The notes under the pieces: model-generated | What the model saw: only the letters and a program-made list of their open reading frames with translations | What the model was told of the DNA's origin: nothing | The model's database searches: none | Made by a program: the position numbers and the translations under genes | Virus record (IMG/VR): IMGVR_UViG_3300008469_000001 | Coordinates: 23,922-87,921 of that record | DNA from: a virus | DNA length: 64,000 bases | Strand: one strand, 5' to 3' | Part shown: piece by piece, positions 1 through 64,000 of the stretch | Layout: each line of letters opens with the position of its first letter | Position numbering within the stretch: the first letter of the stretch is position 1

Positions 1-146
1 GCAATGTCTTGTGAAATTTGACCTAGATTAACTTTTCCACCACCATTCTGCGGAGTGGTATTGGTTATAGGTTTTCCGCCTTTTTTGAAGAAAATATCAT
101 TTATATCACCAAATGATTCTCCACCAGAATCTAAATTAAATCCCAT
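1..146 (-). CDS. Hypothetical protein, 5' part only (runs off the window), probably tail-associated
   Basis: ATG at 146 just after the stop of 150..857, with GAGG upstream; reads MGFNLDSGGESFGDINDIFFKKGGKP... with no stop to the window edge. Confidence 0.55.
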   Translation of the reverse strand, partial: MGFNLDSGGESFGDINDIFFKKGGKPITNTTPQNGGGKVNLGQISQDI

Positions 147-149
147 TAA

Positions 150-857
150 TTAATCCTCAGAGGTGTCAGTTTTTTCACCAATTATAGTATTCAACATCAA
201 TGAAACCTTTTTATCATCTTTTATATTTTCAATAATTGAATTTTCATTATGACTTATGAAACCATTAGAATTTGCTGCTTGTTGAATTGAGTTATTAATA
301 ATAACTTCTTGTAAATGTCCAGGCAGCATAAAAATAGCATCCAACACACCTTTACCTATTCTACCATTGGTCATAATATCAACTTGTGCTTCTTTTATGA
401 ATTTATTAACCCAATAAATTTCTTCACCAGTTTCATCATTTAAAATTTCTTCAGGTGTTTCATCTACTCTTTCTTTAAGTGCTTTATAATTTTCTTCCAT
501 AATTGATATTTCATATTCATGATTTGATTTTGTTTTATAAAAGGCGGATAGGTTATTTTTTCTTTTTTTAATTTGTAGATTTAAAATCTTTTGTTTTCTA
601 TCAGATAAAGAATTAGCTTTCTCTTCTAAATCTTCTATTTCCAATTCTTCAATTTCAATATCTATTTTAAGATCATCATAAGCTCTGTATCTTGTACCTA
701 ATTCGAGAAGAATTTGTTTCAAAATTTTGAAATCAGTCATCTTCTCATTAATAACAAAGTTGTCAATTTGGTATTTTGACATTGTTGTAGGTTGTTTTTT
801 TATAAGTTTTTCGATTTCTAATCTTTCTGATGTTTTCTGTACTATTTCTGTACTCAT
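150..857 (-). CDS. Phage hypothetical protein (coiled-coil, tail-fibre cluster)
   Basis: 235-aa ORF with AAGGA RBS; C-terminal YWVNKFIKEAQVDIMTNGRIGKG resembles hypothetical proteins I associate with tail-fibre clusters of T4-like phages. Confidence 0.6.
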   Translation of the reverse strand: MSTEIVQKTSERLEIEKLIKKQPTTMSKYQIDNFVINEKMTDFKILKQILLELGTRYRAYDDLKIDIEIEELEIEDLEEKANSLSDRKQKILNLQIKKRKNNLSAFYKTKSNHEYEISIMEENYKALKERVDETPEEILNDETGEEIYWVNKFIKEAQVDIMTNGRIGKGVLDAIFMLPGHLQEVIINNSIQQAANSNGFISHNENSIIENIKDDKKVSLMLNTIIGEKTDTSED

Positions 858-880
858 TAAAGATTCCTTTTTAAATTATA

Positions 881-1573
881 TTATACAATTTTTATTTCAT
901 CAAAAATAATATTTAATTCCTCATTTGTAGTAGCAGATTTTATTCTATCAGTAAATAATTGTTTATTACCAATCAATGTACTTATATTCCTTTTATACTC
1001 ATCAGATTTACTAAGTATTTTGTTTACTAATGTTTCGATAGAAACTTTCCTAATTGCAGCTATATTAGTTAAAAATGGTGTATCCACCATATTGTCTTTC
1101 TTGAATGATTGTGCTTCTTCTAATTGTATAGCCCAAGTATCTTTCTCTAAACCATATGATGTATATAAATCTTTTATCTTAATATCATATAATCTAACTA
1201 ATTCATATTGTAGTAAATATTTTTTTGCTTCAATCTGTTTAGCTACATCTTCATCAGACATAATTATTTCTAATTTCTCATTATTTTCATTCATCTGATT
1301 ATATTGGTTATATCTTTTCATGGAATGATTGATAATATTAAATGATTGAAGTCCCTTAGCAATATCATCTGGAATTTCTAACATATTAAAACCATCAATT
1401 ATTATAGGTGTATAACCCACAAACCATTCTGCATCAATAGGAATACTACTAGGAATGAATGTCTTCATGAATGTATTCGGAAATTCACCCTTATTATTTG
1501 CTGTATATATAACTACTTTTTTGCCTTCTATTAAATCTGTTATTGGTAAATCTACCGCTGGTATTTCTTTCAT
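881..1573 (-). CDS. Putative tail fibre assembly protein / chaperone
   Basis: 230 aa; C-terminal EKDTWAIQLEEA..TPFLTNIAAIR..LVNKILSK..LIGNKQ pattern typical of tail-fibre-associated chaperones; AGGAG RBS. Confidence 0.55.
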   Translation of the reverse strand: MKEIPAVDLPITDLIEGKKVVIYTANNKGEFPNTFMKTFIPSSIPIDAEWFVGYTPIIIDGFNMLEIPDDIAKGLQSFNIINHSMKRYNQYNQMNENNEKLEIIMSDEDVAKQIEAKKYLLQYELVRLYDIKIKDLYTSYGLEKDTWAIQLEEAQSFKKDNMVDTPFLTNIAAIRKVSIETLVNKILSKSDEYKRNISTLIGNKQLFTDRIKSATTNEELNIIFDEIKIV

Positions 1574-1582
1574 TTTTTTCTC

Positions 1583-1804
1583 CTAATTAAATAAATTATT
1601 AACTTTTTCTTCTAAACCATCAATTGCAGTTGTTAATGAACTAATTCTTGAATCCACCTCTGAATGTGTATAGTATCTGTCATTGTGTGAATGATTATTA
1701 TCTGTAATATTTATATGAGGAGTATTTTTAACAATACCCCAATCTATATCTCCAGCTTCACTAACTATCGACTGTCCTGAAATTTCTAATTCTAATACTA
1801 TCAT
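1583..1804 (-). CDS. Small tail-fibre-associated protein (HxHxDRY module only)
   Basis: 73 aa; IDWGIVKNTP...HSHNDRYY plus a short coiled coil, paralogous to the N-termini of the two neighbouring ORFs; AGGAG RBS. Confidence 0.65.
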   Translation of the reverse strand: MIVLELEISGQSIVSEAGDIDWGIVKNTPHINITDNNHSHNDRYYTHSEVDSRISSLTTAIDGLEEKVNNLFN

Positions 1805-1814
1805 ATTTTTACTC

Positions 1815-2801
1815 CTAAAATTCTATTGAACTTGCGCCATTTTTATTTGTAGTTAAATCCGTTGCTGAAGAAACTGCCAATGTCAACCATGTCAATTTAT
1901 AAGCTGCAGTAGATGACTGTCCACCTAGTATCATACCATAATATTCAGTTGTTCCAACATTTGAATTGTTAGCATCCGAAACCAAAGTATTAAAAGATTG
2001 CACAACATCTGTATTATATGTATGTTCAAAATTACCATTGAGTTTTGATAACCAATATCCCTTAAATGAACTTTTATTTAAACCAATAGTAGTATCAACA
2101 GTTGTAAACTCGATAATATCTCTTGAAATACCAGATGAATATTGATATTCTCTTAACATACCTGTCCCATTACCTTTTGTATATCCAGTAACAATACTTG
2201 ATAATTGTTGTCTACCAGATGCATTTACAGTTGATGATGGTTTGATAGTCCATGTATCCATCTTTATATCTAATGATGCCCATTGATTAATTCCATCATT
2301 TATAAATCCTTTTGTTTGAATAGCAAAATCAATCATTGAACCTTTAGGTATTATTGGTGCATTTGAAACATTAGTATTAACTAATGTGAATTTATCAAAT
2401 TTTGAAGCAGCTTTAGAACTATTTAAAAAAAACCCAGAATCTTTTGATGTAATCCCTGGGGTATTATTTGGTGAATTACTCAATGTAGTTGATATTTGGC
2501 TAGTTGTTTCATTTGAAAAATTATAGTTATGTATGTTGTTGCCGGTTGATCCACCACCACCCATCATCAAATCCGTTTTATATGCCAATTGTTCTATTTG
2601 TTCTTCTAAATCAGAAATTCTATCTTCTTGAGTTTTGAATTTTGAATTAACAATTGATGTTAAATAATATACACTATCATGGTTATGACCACTTGCAGAA
2701 ACTAAAGTTGATGGTGTATTCTTAAATCTAGTCCAATCAATTCTCTTTGAACTATTTAAAAGTTCTTTACCATCTATTTTTATTTGTGATACTTTTGCCA
2801 T
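1815..2801 (-). CDS. Putative tail-tip / receptor-binding protein
   Basis: 328 aa; N-terminal IDWTRFKNTP..HNHDSVYY module and coiled coil, then a Ser/Thr/Gly-rich repeated beta region (MMGGG, KGFIN, KGYW, GMILGG). Confidence 0.6.
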   Translation of the reverse strand: MAKVSQIKIDGKELLNSSKRIDWTRFKNTPSTLVSASGHNHDSVYYLTSIVNSKFKTQEDRISDLEEQIEQLAYKTDLMMGGGGSTGNNIHNYNFSNETTSQISTTLSNSPNNTPGITSKDSGFFLNSSKAASKFDKFTLVNTNVSNAPIIPKGSMIDFAIQTKGFINDGINQWASLDIKMDTWTIKPSSTVNASGRQQLSSIVTGYTKGNGTGMLREYQYSSGISRDIIEFTTVDTTIGLNKSSFKGYWLSKLNGNFEHTYNTDVVQSFNTLVSDANNSNVGTTEYYGMILGGQSSTAAYKLTWLTLAVSSATDLTTNKNGASSIEF

Positions 2802-2813
2802 TTTATTAATCTC

Positions 2814-3890
2814 CTATGATTCTGCCATACCAGCAGATGATTGAGGTATTGCTAAAGAACCACCTAAAACATTTGAAGCAGCTTCTGTCGCCCAGACCAT
2901 TTTTTGTACTTTACCATGTTGAGCACCATCATATCCACCCATCATAAAACCTACTTTTTCAGACCCTAATGCATTAGACTCTCCAAATCCTTCTGTAAAA
3001 CAAACAACATTTGAAACAGAATTATTAATCATATCAATTCTCCAATTATTTGCTGTACCATAATCAATCCAATACCCTCTATCTTTATCTTTTGATAAGC
3101 CTGCTGCGTGTTGTCTTATATTTTGGGTTGTTCCAGATGAAGTACTAACAGTTAAATATTCATATTTTAGTGTAGTTCTATCTGCCTGACCAGCTTGTGT
3201 TACATAACCAAAATTCTCAGAAGACAGTCCTTGTCTACCCATTCCATGTCCTCCAAGTGATGAAGATTCTAATGAACAAGTATCAGTCGTTACTGTTAAT
3301 TTTGACCAACCTGCTCCTTCATTACAAAGATATAATTTAGATTGAGAATATATATTATATAATGTAGATTTTGTATTATGATGTGTTATGTTACCAATGT
3401 ATGATTCAACTTCTGTGAGATAAATAATTTTGTCCACATGCCTCCCAGTTCTAGTGTGTATAGAGGTATCATTTGCAGTACTAGTCGATGTATCACCAAA
3501 ATAATAACCTTTTAACTCAGAACTACCACCAGGGGAATATTGTGATGTTACAGAACCAATTTGTCCAATTTCTGTACCCGTTTCAGTAACAGTATTAAAT
3601 CTTTGGACTCTTTGGGCATAAACATATCCACTTTTATATCCACCATTAATAAATCCTTTTGTTTTTAATGGTCTAATAGTTAGTGATTTCGTCATTATTG
3701 CAACTTTATTCATAATATTAGTAAATTCATCTTCTATTGCCGCTTTCGATGTGTATCTATCATCATGGTTGTGTGTACTTGTATCTACCATTGATGATGG
3801 AATTCCATGTATAGCACCATATTCAATTTTACCATCATTTCCAATAATTACTTGTCCATCAGATGATGTTATACCTTTAAGATTAGCCAT
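2814..3890 (-). CDS. Putative tail-tip / receptor-binding protein (beta-propeller-like repeats)
   Basis: 358 aa; HNHDDRY module then repeats KGFINGG, KGYYFG, FGYVT, RGYWI, VGFMMGG at roughly 40-50 aa spacing. Confidence 0.6.
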   Translation of the reverse strand: MANLKGITSSDGQVIIGNDGKIEYGAIHGIPSSMVDTSTHNHDDRYTSKAAIEDEFTNIMNKVAIMTKSLTIRPLKTKGFINGGYKSGYVYAQRVQRFNTVTETGTEIGQIGSVTSQYSPGGSSELKGYYFGDTSTSTANDTSIHTRTGRHVDKIIYLTEVESYIGNITHHNTKSTLYNIYSQSKLYLCNEGAGWSKLTVTTDTCSLESSSLGGHGMGRQGLSSENFGYVTQAGQADRTTLKYEYLTVSTSSGTTQNIRQHAAGLSKDKDRGYWIDYGTANNWRIDMINNSVSNVVCFTEGFGESNALGSEKVGFMMGGYDGAQHGKVQKMVWATEAASNVLGGSLAIPQSSAGMAES

Positions 3891-3906
3891 TTATTTTATT
3901 CCTCAT

Positions 3907-4536
3907 TCAAAATATGATAACACACAAACCATTCCAATAATCATTTTTGGATTCGCCTTTTGTTTTCATATCTATTTTTTCTTTGTATTTCAATTTAATA
4001 TTTTCCAGACCAAACTCAATACCAACATCAACGGTTTCAAAATTATAATCATCAAATACCAACACAGAGTCTTTAAACAAACTTTCATACATCACAATAA
4101 ATGTTACTATATCGTTCAATTGATGTGATCCATCATAAAAGATTATATCAAATTTACAACCATACAATTTTTCAAAAATTCCTTTTGAAAATATGTTTCC
4201 ATCAATTTGTGTTATATTATCAAGACCAGAAATATTATCTAAAAATACCTTCTTTGGTTTATTTATATATTTTTGATATTTTTTTTCAATACTTACAACT
4301 TCTTGTTCTTCCCAACTATCTATTGTTGTAATGGTTGATGCAGATAAGGCTATTGGGATAGTGCAGGCACCACAGAATGTCCCTATTTCCAATACATTCA
4401 TATCACTACACAATACATTTAAAAAGTTTTGTGTTTTTGGGCTTGTCAAACCATGAATATCATAAACCCATTGTCTTAATTCAATTTTGTTATTTAAAGC
4501 ATTTTGAACTCTATCTTGTAAGTTTATCACATTCAT
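3907..4536 (-). CDS. Class I SAM-dependent methyltransferase (Methyltransf_24-like)
   Basis: VLEIGTFCG (motif I), ITTIDSW, FDIIFYDGSH, VLVFDDY, YWNG; start moved to the ATG at 4536 to reduce overlap with the upstream gene (start uncertain). Confidence 0.8.
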   Translation of the reverse strand: MNVINLQDRVQNALNNKIELRQWVYDIHGLTSPKTQNFLNVLCSDMNVLEIGTFCGACTIPIALSASTITTIDSWEEQEVVSIEKKYQKYINKPKKVFLDNISGLDNITQIDGNIFSKGIFEKLYGCKFDIIFYDGSHQLNDIVTFIVMYESLFKDSVLVFDDYNFETVDVGIEFGLENIKLKYKEKIDMKTKGESKNDYWNGLCVIIF

Positions 4537-5530
4537 CACATTTCCAACAATCAAAATTACAGTTTTTTGTAGTTTCAATCCATACATTAAATCTTTTATC
4601 ACTTATATTATATTTATCTTTTAACAAATGAAACTCATCATATATTGGTTCATTCAATCTAAACCTTTCAATGATACCAATACTATTCTTGAATACATTT
4701 TTAGATTCTCTTCCATGCAATTTAAATACATCAATCATACTTAAACCATCTATAAATGATTTATTAAATGGTATATTACTTTTCTTAAATTTATAGGAGT
4801 TATCATTCTTTTCCCATTCAGTACAACTAATTTTATTCATTGATGAATTAAAAAATACATCTGATTGAGTTTCTAAATTATTATGAGAATTATAAAGAAA
4901 GTGTTCTTCCTGAATTGGACAATTACCGACACAATTTTCATTAAACAATATACTCAAATACAATTTTTTATTCAATTTTGTTTCTGCTACTTTTCTAGCT
5001 TCATCAATAATTTTGAGTTTATTTTGGTTTCTCATTAAATTTCTATCTAAATTCACATAATCAAAACCATTCATAAAAGCATCATACACTTGTCTTGGTT
5101 CATCAAGAGCCCAAAGAACAGTATTTTTAATAAACATATCAGGAAACTCTTTTTGAATTTCACCAAACATTAACCAAGATGTAAAAGGAATTGTTATGCT
5201 TCTAAGACCCATATTATAAAGCGGTTTTAAGTGGGTTATAAAGGTTTGTAGGTTATTGTAGTTTGGGGATATAAATTTATTATTGAAAACTGCAGAAACA
5301 GTTACATTAGTTGCTTGTTGAATTATCAAAGCATTACCTATCATTGATACAATATCATCTTCTGAAAAGATTGTTCCCATTGCATCTTGATCGAATGGTG
5401 GTATTCTTACAGTAAAATAAATGTCATAAATTAAATCTTTATTTTCAAAAATAAATGGTATAAGCTCTGTTTCTATATATTCAGGTGTTAAATCAGGGTA
5501 TAAAGGTAGAGAAAAAGTTTGATTTATCAT
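4511..5530 (-). CDS. Peptidase U32-like Cys-rich protein (possible Fe-S enzyme)
   Basis: 339 aa; GFDYVNLDRNL, ILFNENCVGNCP, SC, DVFKLHGRE and C-terminal CNFDCWKCDEC match the U32-family layout. Confidence 0.6.
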   Translation of the reverse strand: MINQTFSLPLYPDLTPEYIETELIPFIFENKDLIYDIYFTVRIPPFDQDAMGTIFSEDDIVSMIGNALIIQQATNVTVSAVFNNKFISPNYNNLQTFITHLKPLYNMGLRSITIPFTSWLMFGEIQKEFPDMFIKNTVLWALDEPRQVYDAFMNGFDYVNLDRNLMRNQNKLKIIDEARKVAETKLNKKLYLSILFNENCVGNCPIQEEHFLYNSHNNLETQSDVFFNSSMNKISCTEWEKNDNSYKFKKSNIPFNKSFIDGLSMIDVFKLHGRESKNVFKNSIGIIERFRLNEPIYDEFHLLKDKYNISDKRFNVWIETTKNCNFDCWKCDECDKLTR

Positions 5531-5533
5531 GGA

Positions 5534-5565
5534 AAAATAACCCCTAGTTTTTTAAGGGTTATTTT
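5534..5565 (-). terminator. Hairpin between the tail fibre and U32-like genes
   Basis: AAAATAACCC-N12-GGGTTATTTT inverted repeat in a 40-nt gap. Confidence 0.45.
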
Positions 5566-5570
5566 ACAAT

Positions 5571-8500
5571 TTATTTAATTAGTTTTTTTAACTCATCAAT
5601 TTGTTTTTGTTGATCTTTAACTACTTCAACTAACATAGATGTTAGTTTAGAGTAATTCATACCTTCAACTGTTCCATCTTCTGACTTTTCAACCAATTCT
5701 GGAATAACTTTATCAACTTCTTCAGCAATAAAACCTATATCAGATTTTCCACTTTTTTTCCAATCATAAGTAACACCTTGTAATTGTGATACTTTTTCAA
5801 ATGCATTTTCAATTGGTTTAACATTTTCTTTAAATCTTATTGAAGATGTTTCAACAATAGATGTTGCACTCATTGTTCCATTTATAGTTACATCACCTGT
5901 AACAGTTCCACCAGATAAAGGTAAATAATCTAAGTTGTCAACACCTAAAGCAGTTTGTACTTGAGAAATCGTACTAGGTCTAATATAATTATCATCATCC
6001 GTATTAACTTGTGTCATAATATAACCGATTGAAGAATTAGTAGTATCATATTCACTTCTAAATAATCTAGCAGTAATATCACTTGATGAATCCCTTATAA
6101 CCACAGTTGAAGCAGTTGATGCTGTTGCTGAATTATAACCATCTAGTTTATCTGAATCTGCCGCTTTCGATGTTAATCCAAGTTTATTATCTAATGCTTC
6201 TTGTAAACCATCAACATTCGATATTGTATGATTGTGTGAATCATCAGCAACTGTTGCAGTAATAGTTATATTACTACTTCCATCAAAACTAGCAGAACCC
6301 GATAGATCCCCACCAAATGCTATAGTTCTAGCAGTTGTTAATGTATCTGCTTCTGGGTGATAATGATCAGCATAAATTCTTTGGTCGTATTTCCCAACAC
6401 CATCCCAATTTGTTGTACTATCTCTTGAAATTCTATAATAAAGAGCATCTCCATCATATTCTGCATTCAACTGAATATTTGATGTAGAACCACTACCAGT
6501 TAAATTTACCATCATTCCACTATATCCTGAATAACTTACAGAATAAATACCTTGTGCTCCAACTGTATCTTCATCACCTGCATCAATATTTCCTCTGTAG
6601 TGTAAAAATTTATTATCTGATGCTGTTTGGTGATTAGATAAATTTGTTTCGATAGCACTAGATCTCGCATCATTACTTGATACATATCCAGCAAATGATT
6701 CATCATTAGTTGTATCAACAGAATTAATTAAAGTAACAATTTCAGCAAATGAATCTTTATCTGCATCAGATGATGAAAGTATTGCATCGATTCTTGATTT
6801 TTCATTATCAATATTTGTTTGTAAAGTGTTATCTGCTGCAATTCTTGCACTTTCTTCTGAATCAATATTTGTTTGTAATGTATTCTCACTATCTTTTGCT
6901 CTTGTGATTTCATTTGAAAGATTTGTTGTTAGTGTACTTTCACTAGATTTTGCTCTTGTGATTTCATCATTTAAATTAGTTGTTAATGTATTATCTGCTG
7001 CAATTCTTGCACTTTCTTCTGAATCAATATTTGTTTGTAATGTACTCTCACTATCTTTTGCTCTTGTGATTTCATCAGTAACTGATGATTCAATTGTAGA
7101 ACTTCTAACATCATTACTAGAAACATATCCTGCAAATGATTCATCATTAGTTGTATCAACAGAATTAATTAAAGTAACAATTTCCGCAAATGAATCTTTA
7201 TCTGCATCAGATGATGAAAGTATTGCATCGATTCTTGATTTTTCATTATCAATATTTGTTTGTAATGTACTCTCACTATCTTTTGCTCTTGTGATTTCAT
7301 CATTTAAATTAGTTGTTAATGTATTATCTGCTGCAATTCTTGCACTTTCTTCACTATCAATATTTGTTTGTAATGTACTCTCACTATCTTTTGCTCTTGT
7401 GATTTCATTTGAAAGATTAGTTGTTAGTGTATTATCTGTTGCAATTCTTGCACTTTCTTCACTATCAATATTTGATTGTAAATCATTATCTGCATTTGTT
7501 CTTGCTGTAATTTCATTATTTAAATTAGTAGTTAAAGTATTATCTGCTGCAATTCTTGCACTTTCTTCTGAATCAATATTTGATTGTAAAGTAGTTTCAG
7601 ATGTTTCTGCTCTTGATTTCTCAGTATCTACATCAGTATGTACTTCATTAATTGCATTAACTAAATTTGATTGTGTATCAGTATCTAATGCAATAAGTTG
7701 TCCTTCTACATCTTTAGCTCTATCTATTTCAGCAGTTAAATTTGATGTAATAGTTATATTTGCATTTGTTCTAGCAGTAATTTCATCATTTAATTTTGTT
7801 GTAGCACTATTACTTAAATCTGTAATAGCATTATTTAAATCACTATCAGCATTTTCAAAAGCAGTGGTTACATTTTGAATTGCTGCTAGTCTTTCAGCAT
7901 CACTAGACATTGCTGACGAAATAGAATCAAGTTGTGTTTGTAATCCATTTTCAATATCAGTTGCTCTTGTTATTTCTGAAGCTAAATCACTTGTAATTTC
8001 ATTCTCTTTTGATTGTGCTCTTGATTTCTCAGTTGTTAAAGCTGTATTAATTGTATTTTCTGCAGATGTTGCTCTTGAAATCTCTGAATCAATTGAATTT
8101 TCTAAACTATTTTCTTTAGATGTAGCTCTACTAGTTTCACTAACAATACTAGAACTTAAATCATTCTCTGATTGAGTGGCTCTTGTTATCTCATTAGATA
8201 TTGTTGTTGTAATACCACTTTCAGATGTTGTTGTATTTGATACTACTTTGTTTATAGCAGAAACTAAAGATGTTGGTAAGTTACCATCATTATCTTGTAA
8301 CTTATTTGATAACCCTGTTAATAATCCTTCTGTTGAAATTGCTCTTGAAATCTCATTGGTTATGGTTGTTTCGATTTGTTCTTCTTTACTTGTAGCTCTA
8401 GTTACTTCATCATTAATTAAAGTTTCTGAATCTGTATTCATTTCTATTATTTTATTATCCAATGTATCCATAGTTACAATTGTATCTTGAATAATATTAC

Positions 8501-11500
8501 CTTCACCATCAATATATGGAATTTTAACAGATGAATTAACACCTAATTCTTGCCATGTTAAAATTGGTTGAATACCAGATGTTCCTCTATCAACACTAAT
8601 AATACCATCTAAATATGGTGTATCAGTTGTTCCATCATTTAATATAATTTCATTATTTTCTACTGCAAGTGTTACAACATTAGTTACATTTTGATCACCA
8701 ATAATATTTAAATCACCTTCTATTGTAACATTTGTAGCAAAACTAACTTCACCAGTTACACTTTGAGGTGTTGTTTGACCTTTACTCAATGAATCATCTG
8801 AAACTGTTTGTACTAAAGTATTATGTGCTGTTTCTAAATCAGTAATTGTTGCAGCTAATTCAGTTTCTACACCATCTAACTTTGTATCCACAGTTGATTT
8901 ATCATAAATATTATCTGCTGTTATATTTGTTACATTAATTTCTGATGCATTCAACGAACCATTTAATGCTAAACCAGACTCACTAATAATTGTATTTTCA
9001 CCAAGGTAAATTGTATTTGAACTTACATAAACTTCACCAATTTTCTTATCTGGTGATCCAATATTTAATATACTGTCTGTTTCAGGAACTAAATTACCTT
9101 TAAATACAATATCATCACCAGATTTAACAAACATACTATCAATTGTAGTTGATGTAGATGTTGCATTGGTATCAATCTCAGACTTTAATGAATTAATAGC
9201 TTTAGTTAAATCAGTTTTATCATTTGTTGATAAAGTTGAAATATCACCTTCGACTGTCGTTGCTCTTGTAATTTCATTTGTTAAACCATCTGTTAATGTG
9301 GTTTCAGCAGAAGTTGCTCTATCTATTTCATTATCCAAATCTATTCCAATTTGATTATCAAAATCTACTGCTCTACTAATCTCATCATTTAATGATGATG
9401 TTAATGTGGTTTCAGAATTTGTTGCTCTTGATACTTCACTATTTACTGCAGATACAATGTTTGTAGTTACAGATGTACTTAAATTTGCTAAATCCCCTTC
9501 AACAGATTTTGCTCTGGAGATTTCATTATCCAAATCAGTTGTTAAAGTATCAGTTGTTGTATCATTTTCTAATGTTGAAACTCTTAAATCCAATGATGAA
9601 TTAAGTGTTGAAATTTCACCATCTACATAGTTTTGTGTTGCAACTGTTTTATTAACAAATTGTGATGTACCTAAATCCCATTCAGAAATTTGAATATTAG
9701 ATTGATTACCATTCTCATACCATTTAATAACAGTTTGTTCACCTTCATCACCTCTTCTAATTAAAATAGAACCATCTTGTGTTGGTGCTCCAGTAGTAAC
9801 ATTAGAGTTTAATATAAGTTTATTATCATCAACATCAATAGATGTTGCGTTTACAGTAGTAGTAGTTCCTTCAACGGTTAAATCTTTTTTAATAACAACA
9901 CTTTCATTGATTGTTAAATCCGAGTTTAATTCTTGTTCATTTGTTGTTTTATTACTAATATAATCATCAAATTTAGTATTCAATGTAGATTCTACATTTG
10001 TTGCTCTTGTTGTTTCAGTATCAATATTGTTTTGCAGTGTTGTATCAGCATCTGTTCTATCAGTTTTTTCTGTTGTAATAAGACCTTGTAAATTTGTATC
10101 ACCTGAAATTCTTGCATCTATCTCATTATCAATATTACCTTGTAATGATGTGTCTGCAGATGTTCTATTTGTAGTTTCACTTGATAAATCAGTTGATATA
10201 TTTGTTTCACTTAATTTAGCTCTAGATATTTCTTCATTAACTGCATTAACTAAATTTGTTTTATCATCTGTTGTCAAATTTGTTAAATCACCTTCAACTG
10301 TTTTAGCTCTTGTAGTTTCATCAGTAATTGATGATTGTAAATCTAATTCAATTGATTCGGCTCTTGCTTTTTCTGTATTGATTGATGATTGTAGTGTTGC
10401 ATCAGAATTTGTTCTTGCATCACTTTCATCTGAAAGTTGTGTTGTTAATGTATTAACATCTGTTTCTCTTTCAGAAATTTCAGTATTTAAATCAGTTCTT
10501 ATGGTATCTTCAACATTTGTTGCTCTTGTTGTTTCAGTATCAATATTTGATTGAATAGTGTTATCTGATGATATTCTTGCAGATTTCTCATTATCAATTT
10601 GTGTTTGTAAATCATCAATACTATCATTAGATGTGTTTTGTAAATCAGTAATATCGTTAGCTAATATAGTTTCTTGACTTATTGCTCTTACTTTTTCTTT
10701 ATTAATTTCATCTAATGTAAAAATCTTTCCAGATACTTCATCTTGTAAGAATGAACCATTTTGTTGTTTAACTGGAATTGTAACTTTATCATTTGTTTCG
10801 TCAAAAGTAACTAATGCTAAAACACCTTCATCTCCTCTATCAATCTCTAATCCAGCGTCATCTGTTGGTATACCTGAAAACCCTTTATTAATAGTGATTA
10901 TATTGTCTTCAACTGTTAATGTTGTAGTTTGAATATCTACATTCTCACCTTTGATTGTTACATTACCATCAATGTTAGTATTTCCATCTATTTGTAAATC
11001 ACCGTGAATAGTTTGATTACCACCAACTGTTACATCACTATCAATTGAAACTGTTCCATTAATAGTTGTATTATTAGGAATATTTGTTACATCATTAGTT
11101 TCATCCCATTGAACTATAGTTGTTTTAGTTTCATCACCTCTTTCAACTTCAATCCCTGCATTTTGTGTTGGAGTTCCAACAGCATTAGCATTTAATGTTA
11201 CAATATTATCATCAAGTTTGATTTCTTCTGTTTGAATTGTTGTGGTTGTTCCTTTAACAGTTAAATCACCATTAATAGTTTGATTACCACCAACTGATAA
11301 ATTACCTGTTATAGTTTCATTAGCATCAACTGTTACATCATTATTTAATGTAGTTATACCATCAACAACTAAATTGGTATCAACATTTAAGTTACCTTTA
11401 ATTTCTGCATCAAAATCAGCAATAAATTTATTAACAATTGTTACAGTTCCTTGAACTGATAAATTACCACCAATATCAACACTTCCACCTAATGTTTGAT

Positions 11501-12092
11501 CACCAGTGAATGTTGTTGCACCTTCTACATTAAAACTACCTTTAACATCTAAATCTTTTCTTAATGTAGTGTTACCATTCTTCAGTATTTCAACATAGTT
11601 AGTATCAACCTCTATGAAATAATCATTAGGGTTATTTTCATCTTCTGTTACAGCAAAGTTTCTATCGGCAACAATAAATCTTCTATCAACCCAGTCAAAT
11701 GCTTTATTAATAACTATGTAACATTGTCCCGATACTGCTTCTTCAAAAACTATTTCAATTTGATTCTCATCAACATCAACAGTAAAATTTTTTACATATA
11801 TCTTATCATTTTGATCATATATTATAATTTGTATGTTATCAGTTTGAAAATCAATTGGAATTGACCAAATTTCTGAGGCATCAACTTTTTCATATGTAAA
11901 AATCTCTTTTCTATCTGTTAATGGAAACCATCTACCATGATTACTACTATCTAAATCAGCATAAATGAAAAGAATTCCATCAACAACATACAATTCTCCA
12001 TGTCTTGCATATCTTGGTAATTCTTTATCACTAAATGCTGCAGTTATTCTATTGTCCGTCACAATAGATTGAATCATCAATTTTTCAGCCAT
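5571..12092 (-). CDS. Long tail fibre protein with C-terminal peptidase S74 intramolecular chaperone
   Basis: 2173 aa; four GxLTVxG..DNxxxLN..RG..W modules, long 18-aa coiled-coil repeats, HNH motif, C-terminal SSIRFKENVKPI..GVTYDWK..IGFIAEEV..MNYSKL (S74 chaperone). Confidence 0.9.
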   Translation of the reverse strand: MAEKLMIQSIVTDNRITAAFSDKELPRYARHGELYVVDGILFIYADLDSSNHGRWFPLTDRKEIFTYEKVDASEIWSIPIDFQTDNIQIIIYDQNDKIYVKNFTVDVDENQIEIVFEEAVSGQCYIVINKAFDWVDRRFIVADRNFAVTEDENNPNDYFIEVDTNYVEILKNGNTTLRKDLDVKGSFNVEGATTFTGDQTLGGSVDIGGNLSVQGTVTIVNKFIADFDAEIKGNLNVDTNLVVDGITTLNNDVTVDANETITGNLSVGGNQTINGDLTVKGTTTTIQTEEIKLDDNIVTLNANAVGTPTQNAGIEVERGDETKTTIVQWDETNDVTNIPNNTTINGTVSIDSDVTVGGNQTIHGDLQIDGNTNIDGNVTIKGENVDIQTTTLTVEDNIITINKGFSGIPTDDAGLEIDRGDEGVLALVTFDETNDKVTIPVKQQNGSFLQDEVSGKIFTLDEINKEKVRAISQETILANDITDLQNTSNDSIDDLQTQIDNEKSARISSDNTIQSNIDTETTRATNVEDTIRTDLNTEISERETDVNTLTTQLSDESDARTNSDATLQSSINTEKARAESIELDLQSSITDETTRAKTVEGDLTNLTTDDKTNLVNAVNEEISRAKLSETNISTDLSSETTNRTSADTSLQGNIDNEIDARISGDTNLQGLITTEKTDRTDADTTLQNNIDTETTRATNVESTLNTKFDDYISNKTTNEQELNSDLTINESVVIKKDLTVEGTTTTVNATSIDVDDNKLILNSNVTTGAPTQDGSILIRRGDEGEQTVIKWYENGNQSNIQISEWDLGTSQFVNKTVATQNYVDGEISTLNSSLDLRVSTLENDTTTDTLTTDLDNEISRAKSVEGDLANLSTSVTTNIVSAVNSEVSRATNSETTLTSSLNDEISRAVDFDNQIGIDLDNEIDRATSAETTLTDGLTNEITRATTVEGDISTLSTNDKTDLTKAINSLKSEIDTNATSTSTTIDSMFVKSGDDIVFKGNLVPETDSILNIGSPDKKIGEVYVSSNTIYLGENTIISESGLALNGSLNASEINVTNITADNIYDKSTVDTKLDGVETELAATITDLETAHNTLVQTVSDDSLSKGQTTPQSVTGEVSFATNVTIEGDLNIIGDQNVTNVVTLAVENNEIILNDGTTDTPYLDGIISVDRGTSGIQPILTWQELGVNSSVKIPYIDGEGNIIQDTIVTMDTLDNKIIEMNTDSETLINDEVTRATSKEEQIETTITNEISRAISTEGLLTGLSNKLQDNDGNLPTSLVSAINKVVSNTTTSESGITTTISNEITRATQSENDLSSSIVSETSRATSKENSLENSIDSEISRATSAENTINTALTTEKSRAQSKENEITSDLASEITRATDIENGLQTQLDSISSAMSSDAERLAAIQNVTTAFENADSDLNNAITDLSNSATTKLNDEITARTNANITITSNLTAEIDRAKDVEGQLIALDTDTQSNLVNAINEVHTDVDTEKSRAETSETTLQSNIDSEESARIAADNTLTTNLNNEITARTNADNDLQSNIDSEESARIATDNTLTTNLSNEITRAKDSESTLQTNIDSEESARIAADNTLTTNLNDEITRAKDSESTLQTNIDNEKSRIDAILSSSDADKDSFAEIVTLINSVDTTNDESFAGYVSSNDVRSSTIESSVTDEITRAKDSESTLQTNIDSEESARIAADNTLTTNLNDEITRAKSSESTLTTNLSNEITRAKDSENTLQTNIDSEESARIAADNTLQTNIDNEKSRIDAILSSSDADKDSFAEIVTLINSVDTTNDESFAGYVSSNDARSSAIETNLSNHQTASDNKFLHYRGNIDAGDEDTVGAQGIYSVSYSGYSGMMVNLTGSGSTSNIQLNAEYDGDALYYRISRDSTTNWDGVGKYDQRIYADHYHPEADTLTTARTIAFGGDLSGSASFDGSSNITITATVADDSHNHTISNVDGLQEALDNKLGLTSKAADSDKLDGYNSATASTASTVVIRDSSSDITARLFRSEYDTTNSSIGYIMTQVNTDDDNYIRPSTISQVQTALGVDNLDYLPLSGGTVTGDVTINGTMSATSIVETSSIRFKENVKPIENAFEKVSQLQGVTYDWKKSGKSDIGFIAEEVDKVIPELVEKSEDGTVEGMNYSKLTSMLVEVVKDQQKQIDELKKLIK
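6682..7620. repeat. Intragenic tandem repeats (54-bp units plus a 143-bp direct repeat) in the fibre stalk
   Basis: 6682-6824 and 7123-7265 are near-identical and 441 bp apart; intervening 54-bp units encode EITRAKDSESTLQTNIDS / EESARIAADNTLTTNLND. Confidence 0.85.
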
Positions 12093-12111
12093 TTTCTTTA
12101 TCCCCTTTTAA

Positions 12112-12756
12112 TTATTTAACTTCTAATACTTTAAAGATTTGTTTGATTTCATCAATTAATCCATTCATATTATCACTTTTAGTCATTTGACTTTTAACCA
12201 TTGTTTCAATTAAAGTATCAATCGATTTCCAATACTTTGTCTTGTTTAATGATTTACCAGTAATCTCATCTTTACTATCAGCAAATGATTTCTTAACATC
12301 TTTAGTAATCAATTTAATAATTTCATTTAAAGTTTCTGTTTTCATTGATACCATTGGGTGTACAAACATTGTTTGTCCACCATCTTCAAAATCAATAATT
12401 GTTGAACTAGTAGTATGTTGAATTTCAGTCATACCAACCATTTCTTCTATTGTTTTATCAACATCTTCAAAATCTTCATCATCTGTTTCATCTGTTGGTT
12501 CTGATGTTTCACTATCAGTTGTTTCATCTGTTTCTTCCTCAACACCAGCATCATCATTTGCTTCTTCTGCTCCCTCTACAGGTGCTTCATCTGCACCAGA
12601 ATCTTCTGATGGTGTATCATCTTCCAAAGATGCCTCTGGGTCATCAGGTTTTTTAGCAGGTGTTTCAGCAGGTGTTTCAGCAGGTGCTTCTTCATCTGCT
12701 TCTAACAGTTTTTTATTCAAAACTGTTTCTTCAAGAATTTTATTTAATCTAGACAT
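12112..12756 (-). CDS. Acidic hypothetical protein, possible internal head protein
   Basis: Very acidic central region, PAET tandem repeats (12-bp units, 12655-12690), ILEE/LLEA motifs; ATG 12756 follows GGAG; AATAAATA late-type promoter upstream. Confidence 0.6.
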   Translation of the reverse strand: MSRLNKILEETVLNKKLLEADEEAPAETPAETPAKKPDDPEASLEDDTPSEDSGADEAPVEGAEEANDDAGVEEETDETTDSETSEPTDETDDEDFEDVDKTIEEMVGMTEIQHTTSSTIIDFEDGGQTMFVHPMVSMKTETLNEIIKLITKDVKKSFADSKDEITGKSLNKTKYWKSIDTLIETMVKSQMTKSDNMNGLIDEIKQIFKVLEVK

Positions 12757-12876
12757 ATTAAACTCCAATTAACACATTTTTTCTTTATTTATTACAACAA
12801 ACTATATTTTTTTATTAAAAAGGTATTTGACTAAAATTGTATAATAGATAATAAATAAAGAAAAAACGAGGTTTAT

Positions 12877-13587
12877 ATGAAAATTAATAAAATTATAGCT
12901 GTTGAGGGTCTTGATAAAACTGGAAAATCAACTTTTTGTGATAAATTTGATGTTATTTTCTCAAGTATGCAGGGTATAAACTCTCAAGAACTAATGAGAT
13001 ACTCTTTTCCTAATGTTGAATCACCAATTGGTAAAAGAATAAGAGATGAGTTAAATTCATCATCACCAAATTTAGATATTGTAAATACACCAAATTTCTT
13101 ATCTGAAATGAGTCATTTTTGGATGGAAGAATTATTCAATAATACTAAATCAATTAAAGATAATGCAAACAGTAAAGAACATCATATTGTTAATACAAAT
13201 ATTATATTCAATAAAAATTATATTTTTGATAGATATTTTATTTCTACATTAGCATATCAAGCATTTCTTAATAATAGTAGAACAGACTTAGAATTTATAA
13301 AAACAGCTTTAAGAAATAATTCTTTTCTTAAATTACCAACTGATATTATTCTATTAGATATACCAAATGATATTATAATTGAAAGAACATTAGCTGATCA
13401 TGCTTCAGGTTCAAATGACCACAATGATACAATTGATGTGGATTTAATCAATAAAAGAAGAGATGCTTTTGTACAAGCTGTTAAATTCTTTGAAGGTTCT
13501 GGGGTTAATGTTCATTGGTTTGAAGATGTTAGTAAATACACAACAGATGATTTAGTTAAAATTTTAATGGGGAAAATATTTGGTTAA
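12877..13587 (+). CDS. tmk: Thymidylate (dTMP) kinase
   Basis: P-loop IAVEGLDKTGKST, SFPN..SPIG, FDRYFISTLAYQ, PTDIILLD. Confidence 0.9.
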   Translation: MKINKIIAVEGLDKTGKSTFCDKFDVIFSSMQGINSQELMRYSFPNVESPIGKRIRDELNSSSPNLDIVNTPNFLSEMSHFWMEELFNNTKSIKDNANSKEHHIVNTNIIFNKNYIFDRYFISTLAYQAFLNNSRTDLEFIKTALRNNSFLKLPTDIILLDIPNDIIIERTLADHASGSNDHNDTIDVDLINKRRDAFVQAVKFFEGSGVNVHWFEDVSKYTTDDLVKILMGKIFG

Positions 13588-13599
13588 TCCCCATTAATG

Positions 13600-13797
13600 T
13601 TACATTACTTTCAATACTTCAATCACGGTAGTTTTTCCACCAAGTTTCTTAGCAATATTTTGTAATTGTCCATATAATGACATATCTTTTTCAGATGCTT
13701 CTCCACTTTGACACTTTGAAAGCCATGCTTTAGCATCTTTGCTTGTAGTTTTACCTTTAAATCCTGGCGCACTTTCTTTTAAGTCTTCTAATCTCAT
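13600..13797 (-). CDS. Small hypothetical protein, possible head-processed protein
   Basis: 65 aa; AAGGA RBS; N-terminal LKES motif. Confidence 0.55.
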   Translation of the reverse strand: MRLEDLKESAPGFKGKTTSKDAKAWLSKCQSGEASEKDMSLYGQLQNIAKKLGGKTTVIEVLKVM

Positions 13798-13819
13798 ATT
13801 ATATATCCTTTATTTTTAT

Positions 13820-16657
13820 TTATTTATCCAAATATTTTGTTTTCATTAATTCATCAAGTTCTGGTAAATTTTCAGATAACCATTTTGATTCAGCTTCTAT
13901 ACTATCTATAAACAAATGAGTTTTCTTAATATCATTCATAAACATATCAAATTGATAAGCATAATTTATATAATCACCCATTGTTTTTGGAAGAACCTTT
14001 CTAAACAAATTCATATCATCAAGTCTTTCATCACCATTAATATTCATAAAATATTGATCTAAAAACTTACCCATTACTATTTTATCAATATCTAATCCTT
14101 TTTTCATATACAACATTCTTTTACTTTCTTCATTCATATCAGGAACATAGTAAATTATGAAATCTCTTTCCTTAACCATAATATATTTTATAGATTCAAC
14201 AAACAATCTCATAAATATCAGTCTGTCATCTAACTCTTGTAAATCATAACCTAAAGCTTTAATTTCTTTCTGTTTTCTTTCATCATCCAAAATATCAAAC
14301 CCATTACTTACTAAACCTTTTCCATACAAAATAATATAATCTTTCAGTCCTTGCATATTTGTTTTTTCAGTTAAATAAAATAAAACTTTAAGCGAATCTA
14401 TAATTTTCTTAACTCTATCTTCACTTACTTTATCAGGATCAAATCTCTTATACCATATACCATATTTTATTTCATAATCAAATTCTTCAGGATTATCAAC
14501 AACTGAACCTAATATTTTTAAATCGGTTTGATTAATAAAACCATCTTTATTAACATCATATATTGGTTTACCATTATTATCAAATGATATTGCTTGAGAT
14601 AAATCAGGTACATCATTAACTTGTCCAATAGCCATATCAGTTGGACTAACTCCATCTGGTGGACTTATAATATCTATATTATCAACAATACCATCTATAA
14701 CATTTTTTAAACTACCATAATCACTTAACATGGTTTCAAATGAGCCTCTATATCTTTTTTCATAAATATCTTTATTTTTATTTTTATTATATGATTCTAA
14801 TAAACTTATATTTTCTTTTTTTGATAATCTATCAACCTGTTTACCAAGAAGAGTTGAAATAATGTAATTATCAATATTTAAAAATCTATCATTCAGAAAT
14901 TCATATCCTGAATACAAGCTACCTAAATCATCTATATCTATAATGTCAAGCAATGAATAAGTTTCATCTCCTAATAATAAATCAAGATCACTTAATTTTG
15001 GTAACTCATCTTCATCAACTAATAGAACACCTATTGGTTTGAATTTTGGTGAATTGCTATCAGAAACCATAATAGCCAATGGTACACCAACATTTATTTC
15101 AATAGGAATATCTATACTGTCATCTAGATTCTTTTTTATATTTGGATAACTATTTTTATCAGTAGTTAAGTTTAAAGTTATATTTGATATACTTGAAAAT
15201 ACTCTTAATGTTGTTTGTATTTTATCTCCCACATATTCACTAAATGAATCAAGATATGTTATATTAGAACCATCATCAGATACACTTTTATTATTAATAA
15301 TTTTGAATTCTTCTGGAAACGATTCAAATGGTATCTTGTTCAAACTAAAAGTATAAACCCTTAATTTTTTATTAACAAACTTAGATTTAATAAGTTTATC
15401 TTTATTCAGTTTTATATTTTCAACTGCAGCTAAATATGATTTCAATCTATCCAATTTATCATCAATATCAATTCTAGTCGAACCAAACATATTAAGTTTA
15501 TCAGAATTACTAAAGTTTATATCAGTTTTATTAAACCCAACACTAACAACATTATGATCTAAAAGTGTCATATAAGTATTTAAAGTATCAGTATCATCAC
15601 TAAGAATTTTTTCATAAATTTTTAGATTATCTCTTTGATTATGTTTTTTAAGTGAATCTATTAACAACTCATTAGTATATAAGAAATCAATATCTGCCAT
15701 ATCATCAATCAATAATTCCATCATCTGTAAACCCAATACTCTTTCTTTCCCTTTATATTCGATATTTAAAGGAGTAGTGTCAATAATTTTTGAGTCTCTA
15801 ATTCTGGAATTTTCTACTAATAGATTATAAAGGTCAAGTTTTTCTCCATATTCATTAATCAATGGAGATTTTCTTATAAATTCATCAATAGAGTTAAGTT
15901 TCTCTTCTGTTGGTAATCTTTCTGGTGGTAGGGTATTATAATCTACAATTTCATGTCCAACTGAGAAATCAGTATCATCTAAATTAGCAGGGGTATCAAC
16001 ACCTTTATAGTCTTTATCCAGCATTTGAAACTCAAATGACATATTTGTTGACCAAATTCTTGGTTGTGTTAATAACCAACCATTAAGATTAAATGACATA
16101 GTTATCATAGCAGAATATTTCTGTGATTCTGGTTCTGTATCAATTTCAATACTGTCTAAGAAGACTTCACTAGTTGAAACAGGACACTTTGGTAATGGTT
16201 CTATGGTTACTTGTTGAGGTGAATTGAAATATGGTATTATTTGTTCTGATATTTCAAATGCCTGATAATCAGATGAAGCCCAACATATTAACTCCATAGT
16301 AAATCTTATTGGTGATGGTCTCATAGCCACATAACCAGTACTATATCCTAATGGTCTTAAATCAACGGTAATAGTATCTAATGGAGCTCTTCTTTTTTCA
16401 GGATTTCTTTCTAAAGCTGTCATCCTAAAAGAGAACATTGGTACACTAATATCTTTAATTCTGTTTCTATTTTTTGTTTCCTCATTATCAACATTCATTT
16501 CTAAATGCGAAATAATATCTGATGGTGAGCCATAGTGTATAGGTACACTTTCTAAAATACCTCTTCTATTTTTGTAAGGAATTTCAGAAAATAAGCTTGC
16601 GAAACCAACTAAGTAATTTTTTATTTGTCTACCATCAAAGTAAAAATTATGATTCAT
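13820..16657 (-). CDS. gp15: T4 gp15-like tail completion / sheath stabiliser with long C-terminal extension
   Basis: N-terminal FYFDGRQIKNYLVGFASLFSEI..VPIHYG..PMFSF..PSPIRFTMEL..EQIIPYFN is gp15-like; follows gp13/gp14-like genes; ~730 extra residues. Confidence 0.8.
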   Translation of the reverse strand: MNHNFYFDGRQIKNYLVGFASLFSEIPYKNRRGILESVPIHYGSPSDIISHLEMNVDNEETKNRNRIKDISVPMFSFRMTALERNPEKRRAPLDTITVDLRPLGYSTGYVAMRPSPIRFTMELICWASSDYQAFEISEQIIPYFNSPQQVTIEPLPKCPVSTSEVFLDSIEIDTEPESQKYSAMITMSFNLNGWLLTQPRIWSTNMSFEFQMLDKDYKGVDTPANLDDTDFSVGHEIVDYNTLPPERLPTEEKLNSIDEFIRKSPLINEYGEKLDLYNLLVENSRIRDSKIIDTTPLNIEYKGKERVLGLQMMELLIDDMADIDFLYTNELLIDSLKKHNQRDNLKIYEKILSDDTDTLNTYMTLLDHNVVSVGFNKTDINFSNSDKLNMFGSTRIDIDDKLDRLKSYLAAVENIKLNKDKLIKSKFVNKKLRVYTFSLNKIPFESFPEEFKIINNKSVSDDGSNITYLDSFSEYVGDKIQTTLRVFSSISNITLNLTTDKNSYPNIKKNLDDSIDIPIEINVGVPLAIMVSDSNSPKFKPIGVLLVDEDELPKLSDLDLLLGDETYSLLDIIDIDDLGSLYSGYEFLNDRFLNIDNYIISTLLGKQVDRLSKKENISLLESYNKNKNKDIYEKRYRGSFETMLSDYGSLKNVIDGIVDNIDIISPPDGVSPTDMAIGQVNDVPDLSQAISFDNNGKPIYDVNKDGFINQTDLKILGSVVDNPEEFDYEIKYGIWYKRFDPDKVSEDRVKKIIDSLKVLFYLTEKTNMQGLKDYIILYGKGLVSNGFDILDDERKQKEIKALGYDLQELDDRLIFMRLFVESIKYIMVKERDFIIYYVPDMNEESKRMLYMKKGLDIDKIVMGKFLDQYFMNINGDERLDDMNLFRKVLPKTMGDYINYAYQFDMFMNDIKKTHLFIDSIEAESKWLSENLPELDELMKTKYLDK

Positions 16658-16666
16658 TTATATTCC

Positions 16667-17422
16667 TTATAGTTTCATAGTCATAATATCTAGACCAGTA
16701 TCAATAGATCTCTTTCTAGGTTTATTAGGTCTTGCACTATCAGTTTTCTTTTTTTCTTGTTTTATTTCTTCATTTGAGGCAGGTTTTTCAGTTCCATCCA
16801 TTATGTCCAAAACAGATTCTAATTTGGTGTAAGTATCTTTGTAACTTTCATCTTCATCATATTTATCCAATTGTGATGTATAATTATCATAAGTAACTTT
16901 AGATAATGTTACCATACAAAATATATTTTCCCAAAGGTTTGCATGACCAAAATATACATCTGCAATCTTATATCTGGTTTTATCCAATACAGTTTCAATA
17001 ATATCACCAATAAGTGGTTTTCTACCCAAAATTTCTTCTACTTCATCAACATGAATGAATAATTGTTGGTCACTACCATTTGGCATTATTACACCCCATT
17101 TAGATAAATCCATTTGATATTCTTGAGGAGTCCAGGTAGCCATCATTTCCCTTGGAGGACCTAGTTCTAAATGAGTGTGATCTTTTAGGGAATTATCAAA
17201 ATCTAATTTTAGTGTTGAGTCATTAGACTCAGGTTTTATAGGGAAGTATAGAATAGGTGCACCATCAAGTTTAACTTTTTCTCTAGCTACTCTCTTTATA
17301 AATGTTACATCTTTAGGTTTATTATTATAAACTTTTCTGGAATTAGGACCAGATTCAACTAATTCTGAATCTAGTTTAAAACCAGTTGGCATAATTTCAT
17401 TTAAAAAATCGGTTCTATTCAT
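16667..17422 (-). CDS. gp14: T4 gp14-like neck protein
   Basis: GAPILYFP, LSKWGV, RKPLIGDII, YKIADV motifs; position between gp13- and gp15-like genes. Confidence 0.7.
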   Translation of the reverse strand: MNRTDFLNEIMPTGFKLDSELVESGPNSRKVYNNKPKDVTFIKRVAREKVKLDGAPILYFPIKPESNDSTLKLDFDNSLKDHTHLELGPPREMMATWTPQEYQMDLSKWGVIMPNGSDQQLFIHVDEVEEILGRKPLIGDIIETVLDKTRYKIADVYFGHANLWENIFCMVTLSKVTYDNYTSQLDKYDEDESYKDTYTKLESVLDIMDGTEKPASNEEIKQEKKKTDSARPNKPRKRSIDTGLDIMTMKL

Positions 17423-17487
17423 AACTTTTCTCCCTTATCATACATCTATTTATTACAGATTTTAATAATTTTAGAAAAGGTTATGGA

Positions 17488-18162
17488 TTAACCCATCCAA
17501 ACTCCACCACAATCAATTACAGATTTATCAAACAATTCCTGTTCTAATCTTTCAATTTCTGTTTGAGCTTGTGAAATTAAATCAGAACCATTCATTGAAA
17601 CATCATTTGGTGATGATACTCCAGAAAATTTGCTTCTTATTATTCCTAGATTAAATTTTGCTTGTGCTATGGCATATTTTTGAACCCAAGGATCACCATA
17701 TATTGGTGCTAAGTCTTTATATCTCATAACCTTAGCTGCTACATTTTCATCAGTTGCTGGTTGAATATCTGTTTGAACATATCTTTTACCATCTCTATGA
17801 ATAATTCTACTAGGTATTGGATTAGTTACCTTTTGTAATTCATTATCTTGCAATATCATACCTAACATGGTTATTTCATATGCTTGACCAGTAGTTTCAG
17901 GTATCAATGTTTGTCCCATTCCACCTTTCATTTTATTCATAGATATAATAAAATCTACATCTTCTGGTACTTCATGATAATTCTCACCAGCTTTCAATCT
18001 GATTGCAATATTTTCTTCATTCCATGCTTCAGATGAATTATGTCCATAGTAATTAATGGTGTGGTATATAATCATATCTAAATCCGAATCAGATAATTCT
18101 ACATCAGTTTGTGATGCACCTAACATACCAACAATATATTGTTTTAAAAAATCTTTTGTCAT
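17488..18162 (-). CDS. gp13: T4 gp13-like neck protein
   Basis: LKQYIVGMLG..DVELSDSDL and WVQKYAIAQAKFNLGIIRSKF..SMNGSDLISQAQTEIERLE motifs. Confidence 0.85.
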   Translation of the reverse strand: MTKDFLKQYIVGMLGASQTDVELSDSDLDMIIYHTINYYGHNSSEAWNEENIAIRLKAGENYHEVPEDVDFIISMNKMKGGMGQTLIPETTGQAYEITMLGMILQDNELQKVTNPIPSRIIHRDGKRYVQTDIQPATDENVAAKVMRYKDLAPIYGDPWVQKYAIAQAKFNLGIIRSKFSGVSSPNDVSMNGSDLISQAQTEIERLEQELFDKSVIDCGGVWMG

Positions 18163-18198
18163 TATTATACCCCCAGAGTATTCAAAAAAAGAAAGCTT

Positions 18199-18570
18199 TT
18201 ATTCAGCTTTCTTTCTTCTGCCTCTTCTTTTTGGAGCCGGTTTTTCTTCTGATTTTTCTACAATTGTATCTTCAATTTTAACTTCTACTTGTTCTATAGG
18301 TGTTTCCACTACTTCTTCAACTTTAGTTATTTTATCAGCTACCTTTGCTTTTGGTTTATTAGTAGTCACTTTTGTTGATTGAGTTTTTTTAGGAGTTTCT
18401 TTTACTTCTCCATTGATTTCTTCAACTAATTTTAAAACTCTTAAATAACCACCTGTCAATTTTTGTTCTAATGTTACTTTAGAACCTTTAAATAATGTTA
18501 CTGTTTGATCTTTACCAGGAATTGTGAAATTAAACACACCAGGCTGTATACTTTCATAAACATATTGCAT
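18199..18570 (-). CDS. Hypothetical late protein with Lys/Glu-rich tail
   Basis: 123 aa; AGGAGAG RBS; TATAAATA upstream; basic C-terminus PKRRGRRKK. Confidence 0.65.
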   Translation of the reverse strand: MQYVYESIQPGVFNFTIPGKDQTVTLFKGSKVTLEQKLTGGYLRVLKLVEEINGEVKETPKKTQSTKVTTNKPKAKVADKITKVEEVVETPIEQVEVKIEDTIVEKSEEKPAPKRRGRRKKAE

Positions 18571-18624
18571 TAATACTCTCCTTAAAACACATTGTTTTCT
18601 TTTATTTATATTTTAAACGACTTT

Positions 18625-18972
18625 TTAACTTAACTCAGCTATTTTAGCATTCATGTTTTTTAAAAACCTTCTGAATTTAGATTTCTCTCTTTTTGCCTGA
18701 GCTAGATCTTTTTCTTGATTTTTTATATATAAATCATTTTTTTGCTTATGTGTTAATTGGTCTTTTTTATTAACCGTATTGATAGTAGCATGAACAGATT
18801 TAATGATTCTATCATAGAAATGTAATAATTCATTCAGTCTAGTCTTCGCTCTTGAAAGCTCATTTCTTGTTGGATTTCCATCCAACAACAATCTTATTTC
18901 TTTTTCATTAATAAGTTTTCTTTGAGCTTCTGCTTCAATTTCAGAACTTGGTCCACTAACACTTACTTTCAT
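18625..18972 (-). CDS. Hypothetical basic coiled-coil protein
   Basis: 115-aa ORF with AGGAG RBS, directly downstream of HU. Confidence 0.6.
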   Translation of the reverse strand: MKVSVSGPSSEIEAEAQRKLINEKEIRLLLDGNPTRNELSRAKTRLNELLHFYDRIIKSVHATINTVNKKDQLTHKQKNDLYIKNQEKDLAQAKREKSKFRRFLKNMNAKIAELS

Positions 18973-18984
18973 GATAATCTCCTA

Positions 18985-19266
18985 TTATTCAAATAGGCTT
19001 TTACCTTCTGACATCACTTTACAACCAAGCTCATCTCTAGCCTCTTTCATAAAAGTTTCACCAGTTTTAGGATTTCTAACTTTTCTGGCATTTTTATGTT
19101 TTTTGAATACTTTGAATAGTGAACCAAATTTTACTTCACCACCCTCTTTTACTTCATCAATGATTACTTCTAAGAAACCATTCCAAATTCTTTCACATTC
19201 AGCTTTTGAAACTTTTTCTTCACCAATTATTTCTTGTAGTTGAACTACTATATCTGCTTTTGTCAT
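18985..19266 (-). CDS. hup: HU family DNA-binding protein
   Basis: MTKADIV..VSKAE..FGSLFKV..ARKVRNPKTGETF, the HU/IHF signature. Confidence 0.9.
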   Translation of the reverse strand: MTKADIVVQLQEIIGEEKVSKAECERIWNGFLEVIIDEVKEGGEVKFGSLFKVFKKHKNARKVRNPKTGETFMKEARDELGCKVMSEGKSLFE

Positions 19267-19402
19267 TTTATTGTCCTTATTTTAAATTTTTAAAGAGGAA
19301 ACTTTTCCCCTTATTTTATTACATTTTTATTTATATTGAAAAAAAGCCTATTTTGGAAACTTTCTATCAAAACACCTTTTAAATATACCTTTTTTTATTT
19401 TT

Positions 19403-20044
19403 TTAGTTATTTTTTAAAAAATCAATCAAAAGTACATATGCATATCCTATAGAATGCGGTTTTTTATATCTATATTTACCATCATCTCTACCCAATTCCT
19501 TAAATTGTTCATCAAAAACTGGTATACCATAAGTTTCTCTTAGAATTTTTTGAGCTTCTTCTGATTTCTTTTTCAATAGTTTATCAGTATGAATATAATT
19601 TTTCATCTTATCATAATTAGCTACGGAACCAGGTCTAATCAACGCTAAAATAATAGCAATGTCATTTACAGATGAAACTTTAAACTCTCTAAGAATACCA
19701 GGATACTTACTCAATTGATATGGTTCATCATATTCCCACAATGTTGACCATTGGATATTTTCATTTTCTATCAGGTGTATATATTGTATTAATTCATCTG
19801 AGGATATATCATCCAAATAACTATTATTAAGAATATCAATCTTTTGAAAATGATTTTTTTCCATTGATTTATAATCTATAACAGCTAAATCTTGATAAGC
19901 TGGAATTGATTTATAAAAATAAACGCCAGCTGGATGAGGTTGATAATCTCCTCTATCATTCAAAACAGAAGCCCTTAACAAACCATTTCTAATTTCATCT
20001 GAGTCCTTTGCAGGTATATCCAAATCTAAATCTGAAAATTTCAT
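19403..20044 (-). CDS. Miniature DNA polymerase III alpha (DnaE)-like nucleotidyltransferase
   Basis: 213 aa with DnaE motifs in order: SDLDLD, HPAGVY, KIDIL, ALIRPG, ILRETYGIPVFDEQ, YKKPHSIGYA; no PHP, OB or clamp-binding regions. Confidence 0.75.
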   Translation of the reverse strand: MKFSDLDLDIPAKDSDEIRNGLLRASVLNDRGDYQPHPAGVYFYKSIPAYQDLAVIDYKSMEKNHFQKIDILNNSYLDDISSDELIQYIHLIENENIQWSTLWEYDEPYQLSKYPGILREFKVSSVNDIAIILALIRPGSVANYDKMKNYIHTDKLLKKKSEEAQKILRETYGIPVFDEQFKELGRDDGKYRYKKPHSIGYAYVLLIDFLKNN

Positions 20045-20091
20045 ATTAACCTTTCCAACTAATGTTTATTATTATTTTACAATTTTAGTCA

Positions 20092-21939
20092 TCAATCTAA
20101 GTCCGGATTCACATCTAAAGTTGAAATCCCCCTAGATTTTGTAACTAAAATAACTTCTTTTGATTTTTCTTTTATCTCTTCTCTGTGAGAAATCATATAT
20201 ACTCTCATCTTTTCTTGTTTTGCAACATTTTTGATAAAGTAATATACAGATTCTAATAATGTACCATTGATACCACTATCCAAAACTTCATCCATAAACA
20301 GTGCATTAAATTCAACATTATTTTTTAGTTTAAACACTTTCATAAGTGCCAACATAATCATAATATTACCAATCCTTTTTTCACCATTTGAAAGAGTACC
20401 TGATGATACCTCTTTACCAAGCTTCATAATTCTTATTGTGAAATCTGGATTGAATTGTAAATGAATGTTAAAATCAGGAATCAATTTTTTAAAGTTTTTG
20501 AGTATTTCATTTGATTGTTTGATAAATTTTCTTAGAAATTTTCCTCTTATTTTTTGATCATCATTCTGTTTTATAAATGATTTAAACAACCTAACATTCT
20601 CTGAAACCCTATCAATCTCAGTCATATCTATGTTTCTAATTAACTTTGAATTAGCTTCTATTTCTGATAAGAAATGGTTGTCTTGACCTTCAATATTTGT
20701 TAATTCATTTTCTAGATTTTTAACAACAATATCAATATTATCAAGTTCTTTCTTATCAACTTTTGTTTCAACTTCTTCCATTGCTTCTTTTATTTCAGAT
20801 AATAATTCTCTTTTATCAGAAATGGAATGTTTAAGTTGTTTTTTACCTTTATCATGATCGGTAATACTTTTTTCATATATAAGAATTTGTTTTCCATAAT
20901 CAGATAATTTTTTATCACTTTCTGTTATAGCTGTTGCATCTTCCCAATCTTGATTACAAGTAGGACAAATATTACCCTTTAAACTAACATTCTTCTTTTC
21001 TTCTCTTTCATATTTCTCAGATAGAATTTCTATTTCTCTATCTTCTTTATCAATAATGGATTGTACATCTTTTAAATCACTTCTTAATTCAGTAATTGTT
21101 TCTGTCAATTTCAATTTATGTTCTTTCAACTCATCTAAAAATGAAAATTTATCAAGTTCTTCTGCAACATTAACTGTGGTGTAATATTCAATAGATTCAA
21201 CTAAACTATCGATTTGTTTTTTTCTTCTTCTCTCAAATTTTTCTGACGATTCATTTAATCTTTCTAACTGGTGGGTTATTTGTTCATTTGCATAATTAAT
21301 TTCTTTTATACTTGATTCTAATTCTGTTAATTTTATTGTATCATCTCTTACTCTATCTTTAACATCTGTAGCCATTTGATTAGCAGCTTCAAAACTAAAT
21401 ATGTTTTCAAGAACTTTCTTTTGATCACCCGGTCTCATATTCAAAAATGGTTTATTATGCTCACTTGCAACTGAGAATAAAGTAGTTTGTAGGAAGGTTT
21501 CATATTTCATTCCAACAATAGATTCAATAAGATTATTGTTATCTCTTATGTCTGCTTTTGAGATATTGTCCCAAGTATCTTCTACATTTTCAACTGTTTC
21601 AACTTTTTTATAAAGATTAAGAATGTTTGGTTTTCTTCCTCTTTCAACTTTAAAACTGTGTTTATCAATATCAAATTCTAAAGTAACTACACAGTCTTTT
21701 CCTTTTATATAATTAACAACCTCATTAGCTTTAACATTTGATACAGTTTCACCATATAGTGCAAAAGTTATACCAGCAAATATAGTTGATTTACCTGTTC
21801 CAATTTTAGCACCTTCAGTATCTTTATCAATTCCATCAATAAGTATTACTGTAGAACCAAACTCATTAAATTTCAGTTCTTGTTTACTTCCATAACTATA
21901 AAAGTTTTGCAATTCTAATTTTCTAAATTTAACTTTCAT
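20092..21939 (-). CDS. gp46: Recombination endonuclease ATPase subunit (T4 gp46 / SbcC / Rad50-like)
   Basis: LQNFYSYG, Walker A GTGKST, coiled coil with CPTC zinc hook, signature LSNGEK, Walker B LFMDEVLD, ISH. Confidence 0.93.
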   Translation of the reverse strand: MKVKFRKLELQNFYSYGSKQELKFNEFGSTVILIDGIDKDTEGAKIGTGKSTIFAGITFALYGETVSNVKANEVVNYIKGKDCVVTLEFDIDKHSFKVERGRKPNILNLYKKVETVENVEDTWDNISKADIRDNNNLIESIVGMKYETFLQTTLFSVASEHNKPFLNMRPGDQKKVLENIFSFEAANQMATDVKDRVRDDTIKLTELESSIKEINYANEQITHQLERLNESSEKFERRRKKQIDSLVESIEYYTTVNVAEELDKFSFLDELKEHKLKLTETITELRSDLKDVQSIIDKEDREIEILSEKYEREEKKNVSLKGNICPTCNQDWEDATAITESDKKLSDYGKQILIYEKSITDHDKGKKQLKHSISDKRELLSEIKEAMEEVETKVDKKELDNIDIVVKNLENELTNIEGQDNHFLSEIEANSKLIRNIDMTEIDRVSENVRLFKSFIKQNDDQKIRGKFLRKFIKQSNEILKNFKKLIPDFNIHLQFNPDFTIRIMKLGKEVSSGTLSNGEKRIGNIMIMLALMKVFKLKNNVEFNALFMDEVLDSGINGTLLESVYYFIKNVAKQEKMRVYMISHREEIKEKSKEVILVTKSRGISTLDVNPDLD

Positions 21940-22038
21940 TTAAACTCTCTTTTTACCTTTCAAAAATGTCTTTTCAACACCTTTTACATAATTATACATT
22001 AATCAACTTTTTTACCCTTATTAATAAAGGATTAAAAT

Positions 22039-23097
22039 CTACTCTTGGTAAGAGTTAGATAATTCCTTTAAAAATTTTATTGCTTCTTGGTCTTCATCAA
22101 CTTTTTCGGTTGTTACTAAATTATCAATAACATAATCTGTATATGATTGATTTTCTAATTTATTAGATGTTTCTTCATCATCTTCATCATCAAGATCATC
22201 TAAATCATCCCAAGGTGACATTTGATCATCAAGAACTAAATCATTTATTCCATATTCTAAAATCAATGATGTTTTAAATTCTTCCAATTCACTATATTTG
22301 TATTTCTTATCAATAACTAATTTAAGATTATCTCCTTGATTAAATACTGTAGTTAATTCATCTTCCATCTCTTTCAATACTGACATTTTGAATTTATACA
22401 TTCTAGGGTGTTGGTACTCAATAAATTCATCTTCACCATTTTCACAATCTAATATAGTCCATCCTCTCTCATCATCATCTTCACCATAAAAAAATCTACA
22501 CAAATTTCCAATATATGCTATTTTACCTCTTGATTGTCTTTTATGAAAATGTCCCATAAACACTTTATCATAATTTTTTGTAATTGCATTTGCATTAAGA
22601 CCTTCTTCAGCTTTAACAAATTGGTTTAGCATAAAACCTTGTATTTCAATGTGACCCATTAAAAAGTTTGCATGTGGGAATTCATGTCCTTTCATTATTT
22701 CATTTGGAAAATAAGGTAACATATAAAATGTATTATCATGAATTTCTAGTGTTTTAGGTTCATCTACCAAATGAATATTTGGATAACCAGCAAATATATG
22801 TAGGTTATGTCCATTTGAATCATATGTTTTTTTTGACATGTCATGATTACCAACCAATATATATACATTATCAAATGTATCATTAATTTTAATAAATGCT
22901 TGTGCTAGATAATTTAAGGTTGAAGTGGATATTGATTGTTTTACATCAAGTGTATCACCTAAATTGATCATTGTAGTTATACCATTTTGTTTCGCATGTT
23001 CACATTGTTCATAAATACCTTTAAGTATAATATGGTCAAATTTACCATTTGATTTACCAAAGTGCCAATCGGTACTAATTGTAATTTTCTTATTCAT
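22039..23097 (-). CDS. gp47: Recombination endonuclease nuclease subunit (T4 gp47 / SbcD / Mre11-like)
   Basis: Metallophosphoesterase motifs TDWHFG, LGDTLD, VGNHD, MGH, GHFH. Confidence 0.93.
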   Translation of the reverse strand: MNKKITISTDWHFGKSNGKFDHIILKGIYEQCEHAKQNGITTMINLGDTLDVKQSISTSTLNYLAQAFIKINDTFDNVYILVGNHDMSKKTYDSNGHNLHIFAGYPNIHLVDEPKTLEIHDNTFYMLPYFPNEIMKGHEFPHANFLMGHIEIQGFMLNQFVKAEEGLNANAITKNYDKVFMGHFHKRQSRGKIAYIGNLCRFFYGEDDDERGWTILDCENGEDEFIEYQHPRMYKFKMSVLKEMEDELTTVFNQGDNLKLVIDKKYKYSELEEFKTSLILEYGINDLVLDDQMSPWDDLDDLDDEDDEETSNKLENQSYTDYVIDNLVTTEKVDEDQEAIKFLKELSNSYQE

Positions 23098-23426
23098 TCA
23101 TAATTGCCTTTCATCAAGAATATATATTGATATATATTATACAAAATTTAATCAGTAATAATTTCATAGAAAATCATATACAATTTGACATTAATATAAT
23201 GGTGTAATTTTATCATAAATTCTTGTGTGAAAATCAAACATAATTATGACCTAAATTATAAGTGTATTTCAAATCAATTTTTTTAAAAAATAAATTCAAT
23301 GGCTATGCCAGAGGACGAAGTCCAAGGTACGAAGTACTATATCTATCTTTATATCATATTTAGGCACTTATAGCGGACAATTCACTAGGCAATAATAAGG
23401 GGGTTTATAGCGACACCCCAAAAAAA

Positions 23427-23998
23427 TCGTGTAAGCTTTGTGGAATTGTCGTGTAAACTTTGTGAAAGCATTTTTTCACCTTATTATTAAGGTCTTAAAA
23501 TGCGAAAAAAAAGGCATGTTTTAACTCAAAAAATTTTTCTGATGTTTTTAGGGTACTAAATAACTCAAAATTTGAAGTTGATTAATTTTAAGTTTTTTTT
23601 AAGGTGATGTTTTAACTCAAAATTTGAACTTGATGAATTTTCTAAAAACAGTAGTGTATATAGTAGTTCGAGCAGTCTTATCGTGTAAGTCTTGTGGAGT
23701 TAAATCGTGATTGTAACCAAAAGTTTCTCTATTTGTAAATAACTCAAAATTTGAACTTGATGAATTTTCAAAAATAACTCAAAATTTGAACTTGATGTAT
23801 GAGGGTTTTTTAACTCAAAAATAAAAGTTGAGTTATTTAGACCTATTTTTCTTATAAATAACTTAGAAATTAAAAAATCGTGTAAGTCTTGTGGAGTTTA
23901 AAATTTATTTAGTAAAGTCTTAAAACACCTTATTAATAAGGTATTAAATAAAATCACCATTTGATAAATGTTAAAAAATCGTGTAAGTCTTGTGGAGT
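23427..23998 (+). repeat. Iteron-like direct repeats, family A (TCGTGTAAGTCTTGTGGAGT)
   Basis: Identical 20-mers at 23681, 23878 and 23979; variants at 23427 and 23449 (22 bp apart); half-sites TCGTGATTGTA at 23705 and 24005. Confidence 0.8.
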
Positions 23999-24083
23999 TT
24001 AAAATCGTGATTGTATAATAGGGTATACACGATAATTTGATAAGATTTCCAATGTAAATAACTCAACTTTTATTTTTGAGTTA
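23522..24083. repeat. Quasi-palindromic repeats, family B (TAACTCAA-N9-TTGA..)
   Basis: TAACTCAAAATTTGAACTTGATG at 23613, 23740 and 23775; variants at 23522 and 23561; perfect-armed TAACTCAA-N9-TTGAGTTA at 23811 and, inverted, at 24059. Confidence 0.8.
23927..23942. repeat. 16-bp perfect palindrome ACCTTATTAATAAGGT (one-mismatch copy at 23478-23493)
   Basis: Read directly from the sequence; binding protein unknown. Confidence 0.65.
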
Positions 24084-24135
24084 TTTTCTAAATCTATAGA
24101 ATTATAAAAAAAACTTATAAAAAAGGTATTAAAAA

Positions 24136-25467
24136 ATGACAGTAAAAACAACAAAAAAATCACTCCAAAAATCGGCTGGTTTGAACCTAGAATTGAAGAA
24201 ACCATCTCAACTTTGTCAAGTACTATTTTATAAAGATTTCAACAAGGAAGAATATGCAAATCTTACACCATTACAAATTGATATTATCAATGTAACCTTT
24301 AGATTTGTTTCTGATATTATGGAAAAACAAGACTTAACTAGAGAAGAATTATTTGAATGGGCTAACTTAAATCACTTTGAAATAAATTTACAATCGATTT
24401 CTGATGTTCTTGGTAGATATAAGAATGGATATTATGAACCAATAGTACATAATTTACAGGAATTAACTAAAATTCAGGTTTTAACAAATACTCTACACAA
24501 GAATAAAACACAAGAATCAATTTTATTTCACTTTATTAGAAAGATAAGTTGGTTAAAAGACAAACAAACAACCAGTAAAAGAGTTAAAGTTTGGATTGAA
24601 CCAGAACTTTTATCAATGTTTTTAAATCTCAAAGACTATTACAGTAAAATGTATTTACCTATTCAATTAGGTCTTAAGTCCAAATATTCTAAACTATTAT
24701 ATGAAATTCTTAAAGATTATTCTAAATTAAAAGAGATAACTTTAGATTTTGATATGTTGAAAGCATTACTTAATGTTGATGTAAAAGAGAAACCTAGTTT
24801 AGATGCTTGGTCTAATTTTAATAGAGATGTATTAAAAAAAGCTGTTAAAGAAGTTTCTGAAAAATCAGATATTAAAATTGAGTATACTCCAATAAAAGAA
24901 AAATTAGATAAAAAAAGTGAAGTAACTAAAATTAAATTTACTATGAGGAAACAAAGATCTATATTAATTGATGAAGATGATATTGATGAAATGTCATTAG
25001 ATACACATATTGTTTCTGATGATGATGTTAGAACAAAAGAGTTATCAGCTGAAGATATTAAATATATTGAATTAGCACAACAAAGGTTAGATGATGCTAA
25101 AGTATTTGGAACTCAGATAAAAAATGAACAAGCTTATTTAGAAACCATAATTGAAAATCTTAAAAAAGAGAAAAAAGATATTCCAAATATGCTTCTTATA
25201 GATGATATTATCTTAGAATTAAGAGAAGCTTTTGAAGAATTTAAAAATAATAATAACCAACTTATTGTTTTAGAAAATATTGATTCGTATCCAGTTGTTT
25301 CTATTAGTAGTGAGTATTTACTATATTCACCAGTAGATAAATCTAATATTACGAAAAGTGTTGAAGAAACAATAAATAAGATAAATAAATTCAAAACAGA
25401 AGATGGGAAATTTAATATTATTGAGACTCCAGCAAAAATAAAGGAGCTTGATATTTCTTATCTTTAA
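24136..25467 (+). CDS. repB: Plasmid replication initiator protein, Rep_3 / RepB family
   Basis: LTPLQIDIIN, LKSKYSKLLYEILKDY, LKALLNV, FNRDVLKKAVKEVSEKSDIKIEY..KIKF are characteristic Rep_3 winged-helix motifs; iteron-like repeats upstream. Confidence 0.88.
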   Translation: MTVKTTKKSLQKSAGLNLELKKPSQLCQVLFYKDFNKEEYANLTPLQIDIINVTFRFVSDIMEKQDLTREELFEWANLNHFEINLQSISDVLGRYKNGYYEPIVHNLQELTKIQVLTNTLHKNKTQESILFHFIRKISWLKDKQTTSKRVKVWIEPELLSMFLNLKDYYSKMYLPIQLGLKSKYSKLLYEILKDYSKLKEITLDFDMLKALLNVDVKEKPSLDAWSNFNRDVLKKAVKEVSEKSDIKIEYTPIKEKLDKKSEVTKIKFTMRKQRSILIDEDDIDEMSLDTHIVSDDDVRTKELSAEDIKYIELAQQRLDDAKVFGTQIKNEQAYLETIIENLKKEKKDIPNMLLIDDIILELREAFEEFKNNNNQLIVLENIDSYPVVSISSEYLLYSPVDKSNITKSVEETINKINKFKTEDGKFNIIETPAKIKELDISYL

Positions 25468-25488
25468 TATATAATATGGAGCGCAGAT

Positions 25489-26460
25489 ATGGGAAACAAT
25501 ATGAATGAAACGCAGATTGTAACTGATATAGAACAGAATACAATCTTGAATATAGACCCAAGTATTATTAGTGAAAACAAAATGGCTATTAATCTATTTG
25601 GTGAAGATTTATCTGAGATGGCACCAGCTATTAATGAAAATTTCATTAGATTGATACAAAATTTTTATGGTGAATCTTCACCGCTTAATCCATTAATTGG
25701 TCAACAATGGTTAAATAAAGAAGATAATATTTTGTATAGATGGATTGGTAACAATTGGGTTCAAACAGAAAGAGATAACACATTTGATTCATTTATGTTT
25801 GTTATGTATAACATTGGTGATACTAGTGAATTTGTTTTAGATGAATTTGTATTTAACTTTACTATTGAAAATATCAAATTATATAATCAAGATATGAATG
25901 ATGTTAAATTTGTTATTGACCCATTTGATTCTAGAAAGATAATTTTAAAAGAATCAAATATAACTACATTATATATAATGGTATTTCATCCAGAAGATAG
26001 AATTACAAATCCTTTTAAAAACAGAAAAGTTGAAATTTTTACAGAATCCGGACAAACCCAATTCGATATTGAATCATTTTTATTAGGTTCAGATATTAAT
26101 ACTCTGAGTGTTTCATTAAATGATGTAATGTTAAAAAATAATGAATTTACTGTAACTAATAATATATTAAGTATAAATGGTATGATTTATAGAGTTAGGG
26201 AAAATGATAAATTAACAATTTGGAAACATGGTGGAAGTTTGTCTTCATATTATTCAACATTTACTACAACTGTTAATTCTAGAGAAAGTTATGTTAGAAT
26301 ACCAAAGTTTTTCAAAAATATTATGACTATGGAAATTTTAGATTTAGATACAAATACTATTATTAATCCTATTGAAGTTAATGAATTTGATGACTATTAT
26401 CACTTTGAGTTTTTAGATAAGAAAAATATTAAGATTAATTCTAAAATAAGAATTATATAA
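25489..26460 (+). CDS. Putative virion structural protein (baseplate / fibre-associated)
   Basis: INENFIRLIQNF..PLNPLIGQQWLN and SGQTQF..VSLNDV motifs typical of structural proteins of large myophages. Confidence 0.65.
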   Translation: MGNNMNETQIVTDIEQNTILNIDPSIISENKMAINLFGEDLSEMAPAINENFIRLIQNFYGESSPLNPLIGQQWLNKEDNILYRWIGNNWVQTERDNTFDSFMFVMYNIGDTSEFVLDEFVFNFTIENIKLYNQDMNDVKFVIDPFDSRKIILKESNITTLYIMVFHPEDRITNPFKNRKVEIFTESGQTQFDIESFLLGSDINTLSVSLNDVMLKNNEFTVTNNILSINGMIYRVRENDKLTIWKHGGSLSSYYSTFTTTVNSRESYVRIPKFFKNIMTMEILDLDTNTIINPIEVNEFDDYYHFEFLDKKNIKINSKIRII

Positions 26461-26471
26461 GGAGAGTTAAA

Positions 26472-26867
26472 ATGGTATATCCTTTTGTAGCTAATAAAGT
26501 TGAACAATTAGAATTAGACCCAATAAAAAAAGTAGATGGGTATATATGGTATAATACAGTTGAAAAAGTTTATAAAACATGGGTTGGAAATACAATTCAA
26601 ATTTTCATTACAGACTTTAGTTTTGGTCAAAATGTTGATGAGATGGTGCAGGATAAACTTGATACTAAACAATTTACTGTTGGATTTGATTCTGTATATA
26701 GTTTGATTATAAAACATAATAAAAATTCACATTTCTTTAATTACACTATTTTTGACACTATTGATAATGTTCAAATAAATTCATCAGTAGAAATTATTAA
26801 TGATAATGAAGTTAAAGTTGACTTTACAGATCCAGTAACTGGTCATATTTTTATGTATTTCCAATAA
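26472..26867 (+). CDS. Putative virion structural protein
   Basis: GYIWYNT plus a C-terminal IKHNKN..EIINDNEVKVDF..VTG domain, similar to the fibre N-terminus and the C-terminus of the next ORF. Confidence 0.6.
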   Translation: MVYPFVANKVEQLELDPIKKVDGYIWYNTVEKVYKTWVGNTIQIFITDFSFGQNVDEMVQDKLDTKQFTVGFDSVYSLIIKHNKNSHFFNYTIFDTIDNVQINSSVEIINDNEVKVDFTDPVTGHIFMYFQ

Positions 26868-26922
26868 TAATAATAAATTGAATAAATAAATAAAAATATA
26901 ATCTAGGGGAAAGGATATTAAC

Positions 26923-28527
26923 ATGATTAAAAGTAAATTACATAATCCAATAATTGCAAATAATTCACACATTGAAAATGCAGTTGTAGAAAAAGTAAAC
27001 TTAACAAATGAAAAAGTGTTCTCAGATTTGGGAAATGCAACACCAATCGTACCAGAAACTGGTAGAGTTTGGTTTAATACTGAATCAGGAACATTTAAAT
27101 TTGCTAATATAGGTTTAGGTGGAGATGGTGAAAATTTTGTAGATGAATTTTTATCTAAAACAGATTTAAGACCTCAAACAGTTGATTCAAAAGTTGATTT
27201 TAAAGATACTGTTAAAGTATTAAATACAGATGGAAGCGAACAATTAGTTATTGATTCTACAAGTAAAATTTTAACTATTGATAATTCTATCGCTGTGCAA
27301 GTAACAAGTGATAATATCACAACAAATGTTATTGGTAAAGTATCGGTGACAGATGGGACAAATGATAAAATTGTTGCAGATAATACAGCTAATTCATTTG
27401 ATTTAAATTATAATACTATAAACACATTAGGTCAGGATGTAAAGTTTACATCATCAAACTCTGTAGTTATAAATGATGGTGTTTCTGATAAATTTATTAT
27501 TGATAACAGTAGTGATAGTGTAACATTGAGTTATGCTACTGTAACTGCTAATACTACATCAACAACATTAAATGCAACTGATACAACTTTTAATGTATCA
27601 AATACATTAAAATTAACAGATGGGACAAATGATAAAATAGTTGCAGATAATACTAATAACGCATTAAATGTTACATATGCTGAAACTACTGTAACAGGTA
27701 ATGCAACAGTTGATGGTAATATGGTTGTAACTGGTGATTTAACTGTAGGTGGTCAAACTACTAAGGTTGATGTTGCCTCTGAAAGTATGGTAATCGCAGA
27801 TAATGTAGTTGTATTGAATAGTAATTTAGATGATACAGTTGATCCTAGGTTAGCATCTGCAATTGTTGATGGTACAGATGTAGATCATGATGCAGGTATC
27901 GCTATTAATAGAGGTAGTGAAGGTATTTTAGATTTAATTAAATGGTTAGAGTCAACTGATACTACTACAACTGAAACTTTAAAAGAAGGAACAGCAAATA
28001 TTTCTATATGGAATTATGAAGCTGCAACACCTGCTTATGAATTACACCAAATCATTGATGAATATACATTAGGTAGACAAGTTAATGGTTTGTCTGGTTC
28101 TGGTTGGGTTGGTTACGATGGTGAGATTGGAACTAATTATGCTAATGCAATTGGTGCAGGAGCAACAGATGGTGAAGCATCAGAATATGCATTTAAAATT
28201 GATGCCGGAAAGCTAGATGATACAATTGATCAAATTGTTCAAGAAATAGATACTGTTAAATTTGATGGTATGAATTCTGCAAGAGTTGGTGAAACACCAT
28301 CTGCTGGAACAGAATTTGTAATAACTCATAACTTAGGTACAGTATTTGTTGATGTCAAAGTTCAAAGAGAGGAAGATAGTAATTGGTATTATGATGTATT
28401 ACCGATTCAAATTATTGATGCTAATACAATTAAAATTGTTGCTACTGAAACAACAAAAATAAGATATATGATTTCTGCTATTCAAGGGTTTGATGTTAAT
28501 CAAGCAACCGAATTAACAATTTCTTAA
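26923..28527 (+). CDS. Putative tail fibre / fibre-anchoring structural protein
   Basis: 534 aa; GRVWFNT, repeated TDGTNDKIVADNT, one GDLTVGG..DNVVVLN..AGIAINRG..W module shared with the long fibre, C-terminal THNLG domain. Confidence 0.7.
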   Translation: MIKSKLHNPIIANNSHIENAVVEKVNLTNEKVFSDLGNATPIVPETGRVWFNTESGTFKFANIGLGGDGENFVDEFLSKTDLRPQTVDSKVDFKDTVKVLNTDGSEQLVIDSTSKILTIDNSIAVQVTSDNITTNVIGKVSVTDGTNDKIVADNTANSFDLNYNTINTLGQDVKFTSSNSVVINDGVSDKFIIDNSSDSVTLSYATVTANTTSTTLNATDTTFNVSNTLKLTDGTNDKIVADNTNNALNVTYAETTVTGNATVDGNMVVTGDLTVGGQTTKVDVASESMVIADNVVVLNSNLDDTVDPRLASAIVDGTDVDHDAGIAINRGSEGILDLIKWLESTDTTTTETLKEGTANISIWNYEAATPAYELHQIIDEYTLGRQVNGLSGSGWVGYDGEIGTNYANAIGAGATDGEASEYAFKIDAGKLDDTIDQIVQEIDTVKFDGMNSARVGETPSAGTEFVITHNLGTVFVDVKVQREEDSNWYYDVLPIQIIDANTIKIVATETTKIRYMISAIQGFDVNQATELTIS

Positions 28528-28552
28528 TAAAATTCCACTAAAAGTATAATTT

Positions 28553-28588
28553 AATACACCCATCAATTCATTGGTTGGTGTATTTTTA
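28553..28588 (+). terminator. Rho-independent terminator
   Basis: AATACACC..GGTGTATT stem followed by a T tract. Confidence 0.6.
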
Positions 28589-28672
28589 TATTCAAAAAAA
28601 TTAATATTTATACTAACAAACTTTTTTTCAAAAAAACACTTTTTCAAAAAACACATATTTTTACATTATACT

Positions 28673-28680
28673 TATAAATA
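28673..28680 (+). promoter_or_regulatory. T4-type late promoter for the sheath gene
   Basis: TATAAATA 45 nt upstream of the sheath ATG. Confidence 0.7.
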
Positions 28681-28725
28681 AAATTGAAAATAAAAAAACA
28701 ATCTTTAACTATAAGGAGAAATATA

Positions 28726-31296
28726 ATGTTAGTAGGTGTAGAAACAAAACTAATCGACAATTCACCATCATTTGTAGGTGGTGGTTCGAGCTTTATTCCA
28801 ACTATTGTAACATTCGCAAGCAAAGGTCCAGTAAACCAACCATATTTATGTGGTTCTGCTAGTGAGGCATTACAAATTTTTGGTGAAGCAGATTTAAGTA
28901 AAAAACAATATGGTATGTTCGCAGCATACGAATTTTTTAAACAAGGTTCAAGTGCTTGGATTGTTAGAGCTGGTGCGGATACTCCGGGCTTTGCTGAAAC
29001 AACAATCAAAGCTAGAGATGGTAAACCATTAATGACAATTAGAAGCAAAAATTCTGGTGAATTTTATAACTCATTTAGAATTGTATTCCAAGATATTAAC
29101 CCTATCAATTTTGATGGTGTTGTAACAATGCAAATCTTAATTGAAATGAAAAATCCATTAACTCCAGATGAGTGGGCAGAAACTGAAACTACTCCATTCC
29201 CAGAGTATATTCCTATTCCAGGAAAAAACAGATTTAATGTTGATTTTGCAACTCAAAGAGTTTATTCAGCAATTGATGATGTAGATCAAGTAAACCATTT
29301 TGGTGAATATTTATATGATGCAGTATCTGATTCTTGTATTAAACAAGTTAATGAAATTGTTAAAATGAATGAAACTGAAGATTTTATGTTTATTTTTGAA
29401 AGAGAACCTTTCACATCAACTATTGTAATTGAAAAATTAAAAGCACAAGTAAACTTTGCTGGTGGTTCAAATGCTATTGAAACTGCATGGGCACCAATCT
29501 TCAACTTAGCTGGATTTAAAAAATATGATGCTGCTAGAAGAGAATTTAGAGCTGAATCTGATTTATATACTATGGCTAAAAATGAGTATGTTCAATTACC
29601 AGTAAATGTACAAAAATATAACAAAGATAATAACATTTTAGTAATTGGTGGATTAACTACCAATGGTATAAAAAAAGAAGTTGTTTACCAAGATAAATTA
29701 GTTGATTGGGGAACATATAACAATGTAGATACTGTTAAAGGTTCTGTAGCATTTGCAACTGCTGAGCCAGTAGTAAGTAATCCAAATGTTGGAGATGATG
29801 CAACAGTAACACTAAGAGATAATGATGGTGTTGAAATTGATGTAAGAGTTGGTGATATTAGAGAATTTGTTATGCCATTAGGTGGAGATGTAAATACACA
29901 TAATTACTACTTAAATATTGATGAAGATAAATTCTTATTACAAGAGTTGTATAAAAAAGATTGTCCTCAAGTTGATGATGGACCTGAATCTTTACCTGCT
30001 ATTGATGGAACAGGTAGATATTATAATGTTACAGTTCAATTTGCAAATGCAATGGAAAAATTAGCAGAAATCATTGAAAAAATGAATAACATTAAAAAAG
30101 ATGTAGCGAACCAAGCATATAGAGTAGATGCATGGTCTCCAGGTGAATGGGGTAATAAATATCAAGTATCTGTTGATTATGATCCAGGTGTTGATGAAGT
30201 TACTATTCATATATTTGAAGAAAGAGGTGCTGAATTAGTAGAAGTTGAAAATGGTGTTTCTCAATCATTTAAAGCTGATCAATTAACATTTAAAAATGCT
30301 AAAATTTATATTGGTACACCAGTAGAAGTAGCAGTATCTAATACTTATCCAGTTAATGATGTTGATCCTGATACAGGTGCTGAACAACCTATGCCATTAA
30401 TGGGTGGTGCTGATATGTTTACTGATAAAGATTATAATAATGATCAAAAATTAGCTCCTTACATTGCTGGTTCAGTTGCACATCAAACTGGTGTATGGGC
30501 TGTATTCAACTTTGAAGAATTTGCATATAAAGCATTAGCTTGTCCTTATTTCTCACAATTTGGTATGGTAAGTGGTGAAATGGTTTCTATGGCAGAAAAC
30601 AGAAGAGATTTCCATTGTATTATTGACACACCTGATTTAATTGCTCCAGCAGCAGTTAATTGGAGAACAAGTGGTAATCATAATTCTAAATTTGAATCAA
30701 TTTATTTCCCATGGTTAATGAAATTAGATACTTATACTAAGAAAGTAGTTCCAGTTCCACCAAGTGGTTCAGCATTACAATCTATGGCATTAACTCAAAG
30801 GAATGGTAAAATCTGTGATGCTCCAGCAGGAACAACAAGAGGTATGATTTTTGATGCTGTTGCAGTATCAAAAGATATTAAATTATCACAAGTAATGAGA
30901 GATAGATTATATGGTATGGGTATCAATCCAATTGTCAAAGGTTTAACTACTGGTATTTGTGTTATGGGTCAAAAGACTACATATGCTAAAACATCTCCAA
31001 TGCAAAAAGTTGGTACAATGATTATGATTGAACAAATTGTAAGAGATTTAACTTTATCTGGTAAAAATTACTTATTTGATTTATCTGTTCCAAGTTTATG
31101 GAATACAATTCAAGGTGATTTTCAATCATATTTAAATACATATATAGCAAATGAGTGTTTATCTGAAGCTGAAGCGAATGTAAGTGCGGAATTTAACCCA
31201 CCAATCGTATTAGCACAATCTAAGTTAAATGCATTAGTTAGAATTAAACCAAGTCCTTATATGGAACATTTAATAATTCCGATTTCTTGTGAATAA
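28726..31296 (+). CDS. gp18: Contractile tail sheath protein (T4 gp18-like)
   Basis: VGVETKLID..KGPVNQP, AWIVRA, RRDFHCIID, IYFPW, VPPSG, APAGTTRG, RDRLYGMGINPI, MGQKT; ATG 28726 after AAGGAG. Confidence 0.93.
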   Translation: MLVGVETKLIDNSPSFVGGGSSFIPTIVTFASKGPVNQPYLCGSASEALQIFGEADLSKKQYGMFAAYEFFKQGSSAWIVRAGADTPGFAETTIKARDGKPLMTIRSKNSGEFYNSFRIVFQDINPINFDGVVTMQILIEMKNPLTPDEWAETETTPFPEYIPIPGKNRFNVDFATQRVYSAIDDVDQVNHFGEYLYDAVSDSCIKQVNEIVKMNETEDFMFIFEREPFTSTIVIEKLKAQVNFAGGSNAIETAWAPIFNLAGFKKYDAARREFRAESDLYTMAKNEYVQLPVNVQKYNKDNNILVIGGLTTNGIKKEVVYQDKLVDWGTYNNVDTVKGSVAFATAEPVVSNPNVGDDATVTLRDNDGVEIDVRVGDIREFVMPLGGDVNTHNYYLNIDEDKFLLQELYKKDCPQVDDGPESLPAIDGTGRYYNVTVQFANAMEKLAEIIEKMNNIKKDVANQAYRVDAWSPGEWGNKYQVSVDYDPGVDEVTIHIFEERGAELVEVENGVSQSFKADQLTFKNAKIYIGTPVEVAVSNTYPVNDVDPDTGAEQPMPLMGGADMFTDKDYNNDQKLAPYIAGSVAHQTGVWAVFNFEEFAYKALACPYFSQFGMVSGEMVSMAENRRDFHCIIDTPDLIAPAAVNWRTSGNHNSKFESIYFPWLMKLDTYTKKVVPVPPSGSALQSMALTQRNGKICDAPAGTTRGMIFDAVAVSKDIKLSQVMRDRLYGMGINPIVKGLTTGICVMGQKTTYAKTSPMQKVGTMIMIEQIVRDLTLSGKNYLFDLSVPSLWNTIQGDFQSYLNTYIANECLSEAEANVSAEFNPPIVLAQSKLNALVRIKPSPYMEHLIIPISCE

Positions 31297-31311
31297 CAAA
31301 ATTCTAATATG

Positions 31312-31341
31312 AAAAAAAGGTGAGTTTAACTCACCTTTTTT
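31312..31341. terminator. Bidirectional rho-independent terminator
   Basis: AAAAAAAGGTGAGT-TTA-ACTCACCTTTTTT between convergent genes. Confidence 0.8.
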
Positions 31342-31348
31342 ATTGACT

Positions 31349-31585
31349 TTACTTTGAAGACTTCTTAATTTCTTCACTTTCTTTTTCTCTTTGTTTAATT
31401 AATTCTTCGATCCAAAATTTTCTTTCATTTGGTGTCATCATCATAGTTTCGCTTCTTTGTGTATTCATATGATAATTCAATGCCCATATTTCAAATAAAA
31501 TATTATCATTTTGATTTTTTAGTGACTCGAGGACTGGAACTACATCTTTTGCTGTAAAGTTCTTCAGTCCTCTTCTGAGAAAAAA
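31349..31585 (-). CDS. -1 frameshift extension of the gp26-like gene (gp51 / gpE'-like second chaperone segment)
   Basis: 78-codon open frame starting exactly at the slippery T TTT TTC (31585-31579), preceded by an in-frame TAA; encodes ..EIWALNYHM..MMMTPNERKFWIEELIKQREKE. Confidence 0.7.
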   Translation of the reverse strand, partial: FFLRRGLKNFTAKDVVPVLESLKNQNDNILFEIWALNYHMNTQRSETMMMTPNERKFWIEELIKQREKESEEIKKSSK

Positions 31586-32355
31586 TTAGTAATGTCTACC
31601 ACAACATCAGTTTTCTCTTTGAATCCACAATTAGCACATTTTACATCTAAATCCATAACAGTACCAATCTTATTTACTTCTGTAAAGTGATCTATGATAA
31701 ATTTAAAATCTTTTGGATTTACTTGTTCCACCCATTGTGCAATAAATCTTTTATCTGTAACTGATTGTTTACCATCATCAGTTTCAACATCAACTCTTTG
31801 AATACAACTAACAATCTTGTCTAACTGTTCTGCAACATCATTGTCATTTGCTTTTTGAATTTCAACCGCTTCTTTAAAAATTATTGGAATCATATATATT
31901 TCAAAGTTCTTAAATTTTAACATAAGTTCATCAAAGCTATTTAACATTTTTATTGGTAATTTAGTGTAATCAACATTTAATTCATTTTCATGGTTGCACT
32001 CAGAACATGTCCAACTAACTTTTGTCATTTTACCATAAGTTAAAACCCTTGCTTGTAATAACATAGCTTCAACATCGGCTCTAATTAACAGTTCTGGTTT
32101 TTTTAAACCCAATATTGTATTTTTTAAAACAATCATTGGTGCTTTTAGTTCTTCAACTAATTTTTGATCTGTCCAAATAAGTTCATCTTTAGTTGTTAAG
32201 GCTCTAACTTGAACCATACCATCAGATGAAAGAGCACCTTGCTCAAAAATATCATCTAATACACCATCTTGGGCGTATGGAATACCTTTAGATGGTAATT
32301 TCATTTCGTAATATGTTGGTTCTTTTGACTGTAATAATGGATTATAATTACTCAT
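31564..32355 (-). CDS. gp26: T4 gp26-like baseplate hub / tail assembly chaperone
   Basis: YEMKLPSKG, VRALTTKDEL, ARVLTYG, two CxxC motifs (CSEC, CANC), C-terminal NFF. Confidence 0.8.
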   Translation of the reverse strand: MSNYNPLLQSKEPTYYEMKLPSKGIPYAQDGVLDDIFEQGALSSDGMVQVRALTTKDELIWTDQKLVEELKAPMIVLKNTILGLKKPELLIRADVEAMLLQARVLTYGKMTKVSWTCSECNHENELNVDYTKLPIKMLNSFDELMLKFKNFEIYMIPIIFKEAVEIQKANDNDVAEQLDKIVSCIQRVDVETDDGKQSVTDKRFIAQWVEQVNPKDFKFIIDHFTEVNKIGTVMDLDVKCANCGFKEKTDVVVDITNFFSEED

Positions 32356-32406
32356 ATATCTCTCCTGAATTAATTTTAGTACTTATTATACAATTAATAT
32401 ATGAAA

Positions 32407-32482
32407 TATTTATATTAAAAAAAGACAGAATTCTGAAATTTGTATAAATAAATAAAAAATAAAGGTTAATTCTTTATAAATA
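32407..32482. promoter_or_regulatory. Divergent T4-type late promoters
   Basis: TATAAATA on the - strand at 32407-32414 and on the + strand at 32443-32450 and 32475-32482. Confidence 0.6.
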
Positions 32483-32518
32483 AAATAAAGAAAAATGTAA
32501 ATCCCAAGGAGAATGATA

Positions 32519-33562
32519 ATGAAATTTGTTGAAATCGTAGAGACAGTAGAGAGTATTGAAAGTAAATTAGATACTTTATCTGAAGCAAAATTAGAATTGT
32601 TAGAAACAATTTTAGAAGAGGGTGCAGATATTGAATTTGATACAGTACACCATATGGATTATTTAATTGAGTTTGTTGATGCTCACACAGATGATAATGC
32701 AACAGTAATTGCTGAGTCAGTTGATTGTGGTACTGTTTTAGAGACTATTTTAGAGTCAGCTAGAAAAAACCCAACTGATATAGAAACATTTATTGCTGAA
32801 GCTATCGAAGCTGCTGGAGAAATTGAGATTGCTGAGTTAGATGATGAAACAGAAACAGCATCTGTGACATTATTATCAATTGTAACTAATACTTTAACAG
32901 AAATGTTAGGTGAAGAAGCTGTTGAAGCATTACCTGCTGAGATGGTATTCGATATTGTTTCTGAAGCAAAAGATTTAGATATTTCTGATGATGCAACTGA
33001 TATGAATTTAGTTGAATTAGTAGAAGAAATTTCTACAAAATTGGAAACAGCTATTTCTGAAGGTGTAATAGATTTAGATTCTGAAGATTATGAAACAGAA
33101 ACTTTAGCTGAATTCTTAAATGATTATGCTGATACAGAAGATTTATTAGAAGAAATGGCACAAGTTAATGAAGAAATTTTAGCAGAATCAGAAGATGAAG
33201 CTGGTGCAGATTTAATGAGAAAAGCTAAAGAAGCTACAACAATAGTTGAAGCAAAAATGGAAATATGTAAACCAAGTGATATGAAATGTAAACAAGAGAA
33301 AGCTAAAAAAGCTAAAGCTTACTTTGCTAAAAATGAAATGCCTGGTGGGGGAAAAGCAAAAGATTTTGCTATGGATAAAATTTCTGGTGACTTAGCTAAG
33401 CATGTTAAAAATGCTGCTAAAGCATCAAAAAAAGCTACTGGTAAACCACTTTCCAAAGAATATATTCAATATGTTTTAGTTCCAGGAATAATTAAAAGAA
33501 TGAGAATGAGAGGTATGAAATTAAAAGCAAAAGATATGAAGAAAAAAGCAGGAATGAAATAA
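32519..33562 (+). CDS. Acidic protein with basic C-terminus; putative prohead core / internal head protein
   Basis: Many L/I-x-E motifs, acidic ~240 aa then Lys-rich tail; late promoter; AAGGAG RBS (start 32513 or 32519). Confidence 0.6.
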   Translation: MKFVEIVETVESIESKLDTLSEAKLELLETILEEGADIEFDTVHHMDYLIEFVDAHTDDNATVIAESVDCGTVLETILESARKNPTDIETFIAEAIEAAGEIEIAELDDETETASVTLLSIVTNTLTEMLGEEAVEALPAEMVFDIVSEAKDLDISDDATDMNLVELVEEISTKLETAISEGVIDLDSEDYETETLAEFLNDYADTEDLLEEMAQVNEEILAESEDEAGADLMRKAKEATTIVEAKMEICKPSDMKCKQEKAKKAKAYFAKNEMPGGGKAKDFAMDKISGDLAKHVKNAAKASKKATGKPLSKEYIQYVLVPGIIKRMRMRGMKLKAKDMKKKAGMK

Positions 33563-33579
33563 TCCTAACTTTTTCTTTC

Positions 33580-33600
33580 TGAGAGAGAATTTCTCTCTCA
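33580..33600. terminator. Hairpin, putative terminator
   Basis: TGAGAGAGA-ATT-TCTCTCTCA. Confidence 0.5.
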
Positions 33601-33646
33601 ACCTTTCTTCAAACTCTACAATAAATAAAACAAAGGAGAATTTGTT

Positions 33647-34318
33647 ATGATTGTGAGAGTAAAACCCAAATTAGACCCCAAATTAAAAAAACTTTTTGAT
33701 AGATTACTCAACACAGAAGATAAAACTCTACCCCTGCACTTTAAATTCCTTAAAAATATGACATCAGAGTTGAGAGATCAGTTTATGGAATATTTCTCAT
33801 ATACTACAAAATATGACCTTAAAGAATACGAATTAGTCAAAAGAAGATTTAAGAATAATGAAAAACTGTTGATTGATAATATGCTGGATATTGTTACTGA
33901 TTATAAAGATAGTGAAATATGGAAAACAGATCAACTTAAACAAGTAAGAGGAATATATTTAGGGTCTATGTACCAAATCAAATATAAAAATTATCAACAT
34001 GATCCGTTTCCGTTGGCTTTATTTCTAAATACTTATGATAATACCCATCAGAATTTCCAAGCTATCAATTTGCATTATTTTGTTCCTCAATTTAGAACTT
34101 ATTTTATTGATAGAATCCTACAACTTAACAAACCTAGGATAGTAACAGATAAACCACCTATTTTAACTATGGATATGGTTAATACTATTATTCCTAATTT
34201 AGGTGTTGCATTCAGAAATTATAAAGCAGAAGAGATAAAGGTTATAGAAAAAATTAATCATTCTAGATGGAAAACCTATCTTGAAATTGATAGAAGAAAT
34301 ATAAAGATTAAAAAATAA
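33647..34318 (+). CDS. gp2: T4 gp2-like DNA end protector protein
   Basis: GSMYQIKY..HDPFPL..FQAINLHYFVP..FRNY resembles the gp2 core motifs. Confidence 0.7.
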   Translation: MIVRVKPKLDPKLKKLFDRLLNTEDKTLPLHFKFLKNMTSELRDQFMEYFSYTTKYDLKEYELVKRRFKNNEKLLIDNMLDIVTDYKDSEIWKTDQLKQVRGIYLGSMYQIKYKNYQHDPFPLALFLNTYDNTHQNFQAINLHYFVPQFRTYFIDRILQLNKPRIVTDKPPILTMDMVNTIIPNLGVAFRNYKAEEIKVIEKINHSRWKTYLEIDRRNIKIKK

Positions 34319-34387
34319 CTTCTTAATATAAAAAACACAATTTTTTGAATAAATAGAATAAAGAAACTATTTTTAAGGAATATTATT

Positions 34388-34867
34388 ATGGGTATATTTA
34401 ATAAATTAAAACATATGACAGGATTTGATGCTCAAAGAAATGAAGATGGTAAGATTATTGATATTAAAAAATGTCTTATTGAAGTTAAAATGAAAAAAGC
34501 TGAATTTATAATGTTAGCAAAATACTATTATAGAGGACATACTTCATACTCATCATATTATAAATTTGTATACCTTAAAAGAGTTAAAAAAATTATTGCT
34601 ATTATGGATGCTGCTAAGAAAAAGGCTGATAATGGTTGTGCTATGGATGCAACTTATATTAAGTTTTATTACAATTCTACACATTTTATAGAACTACCTT
34701 TTGAGGTATTTGCTGATAAGAGAAATATGAATATCAATATTAGAAATACTAAAAGATGGAATGAATTAAATATAAAGAGAATTTTAAAATTGTATCCTGA
34801 TTTTATTGAATATGAAAAAAGTTTAATATCGGAAAATGACATCATCTCAATATTAGAAATTGACTAA
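34388..34867 (+). CDS. Hypothetical protein
   Basis: 159-aa ORF with AAGGA RBS and AATAAATA upstream. Confidence 0.6.
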   Translation: MGIFNKLKHMTGFDAQRNEDGKIIDIKKCLIEVKMKKAEFIMLAKYYYRGHTSYSSYYKFVYLKRVKKIIAIMDAAKKKADNGCAMDATYIKFYYNSTHFIELPFEVFADKRNMNINIRNTKRWNELNIKRILKLYPDFIEYEKSLISENDIISILEID

Positions 34868-34878
34868 AATAGGATCAA

Positions 34879-37800
34879 ATGATGAGTAATTATAATGATA
34901 AGCAGGGTACAGCAACACCAGAAATTATGGCCGCAGAATATAAGGGATTATTTTCTAAAATACAAGAATTAGCTAAGGCTCAAAAAGCAGAAACATTAGA
35001 TATTAGTTCTGATGCTGATATTCTAAAAGAAATATTAACTCAAAAAATTGATGATAATGCAGAAACAACAAAAACTATTTCTGATGAAATTGGTACTCTA
35101 TTAGGTGCTAATAAAGTTAGTGATAAAGTTGGTTTTGTTAAAAAAATTCTTGAAAAAATAACTGATGAACAATCAAAAGAATTATATGACAAATTTAATG
35201 AAAGAGATACATCAACACAAAATATAAATATAAAGGACTTTGTTGATGATGTAGTCAATGAAATTCAGAAAAAATCTGATAATACTCCATCTTCTAATCA
35301 GGTTGAAAATGTTTTTGATGCCGAAATAGGTATGTCTTTTGATAGTGTTAGTGAAGGTTTCAGAAGTGAAACAGAAAATGTATTTAATATTTCTGATGAT
35401 GGTAAAACCATTGAAATAACAGACAAAGATGCTGCTTATGCACATGCTGGTGATATAGCTGAAAAGGCGTATGCAGAAATAGAAGAAGCTGATGCACAGA
35501 AAATAAAGTTACAAGAAGAACTTAATAAAACTTCTGATGATGATTTAGAAGAACAAAAAAGAATAAGAGCAGAGATGGAACTGCTTACTAAAAAATCACA
35601 AACTGCAGAAAAAATACTATCAAGTGTACAAGGACTTGATAAGACACAGATGAAATCAGATCAAGCAGGAAAAATTAATGGAGCAACTAACAAACAAGAA
35701 ATAAAAAATCAACAAAAAATGGCTAAAGCTTCAAAAGAAACAATTGGAGCATTTGGCAGAATAGTTCAAGGTTCAACAGGATTTTCAACAGCACTTAGTG
35801 AAGCTAATCAAGCTGTAGGTGGATTAACAGATGCATTAGGTTCAGCAGGTGGGGCTTTAGGTGCCCACACTAGTACCCTTTCAAGTAATTTTTCAGGTTT
35901 ACAACAAACTGTATTGATGACTGGTGGTGTTCTTGGTATGTTTTTGGGAGCTATGACGCTTGCAACTACAGCAATAAAAGGTTTTTATGAAAAATTAGAT
36001 ATTGCTAGAGATATGGGACAAGGTGAAGAATTTGTTGAATCACTTAGAGGAATGGAATTAAATACCCTTCTACCACCAGATCAACTTAAAGCTATGTCTG
36101 AAACAATGTCTAAAAATTTAGGTATGTCATTAACAAACAATTCAAAAAAAATGGAAAGATTGGCTATCAAACAAAGAATGTATGAAAGAATGAATGGTAA
36201 AGAAAATGCTGCTCAAATGTTAGATTCTTTAGATTCATTAAGACATGTATTAGGTTCAAACAGTGCTGATGGAATGATGGCAGAATTATCAGCACAAACT
36301 AACTCGTTGGCTGCTACTTTAGGTATAAGCAATAAGTTAGCATTGGATCAAATAAAAAGATTAGCTGAGAATACAGAAATATTAACAAAAGGATTGGATA
36401 AAGATACAGCTGCAGAGATCCAAAAAGTTATGAAAGATGAATTTGCTGGATTATCCAAAGTATATGGTCAGGATGCTGCAGAAAGAATTACAAAAAAAGC
36501 AGCAGAGGCTATTTCAAGTAAGGAGAATGTTAGAAACCAAGCAAATAAGATGATACAAATAAAAGGTCTTGGTGGTAAAGGTGCGGAAAAGATAGATGAA
36601 ACAAGAAAAGAATTACATCTGAGTAAAAAAGATGTTAATGCTTTATATGCTAGAGCATCTACAATGGATTTCAAAGCATTAACACCAGAAGATCAAAAAC
36701 TATTGGAAAAATTATCTGTAGCCATGACAGAAGCAGAGAATATTACTGTACAAGATTTACAACAAAGAAAGAAAGAGATTAATGCAAAACTTAAAAAAGA
36801 TCCACAAAATAAAGCATTACAAACTGAGTTACAAGGTATACAAACTAAAATTCATTTAGCATCGAATATTGGACTTGAGGGTGATCAGGATGTAGCCAAT
36901 GCACTTAACACCATGTCTGTTAAACAAATTAATAAAATGGAAAAACAAGGAAAGGTTGAATCTGCACAAAGATTGGTTGGTAACACTGCCATGATAGAAA
37001 TAAATAAACTTATTGGTATGCAAGGTCCAAAAAATGTAAAAGATTCGGCAAAAATGCTCAAAGCATTAAAAGAAACTCAGATTGCAAAAGCAGCAAAAGA
37101 TGATCCAAAAAAACTTGAACAATATAAAAATACAAAACAGAGTTTATTAGCAAGTAAAGCTCAAAAAATGGGAATCAAAGATACAGATGGTAAATCATCT
37201 GAGGAACTTATAAAATTATTAAAAGAAAAAAAAGTTACATCTGCTGAAATAGAAAAAATAGACACTACAGCTTTTGCTTCAACAATTGGTCCAGCATTAG
37301 CTAAACAAATTAAAGATGGTAGGGAATCTGGAAAGGGAACAACAAAGATAGCAGGTGCTAAAACTATAGATAATGCTAAATTTAAAAAAGCAGATGAGGA
37401 TGGAACATTAGCGAAAAATCAGACTAAAGGTAAAAGTACACAATTGGAAAATGATCATGATAAGGCAGCTAGATTAGTTATTGAAGCAAATCAGGCTATG
37501 GAAAGAGGTGTTATGTCATTAGTTAATAGTGTTTTACCAGCTTTACATGATGCTCTTGATTGGGTAAAAGATAATTTTCAACTAATAGGTGCTATTCTAG
37601 GTAGTGTATTTGCAGCTAAATTATTATGGATGATAAAAGGACCATTAGGATTTTTAGGAAAAGGTATTATGGGTATAGCAAATACTATTGGTGGAGCAGC
37701 ATTCACTATTACTAAAGGTATCGCAAAAGGTATTCTAGCAGCACCCAAATTAATAATTTCTGGTATAAAAAATGGTATGTCTCTTCTTGGTAAAACATTT

Positions 37801-40800
37801 AGTATTGCCGGACAAGGTATGAAAGCTGCTTGGAAAGCAAGTAGTTTGATGATAAAAGGTGGAGCAAAACTTGCCAATGCTGGAATGTCTATTCTAAAAG
37901 CACCAAAGAAATTATGGGATGGAATAAAGAATGGTTTTTCTGGATTTACAGATAAAGCATCAGGATTATGGGATAGTGTTAAATCAGGTGCAAAAGGTAT
38001 GTGGGATACTGTCTCTAAAGGTGCAAAAGGTATGTGGCAAGGTATCAGTAGTAAATTACAAAATATTGGTGGTGGAGCTACCATAACTAAAGATTCTGAT
38101 GGAAATGATGTTGTTAATGAAACAATGTTTAGTAAATTTGAGAAAGACTCAGATGGAAACGTAAAAAAAGATAAGAGCGGAAAAGCTATAAAGAAAGGAT
38201 TATTTTCATCTGTTGGTGAAGGTCTTAAAGGTTTGGTTGGACCAGCAGCCTTAGCTGGTGTAGCACTGAAAGCATTCCAAGGTGGTATGGAAGGTTGGGG
38301 AAAAGCTAATAAATGGTTTGGTAATTCTCTTAATGATACTGGTGATGCATTAACTAAAAATACAAAATATTCTGAAAATTTAGCTAAATCAATTAATGTA
38401 AATGCAAAATGGGATGAAAAGAAAAAACAATGGGTTGATGAAAATGGTGAAGCTATAAAATCACAAGGAGATTTATTAAAAGAAAATACAGCTGATGGTT
38501 TAAAAATGGCAGAATCACTATCTAAAACGGGTAAAGCGATGTGGGATGGTACTAAATATGTTGATGATTTGGGTAATGCTATAGTTCCATCAGCTTCATT
38601 AGCACAAAAATCTGCATCAGCTGTTGGTGGTGCATTAGAAGCATTATCATTTGGTATGTTAGATGGTAATGAAATGGCTCATAAAACTGCTGATGCATTT
38701 TCATGGATTGGTAAAAAAATGGATGAACTTGGATTAACGGAAACTTTTTCTGAACTCGGTGCATCATTAGCAGCTATTGGTAAGGTTATTATGTCTGTTG
38801 TAGGAAAAATTTTCAATGTTTTATCACCAGTATTTGATGTTGCTGTTCAAGTTTTCTCAGGTATATTTAAGTATATAAGAGGATTCTTCCAAATATTAAC
38901 TGGTATATTCTCAGGAGATTTATCAAAAATTGGTGAAGGTGTTAAAACCATTATGAGTGGATTTGTAGACTTAATATTATCACCAATAACATTGGTCACT
39001 GGATTTATTGATAAAATATTTGGTACGGATATTACCACTAGTGTAACAAATTTTGGTAAATACATTAGTGATTTCTTTGGTGGATTGGTTGATTTTGTTA
39101 TGTCACCATTTGAAAGTATTAAAAAATTGTTTGCTGGTTTTGGTGTTGATATAATGAAACCAATTGAGGCTGTAAGTAACTATTTCTCAACAATATTTGA
39201 TAGTGCTATTAAAGGTGCTTTTTCAATTTGGGATGGTTTAACAGATATGGTTACTAAACCATTTGATTTAATCATGGGTTTTATTGATGGAAAATTTACA
39301 TTTAAAGAAATGGTTTTGGGTATATTTGATTCTGTTATAAATGGTGTTACTAATATATTTGGTGGTTTTATAGATATAGTAACAGCACCATTTAAAGGTA
39401 TACTTTCATTTATAGATACTATGTTTGGAACAAATTTATTAGGGTCATTTTCAACTGTTTTAGGTGGTTTGGTTGATGGTGTAAAAGGGTACTTCACAAG
39501 TATATCTGATGGTGTTATGAATATTGTTGGTGGTTATTGGGATATTATTACTTCTCCTTTCAAAAGAGTTATGGCCTGGATTGATGGTGAATTAACACTA
39601 GGTCAAATGGTTAAAGGAATTTTTAGTGATATGGTTACTGGTGTTACAGAAATTTTTACTGGCTTCTTGGATATTATTACTGCACCATTTAAAGGTATTG
39701 TAACATTTATTGATAGTATATTTGGGACTGATTTACTTGGTTCATTCACTCTTGTTAAAGATAATATATTGGGTGTATTTGATGGTTTTATAGATTTAGT
39801 AACAGCTCCATTTAAAGGTCTTATTTCATGGATTACTACTGATATGTCATTTACTGATGCAATGAGTCAAGCATGGGTAGATGCTAAAGCAGCTTTATCT
39901 AAAATATGGAATAGTATTACAGATGTTATCATGATACCTGTTAATAAAGCTATTGATTATATAAAATCATTAAATCCATTTGCAGATAGTAAGGAAGATG
40001 AAACTACTGATAAATTACAAGAAAATGCTACAGATGACCAAAAAAAATTAGGTGCAGATTTATATAAGAAATTAGGTTTTGAAACTAATATGTTTGGTGC
40101 TCAAAAAGAAAAGAGTGAAAAAGAAATTTCAACTATGGCGTCAGGATTATCTGATAAAGAAATTAAAGCACTTATTGCCTCTGATACTATTGATAATACT
40201 AATATTGAACAACTTGCTAAAATTCTTAATGATAGAAATGCTGGTGGTGGTGATGTTGTTGTTAAACCCGAAAAAGTTGAACAACATGCAGAAGGTGGTT
40301 CAACCGGTGGAATAGGTGATAAATTTGCTTCAGCAATAACAGGATTATTTACATCTGATGAAAAAGAAGTAGCCGGAACTGTTGGTCCTGATGAATTTGT
40401 ATTTAGTTCTGATATGATTCAAGGTTTCTTATCAAAAATAAAAGGTAGTAGTAATGCTACTCAAAGTGTTTCTCCAGATATAGGTAAAATTCCATCTTCT
40501 GCAGAAAAGGTAGCTACTGTAGATAATACTGTATCGACAAATATAAAAAATATTTCCACATCAACAACCAAATCATCTGAAAGTGATAATAAACTAACAA
40601 AAGAAAATGATGAAACATCAGATAAAACATCAATAGTAACTAAAACATTGAATAATGTAGTTACATCAACATCTGATATATTTAAAAGTATTAATAAACA
40701 AACAAGCAAATTTATTAACAATATGGTTGATAATCTGAGTTCAGCGGTATCATCTACAGATGCTATTACTTCGACTAATTCAACAAATACTATGAGTGTA

Positions 40801-42585
40801 ACCAAATTGAAAGAATCACAAAAAAGTGATGATTCATCACCAAAATCTATTGTTACTCAAATGTCTGATTCAGTTTCAGGTGCTGCAAATGGTAGTCATG
40901 GAGAAAGATTATCTATATCAAATGGCATGAATTTAGGAACAACTACTGTAGACAAAAGTAAAATAGATAGCATGAATATTATGAATAATGCTCCAAAACA
41001 TAGTGATGCTATTAATAATATGGTTGAAACAAAAGCCAAAGATGCACAAAAAACAGCTATAAAAGAACAAAGAAAAATTGCAGATGAGACTGTTAAAAAA
41101 CAAACTAAAGATGGTATAGATGATAAACAAGCAACAACTATGGTTGATGCATTAAAATCTATGGCTAAAAAGTTAAACGATGCTACTGGAGGTGTTGCTG
41201 GTAAAGTTGTAGGTGGAGCAGCTGCAGTAGGTGGAGCATACTTAGGTGGTGGTATGGATATAGGAAAAAGCGTTGTTAATGGTATTACTGGAGTTTTAAA
41301 AGGTGATATGAATATTTCTGATGCTTTAACAAATATTGGTGGAACTGCGAAAGATGCATTAGGAAATTTAGGTGCAACAGTTACAAATCTATTGCCTGGT
41401 ACTATTAAAGATGGTATTGGTAAAGTTGGTGGTATGGTTAATAGTGCATTAGGTGCAGCTGGAAAAGTAGGTGGATCTATAAAAGATAATGTATCTGGTG
41501 TGTTAAGTGGTGATGTTAAACCAATGGATGCACTTAAAAATGTGGGCCAAACAATTGTTGGACAACTACCTGGAAAAATAACAGAATCACTTAAAAGTGT
41601 AACTGATAAGTTAGGGACAACTGGTGCCTCTATAACTACTAATTTACAAGGGGTTTTAAGCGGTGATACATCTATTGGTGATGCTCTTAAAAATGTTGGT
41701 GGTACGGTGAAAGAGCAGTTGCTCGGACCATTACAACAAAACCTAACTGGAACATTTAGTAAACTTACTGGTGAAGAAGGATTAGGCGGAGTATTTAATA
41801 AATTCGTTGGTGAAGAAGGATTAGGTGGAGTATTCAACAAATTCACTGGTGAAGAAGGAATTGGTGGAGCATTTACTAAACTTACTGGTGAAGAAGGATT
41901 AGGTGGAACACTTAATAAATTTGCCTCTGGTGGTACTGGTTCATTAGGTAAAGCATTTGAAGCAATTACTGGTGAAGGTGGTTCATTAGGAAGCGCTATT
42001 GGTGATATTGGAAAAAGTCTATCTGGTGCATTAGGTGGATTATTTGGTGGCGGAGACAAAGGTGGTGGAGTTATGGATACTGTATCATCTGTTGGTAAGT
42101 CTATTGGTGGATTCTTAGGATTTAATGATGGTGGTAGAACACCAACAAAATCAGACCCATTATTAGAAAGATTGACTGGCATGGCCGGTGCTGCAGGAGT
42201 TGTACATGCTAATGAATTAGTTGTTCCTAGTGATGTTACTAATAAGTTGGATAAAGCTATATCATCAAATCCAGTAGTAGCTGCAGGAACATCTGGAGTT
42301 AAAGCTATGGGTGGTGTTAAATCAGCTGCAACTATTAATTCAACAAAAAGTTCAAATAGTACAACAAATAGTAACAATACCACAAACAATACAACAAATG
42401 TTTCTGGTGGTGGTAAACAAGATCCAGTTGTTGATAAACTAACCTCTATTGAAGCAACAATGAAACAGGTTGCGAACCATTTAGGTCAAAGAGTACAACA
42501 AGGTAACAAAGCACTCAAAAATGATGCTAATGCAAAAACAGTACAAAATGTAAAAGATATGAAAGGTTCAAGATCTATACATTAA
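34879..42585 (+). CDS. Tape measure-like protein
   Basis: 2568 aa, Ala/Gly/Lys-rich and helical, with hydrophobic segments, W/F-periodic repeats (LWDGIK, IITAPFKG) and HAEGG..GPDEFV / FNDGG..HANELVVP motifs. Confidence 0.85.
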   Translation: MMSNYNDKQGTATPEIMAAEYKGLFSKIQELAKAQKAETLDISSDADILKEILTQKIDDNAETTKTISDEIGTLLGANKVSDKVGFVKKILEKITDEQSKELYDKFNERDTSTQNINIKDFVDDVVNEIQKKSDNTPSSNQVENVFDAEIGMSFDSVSEGFRSETENVFNISDDGKTIEITDKDAAYAHAGDIAEKAYAEIEEADAQKIKLQEELNKTSDDDLEEQKRIRAEMELLTKKSQTAEKILSSVQGLDKTQMKSDQAGKINGATNKQEIKNQQKMAKASKETIGAFGRIVQGSTGFSTALSEANQAVGGLTDALGSAGGALGAHTSTLSSNFSGLQQTVLMTGGVLGMFLGAMTLATTAIKGFYEKLDIARDMGQGEEFVESLRGMELNTLLPPDQLKAMSETMSKNLGMSLTNNSKKMERLAIKQRMYERMNGKENAAQMLDSLDSLRHVLGSNSADGMMAELSAQTNSLAATLGISNKLALDQIKRLAENTEILTKGLDKDTAAEIQKVMKDEFAGLSKVYGQDAAERITKKAAEAISSKENVRNQANKMIQIKGLGGKGAEKIDETRKELHLSKKDVNALYARASTMDFKALTPEDQKLLEKLSVAMTEAENITVQDLQQRKKEINAKLKKDPQNKALQTELQGIQTKIHLASNIGLEGDQDVANALNTMSVKQINKMEKQGKVESAQRLVGNTAMIEINKLIGMQGPKNVKDSAKMLKALKETQIAKAAKDDPKKLEQYKNTKQSLLASKAQKMGIKDTDGKSSEELIKLLKEKKVTSAEIEKIDTTAFASTIGPALAKQIKDGRESGKGTTKIAGAKTIDNAKFKKADEDGTLAKNQTKGKSTQLENDHDKAARLVIEANQAMERGVMSLVNSVLPALHDALDWVKDNFQLIGAILGSVFAAKLLWMIKGPLGFLGKGIMGIANTIGGAAFTITKGIAKGILAAPKLIISGIKNGMSLLGKTFSIAGQGMKAAWKASSLMIKGGAKLANAGMSILKAPKKLWDGIKNGFSGFTDKASGLWDSVKSGAKGMWDTVSKGAKGMWQGISSKLQNIGGGATITKDSDGNDVVNETMFSKFEKDSDGNVKKDKSGKAIKKGLFSSVGEGLKGLVGPAALAGVALKAFQGGMEGWGKANKWFGNSLNDTGDALTKNTKYSENLAKSINVNAKWDEKKKQWVDENGEAIKSQGDLLKENTADGLKMAESLSKTGKAMWDGTKYVDDLGNAIVPSASLAQKSASAVGGALEALSFGMLDGNEMAHKTADAFSWIGKKMDELGLTETFSELGASLAAIGKVIMSVVGKIFNVLSPVFDVAVQVFSGIFKYIRGFFQILTGIFSGDLSKIGEGVKTIMSGFVDLILSPITLVTGFIDKIFGTDITTSVTNFGKYISDFFGGLVDFVMSPFESIKKLFAGFGVDIMKPIEAVSNYFSTIFDSAIKGAFSIWDGLTDMVTKPFDLIMGFIDGKFTFKEMVLGIFDSVINGVTNIFGGFIDIVTAPFKGILSFIDTMFGTNLLGSFSTVLGGLVDGVKGYFTSISDGVMNIVGGYWDIITSPFKRVMAWIDGELTLGQMVKGIFSDMVTGVTEIFTGFLDIITAPFKGIVTFIDSIFGTDLLGSFTLVKDNILGVFDGFIDLVTAPFKGLISWITTDMSFTDAMSQAWVDAKAALSKIWNSITDVIMIPVNKAIDYIKSLNPFADSKEDETTDKLQENATDDQKKLGADLYKKLGFETNMFGAQKEKSEKEISTMASGLSDKEIKALIASDTIDNTNIEQLAKILNDRNAGGGDVVVKPEKVEQHAEGGSTGGIGDKFASAITGLFTSDEKEVAGTVGPDEFVFSSDMIQGFLSKIKGSSNATQSVSPDIGKIPSSAEKVATVDNTVSTNIKNISTSTTKSSESDNKLTKENDETSDKTSIVTKTLNNVVTSTSDIFKSINKQTSKFINNMVDNLSSAVSSTDAITSTNSTNTMSVTKLKESQKSDDSSPKSIVTQMSDSVSGAANGSHGERLSISNGMNLGTTTVDKSKIDSMNIMNNAPKHSDAINNMVETKAKDAQKTAIKEQRKIADETVKKQTKDGIDDKQATTMVDALKSMAKKLNDATGGVAGKVVGGAAAVGGAYLGGGMDIGKSVVNGITGVLKGDMNISDALTNIGGTAKDALGNLGATVTNLLPGTIKDGIGKVGGMVNSALGAAGKVGGSIKDNVSGVLSGDVKPMDALKNVGQTIVGQLPGKITESLKSVTDKLGTTGASITTNLQGVLSGDTSIGDALKNVGGTVKEQLLGPLQQNLTGTFSKLTGEEGLGGVFNKFVGEEGLGGVFNKFTGEEGIGGAFTKLTGEEGLGGTLNKFASGGTGSLGKAFEAITGEGGSLGSAIGDIGKSLSGALGGLFGGGDKGGGVMDTVSSVGKSIGGFLGFNDGGRTPTKSDPLLERLTGMAGAAGVVHANELVVPSDVTNKLDKAISSNPVVAAGTSGVKAMGGVKSAATINSTKSSNSTTNSNNTTNNTTNVSGGGKQDPVVDKLTSIEATMKQVANHLGQRVQQGNKALKNDANAKTVQNVKDMKGSRSIH
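41752..41907 (+). repeat. Four tandem 39-bp repeats (xFxKxxGEEGLGG) in the tape-measure C-terminal region
   Basis: Units start at 41752, 41791, 41830 and 41869. Confidence 0.8.
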
Positions 42586-42589
42586 AAAG

Positions 42590-42597
42590 TATAAATA
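42590..42597 (+). promoter_or_regulatory. T4-type late promoter for the portal gene
   Basis: TATAAATA 28 nt upstream of the portal ATG. Confidence 0.7.
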
Positions 42598-42625
42598 AAG
42601 TAAATATAGACAAAAAGGTTAATAC

Positions 42626-44116
42626 ATGGAATTACTTAATGAAAACTTAAATCATTATCTAGGTGAATCTGGAAATGGATATGGTTCACAAATGAATGAA
42701 AGTGCTACTCCAATGTGGATGTCATATATGGAAGCATTTACTCAATTTGTTGAACAAAGTGGTAAAAGATTAGAAAGATATGAAACATATGAAGAAATGG
42801 ATAGATACCCTGAAATACATCTAGCATTAGATATTATTTCTACAGAGATATTTGTATTTGATGCATTGATGAATACCCCATTCTTAATTGGAACTGATGG
42901 TAAAGTACCAGAAAATATCATAACAAAAGCAGTTAGTCAATTTACTGATAAACTAAAACTTAAAGAGATTTTACCATTTGCTGTCAGACAATCTCTGAAA
43001 TATGGAGACTCATTTTATTTTGTAGTGAGGGATACTAATAAAAAGATGGCTGGGTTAAGAAGAATTGAAAATAAAGATATTGATTTTATTGAATATGATG
43101 AAGTTGGAATTGAACCTCTTAATTATTATATTGCTAAAAGTAAAATTGATGAGGCTCATATGGGTAGCTATTTAGCATTTTTAAAATTTCAAAATTTAGA
43201 AAAAGCATCTGAACAGAAAATGGCAGCAATAGCTTCAAATGAGGGTGAGGAATTTTATGTTATTCCTAGAAAATCTATGGTAAGATTTATGAATAGAGGT
43301 CAGAATTCAAAGTTTTTTCCTTTTGGAGAATCATATTTAGAATCTATTTTCCCTTACTGGAAAAAAGTATCTTTATTAGAAGATTCGTTGATTATCTATA
43401 GAATAGTAAGAGCACCTGAGAGAAGGGTTTTTTATATTGATGTTGGTAAAGCACCTGCAAAAATTGCAGAAAAAGTTGTATCACAAACTAAAGATGAGAT
43501 TAAGAGAAGAAGAACTGCAGCTACACAAGAAAATAAGGATTTAGGTATTGCTTCATCATTCAATCCATTATCAATGCAAGAAGATTATTTCTTTGCTCAA
43601 AGAGCAGATGGTAGAGGTTCAAGAGTCGAGACATTACCTGGAGCGTCAAATTTAGGCGAAATAGCAGATGTTCACTATTTTTATAAGAAATTGATTGCTG
43701 GAATGAGAGTTCCATCATCATACTTTAATAGTGAGAATCCACCAACATGGAATGATGGTAAAGTTGGTAGTGCTTTAGCAGAAGAAGCTAGATTTGGTAA
43801 ATGGTTGACAGAAATAAGGGAACAATTCCTATGGGATTTTAAAATTTTGTTTCTAGACTTTTTAAATGAAAGGGGTATAAATATAACTGAAGACCAGTTA
43901 GATATGAAATGGAAAGAATCTATTAATGTAGCTGAAAACCAAGAGTTAGAGAAAATGATTCAAAGACAATCAGTATTTACTGGATTCCCTTTGGAACAGT
44001 TTGCTCCTACATTTTTACAGAAGAAAGTATTGGGGTGGTCGGAAGAAGAAATTCAAGAAAACATGACACAATTAGTAAAATGGCAAAAATATAAAGATAA
44101 CAATAACTTGATGTAA
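42626..44116 (+). CDS. gp20: Portal vertex protein (T4 gp20-like)
   Basis: LLEDSLIIYRIVRAPERRVFYIDVG, LSMQEDYFF..RGSRVETLPG..NLGEIADVHYF. Confidence 0.96.
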   Translation: MELLNENLNHYLGESGNGYGSQMNESATPMWMSYMEAFTQFVEQSGKRLERYETYEEMDRYPEIHLALDIISTEIFVFDALMNTPFLIGTDGKVPENIITKAVSQFTDKLKLKEILPFAVRQSLKYGDSFYFVVRDTNKKMAGLRRIENKDIDFIEYDEVGIEPLNYYIAKSKIDEAHMGSYLAFLKFQNLEKASEQKMAAIASNEGEEFYVIPRKSMVRFMNRGQNSKFFPFGESYLESIFPYWKKVSLLEDSLIIYRIVRAPERRVFYIDVGKAPAKIAEKVVSQTKDEIKRRRTAATQENKDLGIASSFNPLSMQEDYFFAQRADGRGSRVETLPGASNLGEIADVHYFYKKLIAGMRVPSSYFNSENPPTWNDGKVGSALAEEARFGKWLTEIREQFLWDFKILFLDFLNERGINITEDQLDMKWKESINVAENQELEKMIQRQSVFTGFPLEQFAPTFLQKKVLGWSEEEIQENMTQLVKWQKYKDNNNLM

Positions 44117-44194
44117 TCTTAAAATGTGGTAAAAAAAGATTTTAACATAAATAATTAAAAAGAATAAGAAAATTCCATTAGGAGGAAATATAAC

Positions 44195-44884
44195 ATGGCA
44201 TGGTATGATGGAGATGATACAACATTAACTAAACTTGGTTCTGGTGATGCAGATCCATTTTTAGGGTCTAAAGCAACAGATACAACATTTGGTTCGGAAG
44301 CATTTAGTGTGGGTGATGTAAAGCAACATATAGCTGAAGATGTGGAAATAAAATTAATTCACAGATTTAGAGTAAAATTTGGTGTATTTACACAAGTTGG
44401 ACACCACGTAAAAACTATTACTAAACCAAATGTAACATTTGCAGAGGTAGAAGTTCCAAAGTTAAACTCAAAAGTTTATTTTGCAGGTAGAAAAACTCAA
44501 GATCAAGCAACAGTTGAGTTAGATGATTCATTAGATGGAGCAGTTACAAAAGCTGCACAAACACAACTACAGAAACAAGCTAACTTTGATACAAATTTAC
44601 ATGCAAAATCTGGTGCAGCATATTTCTTTAATATGACAGCAGAAGAATTAGCAGGTGATGGAACACCATTAGGTGCATGGTATTATAATAAATGTGTTGT
44701 TATGACTTGTGATTTTGGTTCATTAGATTATTCTGATGATGCAGGTACAGGAACAGTAAACTTAGGTATTAGATATTCTAACTTCACTACTTGGACATTA
44801 CCTAAATTTATATATGGTCCGGGCGTTGTAACTGAAAAAGATGGTTCTGCAGCAAAAAATGCACCAACAGGTTCACCAGCTTAA
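44195..44884 (+). CDS. gp19: Tail tube protein (T4 gp19-like)
   Basis: HRFRVKF, TKPNVTFAEVEV..NSKVYFAGRK, DFGSLDYS..LGIRY; strong RBS and CATAAATA promoter variant. Confidence 0.8.
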   Translation: MAWYDGDDTTLTKLGSGDADPFLGSKATDTTFGSEAFSVGDVKQHIAEDVEIKLIHRFRVKFGVFTQVGHHVKTITKPNVTFAEVEVPKLNSKVYFAGRKTQDQATVELDDSLDGAVTKAAQTQLQKQANFDTNLHAKSGAAYFFNMTAEELAGDGTPLGAWYYNKCVVMTCDFGSLDYSDDAGTGTVNLGIRYSNFTTWTLPKFIYGPGVVTEKDGSAAKNAPTGSPA

Positions 44885-44902
44885 TAGTTACTTAACATTT
44901 AT

Positions 44903-44934
44903 ACATTGTGGGCAACCCCACAATGTTATTTTCT
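44903..44934 (+). terminator. Rho-independent terminator
   Basis: ACATTGTGGG-CAAC-CCCACAATGT followed by a T-rich tract. Confidence 0.75.
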
Positions 44935-45125
44935 CTCTAAACTTAAATCACTAAATAAAATCATAAATTATTAATAAACATACATTAATTCCTATAATTC
45001 CGCTTAAAAATAAGTAAAAAACTCAATCTTTCTATTTTGATGAATAAATACATTTGAAATGCTAGTTTAAACTAAATGAATTAGTTATTTTTTCGCGAAA
45101 AAAATAAAAAAAGAAGGAGTTTCAT

Positions 45126-45341
45126 ATGTCTAATGTTAGAAATATGATTGATGCAATAGCAGACGAAAACTTTGATGGAGCAAAAGGTGCACTTAAAGCT
45201 TCATTAGCAGAGTATATGGCTGGTAAAAAATATGTATCAAATAAAGATTTATTTGGAGATGCTTATAAAAATCCAAATGAAGAAGAACAAAACCTAAAAG
45301 CTGAGTTATCTGAGACTAAAGTTTGTGGAGAGGGAGAGTAA
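45126..45341 (+). CDS. Small prohead core protein (gp67/gp68 position)
   Basis: 71 aa, MIDAIADENF..A motif, immediately upstream of the prohead protease. Confidence 0.6.
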   Translation: MSNVRNMIDAIADENFDGAKGALKASLAEYMAGKKYVSNKDLFGDAYKNPNEEEQNLKAELSETKVCGEGE

Positions 45342-45342
45342 T

Positions 45343-45984
45343 ATGAGTAAAGATTTATTAATAGAAACTTTAAACCCATCTATTGCTAACTTAAAAGAGT
45401 CTAAACAAGATGATAAACATTGGTATTTAGAAGGTATCTTTATGCAAGCTGAGAAAAAAAATGGTAATGGGAGAATTTATCCTAAAGGTGTTTTAACTGA
45501 AGCTGTAGAAAAGATGAATGATAAAATGGCAAAGGGTTATAATGTATTAGGTGAATTAGAACACCCAGAAGCATTAACTGTAAATCTTAATAATGTGTCT
45601 CATGTAATTGAGTCGTTAAGATGGGAAGGTGATGATGTTATTGGTAAGTGTAAGGTTCTTGACACACCAAAAGGTGAGATTGTTAAAGCATTGTTGAAAG
45701 AAGGAATCAAATTAGGTGTTTCTTCAAGAGGTAGTGGTGCAACAGCTTATAATGAAGGTATTACAATGGTTGAGTCATTTAATTTAATTACGGTTGATAT
45801 TGTTGCTACACCGAGTGCTCCAGAAGCATTTCCAAATAGTTTACAAGAATCATTAGATGTAATATACAATGACCCAAAAATTGTTTCATTAAGTGAAGCA
45901 GTAGTTGAAGATAAGACAGCACAAAAATATTTTGAGCAAGAAATCAGAAACTTTTTGAATTCAGTAATAAATAAAAATAAATAA
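45343..45984 (+). CDS. gp21: Prohead protease (T4 gp21-like)
   Basis: LEGIFMQAE..NGNGRIYP, LGELEHP, VSHVI, TPKG, GVSSRGSG, VDIVATPSAPEA. Confidence 0.96.
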   Translation: MSKDLLIETLNPSIANLKESKQDDKHWYLEGIFMQAEKKNGNGRIYPKGVLTEAVEKMNDKMAKGYNVLGELEHPEALTVNLNNVSHVIESLRWEGDDVIGKCKVLDTPKGEIVKALLKEGIKLGVSSRGSGATAYNEGITMVESFNLITVDIVATPSAPEAFPNSLQESLDVIYNDPKIVSLSEAVVEDKTAQKYFEQEIRNFLNSVINKNK

Positions 45985-46013
45985 ATAAAATAAGCTTGTT
46001 AAGGAGATACACA

Positions 46014-47261
46014 ATGATGCAGGAAATCTTAAAACCATTATTAGAAAATGATGTTTTAACAAATGAAGTAAAATCTTCAATTGAAACTGCTTTAACAGAA
46101 GCTTTCACAGCAAAAGAAGAAGCTGTAAGAGCAGAAGTTGAAGAAGTAGCAAAAGAAAATTTTGAAACTGCTAAAACTAAATTTGAAGAAACTTATAAAA
46201 CTTTAGAAGAGTCATATAAGTCAAAATTAGCTGAAGCAAAGGAAACTGTTGAAACAACTAAATCTGATTTAGAAGAGTTAGAAACAAAAGTTGAGGAATT
46301 AGAAACTAAACCATTCGTTAATGTTACTGAGTCTGATATGGAAGCGGCAGAGAAAACTTTAAGTGAAGAATTAGAAGCAAAATATGAAGCTGCTTTTGAT
46401 TTAGCAAAAGATAAATTCAATAATACATTTGAATTAGTAACAGAGTCTAATGGAGAAATCATTTCTGAATTAGAAGCTCATATTGATAGTCAAGATGAAA
46501 TAATTACTGAATTAACTGAAAAAGTTGAAGAATTATTAGAAACTGATGTTGGTGAATTATTTTCTAAAACATCTTTTGTTTCTGATAAAGTAAATGCTGC
46601 AGTTGCTGAAACAGAAGAAAGAATGACAACTGAAGCTGAAGAAAAAATTGAGGCTATTAAAGAAAACTTAGTTACTTCGACTGAAATTTTCTTAGAACAA
46701 GAATTAGCAGAAGTAAAAGCTGATAAAGAAGCTATCATGAAAGAATCTCAAGGTAGAGAATTATTAGAATCTGTTAAAGGTTTAGTTAAACAATATTGGG
46801 ATGTAGATTCTGAAGTAGCAGAAGAAATTTTAGAAATGAAAAAAGAAGCTGAAGCTAAAGTTGAACAATATAAAGATATGTTGAAGAAAGAACATAACAG
46901 ATTAGAAGAGTCTCAAATTGAAATCGAAGACTTAAAAAAGAAAGTTATTGTTGAGTCAAAAAGCTCAGTTTTAACATCTGATAAAAAAGAAGCTTTAGAG
47001 AAGTTAGCTGAAAACATGGATTCTGATAAATTAGAAACTAAAATTGATGATTTAATGGAATCAGTTGTTGATGCTTTCAATTCGGGTTTCTCTAAAAAGG
47101 AAATTGCTGAAGAGGTAGAGAAAGAAGTTTCTACTAAAAAAACAGAAACTAACGAAAAAGTAATTACTGAATCAGTAAATACAACTATTAGTTCAGGTGA
47201 TTCAGAAGTTAAATCTTCTGATGAATTAGCAAATTTAATGGCTTTAGCAGGTATTAAATAA
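46014..47261 (+). CDS. gp22: Prohead core scaffold protein (T4 gp22-like)
   Basis: Acidic coiled-coil protein between protease and capsid genes; C-terminal LMALAGIK; ATG 46014 after AAGGAG. Confidence 0.8.
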   Translation: MMQEILKPLLENDVLTNEVKSSIETALTEAFTAKEEAVRAEVEEVAKENFETAKTKFEETYKTLEESYKSKLAEAKETVETTKSDLEELETKVEELETKPFVNVTESDMEAAEKTLSEELEAKYEAAFDLAKDKFNNTFELVTESNGEIISELEAHIDSQDEIITELTEKVEELLETDVGELFSKTSFVSDKVNAAVAETEERMTTEAEEKIEAIKENLVTSTEIFLEQELAEVKADKEAIMKESQGRELLESVKGLVKQYWDVDSEVAEEILEMKKEAEAKVEQYKDMLKKEHNRLEESQIEIEDLKKKVIVESKSSVLTSDKKEALEKLAENMDSDKLETKIDDLMESVVDAFNSGFSKKEIAEEVEKEVSTKKTETNEKVITESVNTTISSGDSEVKSSDELANLMALAGIK

Positions 47262-47329
47262 GGTTTAGATAAAAAATTCATAGAAATATGGGTTTTTTCT
47301 TTAAAAATTGATAATTTTTTAATTATCAG

Positions 47330-47337
47330 TATAAATA
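47330..47337 (+). promoter_or_regulatory. T4-type late promoter for the major capsid gene
   Basis: TATAAATA 47 nt upstream of the ATG. Confidence 0.75.
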
Positions 47338-47384
47338 AAAATGAAATAATAAAAACACTAAGTTCTTTTTAAGGAGATAACAAA

Positions 47385-48620
47385 ATGGCAAACGTACAAC
47401 CAAAAATGTTAGTAGAATCATTACTTGAAGGTGTAAGCGATCATAAAAAAGATTCAATGAGAGTAATCTTAGAAAATGAAGCAAAATACGCTGAAACTTT
47501 AAATGAAGCTACTTTCTCAGGAGCAATCAAATCAGTTCCAAAATTAATCATGCCTTTGGCAAGAAGAGTAATGACAAATGTTGTTGCAGATCAATTAGTA
47601 GGTGTTCAACCACTTAAAGAGAGAACAGGTATCTGTATGTCTTTAAAATATGTTTACGCATCTGATTCATCTGTTGATTTAGGAGATGCTTCAACTGCTG
47701 AAGCTGAAAAAAATAGATATAATGCATTAGTTACTAATGATCCAGATGCACCAGTTGCAACTGTTGATGGTACTACTGTTACATATCCTGCTGGTTCTGA
47801 AGTTTCTTATGTTGCTGGTGTTAATCAATATGCACAACAAAAAGCTACAAAAGATTTTGAAAAAGGATCAATTGTAAATCCAGTAACTGGTAATACTCAT
47901 AATGAAGGATTTGAACCATTCAAAGAAACTACATTAAAGTTCAACCAAACTACTGTAACTGCTAAAACTAGAAAATTAGCTGCACAATGGTCTTTAGAAG
48001 CTGCTCAAGATGCACAAGCGTCTTTAGGTATTAACATTGAGAAAGAAATGATCACTGCTTTAGCTCAAACTATTGCAAATGACATTGATAGAGAATTATT
48101 AAACGCAATCGAAGGTAAAGTAGGTTATACTGCTAACTATGATTATGCTAATGTTTCTGGAACTAACTCTATGGCTGAAAAATATCAAGCATTATATACA
48201 AAAGTATTAGAAGTTTCTAACCAAATTGCTGTTAGAACTAGAAGAGGTGCTGCTAACTGGATGATCGTTAATCCTAATGTATTAACAATCTTACAAACTT
48301 TAAAATCTTTCAACTTTGCTCCAAGCACAAGTTCTTATGTAGATCCAACTAATATTGGTTTAGCTGGTACTATTGAAGGTAGATTCAAAGTATTTACTGA
48401 TATTATCAGAACATCTGATGACATCTTGATGGGTTACAAAGGTAATACTGAAACTGATACTGGTATTGTTTATATGCCATATGTTCCATTAGAAGTATCT
48501 CCAACTATTTTAGATGGTAATTCATTTATGCCAAGAGTAATGTTAAGTACAAGATATGGTATCGCTGATAACATGTTAGGTGCAGATGCATACTATGGTA
48601 AAGTAAACGTTTCTTTATAA
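47385..48620 (+). CDS. gp23: Major capsid protein (T4 gp23-like)
   Basis: LARRVM..LVGVQPL, VTAKTRKLAAQWSLEAAQD, IDRE, TRRGAANW, GYKG..DTGIVYMPYVPL, PRVMLSTRYG. Confidence 0.97.
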   Translation: MANVQPKMLVESLLEGVSDHKKDSMRVILENEAKYAETLNEATFSGAIKSVPKLIMPLARRVMTNVVADQLVGVQPLKERTGICMSLKYVYASDSSVDLGDASTAEAEKNRYNALVTNDPDAPVATVDGTTVTYPAGSEVSYVAGVNQYAQQKATKDFEKGSIVNPVTGNTHNEGFEPFKETTLKFNQTTVTAKTRKLAAQWSLEAAQDAQASLGINIEKEMITALAQTIANDIDRELLNAIEGKVGYTANYDYANVSGTNSMAEKYQALYTKVLEVSNQIAVRTRRGAANWMIVNPNVLTILQTLKSFNFAPSTSSYVDPTNIGLAGTIEGRFKVFTDIIRTSDDILMGYKGNTETDTGIVYMPYVPLEVSPTILDGNSFMPRVMLSTRYGIADNMLGADAYYGKVNVSL

Positions 48621-48643
48621 TAAGAAACCTTACTATAAAATTT

Positions 48644-48674
48644 GCCATTGGGTTATCTCCCATTGGCTTTTTTT
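48644..48674 (+). terminator. Rho-independent terminator after the capsid gene
   Basis: GCCATTGGG-N6-CCCATTGGC (one mismatch) followed by T7. Confidence 0.7.
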
Positions 48675-48731
48675 ATGTTCAAAAAATCGTGAATAAATCT
48701 CTTTTAAACCCTTTATTTTTATACCTTTAAA

Positions 48732-49193
48732 TTACAACCCTAAAGTCTTTTCAGTCCATATATCAAAAATGTAACCATTGTTATTAGCCCATGCTCTAGC
48801 AGCAACCCATTTGTCTTGATTTTTTTGAAAAGTTAATATCTGTTGATTATATCTGTTGAGAGCTTTTTGTGTTTTTTTCTTTGGAGTTACTGGGGGTATT
48901 GTTTGGTCAAAAGGTTTGATTTCGATTAAGTATCTCTTTTGTTCATCACTTTTTGTATTGATTATAAAATTAACATCTATGTAATATCTATGATTTTTTC
49001 CATCTACTTGACATTTGTATGGTATTATTATAGACTCACTAGCCCATTCTATAATTGATGGATGATTATCTAAAAAGAAAAAAACTCTCCTTTCCCAACT
49101 GCTCCTAAAAACTATAGGTAATGTACCTTTATATTTATCTGGGTTTTTTGGTGTGTATTTTCCTTGTTTCCAACCAGTTTTGTTAGTGCTCAT
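48732..49193 (-). CDS. gp4: Head completion protein (T4 gp4-like, TnsA-like endonuclease fold)
   Basis: GKYTPKNPDKYKG..FRSSWE..WASE..IPY..HRYYID..LIEIKP..NQDKW..WTE; ATG 49193 after AAGGAG. Confidence 0.92.
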   Translation of the reverse strand: MSTNKTGWKQGKYTPKNPDKYKGTLPIVFRSSWERRVFFFLDNHPSIIEWASESIIIPYKCQVDGKNHRYYIDVNFIINTKSDEQKRYLIEIKPFDQTIPPVTPKKKTQKALNRYNQQILTFQKNQDKWVAARAWANNNGYIFDIWTEKTLGL

Positions 49194-49317
49194 ATAATAC
49201 ATCTCCTTCAATAATATTAACATTATTTATCAATATTATACTCATAATAAAAGTTTTTTTATTTTGAAATACTAATATTGGAATAAATAAAGGAAATAAA
49301 GATAAAAAGAGGTCACC

Positions 49318-52020
49318 ATGGCAGTAAAGACTTTTGAAAGGGAAGTTAAAAAACTTTCTACAGAATTCCAAAATTTAATAGAGAATTACGACTTTGAAGA
49401 ATATGATTTTCATTCAATTAGACAAACTCTTCAAGATTATATAGAAAGAACATACCCTAATTATAATGATTATTTCAGATCTGATTATGTTATGATGTTG
49501 ATAGAATTATTTGCATTCTATGGAGAAATGATGGCATATAGAATGGACACTAATATGAATGAAGTTTATCTATCATCTGCAAAAGAAAGAAAAAATATTA
49601 TAAAAATAGCCGATATGTTAGGATATAAATATAATAGAATAGAACCTGCCCAATCTATTATGAAAATTGATGTTAGTGATGAACCCGGAGGAACTAGGCT
49701 TCTTAAAAAGAACAAAAAACAATCTGGAATAGGTGATATTTTATCTAAAACACAAGAAATCGTATTTTCACCAATTGAAGCAGATTACAGCTCATATTAT
49801 CCATATAAATTAGATTACATTTTTAAGACTGTTAAATCAGATGAATTTATGAATACTTTGGATAATGTTTTTGATAAACTAACAGACTTTTCATTAACTG
49901 AAAATATTAAAGTGAAAAGAGTGATTGAAGATAGTTTTGAGTTTTATGAAAGGTCTATGTTTATTGATAAATTTCAAATGAGATATGAAGCAAACACAAA
50001 CATTTACATTGATTATGCCGGTGGTACTAAAATGTTTGAATTACAAAATATAAAATTTGATGAAGTATTATATTTTAATTCAGAAGAAACTATAGATACC
50101 CTTACATACAATAGTGAAAATTTATATGCATCAACACCAGAAATAGGATTTGAATTTGTAGTTAGATATGATAAAGGTAATAATATTCTAGATAAGAATG
50201 TTTATATGTATATACCTTCAATTCAGGGTGGAACATTTACTAGGAGCATTGTTGTTGAAAAAGCTGTTAAAAATTTTAAATATGTTGTTTATGAAAAAAA
50301 TATTTTCAATAATCCAACTATTGTTAAACAATTTGATGCCCAAAATAATTTACTTAGAACTTATTATGAAGTTGAAAATTTAAATAATCATCATCATAAA
50401 TATGCATATGAAATAAACAACACACCTGATGGACATATTGAATTAGTATTTGGTGATGGAAAAAATTCAGAAATGTTGATACCGGCAACAAAAACATTAT
50501 TCTATTATAGAAAAAATGCACAAAATTCAGATGAGATAATGAATATTAAGAATGCTTCATTGGATCAAATAGTGCTTCCAATAAGTTTTTATGATATAAA
50601 TGTTGGTAAAACTCAGAATGTATCACAACAAATATTGTTGTATGATGATTTTAACGCTGATAATGGTTCACCAGCTGAAACTGATGAACAAATCAAATAT
50701 ATGGCTAGAAAACTTAGAAGTATTCAAGATAGATTTGTTACTGCTACTGATTATGAAACCGCTGGAATGTTACACCCAAGAGTTAAGTATACTGCAGTTG
50801 TGTTGAGAAGTTATATTGGTAAAAATAGTCCTAGAATGAATAATGAGTTTATAGAATTTTACTTTGATCAAAACAAGAATAATGTAACCGAATTTATTGC
50901 AATTGATGATAAAACACAACAAAAAACAAATACATTTATAACTGCTGAAACAGCATATTTTACACCTTCAACAGTTGCAGAAAAATATGATTCAATAAAA
51001 TTTGTTGAGACGGGTGATGAATATTATTTTGATATTTTTGATTTTGAAGCTGTGTCACCTAATGAATTATATAAATATCCAAATAGATTAACATCATTGG
51101 ATAGTAAGGGTACATCAATAAGATTAATTAATAAAGTTATAAGACCTGATATTATTACGGAGAATTTAACAATTACATCCCTTAATAATATATTGCCCAT
51201 AGATTATAGTTTAACCGATATTAGTTATAATGGTAGTACAAATACTATTTTAAATTGTAGTTTAACAACAAATAAAGTATTGGATATAGATCAGGTTACT
51301 GAAGCTATTGAAAAAGATAAATATAGTATAATTAGTAAGTTTAATAACTTATTTGACAATATTTCTATAAAGAACATAAAACTGATTGAAAATAATGTAG
51401 GATATACATTATCAATGATGTATACAACAAATGATATATTCTTACCAGAGAATGACTTGTCATTTATTTGGACACACTTTAAATCTGATGATATTTACAT
51501 TAATCCAAGTAAATCAAATATCATTGAGATATATGTTACTGGAATTAAGAGGGATTTAAAGAAAAATATTGAAATTTATCAACCACTAACTAGTTCTGAA
51601 ATTAATAAATTGATAAAAGAAATTGATAAAAGAAAGATGATTTCTGATATTGTTCAAGTTTATAATTCTAGCGTTTATGAAATATCAGTTTCTCTAAAAT
51701 TTTATAAAAATAAGAATGTTGGTATAACTGATGAGTTATTGAGATCTAAAATTAATAACAGTTTAGATAACTTTTTTGATATTGTTAATATACCATTGGG
51801 TAAACATTTCCATTTATCTAGATTATTGGAACATTTACATAATGAGATTGATGAGATTCAACATATTGATATGATTAAAGATGCTGATGGTAAACAGTTG
51901 ATGCCAACATCAACTATGGATATTTTGGGTGAAAAAATTATTTTCACTCAAATAGTAGAAGCATTAAAAGAAGTTGATGGCATAAACAGTCCCATTAGAA
52001 GAATAGATATTATTTCATAA
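49318..52020 (+). CDS. gp6: Baseplate wedge subunit (T4 gp6-like)
   Basis: YDFHSIRQTL..YNDY..IELFAFYGE..NEVYLSSA..MLGY, LVFGDG, ETDEQIK..QDRFVTATDY. Confidence 0.88.
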   Translation: MAVKTFEREVKKLSTEFQNLIENYDFEEYDFHSIRQTLQDYIERTYPNYNDYFRSDYVMMLIELFAFYGEMMAYRMDTNMNEVYLSSAKERKNIIKIADMLGYKYNRIEPAQSIMKIDVSDEPGGTRLLKKNKKQSGIGDILSKTQEIVFSPIEADYSSYYPYKLDYIFKTVKSDEFMNTLDNVFDKLTDFSLTENIKVKRVIEDSFEFYERSMFIDKFQMRYEANTNIYIDYAGGTKMFELQNIKFDEVLYFNSEETIDTLTYNSENLYASTPEIGFEFVVRYDKGNNILDKNVYMYIPSIQGGTFTRSIVVEKAVKNFKYVVYEKNIFNNPTIVKQFDAQNNLLRTYYEVENLNNHHHKYAYEINNTPDGHIELVFGDGKNSEMLIPATKTLFYYRKNAQNSDEIMNIKNASLDQIVLPISFYDINVGKTQNVSQQILLYDDFNADNGSPAETDEQIKYMARKLRSIQDRFVTATDYETAGMLHPRVKYTAVVLRSYIGKNSPRMNNEFIEFYFDQNKNNVTEFIAIDDKTQQKTNTFITAETAYFTPSTVAEKYDSIKFVETGDEYYFDIFDFEAVSPNELYKYPNRLTSLDSKGTSIRLINKVIRPDIITENLTITSLNNILPIDYSLTDISYNGSTNTILNCSLTTNKVLDIDQVTEAIEKDKYSIISKFNNLFDNISIKNIKLIENNVGYTLSMMYTTNDIFLPENDLSFIWTHFKSDDIYINPSKSNIIEIYVTGIKRDLKKNIEIYQPLTSSEINKLIKEIDKRKMISDIVQVYNSSVYEISVSLKFYKNKNVGITDELLRSKINNSLDNFFDIVNIPLGKHFHLSRLLEHLHNEIDEIQHIDMIKDADGKQLMPTSTMDILGEKIIFTQIVEALKEVDGINSPIRRIDIIS

Positions 52021-52053
52021 ATAGTATCATAAAAGAATATAGGAAGTAATTAG

Positions 52054-55000
52054 ATGCCTAATTTATTAAAGTCATTACCGAGAGAGATTTTAGATAAAGA
52101 AGATAGTAAATTTATCTATAATGTATTGAATCCTTTATTATTTGAAAAAATAAGAGAGAATAATATTGAAACTCTTAAATCATATACTGTTAGTGAAATG
52201 TTGGATAAAGATATTAACAAGTATGAACAGTTTGATGCAAATTTTAGAATTCCATATAATATTGATTCTAGAAGTTTTCATGTATATATGGGTGATGGAC
52301 AAGAAAAGATAAAACTTGAAAATTATAGAAAAGAAGAATTAATCTTGGAACTTGATGAAATAAAAGAATTTATATTCTTTTATTTTTCAGTAGAAGGATA
52401 TGGTTTTATAAAAAAAATAATTGAAAAATATTATTTTATTAAAAATGAAGTAGAAAAAAACAAAAAATTATACAAAACTAATTATGATAAATATATCATA
52501 TCTGTTGATGTTAAAAAAAAGAAAGTATTTAAACAAACTTTTGAGTATTTTAAGGAAATATATGATGAGTTTAATTTATTATTAACAGAATTTGATGTAG
52601 TTTTTAGAGAACTATCATTAAATGCTGATTATTCTGTGAACCAATTGGTTGATAATATTGCAAGCTCAATTGGTGACTTGTATAAAATTAGAACATTTGA
52701 TAATGATATTGTATTCACTAAAAGTAAACTATTTGCATACCTTAGCAATAATGTAAATTTTGGAGACGATATACTAAAACATACTTTCTCTGGTAAAGAA
52801 ATAATTGGTACAAAAGTCTTTCAACCTAACAATATCATTGAATTAATGAGTATTTTTGCTTTAGAATTGTATGAAATAAAAGCTAAATATTCCACATATT
52901 TATCTATATTGGTTGATAATAATGGTATGGGATATTCATTAAAAAGAAGCAGTGAAAAATTTGTTAAAAATAAAATTTTGAATAATATTATTTTAGATCT
53001 TGATAGTGATAATTTAACATATTTTATAAATGAGGAAAATAATGAATTAGAAATTTATTTATATTTTGACAGAGTTTTTAGGATAGAAGAATCAACACTA
53101 AAAATTAAAATAAATGATAGAAATTATGAAAGATCTATAGTATCATTGAATGGGCATATTCATAATGGTTATACTATGTTTGATTATTTTGATGATACGA
53201 CTAAATATTATAAAATAACAATACACAATTATTTAGTTAAAGATTTAGATGATGAATATGTAAATTTTAATATTGATAATATTGAACTTGAATTTGATGC
53301 TGTAGAATCTGTTATGTATGCTCCAACATCATCAAACGAACCACTAATAGAAACTACTGGATTTTTAGATAATTTTGTAATATATAAAAAAAACTCATCT
53401 TCTGGGTTTTATGAAAGATTTGATATACCATATAAGATAAAAATTAATATTGATGAAAAAGAAGAAAGATATAATAGAATATATGAATTCATGGGAATCA
53501 ATGCAGGTGCACAACAAGCAATCTTGGATGCTGAAGATATTCTTATTTCATGTTATTCTTTTGATTATATGTATGAACCAAAATTATATGTAGATTTCTT
53601 TAAAGATTTATCTAATACTATTGAATTGAGATACCATACAATAGTTCAATATACATTGATAGATGATGTTATAGATAAAGATTTTGAAATACCATATTAT
53701 AGTGAAATTGAAATTTTAGAGTACAATTCTAATATAAAAAAGAATGTGTTGATGTATGATGGAAAAGTATATAGGAGAATATTTGATAACAAAGGTTATA
53801 TGCAATTAGTTAATCCATATAATGAACCAAATAATAACTTTGTTTCAAAAATAAGCTATGATTATTTAGATAAAAGAGACCATGTTAGAGATATACTTAT
53901 AACTGAAAAAGTTGAAAAATTACCATTTTATGCTAATTTAAAATTTTTAGAACCATATCAATATGATAAAGATAGAAACTGTATTATTATATTTTATATG
54001 AATAATCAATATGTTATACCTTTAGATGAAAATCTAGTTAGAAATAATAATTATGAGCAGATAACTTACGATCCTATTTCTGATACATTATTTTATGCAT
54101 CATGTGAAAAATGTAGTAAAGATTTCATTTATGCTAATGAAAAAATATATATTCATAATGATATAACTGACATCTATGATGAATTGGAATTAGTATCAAC
54201 CGAATTAATAAATTTATCAGAAACATCAAATAGAATTTATTATGATATTTTTACAATGAAACATGCTATTAGTATAGGTGGTGAGAAATTTAATTTAACT
54301 AATTTATATTTAGCATCTAATGAGGAAGCACTAAAATATGTTAATCAATCACTTGTATATGTAGAAAAGAAATTTGGTATACCTAGGTTTAAAAGTATAG
54401 ATGGTAACATATATGATATTGAATTTGCAAATGGTTTGATATTAAAAGGTGAAACAGAATTTGAAAGGTCATTAATATATGATGTAAACAATAATACAAT
54501 TGAATATAAACATAACCAATATGATAGTTTCTTTATATCATTAGAAATTGCTGATGAACCAAACAATTATCATAGGCTAGCAGGATTGAATGTGAATTCA
54601 ATTTTCTATGCCGGTAATGCTATGCCTGAAAATTCAAATAAATCTTTCTATGGTAGAGAGAATATTATGAGTTCATTAACTATGCCTGATGATGTTTATA
54701 ATATTGGTAGATCGAGTGATACATTTAATAATTTAAAACAACACAAATTACTAGGTGAACAATTAGATTTGAATGTTGAAAATGCTAGTAAACATAATAT
54801 GGAACAAGAACCATATTTAATGTTTAAATCATCAACATCATCATTAAAAGGTTTAGAATCGTATTTGAAATCTAATTTAAAATCTATCTCACAAGATATT
54901 GAAGTATCACCAGTTTACCTAGTACAAAGAAATAGATTTATTTCAGAGTGGGCAAGAGTTTCTAGTGTTTTACCTACAAACTCATTCGCTGAGAATTCTT

Positions 55001-58000
55001 TAAAAGAATTAGTAGCAGATTTAATGGAAACTAAATTAATAAATGGTGTATATGATGATCTAATTGATATATTCAAAAATAATGAATATGAAAAATTTTC
55101 TTTGGATACTAATAATATACACGGTATTTTAGTTCAATATATTAGAAGATACTTAGAAGATGAATTCTTATTAGAAGACCTAAATTATTATTTAATTCAC
55201 TCACTTTGGATGGATAATAATAGAAAAAAAGTATTAGATTTCATAAAATCTGTAGCTAGCGAAAAAGTTATTAAAATGTTGTCGAGTATGTCCTTTAATG
55301 CTAATTTTGAGAAAGAGAAATTATTTTATACATTTATAGAAGAATTGGAAAAAGTGAATAAAACCACTATTGAATCATACAAACCAATCGCTAATTATTC
55401 TGATTGGTTGGATTATGAGGAGAATAATAAAGTTAAATTTGAGAAACCATTTAGATATGATATAATTGATATTACTGATTTCATAACTATGCCAATCGAT
55501 TGGAAACAACCATTAGTATTGATAAGACCATTAACAGAAGATGGTGTATTCACTAAAAGGGATTATAGATTTTTAGATTCATCGATTGCAACTAATTCAC
55601 AAATTACTTATGATGATTCATATAATGAGTATGTAGAGGATATTAAAAATAAATTAAATAAACCGGTTAATTATTTAGATGAAACATTGAGAATACTACA
55701 AGATTTATCATTAGAAGGAGAATTTGACTTTTTAGGTGTAAATTTAGTAATTGTTAAATGGATTGTTGAAAGATTTTTACCAAATTATATTCTTAGTAAT
55801 GAAATTGGTGATGTAACAACATTCAGAGAGATAGTTAAAAATGAGTTATTGTCTTCCGAACATCCAAATTTGATAGTTTCATATAATAAGATTAAAGAGT
55901 CAATATTATTAAGAGATTTAGGTTCTAATGTTAATGAAATTTATGAAAGTATAACCTCAGGAGAGTTAGTTGTAAATTCATATATTAGATTGGACATTAC
56001 TGATAATATGGAATTGGAATACTTAGATAAAATTAAAAGACCCGCAGAACACTATTTTGATTTCTTGTTTGGTATTGGAAGACATGATATTATAACTAAA
56101 ATTCTCGCTTTATTTACTGAAGATGTTATAGCGTCATCAATGCTAGATTTATCTTTTGCTATTAATATTAAAAATAGTAAAGGTGATGAAACATATGATA
56201 TATATGAAAAAATGATTTATGAATTATTTGATGAATTTTTACCATTCCACTCTGTTTTGGATAAAATAATTTTTACAATTAAAATTATGGAAACAAACTC
56301 TGCTGAAGCAATTTCTAAACAAGCAGAAGTTGAAACTAAAGATGAAATGTTGATTGACATTTTCACTAAATTTGCAGAGAAAGTTAGAATTCAAACATTT
56401 GACAGAGCTATCGTATCATCAAAAATTTCAGCATTATTCCCATCTGAGGGTTTAAAACTTTGTGGTGGTCATGATGAAATTCCATATGATTTTGATAGAA
56501 AAATAAAAGTTGGTGGTCATGATGTTCCTATGCATATGGATGATAGTTATGGTGTTGATGATGATTGGTATATCGTAAATAGAGATAGTTGGAAAGAAAG
56601 ACCTCAGGATATTTATACCCCACCAGAGTTCGCAGATTTATTGTGGTCTTGTATTCCTGAAAATGAGTTTGAAAAAGTAGCTGATGTTTATTTAGATGAT
56701 TACTATCATATTAAACAAAATATTTTTGAAAGAGATGATAGAATTGAATCATATTTTGTAGATTCACTGCAAGCTATTGGTGTTGGATATAATTTAGATG
56801 AAAACCCAGATATTAATGTTACTGAGGATTATTTAATAGCTATTGATTCAACCTTTAATATTAGATTTTATGATATGGAAAATATGCCTCATGATGAATA
56901 TGGTTTAGATGAGGCATGGGGTCCTGAAGACCAAACTACATTGATTGGTGCAAAAGAAAATATGTATCAAACAATTATGCAAGAGTTTTATGACAAAATT
57001 AATGTTAGTGTTATGGATAGTGTGTGGACGGATATTAAAGTATTATATGATTTAACTAATATTCCAGGGCATGATGAATTTGCAGTTGATGAATATTATC
57101 ATCAATTAGGACCAGATAGATTAGGTCAAGAAATTTCAACAATGGTTTATGATGATTTATTACATCAGGGATTTGGTATTACAGCGAATGATATGAGTGA
57201 CATTTCACTTATAGATAAAGAGTTAGCTATTAAATCCATTCAAGATAGTAAATTATTTGCAGATGCAAGAGTAACTGATGATATTCATGTGACTATTGAT
57301 ATATGGGCAGGTAGAAGTAGTATAGAATTTTTAACTCCTAGCGGTGTTTTTGTACCTCCAGGGCATGATGAATTTGCATATGATGAATTCTATCATGATT
57401 CAGCCGACTTAGATAGAGTGGCTAATATGACCGATACTACATTATATGATGCCTTAGGAATTGTTAGAGTTGATTTTGGATTTATGAGAATGTTACCAAT
57501 AGATCCATATCAAGACTTAATTGATCAAAAGTTTTATAGAGCAGATCAACCGGGATCTGAGTTCCAAAAAACTAAAGTTAAAGATACACTTACATCTGAT
57601 GTTAGAATATTTGGTAAAGATATAATTAGAGTTAGTACTTTAGATATGTATATGTTGGATATTATTGATGAAGAATTGAGAAGAGAAATCTATTCTAATA
57701 TTGAAAATGATACACTAACTGGTGATTATTTTGCAGCAGAGTTAGGTGATGTATTAACAAAAAGACATATACATCATGATTTTAGAGAAAATATTGTAGC
57801 ACTAGAAAAATATGCTAGTGTATTAGATGATGAAACTATTTTAGGAATATTTGGACCTAGAGCAGCACAAATAGAAAGAGATAAATTATTTGAATTAAGA
57901 ATTGGTGATAGTTTAAAAAATGATATTAAACTAAAAATACCAGTAGATAGATCATTAACACAAATTGATAAAGATTACCTTAAAGAGATAAGAATTGAAG

Positions 58001-60636
58001 AAGAGGACTATGTTGAATATAAACATGTTGAATATGAATTAGATGTTAGATTTAAAGAGAATTTATTAACTTATTACCAATTCAATGAAAAAGCAGTTAC
58101 ATCATTAAATGAAACAGTTAAAACAATAATTAAACAAATGAATCAAAAAGAGTCATTGGAAACAACTACATTTGATAAAGTACATTATGGTTCACATCAT
58201 AACTTTGATATTGATGGTATGCATATTGGATTATCTGATAGATTAGTTGAATCATGGCAAACTAAAATTCATAAAGATTCTATGGTCTTGAGTGTAACTG
58301 ATGACAAAGCTTTAAAAACAAGTATTGATGTTGAATATGAGTTCAAAGAAGAGAGAATATTACAACCTCATGATTTATATGGTCATATGGGGTATACTGA
58401 TGAGTCATTACAAAGATCGATCGAGTCAAAATTAACTGATTCATTAATCCAACACTCTGAAGAGAGATTTGAAGATAAATTATACACACACACATATGAT
58501 ATGATGATGCATGATATACATCATCATTATGGTGATTATTTGGATGTAATACTTTCAGATTCAATTCATACTTATATACATATAGTTAAAAAACCTTGGA
58601 TATTCCCTGAGTTTGATGAGTTTGGACATAATGAATACCCTCATATGTATAATGGTGATTCTGATGAATTTGATATTACAACAGAATTAAGAGACCAATT
58701 AAAAATTGATGCTAATGCATTTTTATATAATGTTGGAGCATTAGTACAATTCAATGAAAACTTATTAGTTGGTCAACATTGGGATATGGGAAAAGATGAT
58801 ATTATAAGTGCTAGTGTAGTTGATGATTTAAAGGTTATAAATATAGGGTTTAAAGACGACTTAGATGTAAACACAAATGATGTAACAAGATTACAAAAAA
58901 CTTTCTATGAACAACCAACAAATATTAGTATTCAAGATACAGTTTGGTATGGATATAAGCTGAGAGATGAATGGTTGCAGATTGAAACAAAAGACCAAGT
59001 CGATTATGGATATGAAGATATGGTTATGCATGATGTTGTAGTTAATGTTGGTTTAAAAGATTGGTTACTAATGTCATATGGATTTAATGAAGGTAAAGCA
59101 ACAGCACTATTAGATGATAAAATACTTTCTACTGAATTAGGTACATTAGTTTCAGATGAAGTTAGTGTAGCATTTAAAGAAACATTAAGAATAGACGATT
59201 TCCAAGAGTTATTCTATAAAGATGATGTTTCTAAAGTAGGTATAAGTGATAGTGTTACTGTGACAGATGAAATTGATTTAAGTGTAGGTTTGGAAAGAGT
59301 TGATAACCTGGATATTAGTATTACTGAAAGATTAGAATATGGTGAAGGTAAATGGTTTCATGAAGTTGTTAGAGGATACATTCAAAATAGATTGAGTATA
59401 TATGATGGTGATTTAACATATCCACCAAATTTAATGGTTGATTTAGAAGACAGTTTCCATGAATATACAACTATAGCACCATTTAAAGATAGTTTAGGTG
59501 TACAAACATATGAAAGATTAAAATATGGTTTAATTTTCAAAGATAGTATTAATGCTCAAATTTTAAGAGATAACCATTTATTTATCAGTAGAAAATGGGA
59601 AATTGATAGATATGGTGTAAATGATGTAATTCATGATAGAGATGGATATGGTATGGAATATCCAGATGATGTATCAGCAGATAATTCATTCGCCACACTT
59701 ATACAAGATGATATTAAAATTATAGAACATATGGAATTAAAAGATACTTTGGATTTAATATCTGCTGACAGATTATCAACTGCTGATGAATCAAATATGG
59801 TTGATGTTTCAAATAGTGAAGATGGTATTGTTATTTCTAATGTTGATAATTTGATGTATGGTATTGGCAAATATGATTATATTTGGGATGCAAAAGAGTG
59901 GGAACATTATGGTTATAGTATTCCATATGAAGAATGGACTGGACATATTCCTCATGATGATTTCCCTTATGATGAAATGGAACACCAAGATCAGGGTGAG
60001 GATTTATCACAAATTGTTACTGGTGTAACAGAAAATCTTTTATATGGCTTTGATTTTATATTTAAAGATACAATAAATATACAAACTGTAGATAGTGGTG
60101 GTTTTGAAACATGGGGCTACCAATCTGTATTCAAAGAAACAGCAATGGTTTATGTTGATAATAGATTAGAAAGTTCATGGGCTGATACCGATGATAACAC
60201 AACTATGATTGAAATGAGAAAAGAACAAATGAGAGTAAGTTATGATTTTGATGACACTATTAAAGAACATATATTTACTAGAAATGGTATTATTAGTCAA
60301 GAATTGATTAACATTTATGATATAGATACTTTACAATTGATTGAACAAATTTATAAGTATAGAATTTATGAAACATTAGATACTCAAATTAATGATAATT
60401 TATTCACAACGTCATTATTCAAATATGATGATGAATTAAGCTTAGTTACTGATTATAAAACTAAGATTGATTTGTATACTGAACAATCTGATGGATCTGT
60501 AACAAAATCCATGACATTGATTAAAGATAAGACTACAGCTAGAGTAGAATTATTATTTGGAGATGTTATAAATACAAATGTAAAAGATAAGTTACAAGGA
60601 ACTTATGCAAATAGACCAAATGAGTATTTGGAATAA
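52054..60636 (+). CDS. Giant baseplate-associated structural protein (gp7-like position)
   Basis: 2860-aa uninterrupted ORF after gp6; central EFLPFHSV resembles the PxH motif of gp7/gpI-type wedge proteins; repetitive acidic C-terminal half. Confidence 0.6.
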   Translation: MPNLLKSLPREILDKEDSKFIYNVLNPLLFEKIRENNIETLKSYTVSEMLDKDINKYEQFDANFRIPYNIDSRSFHVYMGDGQEKIKLENYRKEELILELDEIKEFIFFYFSVEGYGFIKKIIEKYYFIKNEVEKNKKLYKTNYDKYIISVDVKKKKVFKQTFEYFKEIYDEFNLLLTEFDVVFRELSLNADYSVNQLVDNIASSIGDLYKIRTFDNDIVFTKSKLFAYLSNNVNFGDDILKHTFSGKEIIGTKVFQPNNIIELMSIFALELYEIKAKYSTYLSILVDNNGMGYSLKRSSEKFVKNKILNNIILDLDSDNLTYFINEENNELEIYLYFDRVFRIEESTLKIKINDRNYERSIVSLNGHIHNGYTMFDYFDDTTKYYKITIHNYLVKDLDDEYVNFNIDNIELEFDAVESVMYAPTSSNEPLIETTGFLDNFVIYKKNSSSGFYERFDIPYKIKINIDEKEERYNRIYEFMGINAGAQQAILDAEDILISCYSFDYMYEPKLYVDFFKDLSNTIELRYHTIVQYTLIDDVIDKDFEIPYYSEIEILEYNSNIKKNVLMYDGKVYRRIFDNKGYMQLVNPYNEPNNNFVSKISYDYLDKRDHVRDILITEKVEKLPFYANLKFLEPYQYDKDRNCIIIFYMNNQYVIPLDENLVRNNNYEQITYDPISDTLFYASCEKCSKDFIYANEKIYIHNDITDIYDELELVSTELINLSETSNRIYYDIFTMKHAISIGGEKFNLTNLYLASNEEALKYVNQSLVYVEKKFGIPRFKSIDGNIYDIEFANGLILKGETEFERSLIYDVNNNTIEYKHNQYDSFFISLEIADEPNNYHRLAGLNVNSIFYAGNAMPENSNKSFYGRENIMSSLTMPDDVYNIGRSSDTFNNLKQHKLLGEQLDLNVENASKHNMEQEPYLMFKSSTSSLKGLESYLKSNLKSISQDIEVSPVYLVQRNRFISEWARVSSVLPTNSFAENSLKELVADLMETKLINGVYDDLIDIFKNNEYEKFSLDTNNIHGILVQYIRRYLEDEFLLEDLNYYLIHSLWMDNNRKKVLDFIKSVASEKVIKMLSSMSFNANFEKEKLFYTFIEELEKVNKTTIESYKPIANYSDWLDYEENNKVKFEKPFRYDIIDITDFITMPIDWKQPLVLIRPLTEDGVFTKRDYRFLDSSIATNSQITYDDSYNEYVEDIKNKLNKPVNYLDETLRILQDLSLEGEFDFLGVNLVIVKWIVERFLPNYILSNEIGDVTTFREIVKNELLSSEHPNLIVSYNKIKESILLRDLGSNVNEIYESITSGELVVNSYIRLDITDNMELEYLDKIKRPAEHYFDFLFGIGRHDIITKILALFTEDVIASSMLDLSFAINIKNSKGDETYDIYEKMIYELFDEFLPFHSVLDKIIFTIKIMETNSAEAISKQAEVETKDEMLIDIFTKFAEKVRIQTFDRAIVSSKISALFPSEGLKLCGGHDEIPYDFDRKIKVGGHDVPMHMDDSYGVDDDWYIVNRDSWKERPQDIYTPPEFADLLWSCIPENEFEKVADVYLDDYYHIKQNIFERDDRIESYFVDSLQAIGVGYNLDENPDINVTEDYLIAIDSTFNIRFYDMENMPHDEYGLDEAWGPEDQTTLIGAKENMYQTIMQEFYDKINVSVMDSVWTDIKVLYDLTNIPGHDEFAVDEYYHQLGPDRLGQEISTMVYDDLLHQGFGITANDMSDISLIDKELAIKSIQDSKLFADARVTDDIHVTIDIWAGRSSIEFLTPSGVFVPPGHDEFAYDEFYHDSADLDRVANMTDTTLYDALGIVRVDFGFMRMLPIDPYQDLIDQKFYRADQPGSEFQKTKVKDTLTSDVRIFGKDIIRVSTLDMYMLDIIDEELRREIYSNIENDTLTGDYFAAELGDVLTKRHIHHDFRENIVALEKYASVLDDETILGIFGPRAAQIERDKLFELRIGDSLKNDIKLKIPVDRSLTQIDKDYLKEIRIEEEDYVEYKHVEYELDVRFKENLLTYYQFNEKAVTSLNETVKTIIKQMNQKESLETTTFDKVHYGSHHNFDIDGMHIGLSDRLVESWQTKIHKDSMVLSVTDDKALKTSIDVEYEFKEERILQPHDLYGHMGYTDESLQRSIESKLTDSLIQHSEERFEDKLYTHTYDMMMHDIHHHYGDYLDVILSDSIHTYIHIVKKPWIFPEFDEFGHNEYPHMYNGDSDEFDITTELRDQLKIDANAFLYNVGALVQFNENLLVGQHWDMGKDDIISASVVDDLKVINIGFKDDLDVNTNDVTRLQKTFYEQPTNISIQDTVWYGYKLRDEWLQIETKDQVDYGYEDMVMHDVVVNVGLKDWLLMSYGFNEGKATALLDDKILSTELGTLVSDEVSVAFKETLRIDDFQELFYKDDVSKVGISDSVTVTDEIDLSVGLERVDNLDISITERLEYGEGKWFHEVVRGYIQNRLSIYDGDLTYPPNLMVDLEDSFHEYTTIAPFKDSLGVQTYERLKYGLIFKDSINAQILRDNHLFISRKWEIDRYGVNDVIHDRDGYGMEYPDDVSADNSFATLIQDDIKIIEHMELKDTLDLISADRLSTADESNMVDVSNSEDGIVISNVDNLMYGIGKYDYIWDAKEWEHYGYSIPYEEWTGHIPHDDFPYDEMEHQDQGEDLSQIVTGVTENLLYGFDFIFKDTINIQTVDSGGFETWGYQSVFKETAMVYVDNRLESSWADTDDNTTMIEMRKEQMRVSYDFDDTIKEHIFTRNGIISQELINIYDIDTLQLIEQIYKYRIYETLDTQINDNLFTTSLFKYDDELSLVTDYKTKIDLYTEQSDGSVTKSMTLIKDKTTARVELLFGDVINTNVKDKLQGTYANRPNEYLE

Positions 60637-60724
60637 ATTATAGAAATAAATTGGTTTTAAAAATAAAAAACCAATTTCTGTAATAAATAAAATAAAATAA
60701 ATAAATTGTTCAAGGGGAACTGAT

Positions 60725-61252
60725 ATGAGTATGAAAGAATTATCACAACCAAATGTAATTGGTACGTTAAAAGTATATGACGGATTAGATTTAGTAGTTG
60801 AGAAGAAAAATAAGATCAAATTAGACAACTTTGTTAGAACTTTAGCATTCGGTGCTGTACATGGAGATGTTACAAACGCAGATGCTTATAGAATTTCTAC
60901 AATCAGATTTGGTTCGGGTGGAGAAGATCTAGATGGAAATGAAAAAACTCCAGATGTTTCTACAGATACATTATTTGAGCCTATGCACTCAGAAGATGTT
61001 GTTGGGTCAGGAAATGGTATCAAAGTATTAGATATTAAAGATGATGCAAACAATATTATTGAGCCTAACTCAAAAATTATTGAAGTAAATGCAACAATTA
61101 GTTCAACAGAAGCTAATAGTGTTAAATTTAATGAATTAGGATTATTTGATTCTTCAAATAAAAAACTAACTCACATTACATTTGATGGTATTACAAAAAC
61201 TGAAAATAGAACATTATCATTTACTTACCAAGTAGAGATTACAGTTTCTTAA
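60725..61252 (+). CDS. Baseplate / tail-fibre attachment protein
   Basis: IRFGSGG..FNELGLF..THITF..KTENRTLSFTYQV, typical of fibre-collar / baseplate-periphery domains. Confidence 0.7.
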   Translation: MSMKELSQPNVIGTLKVYDGLDLVVEKKNKIKLDNFVRTLAFGAVHGDVTNADAYRISTIRFGSGGEDLDGNEKTPDVSTDTLFEPMHSEDVVGSGNGIKVLDIKDDANNIIEPNSKIIEVNATISSTEANSVKFNELGLFDSSNKKLTHITFDGITKTENRTLSFTYQVEITVS

Positions 61253-61288
61253 TTTTGTCTGTATAGACAAAACCCTTCAGAACCTTTA

Positions 61289-61316
61289 TTTTATGGGGTA
61301 GTTGTACCCCATAAAA
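61289..61316. terminator. Hairpin terminator (a second, smaller hairpin at 61253-61272)
   Basis: TTTTATGGGGTA-GTTG-TACCCCATAAAA, perfect 12-bp stem. Confidence 0.65.
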
Positions 61317-61399
61317 CTATACATACAATTCCTATGCAAAATTTCTTATAGTAAAATTAAATAAAAACAATTTAATATTTTTCTGTTCGCAAAAAAGAG

Positions 61400-61407
61400 T
61401 ATAAATA
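61400..61407 (+). promoter_or_regulatory. T4-type late promoter
   Basis: TATAAATA 30 nt upstream of the GTG at 61438. Confidence 0.65.
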
Positions 61408-61437
61408 AGAGAAATAAAATGAAAAAAAGGATATGCT

Positions 61438-62115
61438 GTGGAATATTTAACACCTGAAATGTTTACAGAAGAAGGTATAGAATTATCATTAGAATCAGAA
61501 ATCAAACAAAAGGAAACTTTTGAGTATCAATTGAATGGATACCAAACTCAGATTGATGACATTAAATATACATATTATAAAGAGCTTTTAGTCTATGAAA
61601 GAAAGAAAATTCAAAATCCAAATACTATCCCAAATAGAGTTGTTTTAGAACAACTAAAACAATTAGAAAATAATGAAATATATAAAGACATTATGAGTAA
61701 GGTTAATAGTCTAAAAAAACAGATAAAACAGATTGATGAAAAAGTTTTAAAAATGAAAAGTAAATTGGTTGGTTTGTTTCAGTTTAAACAAACAGATTGT
61801 GATAATTACATAATAAAATTAGATGAATATTTTAAAGGTACATTAGAATTTAGAGAATTGATGGAGTTTATTTTTGAGAAAGAATTTAAAAATAAAAGAT
61901 TATATAAAATTGTATCAGCTCAAAGAAATTATCCTATTTTAGAAATGTTATTATTAAGAGCACCAGAATACATTAATGAAACATTTAATATTATATTACA
62001 AGAACAAACAAAACTTTTTATATATGAAGAAGATGAAATAATTTCAAAGTATAGAAATAATACTATGGTTGATGTAATGGCCTTTTTATTATTGGAATTG
62101 GAAGGAGATGAATAA
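61438..62115 (+). CDS. Hypothetical protein
   Basis: 225-aa ORF, GTG start after AAGGA, stop overlaps the next ATG. Confidence 0.65.
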   Translation: MEYLTPEMFTEEGIELSLESEIKQKETFEYQLNGYQTQIDDIKYTYYKELLVYERKKIQNPNTIPNRVVLEQLKQLENNEIYKDIMSKVNSLKKQIKQIDEKVLKMKSKLVGLFQFKQTDCDNYIIKLDEYFKGTLEFRELMEFIFEKEFKNKRLYKIVSAQRNYPILEMLLLRAPEYINETFNIILQEQTKLFIYEEDEIISKYRNNTMVDVMAFLLLELEGDE

Positions 62116-63845
62116 TGAGTCAAGATGCTAATGCTTCAAAAACAGCTGCTTCTACAACACCTACAAGAGCATCAATAGGACAAAAGTATCCATCAATAGG
62201 TGAAAAACAACAAGCAACAGAGAAAGCTAGAAAGAAAACTGTAACTGCAAAAAAAGAGAAAGTAAAAAAAGATAAGGTAACAGATGATAAACTAAAAAAA
62301 CTTAATAAAGCAAAATCGGCAAAAATAGCAAGTGAACATAAAATTGAAAATAGTGAAAATACAATAAGCCATAAAGAAGATGTAATAACACTTAATAATT
62401 CAGCTATAGATGATAAAAATGAAGCTATTAATGATAACAATGTAAAAATTAAAGATTTAAAGAAAGATGGTTCACCAGCAGCACTGTCCGAAGCAAAAGC
62501 ATTAGAATCTAAAAATAAGAAATTAATCCAAGAATCAACAGATTTAGTAACGAAAAATAAATCACTTGATAGTGAAATTAAAGATGAAAAACAGAAAATT
62601 AAAGATGAAAAAGCTAAAGAGAACCAATTGGATACTGACATAGATACTGCTAAAAGTGAATATGATGCTGCTAAAAAAGAATCAGATGCTGCTACTAATG
62701 ATCTAGAAAAAGACGAAAATGAGTTAAGCAAAGCAAAAGAAGATGAAGATGAAGCATTTGATGATGTTGCTGAAAAATACCCAAATTCAGTAGGTAAAGA
62801 AATAAAAGCTATGAAAGATGCAGAATCAAAAGCTGCAAGTGATAAAGCAAAATCTACAGCTAAGAAAAATGCAGCAGATAAAGCTAAGAAAGACCAAGAA
62901 GATGCAGATGCATTATATGACAAACATTGGGATGAAGTCTTTGTTAATGATAAGAAAGAACCCCCATTAGCAGATTTTTATGATGATGATGCTGCAAGTG
63001 ATTGTAAAACTCCGGCATGTTTGAATAATCTGTTAAATTCAGCAAAAGCAGCAAGAGCAGCACAGAGAATAAAAGATTTAAAAGAGAAATTAAATTATGC
63101 TAGCTCTCCAGAAGAAGTAGATAAAATAATGAAAGAATTAGGAACTCAAAAAGAAGCTCTTAGTTCAGCAGAAAAGTCATTAAATCAAGGTTTAGCAGCT
63201 GCACTTTTAGGTGCGAGTGGTTCCCCAAAAGTTACAACTGACGGTCAGGTTATTTGGGATTCAAATAAAGCTGGTGTAAATATGCCTGGTAGGTTAGACG
63301 ACCTTATTGCTAAACATATGCAACCAAAATATAAGCATGCTTATTTAGGAGAATTTCCAGAAAAGCTCTCAAATTTAGATTGGATGGTTAAATCTATGGA
63401 TAGACCAAAAATTGATGTTGAGTATGTTGAACAAATGAGAAATAATGTTAAAAGAAATTATCCTATTAAATACAGTTATGGTGATATTAGTTTTACATTT
63501 TGGGATAATGTAGAACATAAAACAATAAGCACCCTTCATGAATATTTTACTGGAAAAGTTTGGAATCATGCAGCAGGGGTTGCAAACCCTGGATTTATAA
63601 TGTTAAGAGACAATACTATTATTCCACAGTTGATAGTATGGGATTTAACTGTTGATGGACAAAATAATATGAAATACATATTTGAAAATGCGGCATTGGT
63701 AAGTTTTGATTTTGATTCAAATGAAGATGAAACAGATGAAGGAGTTCATACTATACAGGCAGTTTTTAAATTTGAAAGATATGATGCTATACCAACTAAG
63801 GGAACGCCCCCTGGATTGGCTATGAAAACGGTTGAATGGTTATAA
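62115..63845 (+). CDS. Coiled-coil protein with C-terminal tail-tube-like domain (gp19/gp54-like)
   Basis: N-terminal ~390 aa K/A/D/E-rich; C-terminal VKSMDRPKIDVE..NNVKRNYP..YGDISFTFWD..LVSFDFD..IQAVFKFE is tube-fold-like. Confidence 0.7.
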   Translation: MSQDANASKTAASTTPTRASIGQKYPSIGEKQQATEKARKKTVTAKKEKVKKDKVTDDKLKKLNKAKSAKIASEHKIENSENTISHKEDVITLNNSAIDDKNEAINDNNVKIKDLKKDGSPAALSEAKALESKNKKLIQESTDLVTKNKSLDSEIKDEKQKIKDEKAKENQLDTDIDTAKSEYDAAKKESDAATNDLEKDENELSKAKEDEDEAFDDVAEKYPNSVGKEIKAMKDAESKAASDKAKSTAKKNAADKAKKDQEDADALYDKHWDEVFVNDKKEPPLADFYDDDAASDCKTPACLNNLLNSAKAARAAQRIKDLKEKLNYASSPEEVDKIMKELGTQKEALSSAEKSLNQGLAAALLGASGSPKVTTDGQVIWDSNKAGVNMPGRLDDLIAKHMQPKYKHAYLGEFPEKLSNLDWMVKSMDRPKIDVEYVEQMRNNVKRNYPIKYSYGDISFTFWDNVEHKTISTLHEYFTGKVWNHAAGVANPGFIMLRDNTIIPQLIVWDLTVDGQNNMKYIFENAALVSFDFDSNEDETDEGVHTIQAVFKFERYDAIPTKGTPPGLAMKTVEWL

Positions 63846-63868
63846 TAAAATAAAGGAGGGTATATATT

Positions 63869-64000
63869 ATGGGAGTTTTAGATTCTTTAGCAAGTGGTGC
63901 TAGTTCAGGATTTGGTAAAGTTCAAGACCAATTAAGTCCAAGCTCATTAATTGGTGATGATGGGGGTTTTAGTACATCTAATATGGCTACGGATTTACTA
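63869..64000 (+). CDS. Hypothetical protein, 5' part only
   Basis: ATG at 63869 after AAGGAGG; open to the window end (MGVLDSLASGASSGFG...). Confidence 0.6.
   Translation, partial: MGVLDSLASGASSGFGKVQDQLSPSSLIGDDGGFSTSNMATDLL

Follow-up and report, generated by a model that had tools for sequence, protein, structure and literature searches.

The 213-amino-acid (aa) protein described here is very probably one of two chains, the C-terminal subunit, of a miniaturised family-C nucleotidyltransferase of the type found in group 2.2 jumbo phages. Its partner would be a 168-aa protein encoded elsewhere in the same viral record. We found that the two proteins (hereafter the C-half and the N-half) complement each other as pieces of the DnaE catalytic core, and that every known active-site element is conserved in them. 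Both halves are homologous to DnaE and share its fold, they co-occur in related genomes, and the C-half is under purifying selection. The window, that is, the whole stretch of 64,000 nucleotides analysed, comes from a virus contig in IMG/VR (87,921 bp, 28.2% GC). According to CheckV, this contig is about 30% complete, so that the whole genome would be that of a jumbo phage of roughly 290 kb. The C-half gene is an open reading frame (ORF) of 213 codons on the minus strand of the window, and its features are as follows.

19403-20044, minus strand: probable Mg2+- and template-binding half (C-half) of a split minimal DNA polymerase III alpha, 213 aa (Pfam, PHROG, AlphaFold2 and VIA-align).
20050-20056, minus strand: Shine-Dalgarno-like GGAAAGG, 5 nt before the ATG of the C-half (read from the sequence).

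The gene has its own ribosome-binding site, as the original prediction had stated. The promoter-like box proposed along with it fared differently: TTGATG-16-AATAAT (20095-20068, 9/12) is not above chance, with 14 sites against 8.0 ± 3.2 in shuffles at 28% GC. In addition, a scan for terminator-like sites found none.

All six DnaE motifs that had been read from the translation are present and in order within the 213 aa. They are SDLDLD for PDxDxD (S-D5-L-D7-L-D9), HPAGV for HAAGV (H37-P-A-G40-V), KIDIL for KxDxL (K68-I-D70-I-L), ALIRPG for ALxRPG (A-L-I-R137-P138-G139), ETYGIPVFDEQ for ETYG..QEQ (E-T-Y-G173...D-E-Q180), and YKKPHSIGY for FNKSH..Y (Y-K194-K-P-H197-S-I-G-Y201). When the C-half was aligned using MAFFT with four full-length DnaE-like proteins from the representative search (P0114, P0129, P0136, and P0140), each motif fell under its DnaE counterpart. 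MAFFT alignment also showed what is gone: the thumb is deleted (about 75-110 residues between DxD and HAAGV), and the fingers have lost a segment of about 55 residues ahead of FNKSH. The C-half therefore consists of palm strands bearing D5/D7/D9 and K68/D70, and of proximal fingers with RPG, ETYG..EQ, and KKPH..Y. Furthermore, residues 117-191 match Pfam PF17657 (DNA_pol3_finger, E = 2.4e-11), and residues 6-208 match PHROG 11778 ("DNA polymerase", 197 positions, E = 7e-22). Across 88 C-half sequences, whose alignment columns are on average 30% identical, D5, D7, H37, G40, K68, D70, R137, and P138 are invariant, and D9 is nearly so; the three metal-binding aspartates of the original prediction are among the invariant residues. 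In E. coli DnaE, the catalytic aspartates carry the numbers D401, D403, and D555 (Lamers et al. 2006, cited by PMC7824862), and by this numbering those of the C-half are D5/D7 and D70.

The structural results pointed in the same direction. The palm of Pol III alpha had been named beforehand as the fold to look for, and it was recovered by both AlphaFold and Foldseek. The AlphaFold2 model of the C-half, built from the 88-sequence alignment, has a pLDDT of 95.4 and a pTM of 0.87, and its best 17 Foldseek matches in the PDB were all Pol III alpha. Using VIA-align, 207-212 of the 213 residues were aligned to Pol III alpha structures at Z 11.4-12.2. For instance, the model aligns to residues 398-776 of E. 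coli DnaE (Z 11.8, rmsd 4.1, 207 residues), and also to residues 459-833 of the Taq enzyme and 417-803 of M. tuberculosis DnaE1. The likeness to DnaE, seen with Pfam, PHROG, and Foldseek, is real and far beyond chance, and the phage protein is a homologue of the family-C catalytic core, not a canonical DnaE.

The small size of the C-half could be caused by decay, if the scattered pieces were remnants of a full-length DnaE gene broken by rearrangement; the PHP, thumb, distal finger, and C-terminal domains are indeed missing. However, about 60 close clusters and about 89 distant ones keep to fixed protein lengths. A word-indexed search returned 63 clusters of close relatives (51-82% identity), 60 of which are 212-229 aa long, and the contigs that bear them reach 496 kb. 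An exhaustive search of 1.84 billion representatives returned 89 clusters of distant relatives, mostly of 185-215 aa. Moreover, the active-site residues are invariant, and the identical split is found from uncultured AT-rich phages to phages of Pseudomonas, E. coli, and Xanthomonas. The dN/dS of the C-half was 0.073 for one unsaturated pair (dS 0.34) and 0.18-0.27 for saturated pairs. Given the conserved lengths and the purifying selection, the C-half is not a decaying fragment. We rejected the pseudogene explanation on all these grounds and give it practically no chance. The gene is streamlined rather than broken, as had been suspected, and its close homologues are not full-length either. The original prediction placed similar small genes in some jumbo myophages, and they do occur there: we found 92 C-half-like records, PA5oct, PBECO4/Rak2-like phages, and XacN1 among them.

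A second question is whether the C-half could act by itself. In the original prediction, it was a stand-alone minimal polymerase of 213 aa for priming, gap filling, or end processing. Its three aspartates are present and invariant, AlphaFold2 folds it confidently by itself, and the gene has its own ribosome-binding site, all of which fit this idea. However, in the core of Pol-beta-type nucleotidyltransferases, a helix-loop with a GS motif precedes the DxD strand and binds the incoming triphosphate. The DxD strand (E. coli residue 398) is the very start of the C-half, which is without the N-terminal palm and the RGS motif. The missing piece is encoded by a separate, co-occurring gene, and it is fused to the C part in one distant relative (P0121, see below).

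G000:C1 (the whole record) 19609-20115 = L001 1498-2004, minus strand: predicted NTP-binding unit (N-half) of the same enzyme, 168 aa (PF07733, PHROG 11127, and model).

Since the nucleotide-binding RGS part is encoded elsewhere, the C-half is not a stand-alone enzyme; we rejected this reading and regard it as very unlikely. It had also been stated that no fragments lie next to the gene. This is literally true, but the complementary DnaE fragment is located 23.2 kb downstream on the same strand, 4.3 kb to the left of the window and thus out of view for the original prediction.

Several lines of evidence identify the N-half. Across the whole record, Pfam DNA_pol3_alpha has a single match, at G000:C1 19612-19836 (minus strand), and it lies inside the 168-aa ORF. 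The N-half matches PF07733 over the cut-off (E = 6.9e-6, 26.3 bits) and PHROG 11127 ("DNA polymerase", 171 positions, E = 4.6e-9), and the latter match reaches the last position of the profile. Its C-terminal end reads ...MRGSGISS...NPLKFSLDYKNFWKN, and M135-R-G-S138 is invariant in 59 N-halves. The AlphaFold model has a pLDDT of 92.0, and residues 74-168 align to residues 279/282-394 of E. coli DnaE and 307-414 of M. tuberculosis DnaE1 (Z 8.1-9.7 and rmsd 2.6-2.9 against DnaE structures, VIA-align). Foldseek alone gave no match for the N-half at E <= 0.001. When 48,161 chains were scanned independently of Foldseek, the best seven were all C-family polymerases, after which Z drops to 3.8. The N-half family is as uniform in length as its partner: 62 clusters were found with 166-174 aa, 46 of them with exactly 168 aa, and they share their long contigs with the C-half.

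Residues 1-73 of the N-half (G000:C1 about 19897-20115 = L001 1786-2004, minus strand) form a small alpha/beta domain of three short strands followed by helices, with a pLDDT of about 95. This domain lies outside the DnaE alignment, and neither of the two VIA searches produced a structure scoring better than Z 3.5 for it. It might serve for docking, or it might be what is left of the linker between PHP and palm.

On the DnaE fold, the two halves abut: the N-half ends at residue 394 of E. coli DnaE and the C-half starts at residue 398, and the corresponding residues of the M. tuberculosis enzyme are 414 and 417. Furthermore, P0121, a single fused chain of 375 aa, carries both parts contiguously in the order N then C and matches PF07733 with E = 4.8e-16. 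This fusion confirms the two ORFs as halves of a single minimal enzyme. P0121 is the sole fused cluster among the 89 representatives, and its only contig is 2,415 bp long (ENA). Relatives of it were sought in viral contigs, and none were found; likewise, no fused close relatives of the C-half turned up in a search limited to longer proteins, although this counts as weak evidence. A joint MAFFT alignment of P0121 with both half families was discarded, because it placed the N-halves on the C-half region. The ETYG..EQ finger segment (C-half residues about 150-186) is kept in the present clade and lost in P0121, P0066, and P0104. Thus, the degree of miniaturisation differs between clades.

Two distant genes for one DnaE also bring to mind a split intein, by which the halves would be joined post-translationally as in cyanobacteria. 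DnaE is the classic natural host of split inteins, and a weak Hint-like stretch, below threshold, stands at the end of a PolB-like fragment in a relative. However, the N-half stops at ...NFWKN (E. coli 394) and the C-half opens with MKFSDLDLD (E. coli 398). Since the ends abut in this way, there is no room for the intein halves (about 100 and about 35 residues), and neither half has an intein or Hint match. We therefore rejected this explanation on the abutting ends and consider its probability negligible.

The two genes travel together. Both halves are present on one strand in three related IMG/VR genomes (G001, G002, and G003, 172-306 kb), where the C-half precedes the N-half by 16-19 kb; the gene order matches that of the present record. 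Both are also present in PA5oct, PBECO4, and XacN1, at distances of 43, 30, and 15 kb, respectively; the N-halves of these three phages were found with the PHROG 11127 profile. In sum, the halves co-occur in every sufficiently complete genome tested. By tblastn against the phage collection, the N-half gave only 6 weak partial matches, and a megablast search with 10 kb of window sequence found no match in this collection. In six genomes (this record, G001-G003, PA5oct, and PBECO4), the two genes share a strand and that of the C-half lies upstream, an arrangement that is permuted relative to the protein order. In XacN1, the gene order is reversed and hence collinear with the protein.

A separate PHP subunit elsewhere in the genome had been considered as well, and none was found in this 88-kb record, which is about 30% complete. 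In addition, neither PHP nor HHH_6 was found in five genomes, including two relatives that are 85-87% complete, PA5oct, PBECO4, and XacN1.

The C-half gene lies in a same-strand run of replication and recombination genes, which includes the following features.

22039-23097, minus strand: gp47/SbcD/Mre11-like nuclease, 352 aa, first gene of the run (PHROG 100, E = 8.9e-59).
20092-21939, minus strand: gp46/SbcC/Rad50-like ATPase, 615 aa (PHROG 77, E = 3.7e-83).
18985-19266, minus strand: HU/IHF-like DNA-binding protein, 93 aa, directly downstream of the C-half (PHROG 379, E = 2.3e-18).

The gp46-like gene is directly upstream of the C-half with a gap of 47 nt, and the two are probably co-transcribed. 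The order of a divergent Rep_3 initiator, gp47, gp46, C-half, HU, two small ORFs, and a head-tail adaptor was found in all five related loci (L006-L010). The N-half lies in a conserved run of its own, with a UvrD-like helicase, two small ORFs, the N-half, and a gp55-like late sigma factor. The T4-like context is clear from gp46/47, the gp55-like sigma factor, and a tail sheath stabiliser. In PA5oct and PBECO4, on the other hand, the C-half lies 1.3-1.5 kb from primase and helicase genes, no gp46/47 homologue was found within 6 kb of it, and the adjacency is also absent in XacN1. The proposed tie to gp46/47 thus holds as synteny in this uncultured clade and fails in the three cultured phages; it is clade-specific, a functional hint and not a property of the family.

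Two other proteins were noticed along the way. The HU/IHF-like protein is 80-86% identical in the relatives (tblastn) and is the best conserved of ten window ORFs compared. At 13820-16657 (minus strand) of the window, a 945-aa protein matches the tail sheath stabiliser PHROG 227 with only its first ~195 residues, and the remainder is a C-terminal extension of about 750 aa.

The 88-kb record (about 30% complete) gave no match to the family-B polymerase PF00136, and the relatives showed PolB-like pieces below the threshold only. One such piece is a 267-aa ORF of G002 (4449-5252; L014 1372-2175, plus strand) with a sub-threshold match to PF00136 positions 144-249. It ends in a weak stretch resembling Intein_splicing/Hint N-terminal regions (sub-threshold, E = 2e-6). 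In this clade, the family-B replicase may itself be fragmented or bear an intein.

How the two halves might work together can be proposed from their active-site residues. The C-half would supply the metal-binding aspartates D5, D7, and D70 (with D9 nearly invariant), the adjoining K68, and the finger helices with R137-P-G, ETYG..EQ, and K194/H197/Y201. The N-half would supply the R-G-S loop that binds the nucleotide triphosphate. Because the halves end and begin at adjacent DnaE positions and carry no intein, the two polypeptides would have to associate non-covalently. The predicted heterodimer would form one active site in an assembly of about 380 aa, without PHP, thumb, clamp-binding, HhH, or OB modules. 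Nucleotidyl transfer would then proceed through the D5/D7/D70 metal site of the C-half and the RGS triphosphate site of the N-half, and the assembled pair would perform templated DNA synthesis. Such an enzyme is likely to be distributive, as there are no thumb, clamp-binding, or OB modules. Processive synthesis by the predicted pair is doubtful, with the thumb, clamp, and DNA-binding accessory domains all lost.

The pair could also be active without being a templated polymerase. It might be a template-independent nucleotidyltransferase, for instance in 3' tailing or end protection, or an enzyme that makes a nucleotide-derived product. The superfamily of Pol-beta-type nucleotidyltransferases holds many enzymes that are not polymerases, the thumb that holds the primer-template duplex is deleted, and clamp-binding and OB modules are absent from the proposed pair. 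However, the proximal finger helices of DnaE contact the template and the incoming nucleotide, and these elements (RPG and KxxH..Y) are nearly invariant in the phage proteins; ETYG..EQ is also kept in this clade. The neighbourhoods, too, are those of replication and recombination (gp46/47 with HU, the UvrD-like helicase, and the primase/helicase genes of PA5oct and PBECO4). We thus judge a non-templated activity to be improbable and prefer a templated polymerase.

What might this polymerase do? An accessory role in repair, gap filling, or recombination-dependent replication appears most plausible. A more specific idea is that the split mini-polymerase is dedicated to recombination-dependent replication or break repair and extends the 3' ends made by gp46/47. 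This could follow from the fixed position of the C-half in the gp47, gp46, C-half, and HU-like run beside the Rep_3/iteron origin; we regard it as rather unlikely. If it were true, this would be the first C-family enzyme with a single active site made from two chains that works without thumb or clamp, and it would provide a model in which a primordial Pol III core could be studied by experiment. To our knowledge, the split minimal family is the smallest version of the bacterial replicase core, and it is cut through the active site. The present copy is of practical value as a further well-defined pair for reconstitution (168 aa and 213 aa), with both models above pLDDT 90.

Compared with bacterial DnaE (E. 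coli 2hnh, Taq 3e0d/2hpi, and M. tuberculosis 5lew) and PolC (3f2c), the phage pair has the palm/proximal-finger fold and the catalytic motifs in common. The aspartate triad and the GS nucleotide-binding motif are both kept and invariant, but on two polypeptides. Furthermore, DnaE and PolC are single chains of 900-1200 aa with PHP, thumb, clamp-binding, HhH, OB, and tau-binding modules, whereas the pair amounts to about 380 aa in two chains and has none of these modules. Cyanobacterial DnaE (Ssp and Npu) is likewise encoded by two distant genes, and a split intein rejoins its parts into the full-length enzyme by protein trans-splicing. However, its split site is elsewhere in the protein; the phage cut lies inside the catalytic core just before DxD, there is no intein, and the product is minimal.

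The closest known system was described by Iyer, Anantharaman, Krishnan, Burroughs & Aravind (2021, Viruses 13:63; PMC7824862) in T4-related jumbo phages of group 2.2. It is their "minimal split DNA polymerase III alpha", which is accompanied by a family-B polymerase and has no other Pol III domains. The architecture has thus been known from sequence since 2021 (PMC7824862). Following these authors, we infer that the most likely role of the pair is that of an accessory, probably distributive DNA polymerase beside a family-B replicase (Iyer et al. 2021, PMC7824862); in giant phages, the family coexists with a family-B replicase of the archaeo-eukaryotic type. The original prediction knew of no established activity for such proteins, and this still holds: our literature search found no biochemical or genetic reports on any minimal split member, and the omics paper on PA5oct does not mention the C-half gene.

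PHROG 11778 (the C unit) and PHROG 11127 (the N unit) together represent the group 2.2 split enzyme, for example in PA5oct gp264 and PBECO4 gp488. Like that enzyme, the pair described here comprises only the core nucleotidyltransferase and the template-binding subdomain, it is cut between the NTP-binding and Mg2+-binding parts, and its two genes lie far apart in a T4-like jumbo phage. Meanwhile, it differs from the members of cultured phages in several respects. It is only 28-35% identical to them and belongs to an uncultured clade with 28% GC. Its C-half lies in a gp47-gp46-C-half-HU run, in contrast to the primase/helicase surroundings in PA5oct and PBECO4. In addition, it keeps the ETYG..EQ finger segment that is absent from several other minimal forms. 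This copy therefore adds to the group 2.2 family a divergent member and a clade-specific neighbourhood by the gp46/47 nuclease, while the principle is the one already known.

Follow-up and report, generated by a model that had tools for sequence, protein, structure and literature searches.

What is a plasmid-type replication initiator doing among the head and tail genes of a T4-like phage, and does it allow the phage genome to persist as a plasmid? The locus that raises this question lies in a window of 64,000 nucleotides (the whole stretch of DNA that was analyzed), part of a linear metagenome contig that is about 30% complete, has relatives with sizes of up to 290–306 kb and represents an uncultivated jumbo phage of the T4 superfamily. 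The sole record of its origin is a sediment metagenome, and the Campylobacterota host guessed in an earlier note, prepared from the sequence alone, is without support. Membership in the T4 superfamily is established by the joint presence of core morphogenesis and replication/recombination genes. The T4-type genes of the window encode gp46/gp47, sheath, baseplate hub, a gp2-like end protector, portal, tube, prohead protease, major head protein, head closure and a gp6-like wedge, with core morphogenesis matches to phrog_138, 213, 207, 23, 4542, 219, 150, 218, 227 and 429. A search with the major head protein gave matches in 2,588 phage records, of which the best are jumbo T4-type phages at 33% identity, and points to GAP32, EJP2, CBB and XaC1 (33% identity) as the closest cultured relatives. 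In keeping with the T4-type morphogenesis surroundings and late promoters described in the earlier note, TATAAATA boxes precede 11 genes, among them those for the sheath, portal and major head protein. These head, tail and baseplate genes share one contig with a Rep_3 gene, and the same is seen in the relatives.

The initiator gene, rep, is intact, as had been noted, and its product matches both Pfam domains of the family above their gathering cut-offs: Rep3_N (PF01051, WH1) with 36.8 bits against 22.4, and Rep3_C (PF21205, WH2) with 43.4 bits against 21.1. Both domains are also matched in all 17 aligned homologues. An hmmsearch against PDB sequences retrieved the π protein of R6K (2nra, E 1.3e-8), and a Foldseek search with the AF2 model (pLDDT 72.8) gave RepE54 (E 2e-7), a Rep-iteron/DUE nucleoprotein complex, π and RctB as top matches, with a target TM of about 0.7. 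The predicted fold is the tandem winged-helix arrangement of the solved RepE and π structures, and the gene is assigned, by family membership and modeled fold, to the Rep_3 initiators. WH1 spans residues ~30–165 and WH2 ~175–272; they are accompanied by a conserved N-terminal motif, ELxKPSELCQV, and by a clade-specific C-terminal domain (~300–443), for which searches returned no match.

The region upstream of rep, described earlier as iteron-rich over 1 kb, contains two repeat families (Table 1): five copies of the 19-nt iteron TCGTGTAAGTCTTGTGGAG, and family B, six quasi-palindromes of 8-9-8 layout (TAACTCAA-N9-TTGA...). Within the 64 kb, exact motifs of both families are confined to 23427–24083, for a chance expectation of 0.00–0.05 matches. 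In the intergenic region, which has no Rfam match, a conserved TATCTATC box and an A-run precede the iteron pair; a palindrome comes next, then the quasi-palindromes and two more iterons, and finally the putative rep promoter with the leader hairpin after it. Six orthologous loci are available for comparison, namely the window locus and those of contigs L002, L003, L004, L043 and L044. All six contain the A1–A2 pair with the A-run before it; the pair has constant flanks, YYGWG and TTGTG, around a lineage-specific center of 7 nt. Family B arms covary in other lineages (CCCTCAA/TTGAGGG in L044, ACCGCAA/TTGCGGT in L043), and the same two contigs have equivalents of the leader hairpin, whose palindrome forms with 23811–23839 a 29-nt inverted repeat of 100% complementarity. 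The palindrome CCTTATTATTAAGG is likewise kept in all six origin regions. A consensus promoter scan did not call the putative rep promoter, the TATAAT element of which is kept in four of the six loci. Since iteron A5 overlaps the proposed -35 element, it is a candidate autorepression site of rep. No DnaA box with one mismatch or fewer occurs in the origin region. The GC-skew minimum lies at ori-rep in the related record G001 and at the same junction in another relative, G003, where rep is absent; it therefore follows gene orientation and is uninformative on origin use.

Table 1. Coordinates and supporting observations for rep, its upstream repeats and the neighboring genes
Feature	Position	Strand	Observation
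gp46-like SbcC recombination nuclease subunit (left flank)	20092–21939	-	phrog_77, E 3.7e-83
gp47-like SbcD nuclease	22039–23097	-	phrog_100, E 8.9e-59; Pfam Metallophos
Origin-like intergenic region	23098–24135		Repeat families; element order kept in six orthologous loci
Iteron pair A1–A2	23427–23467 (starts 23427, 23449)	+	TCGTGTAAGCTTTGTGGAA and TCGTGTAAACTTTGTGAAA; 22 bp start to start
Palindrome CCTTATTATTAAGG	23479–23492; copies 23928–23941, 22016–22029		3 matches vs 0.05 expected
Family B quasi-palindromes	23561, 23613, 23740, 23775; perfect copy 23811–23835	+	Repeat and motif searches
Iteron A3	23681–23699	+	Exact TCGTGTAAGTCTTGTGGAG; then short repeat AAATCGTGATTGTA at 23702–23715
Iteron A4	23878–23896	+	Exact copy; iteron at aligned position in 6/6 loci
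Iteron A5	23979–23997	+	Exact copy; overlaps proposed -35 of rep promoter
Putative rep promoter	TTGTGG 23990–23995, 18 nt, TATAAT 24014–24019	+	Direct reading of sequence
Perfect family B palindrome in rep leader	24059–24083	+	TAACTCAACTTTTATTTTTGAGTTA then TTTTC
rep, Rep_3-family initiator	24136–25467	+	443 aa; Pfam, PDB sequence match, AF2 model and Foldseek
Three co-oriented ORFs after rep	25489–26460, 26472–26867, 26923–28527	+	Weak PHROG 'virion structural protein' matches for first two

The order gp46–gp47, ori-rep, virion genes is collinear in the five other contigs, where gp47, transcribed away from the origin region, is the fixed left neighbor of ori-rep; synteny of the gp46-like gene extends to G003 as well. 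On the right, the next co-oriented ORF begins 21 bp after rep, just as the earlier note had it, while the label "structural" given to it there comes down to weak PHROG matches (E 3e-5 and 8e-4 for the ORFs at 25489 and 26472); the ORF at 26923 has no family match. This trio is syntenic in all relatives, always downstream of rep and followed by the tail sheath gene (at 28684 in the window), and in G003 it comes directly after gp47. Also as first described, composition is like that of the neighbors (GC 0.25 in ori and rep, 0.24–0.27 around them) and no IS or att scars are seen around ori-rep; within the window, the cassette is flanked by no transposase, endonuclease, target duplication or terminal repeat. 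Rep is about 60% identical across the five other syntenic contigs and its ORF is intact in all of them, and in the phylogeny the six reps of this slot form one clade (support 100/99). Between G001 and G002, rep has a dN/dS of 0.045 at a dS of 0.49 and is thus under strong purifying selection, and in footprinting of the same pair the iterons are 100% identical whereas the spacers have diverged. Synteny in five other contigs and flank-like composition mark ori-rep as native to the phage genome. A linear, incomplete metagenome fragment might contain plasmid DNA misassembled into a phage, or the ORF might be a decaying relic, but we give such an artefact virtually no credence: both junctions recur in five other contigs that, to judge by their names, come from several different data sets, the composition equals that of the flanks, and the ORF is intact throughout, with the low dN/dS just given. 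An assembly chimera, a concern of the earlier note, is ruled out by this conserved synteny.

Does the module then maintain the phage as a plasmid, as the earlier note suggested? Under this reading, a Rep_3-iteron replicon would maintain the phage genome (~300 kb) episomally at low copy number in dividing cells, in a plasmid prophage or pseudolysogenic carrier state, with T4-type virions made upon induction. Rep_3 together with iterons and a putatively self-repressed promoter is what a classic theta replicon with copy-number control looks like, selection acts on the conserved rep, and pseudolysogeny has been discussed for jumbo phages (PMC7824862, section 3.4.10). However, a low-copy episome of 300 kb should depend on active partition, and in six records, three of them 85–87% complete, no AAA_31 ParA, ParB_N or tubulin match was detected, nor any Phage_integrase (tyrosine), Resolvase (serine) or Peptidase_S24 repressor match; controls for AAA_31, ParB_N, tubulin, recombinase and S24 were positive, and a StbA/ParM profile was silent even on its control. 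A PHROG comparison of 50 large ORFs of G001 gave no repressor or recombinase and one IS-type transposase. About half of the large G001 ORFs scanned are without a PHROG match, and none of the related records is more than 87% complete; maintenance genes may therefore exist, and a gene for partition or repression may lie in the missing part or have diverged too far for detection. The expectation that the element might be deposited as a plasmid was not borne out, since PLSDB (72,556 plasmids) holds no close Rep and no capsid homologue, its Rep matches being remote (26–36% identity, with no more than 46% of the query covered). The 185,579 GTDB species genomes contain no relative beyond one remote Lachnospiraceae match, and the listed holders of the element are metagenome runs only. 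Further against an episomal state, G001, a near-complete relative, encodes a T4-style replication and nucleotide-metabolism set of lytic type (split PolB, gp44-like clamp loader, NAD ligase, ribonucleotide reductase, topoisomerase II and thymidylate synthase), and the nearest cultured relatives were isolated as lytic phages and lack Rep_3. Plasmid-style persistence is therefore not supported, and we regard it as unlikely.

The distribution of Rep genes across the clade raises a different possibility, a semi-autonomous cassette, mobile or exchangeable, that would persist by biasing replication in favor of its carrier genome or by interfering, through iteron-specific incompatibility, with related phages in the same cell, and would not be an essential origin. 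Among the findings that, according to the earlier note, would speak against its reading are close relatives that lack rep, and this one was half borne out: G003, though collinear, has no rep at the gp47 slot, where the intergenic region is 194 bp and the ~2.4-kb ori-rep unit is missing, but it carries two Rep_3 genes elsewhere. One, between portal and tail tube, encodes a 37%-identical Rep and has different, 32-nt iterons, and the other is at 185.8 kb; the palindrome CCTTATTATTAAGG is found in G003 both at the rep-less gp47 junction and in the portal–tube cassette. Paralogous rep genes occupy other slots, each with its own, different iteron array. The slot of the window rep holds, in L057, a Rep of another clade, Rep genes are tandem or clustered in L046, L048/L070 and L052, and one homologue (P0047) is fused to a T5orf172 domain. 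Position and copy number of the cassette thus vary between sister lineages, which is unusual for an essential single origin; iteron cores vary by lineage too, and homing endonucleases are frequent in G001. Nevertheless, the window flanks are free of mobility hallmarks, the slot copy has been vertically inherited in six contigs, and no long record of the clade is without a Rep gene (each has one or two), as would be expected if the function is needed. A competitive cassette of this kind is accordingly improbable in our estimation.

On balance, then, the module is probably, with confidence slightly above even, a native and functional origin-initiator of a T4-superfamily jumbo phage that most likely starts genome replication during infection and does not serve plasmid-prophage maintenance; since nothing else in the genomes suggests a plasmid lifestyle, an origin that belongs to the phage itself is the most likely role. 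As a working model, a host-type promoter (TTGTGG-18-TATAAT) would drive rep transcription, and Rep monomers would occupy the 19-bp iterons (YYGWG-N7-TTGTG), five in all, placing one winged-helix domain on each half-site. The resulting nucleoprotein complex would melt adjacent AT-rich DNA and bring in a helicase, with the C-terminal domain specific to the clade and the invariant motif at the N terminus as candidate recruitment surfaces, and rep would be repressed by its own product on the promoter-proximal iteron. Counting against this reading, Rep_3 initiators are best known from plasmids, where they use host DnaB, often via DnaA, and a DnaB-type or gp41-type helicase was not detected in G001–G003; profiles for gp45 and gp59 were silent even on their controls. 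After a theta-type start, replication may be handed over to the T4-style phage machinery and continue in a recombination-dependent mode; gp46 and gp47 are encoded right beside the origin region. A bolder proposal, which we hold to be rather doubtful, is that a clade of ~300-kb T4-superfamily phages replaced or supplemented T4 R-loop origins with diversifying, moving Rep_3-iteron replicons and that some members persist episomally. If episomal persistence in dividing cells were true, it would represent a T4-class phage-plasmid or carrier state. No description of this origin-initiator module was found in the literature searched.

Comparison with known systems places the module between several of them. 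The Group 2.2 jumbo phages (GAP32-type; Iyer et al. 2021, PMC7824862) share with this clade the T4-paradigm core genes, a PolB alongside a minimal DnaE split into two distant genes, and a major capsid protein 33% identical; Rep3_N has no match in the four cultured genomes GAP32, EJP2, CBB and XaC1, and a term search of that article found RepA or an origin initiator not mentioned. Like RepE of mini-F, π of R6K and RepA of pPS10, the Rep described here combines WH1 and WH2, both Pfam Rep_3 domains, resembles RepE54-iteron complexes in its predicted fold and π in sequence, and has beside its gene direct 19-bp repeats (of the 17–22 bp type), one of which overlaps its own putative promoter. Unlike those plasmid initiators, it resides in a ~300-kb phage, carries an additional, conserved domain of ~140 aa at its C terminus as well as an invariant N-terminal motif without known counterpart, and acts, presumably, on iterons that are scattered across 570 bp with a second, quasi-palindromic family between them, and with no accompanying DnaA box or partition genes. 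The phage-plasmids P1 (RepA/oriR, ParAB), N15 and the SSU5 group are likewise tailed-phage genomes encoding a plasmid-type initiator with iterons. They have partition systems, immunity repressors and often recombinases and are found as plasmids in isolates, whereas searches here yielded no partition, immunity or recombinase functions and no PLSDB relative; to our knowledge, none has a T4-type virion module. The origins of T4 itself (oriF, oriG and others) belong to the same virion and replisome lineage, and gp46/gp47 adjoin the element here. They fire via R-loops from middle-mode transcripts, and we know of no dedicated origin-binding initiator in T4, in contrast to the protein initiator and iterons of this clade. 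Initiator-plus-iteron origins in lytic replication are classical, as exemplified by lambda O and ori-lambda. Lambda O is of a different family (Rep gave no match to a phage O-type family) and the phage described here, unlike lambda, is a T4-type jumbo myophage that encodes its own polymerase, yet lambda O provides the functional analogy that we favor: a phage initiator that would act on repeated sites in or near its own gene, recruit a helicase and give lytic replication its theta start.

The product of rep, which lies on a linear source contig of 87,921 bp estimated to be ~30% complete (CheckV; IMG/VR) and represented in the window by bases 23,922-87,921, matches both Pfam domains of the Rep_3 family above the curated cut-offs (Rep3_N/WH1, 36.8 bits; Rep3_C/WH2, 43.4 bits), and a profile built from 17 Rep homologues matched the R6K pi initiator (2nra) at E 1.3e-8. 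The best Foldseek alignments of the AlphaFold model (pLDDT 72.8) are to RepE54-iteron complexes, followed by pi and RctB, with E-values of ~2e-7 and target TM-scores of ~0.70. On the basis of these domain matches and the predicted fold, we assign rep to the Rep_3 initiators. Two parts of the protein lie outside the winged helices: the N-terminal motif ELxKPSELCQV, which does not vary among Rep paralogues, and a C-terminal domain (residues ~300-443) that is well predicted in the model and matches no known structure or Pfam family. Structure comparison of residues 298-443 with VIA-align produced helical-hairpin matches only (Z <6), and Atlas returned only leads, with scores of at most 0.80 and RepB/RepA C-terminal families among them; in Pfam, none of the 17 aligned homologues matches those families.

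The ori region contains five copies of a 19-nt direct repeat, TCGTGTAAGTCTTGTGGAG (the iterons), the first two spaced 22 bp apart, along with six 8-9-8 quasi-palindromes based on TAACTCAA, two of them perfect. The exact repeat motifs are absent from the rest of the 64 kb, with 0.00-0.05 chance matches expected. Both the Rep_3 ORF and the iteron-rich 1-kb upstream region described in an earlier note on this DNA are borne out by these results. Read from the sequence, a putative rep promoter, TTGTGG-18-TATAAT, has its -35 element overlapped by the last iteron, the layout that would be expected for autorepression; the sigma-70 consensus scan did not call this site and found sites no commoner than in shuffled sequences. 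DnaA boxes are lacking in the ori region and are not above chance across the window, no Rfam family matched in 22900-24300, and neither strand of a conserved block at 23305-23430 yielded a consensus structure in RNAalifold. A 2-kb stretch around gp47 and the ori region contains three copies of a further palindrome, CCTTATTAATAAGG, which the rest of the window lacks; this palindrome may serve as a regulator site or form a hairpin independently of Rep. It is also present in G003, a related jumbo-phage record, both at a gp47 junction that has no rep and in another rep cassette.

Positions of the features discussed (window coordinates unless a contig or record prefix is given)
Feature	Position	Strand	Remarks
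gp47	22039-23097	-	
ori region	23098-24135		
rep	24136-25467	+	443 aa, intact ORF
Perfect quasi-palindromes	23811-23835; 24059-24083		second in rep leader
CCTTATTAATAAGG palindromes	22016-22029; 23479-23492; 23928-23941		last two inside ori region
Conserved block	23305-23430		
TTGTGG-18-TATAAT	23990-24019		putative promoter
TATAAATA boxes	23853; 28673; 32443; 32475; 42590; 47330; 61400	+	window scan
TATAAATA boxes	1708; 18603; 19328; 32407	-	window scan
Split DnaE gene	19403-20044	-	kept in G001-G003
Split DnaE gene	G000:C1:19609-20115		own contig, beyond window; kept in G001-G003
Giant ORF	5571-12092	-	2,173 aa
Giant ORF	34879-42585	+	2,568 aa
Giant ORF	52054-60636	+	2,860 aa
Portal gene	42626-44116		496 aa
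Portal gene, G003	L035:9460-12627		1,055 aa
Portal gene, G004	L007:11176-14343		1,055 aa
Rep paralogue, G003	L035:12651-14606 = G003:66651-68606		between portal and tail tube
gp47 junction, G003	L034:10280-10473		no rep
P0047	L052:1583-3241		552 aa
PolB homology, G001	L085:4449-5252		267 aa
PolB homology, G001	L086:5479-6633		384 aa
IS-type transposase, G001	L098:5791-6981		phrog_506, E 5e-78

The surroundings of the module are of T4 type on both sides, with gp46/gp47 on the left and, on the right, sheath, baseplate hub, a gp2-like end protector, a 2,568-aa tape-measure-like protein, portal, tube, prohead protease, major head protein, head closure and a gp6-like wedge. Boxes of the T4 late-promoter consensus, TATAAATA, precede 11 genes; their overall frequency in the window is not above chance, and half of them fall 4-135 nt ahead of genes, in the intergenic DNA that makes up only a small part of the sequence. 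The box at 23853 is an exception, sitting within the ori region more than 150 nt from any gene start. The 2,588 phage records matched by the major head protein are led by GAP32-, EJP2-, CBB- and XaC1-type jumbo phages, with 33% identity. Two small genes ~23 kb apart, one for a PF17657 finger piece and the other for a PF07733 piece, encode a minimal DnaE-type polymerase; a split minimal Pol III alpha is a signature of the "group 2.2" jumbo phages (Iyer et al. 2021, PMC7824862, section 3.4.1). Among the giant ORFs, the first carries tail-fibre-like repeats, and the tape-measure similarity of the second is confined to its middle part. The portal gene is about twice as long in G003 and G004 as in the window, with only 341 aa alignable at 75% identity; an intein, a domain insertion or a gene fusion might account for the extra length.

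The order gp46, gp47, ori region, rep, three ORFs and sheath is common to five other contigs (L002, 18.8 kb; L003 = G001, 289,880 bp, 87% complete; L004 = G002, 172 kb; L043, 155.6 kb; L044, 39.7 kb), in which Rep is ~60% identical. Given this shared order and a cassette composition equal to that of the flanks, misassembly is excluded for practical purposes and an artefact has a negligible probability; the junctions, whose chimerism the earlier note had named as a ground for refutation, are not chimeric. Further contigs were fragmentary and of no use as evidence on depth or junctions; among them, one short X2 contig, ~93% alike, spans the junction of rep with the downstream ORF. Between G001 and G002, rep has a dN/dS of 0.045 at a dS of 0.49, and the ori regions are identical in the iterons and in a central block and have diverged in the spacers, a pattern indicating that the module is kept by selection. 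The order of the ori elements is conserved over all six orthologous loci, where the iteron flanks YYGWG and TTGTG are constant and the central 7 nt are lineage-specific and uniform among the copies within one genome. The quasi-palindrome arms covary between lineages (AACTCAA/TTGAGTT, CCCTCAA/TTGAGGG, ACCGCAA/TTGCGGT).

An exhaustive HMMER search retrieved 1,194 representatives at E <1e-3, of which only 39 are at <1e-10. Close homologues are located on contigs of 155-496 kb, the closest on contigs of 346,973, 264,683 and 496,182 bp. Searches of the INPHARED phages came up empty at the DNA level and by tblastn with Rep at 1e-5, the four nearest cultured jumbo phages have no Rep3_N match, and in IMG/VR relatives were found by an alignment-based scan and not by a single-sequence scan. 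All long records carry either a single Rep gene or two, and in several contigs a pair lies close together. P0047, a Rep_3 homologue from NCBI contigs of at most 29,691 bp, is fused to T5orf172 (PF10544), and its gene directly follows another Rep gene. In the Rep tree, the six copies at the gp47-side site form one clade (support 100/99); this site in another contig, L057, is occupied by a Rep of a different clade. In G003 (306 kb, collinear, capsid protein 83% identical), just 194 bp separate gp47 from the next ORF, with no rep between them. Between its portal and tail tube genes, which in the window are 78 bp apart, G003 instead has a Rep paralogue of 37% identity, accompanied by three 32-nt iterons in tandem and by a pair of 68-nt repeats; a second Rep gene is found at 185.8 kb. 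The earlier note's concern about close relatives without rep therefore applies to the gp47-side site of G003 and fails for its genome. The position of the cassette thus varies within the clade; that ori-rep is an exchangeable or competitive cassette is a reading we consider improbable.

That ori-rep maintains the phage as a plasmid or in a carrier state is also unlikely. The replicon is genuinely of plasmid type and belongs to a T4-superfamily phage; finding a gene for plasmid replication in a phage does not, by itself, suffice to call a phage-plasmid. AAA_31 ParA, ParB_N and tubulin, as well as Phage_integrase, Resolvase and Peptidase_S24, had zero matches in six records (three at 85-87% complete), with positive-control genomes giving the expected matches; the StbA/ParM search was silent in the records and in the controls alike. 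PLSDB contains neither a close Rep nor a capsid-protein homologue, and the sole match among 185,579 species, one genome each, was a remote one in Lachnospiraceae. The runs listed as containing the phage are all metagenomes, probably with a sediment metagenome as the source and a small share in a second run, and no RNA run is among them. G001 encodes, by PHROGs, split PolB pieces, a gp44-like clamp loader, NAD ligase, ribonucleotide reductase, topoisomerase II, thymidylate synthase and homing endonucleases, a gene set of the kind with which virulent T4-type phages are equipped. Homology to family B polymerases (phrog_262, phrog_1918) is divided between at least two of its ORFs, ~20 kb apart, and therefore the main polymerase may be split too; by Pfam, PolB gave only sub-threshold matches in G001-G003. 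No DnaB_C or AAA_25 helicase was detected in these three records (61-87% complete), and the replicative helicase of the clade may lie in their missing parts; G005 carries one such gene. Searches for gp45 (DNA_PPF) and gp59 had no matches, in control genomes as well. An IS-type transposase lies inside G001. The GC-skew minimum of G001 falls exactly on ori-rep; skew was rejected as origin evidence, the G003 minimum being at the same gp47 junction, where there is no rep. Nothing found supports a plasmid lifestyle, and the idea of an episome is only weakened, because the absences of partition and lysogeny genes come from incomplete genomes with many ORFs of no assigned function. What stands of the earlier note is a Rep_3-iteron replicon native to a T4-superfamily phage; its suggestion of a plasmid prophage is not supported. 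If the episome reading were true, an episomal state would be known for the first time in a T4-class phage.

We somewhat favor the view that ori-rep is the phage's own origin-initiator module, which would start replication of the phage genome during infection. T4 origins fire through R-loops, with replication by recombination afterwards, and we know of no dedicated origin-binding initiator in any T4-type phage; in the papers that we searched, neither Rep_3 nor iterons are described for jumbo or T4-like phages. A conserved Rep_3-iteron module across a T4-superfamily jumbo clade would mean a different replication start in this lineage, and it offers a concrete, testable candidate origin for very large uncultivated phages. 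With its extra C-terminal domain and invariant N-terminal motif, the module defines a phage-specific Rep_3 subfamily, which has grown into several clades of paralogues, with iterons to match. In its logic, the phage-borne ori-rep module would be analogous to lambda O with ori-lambda.
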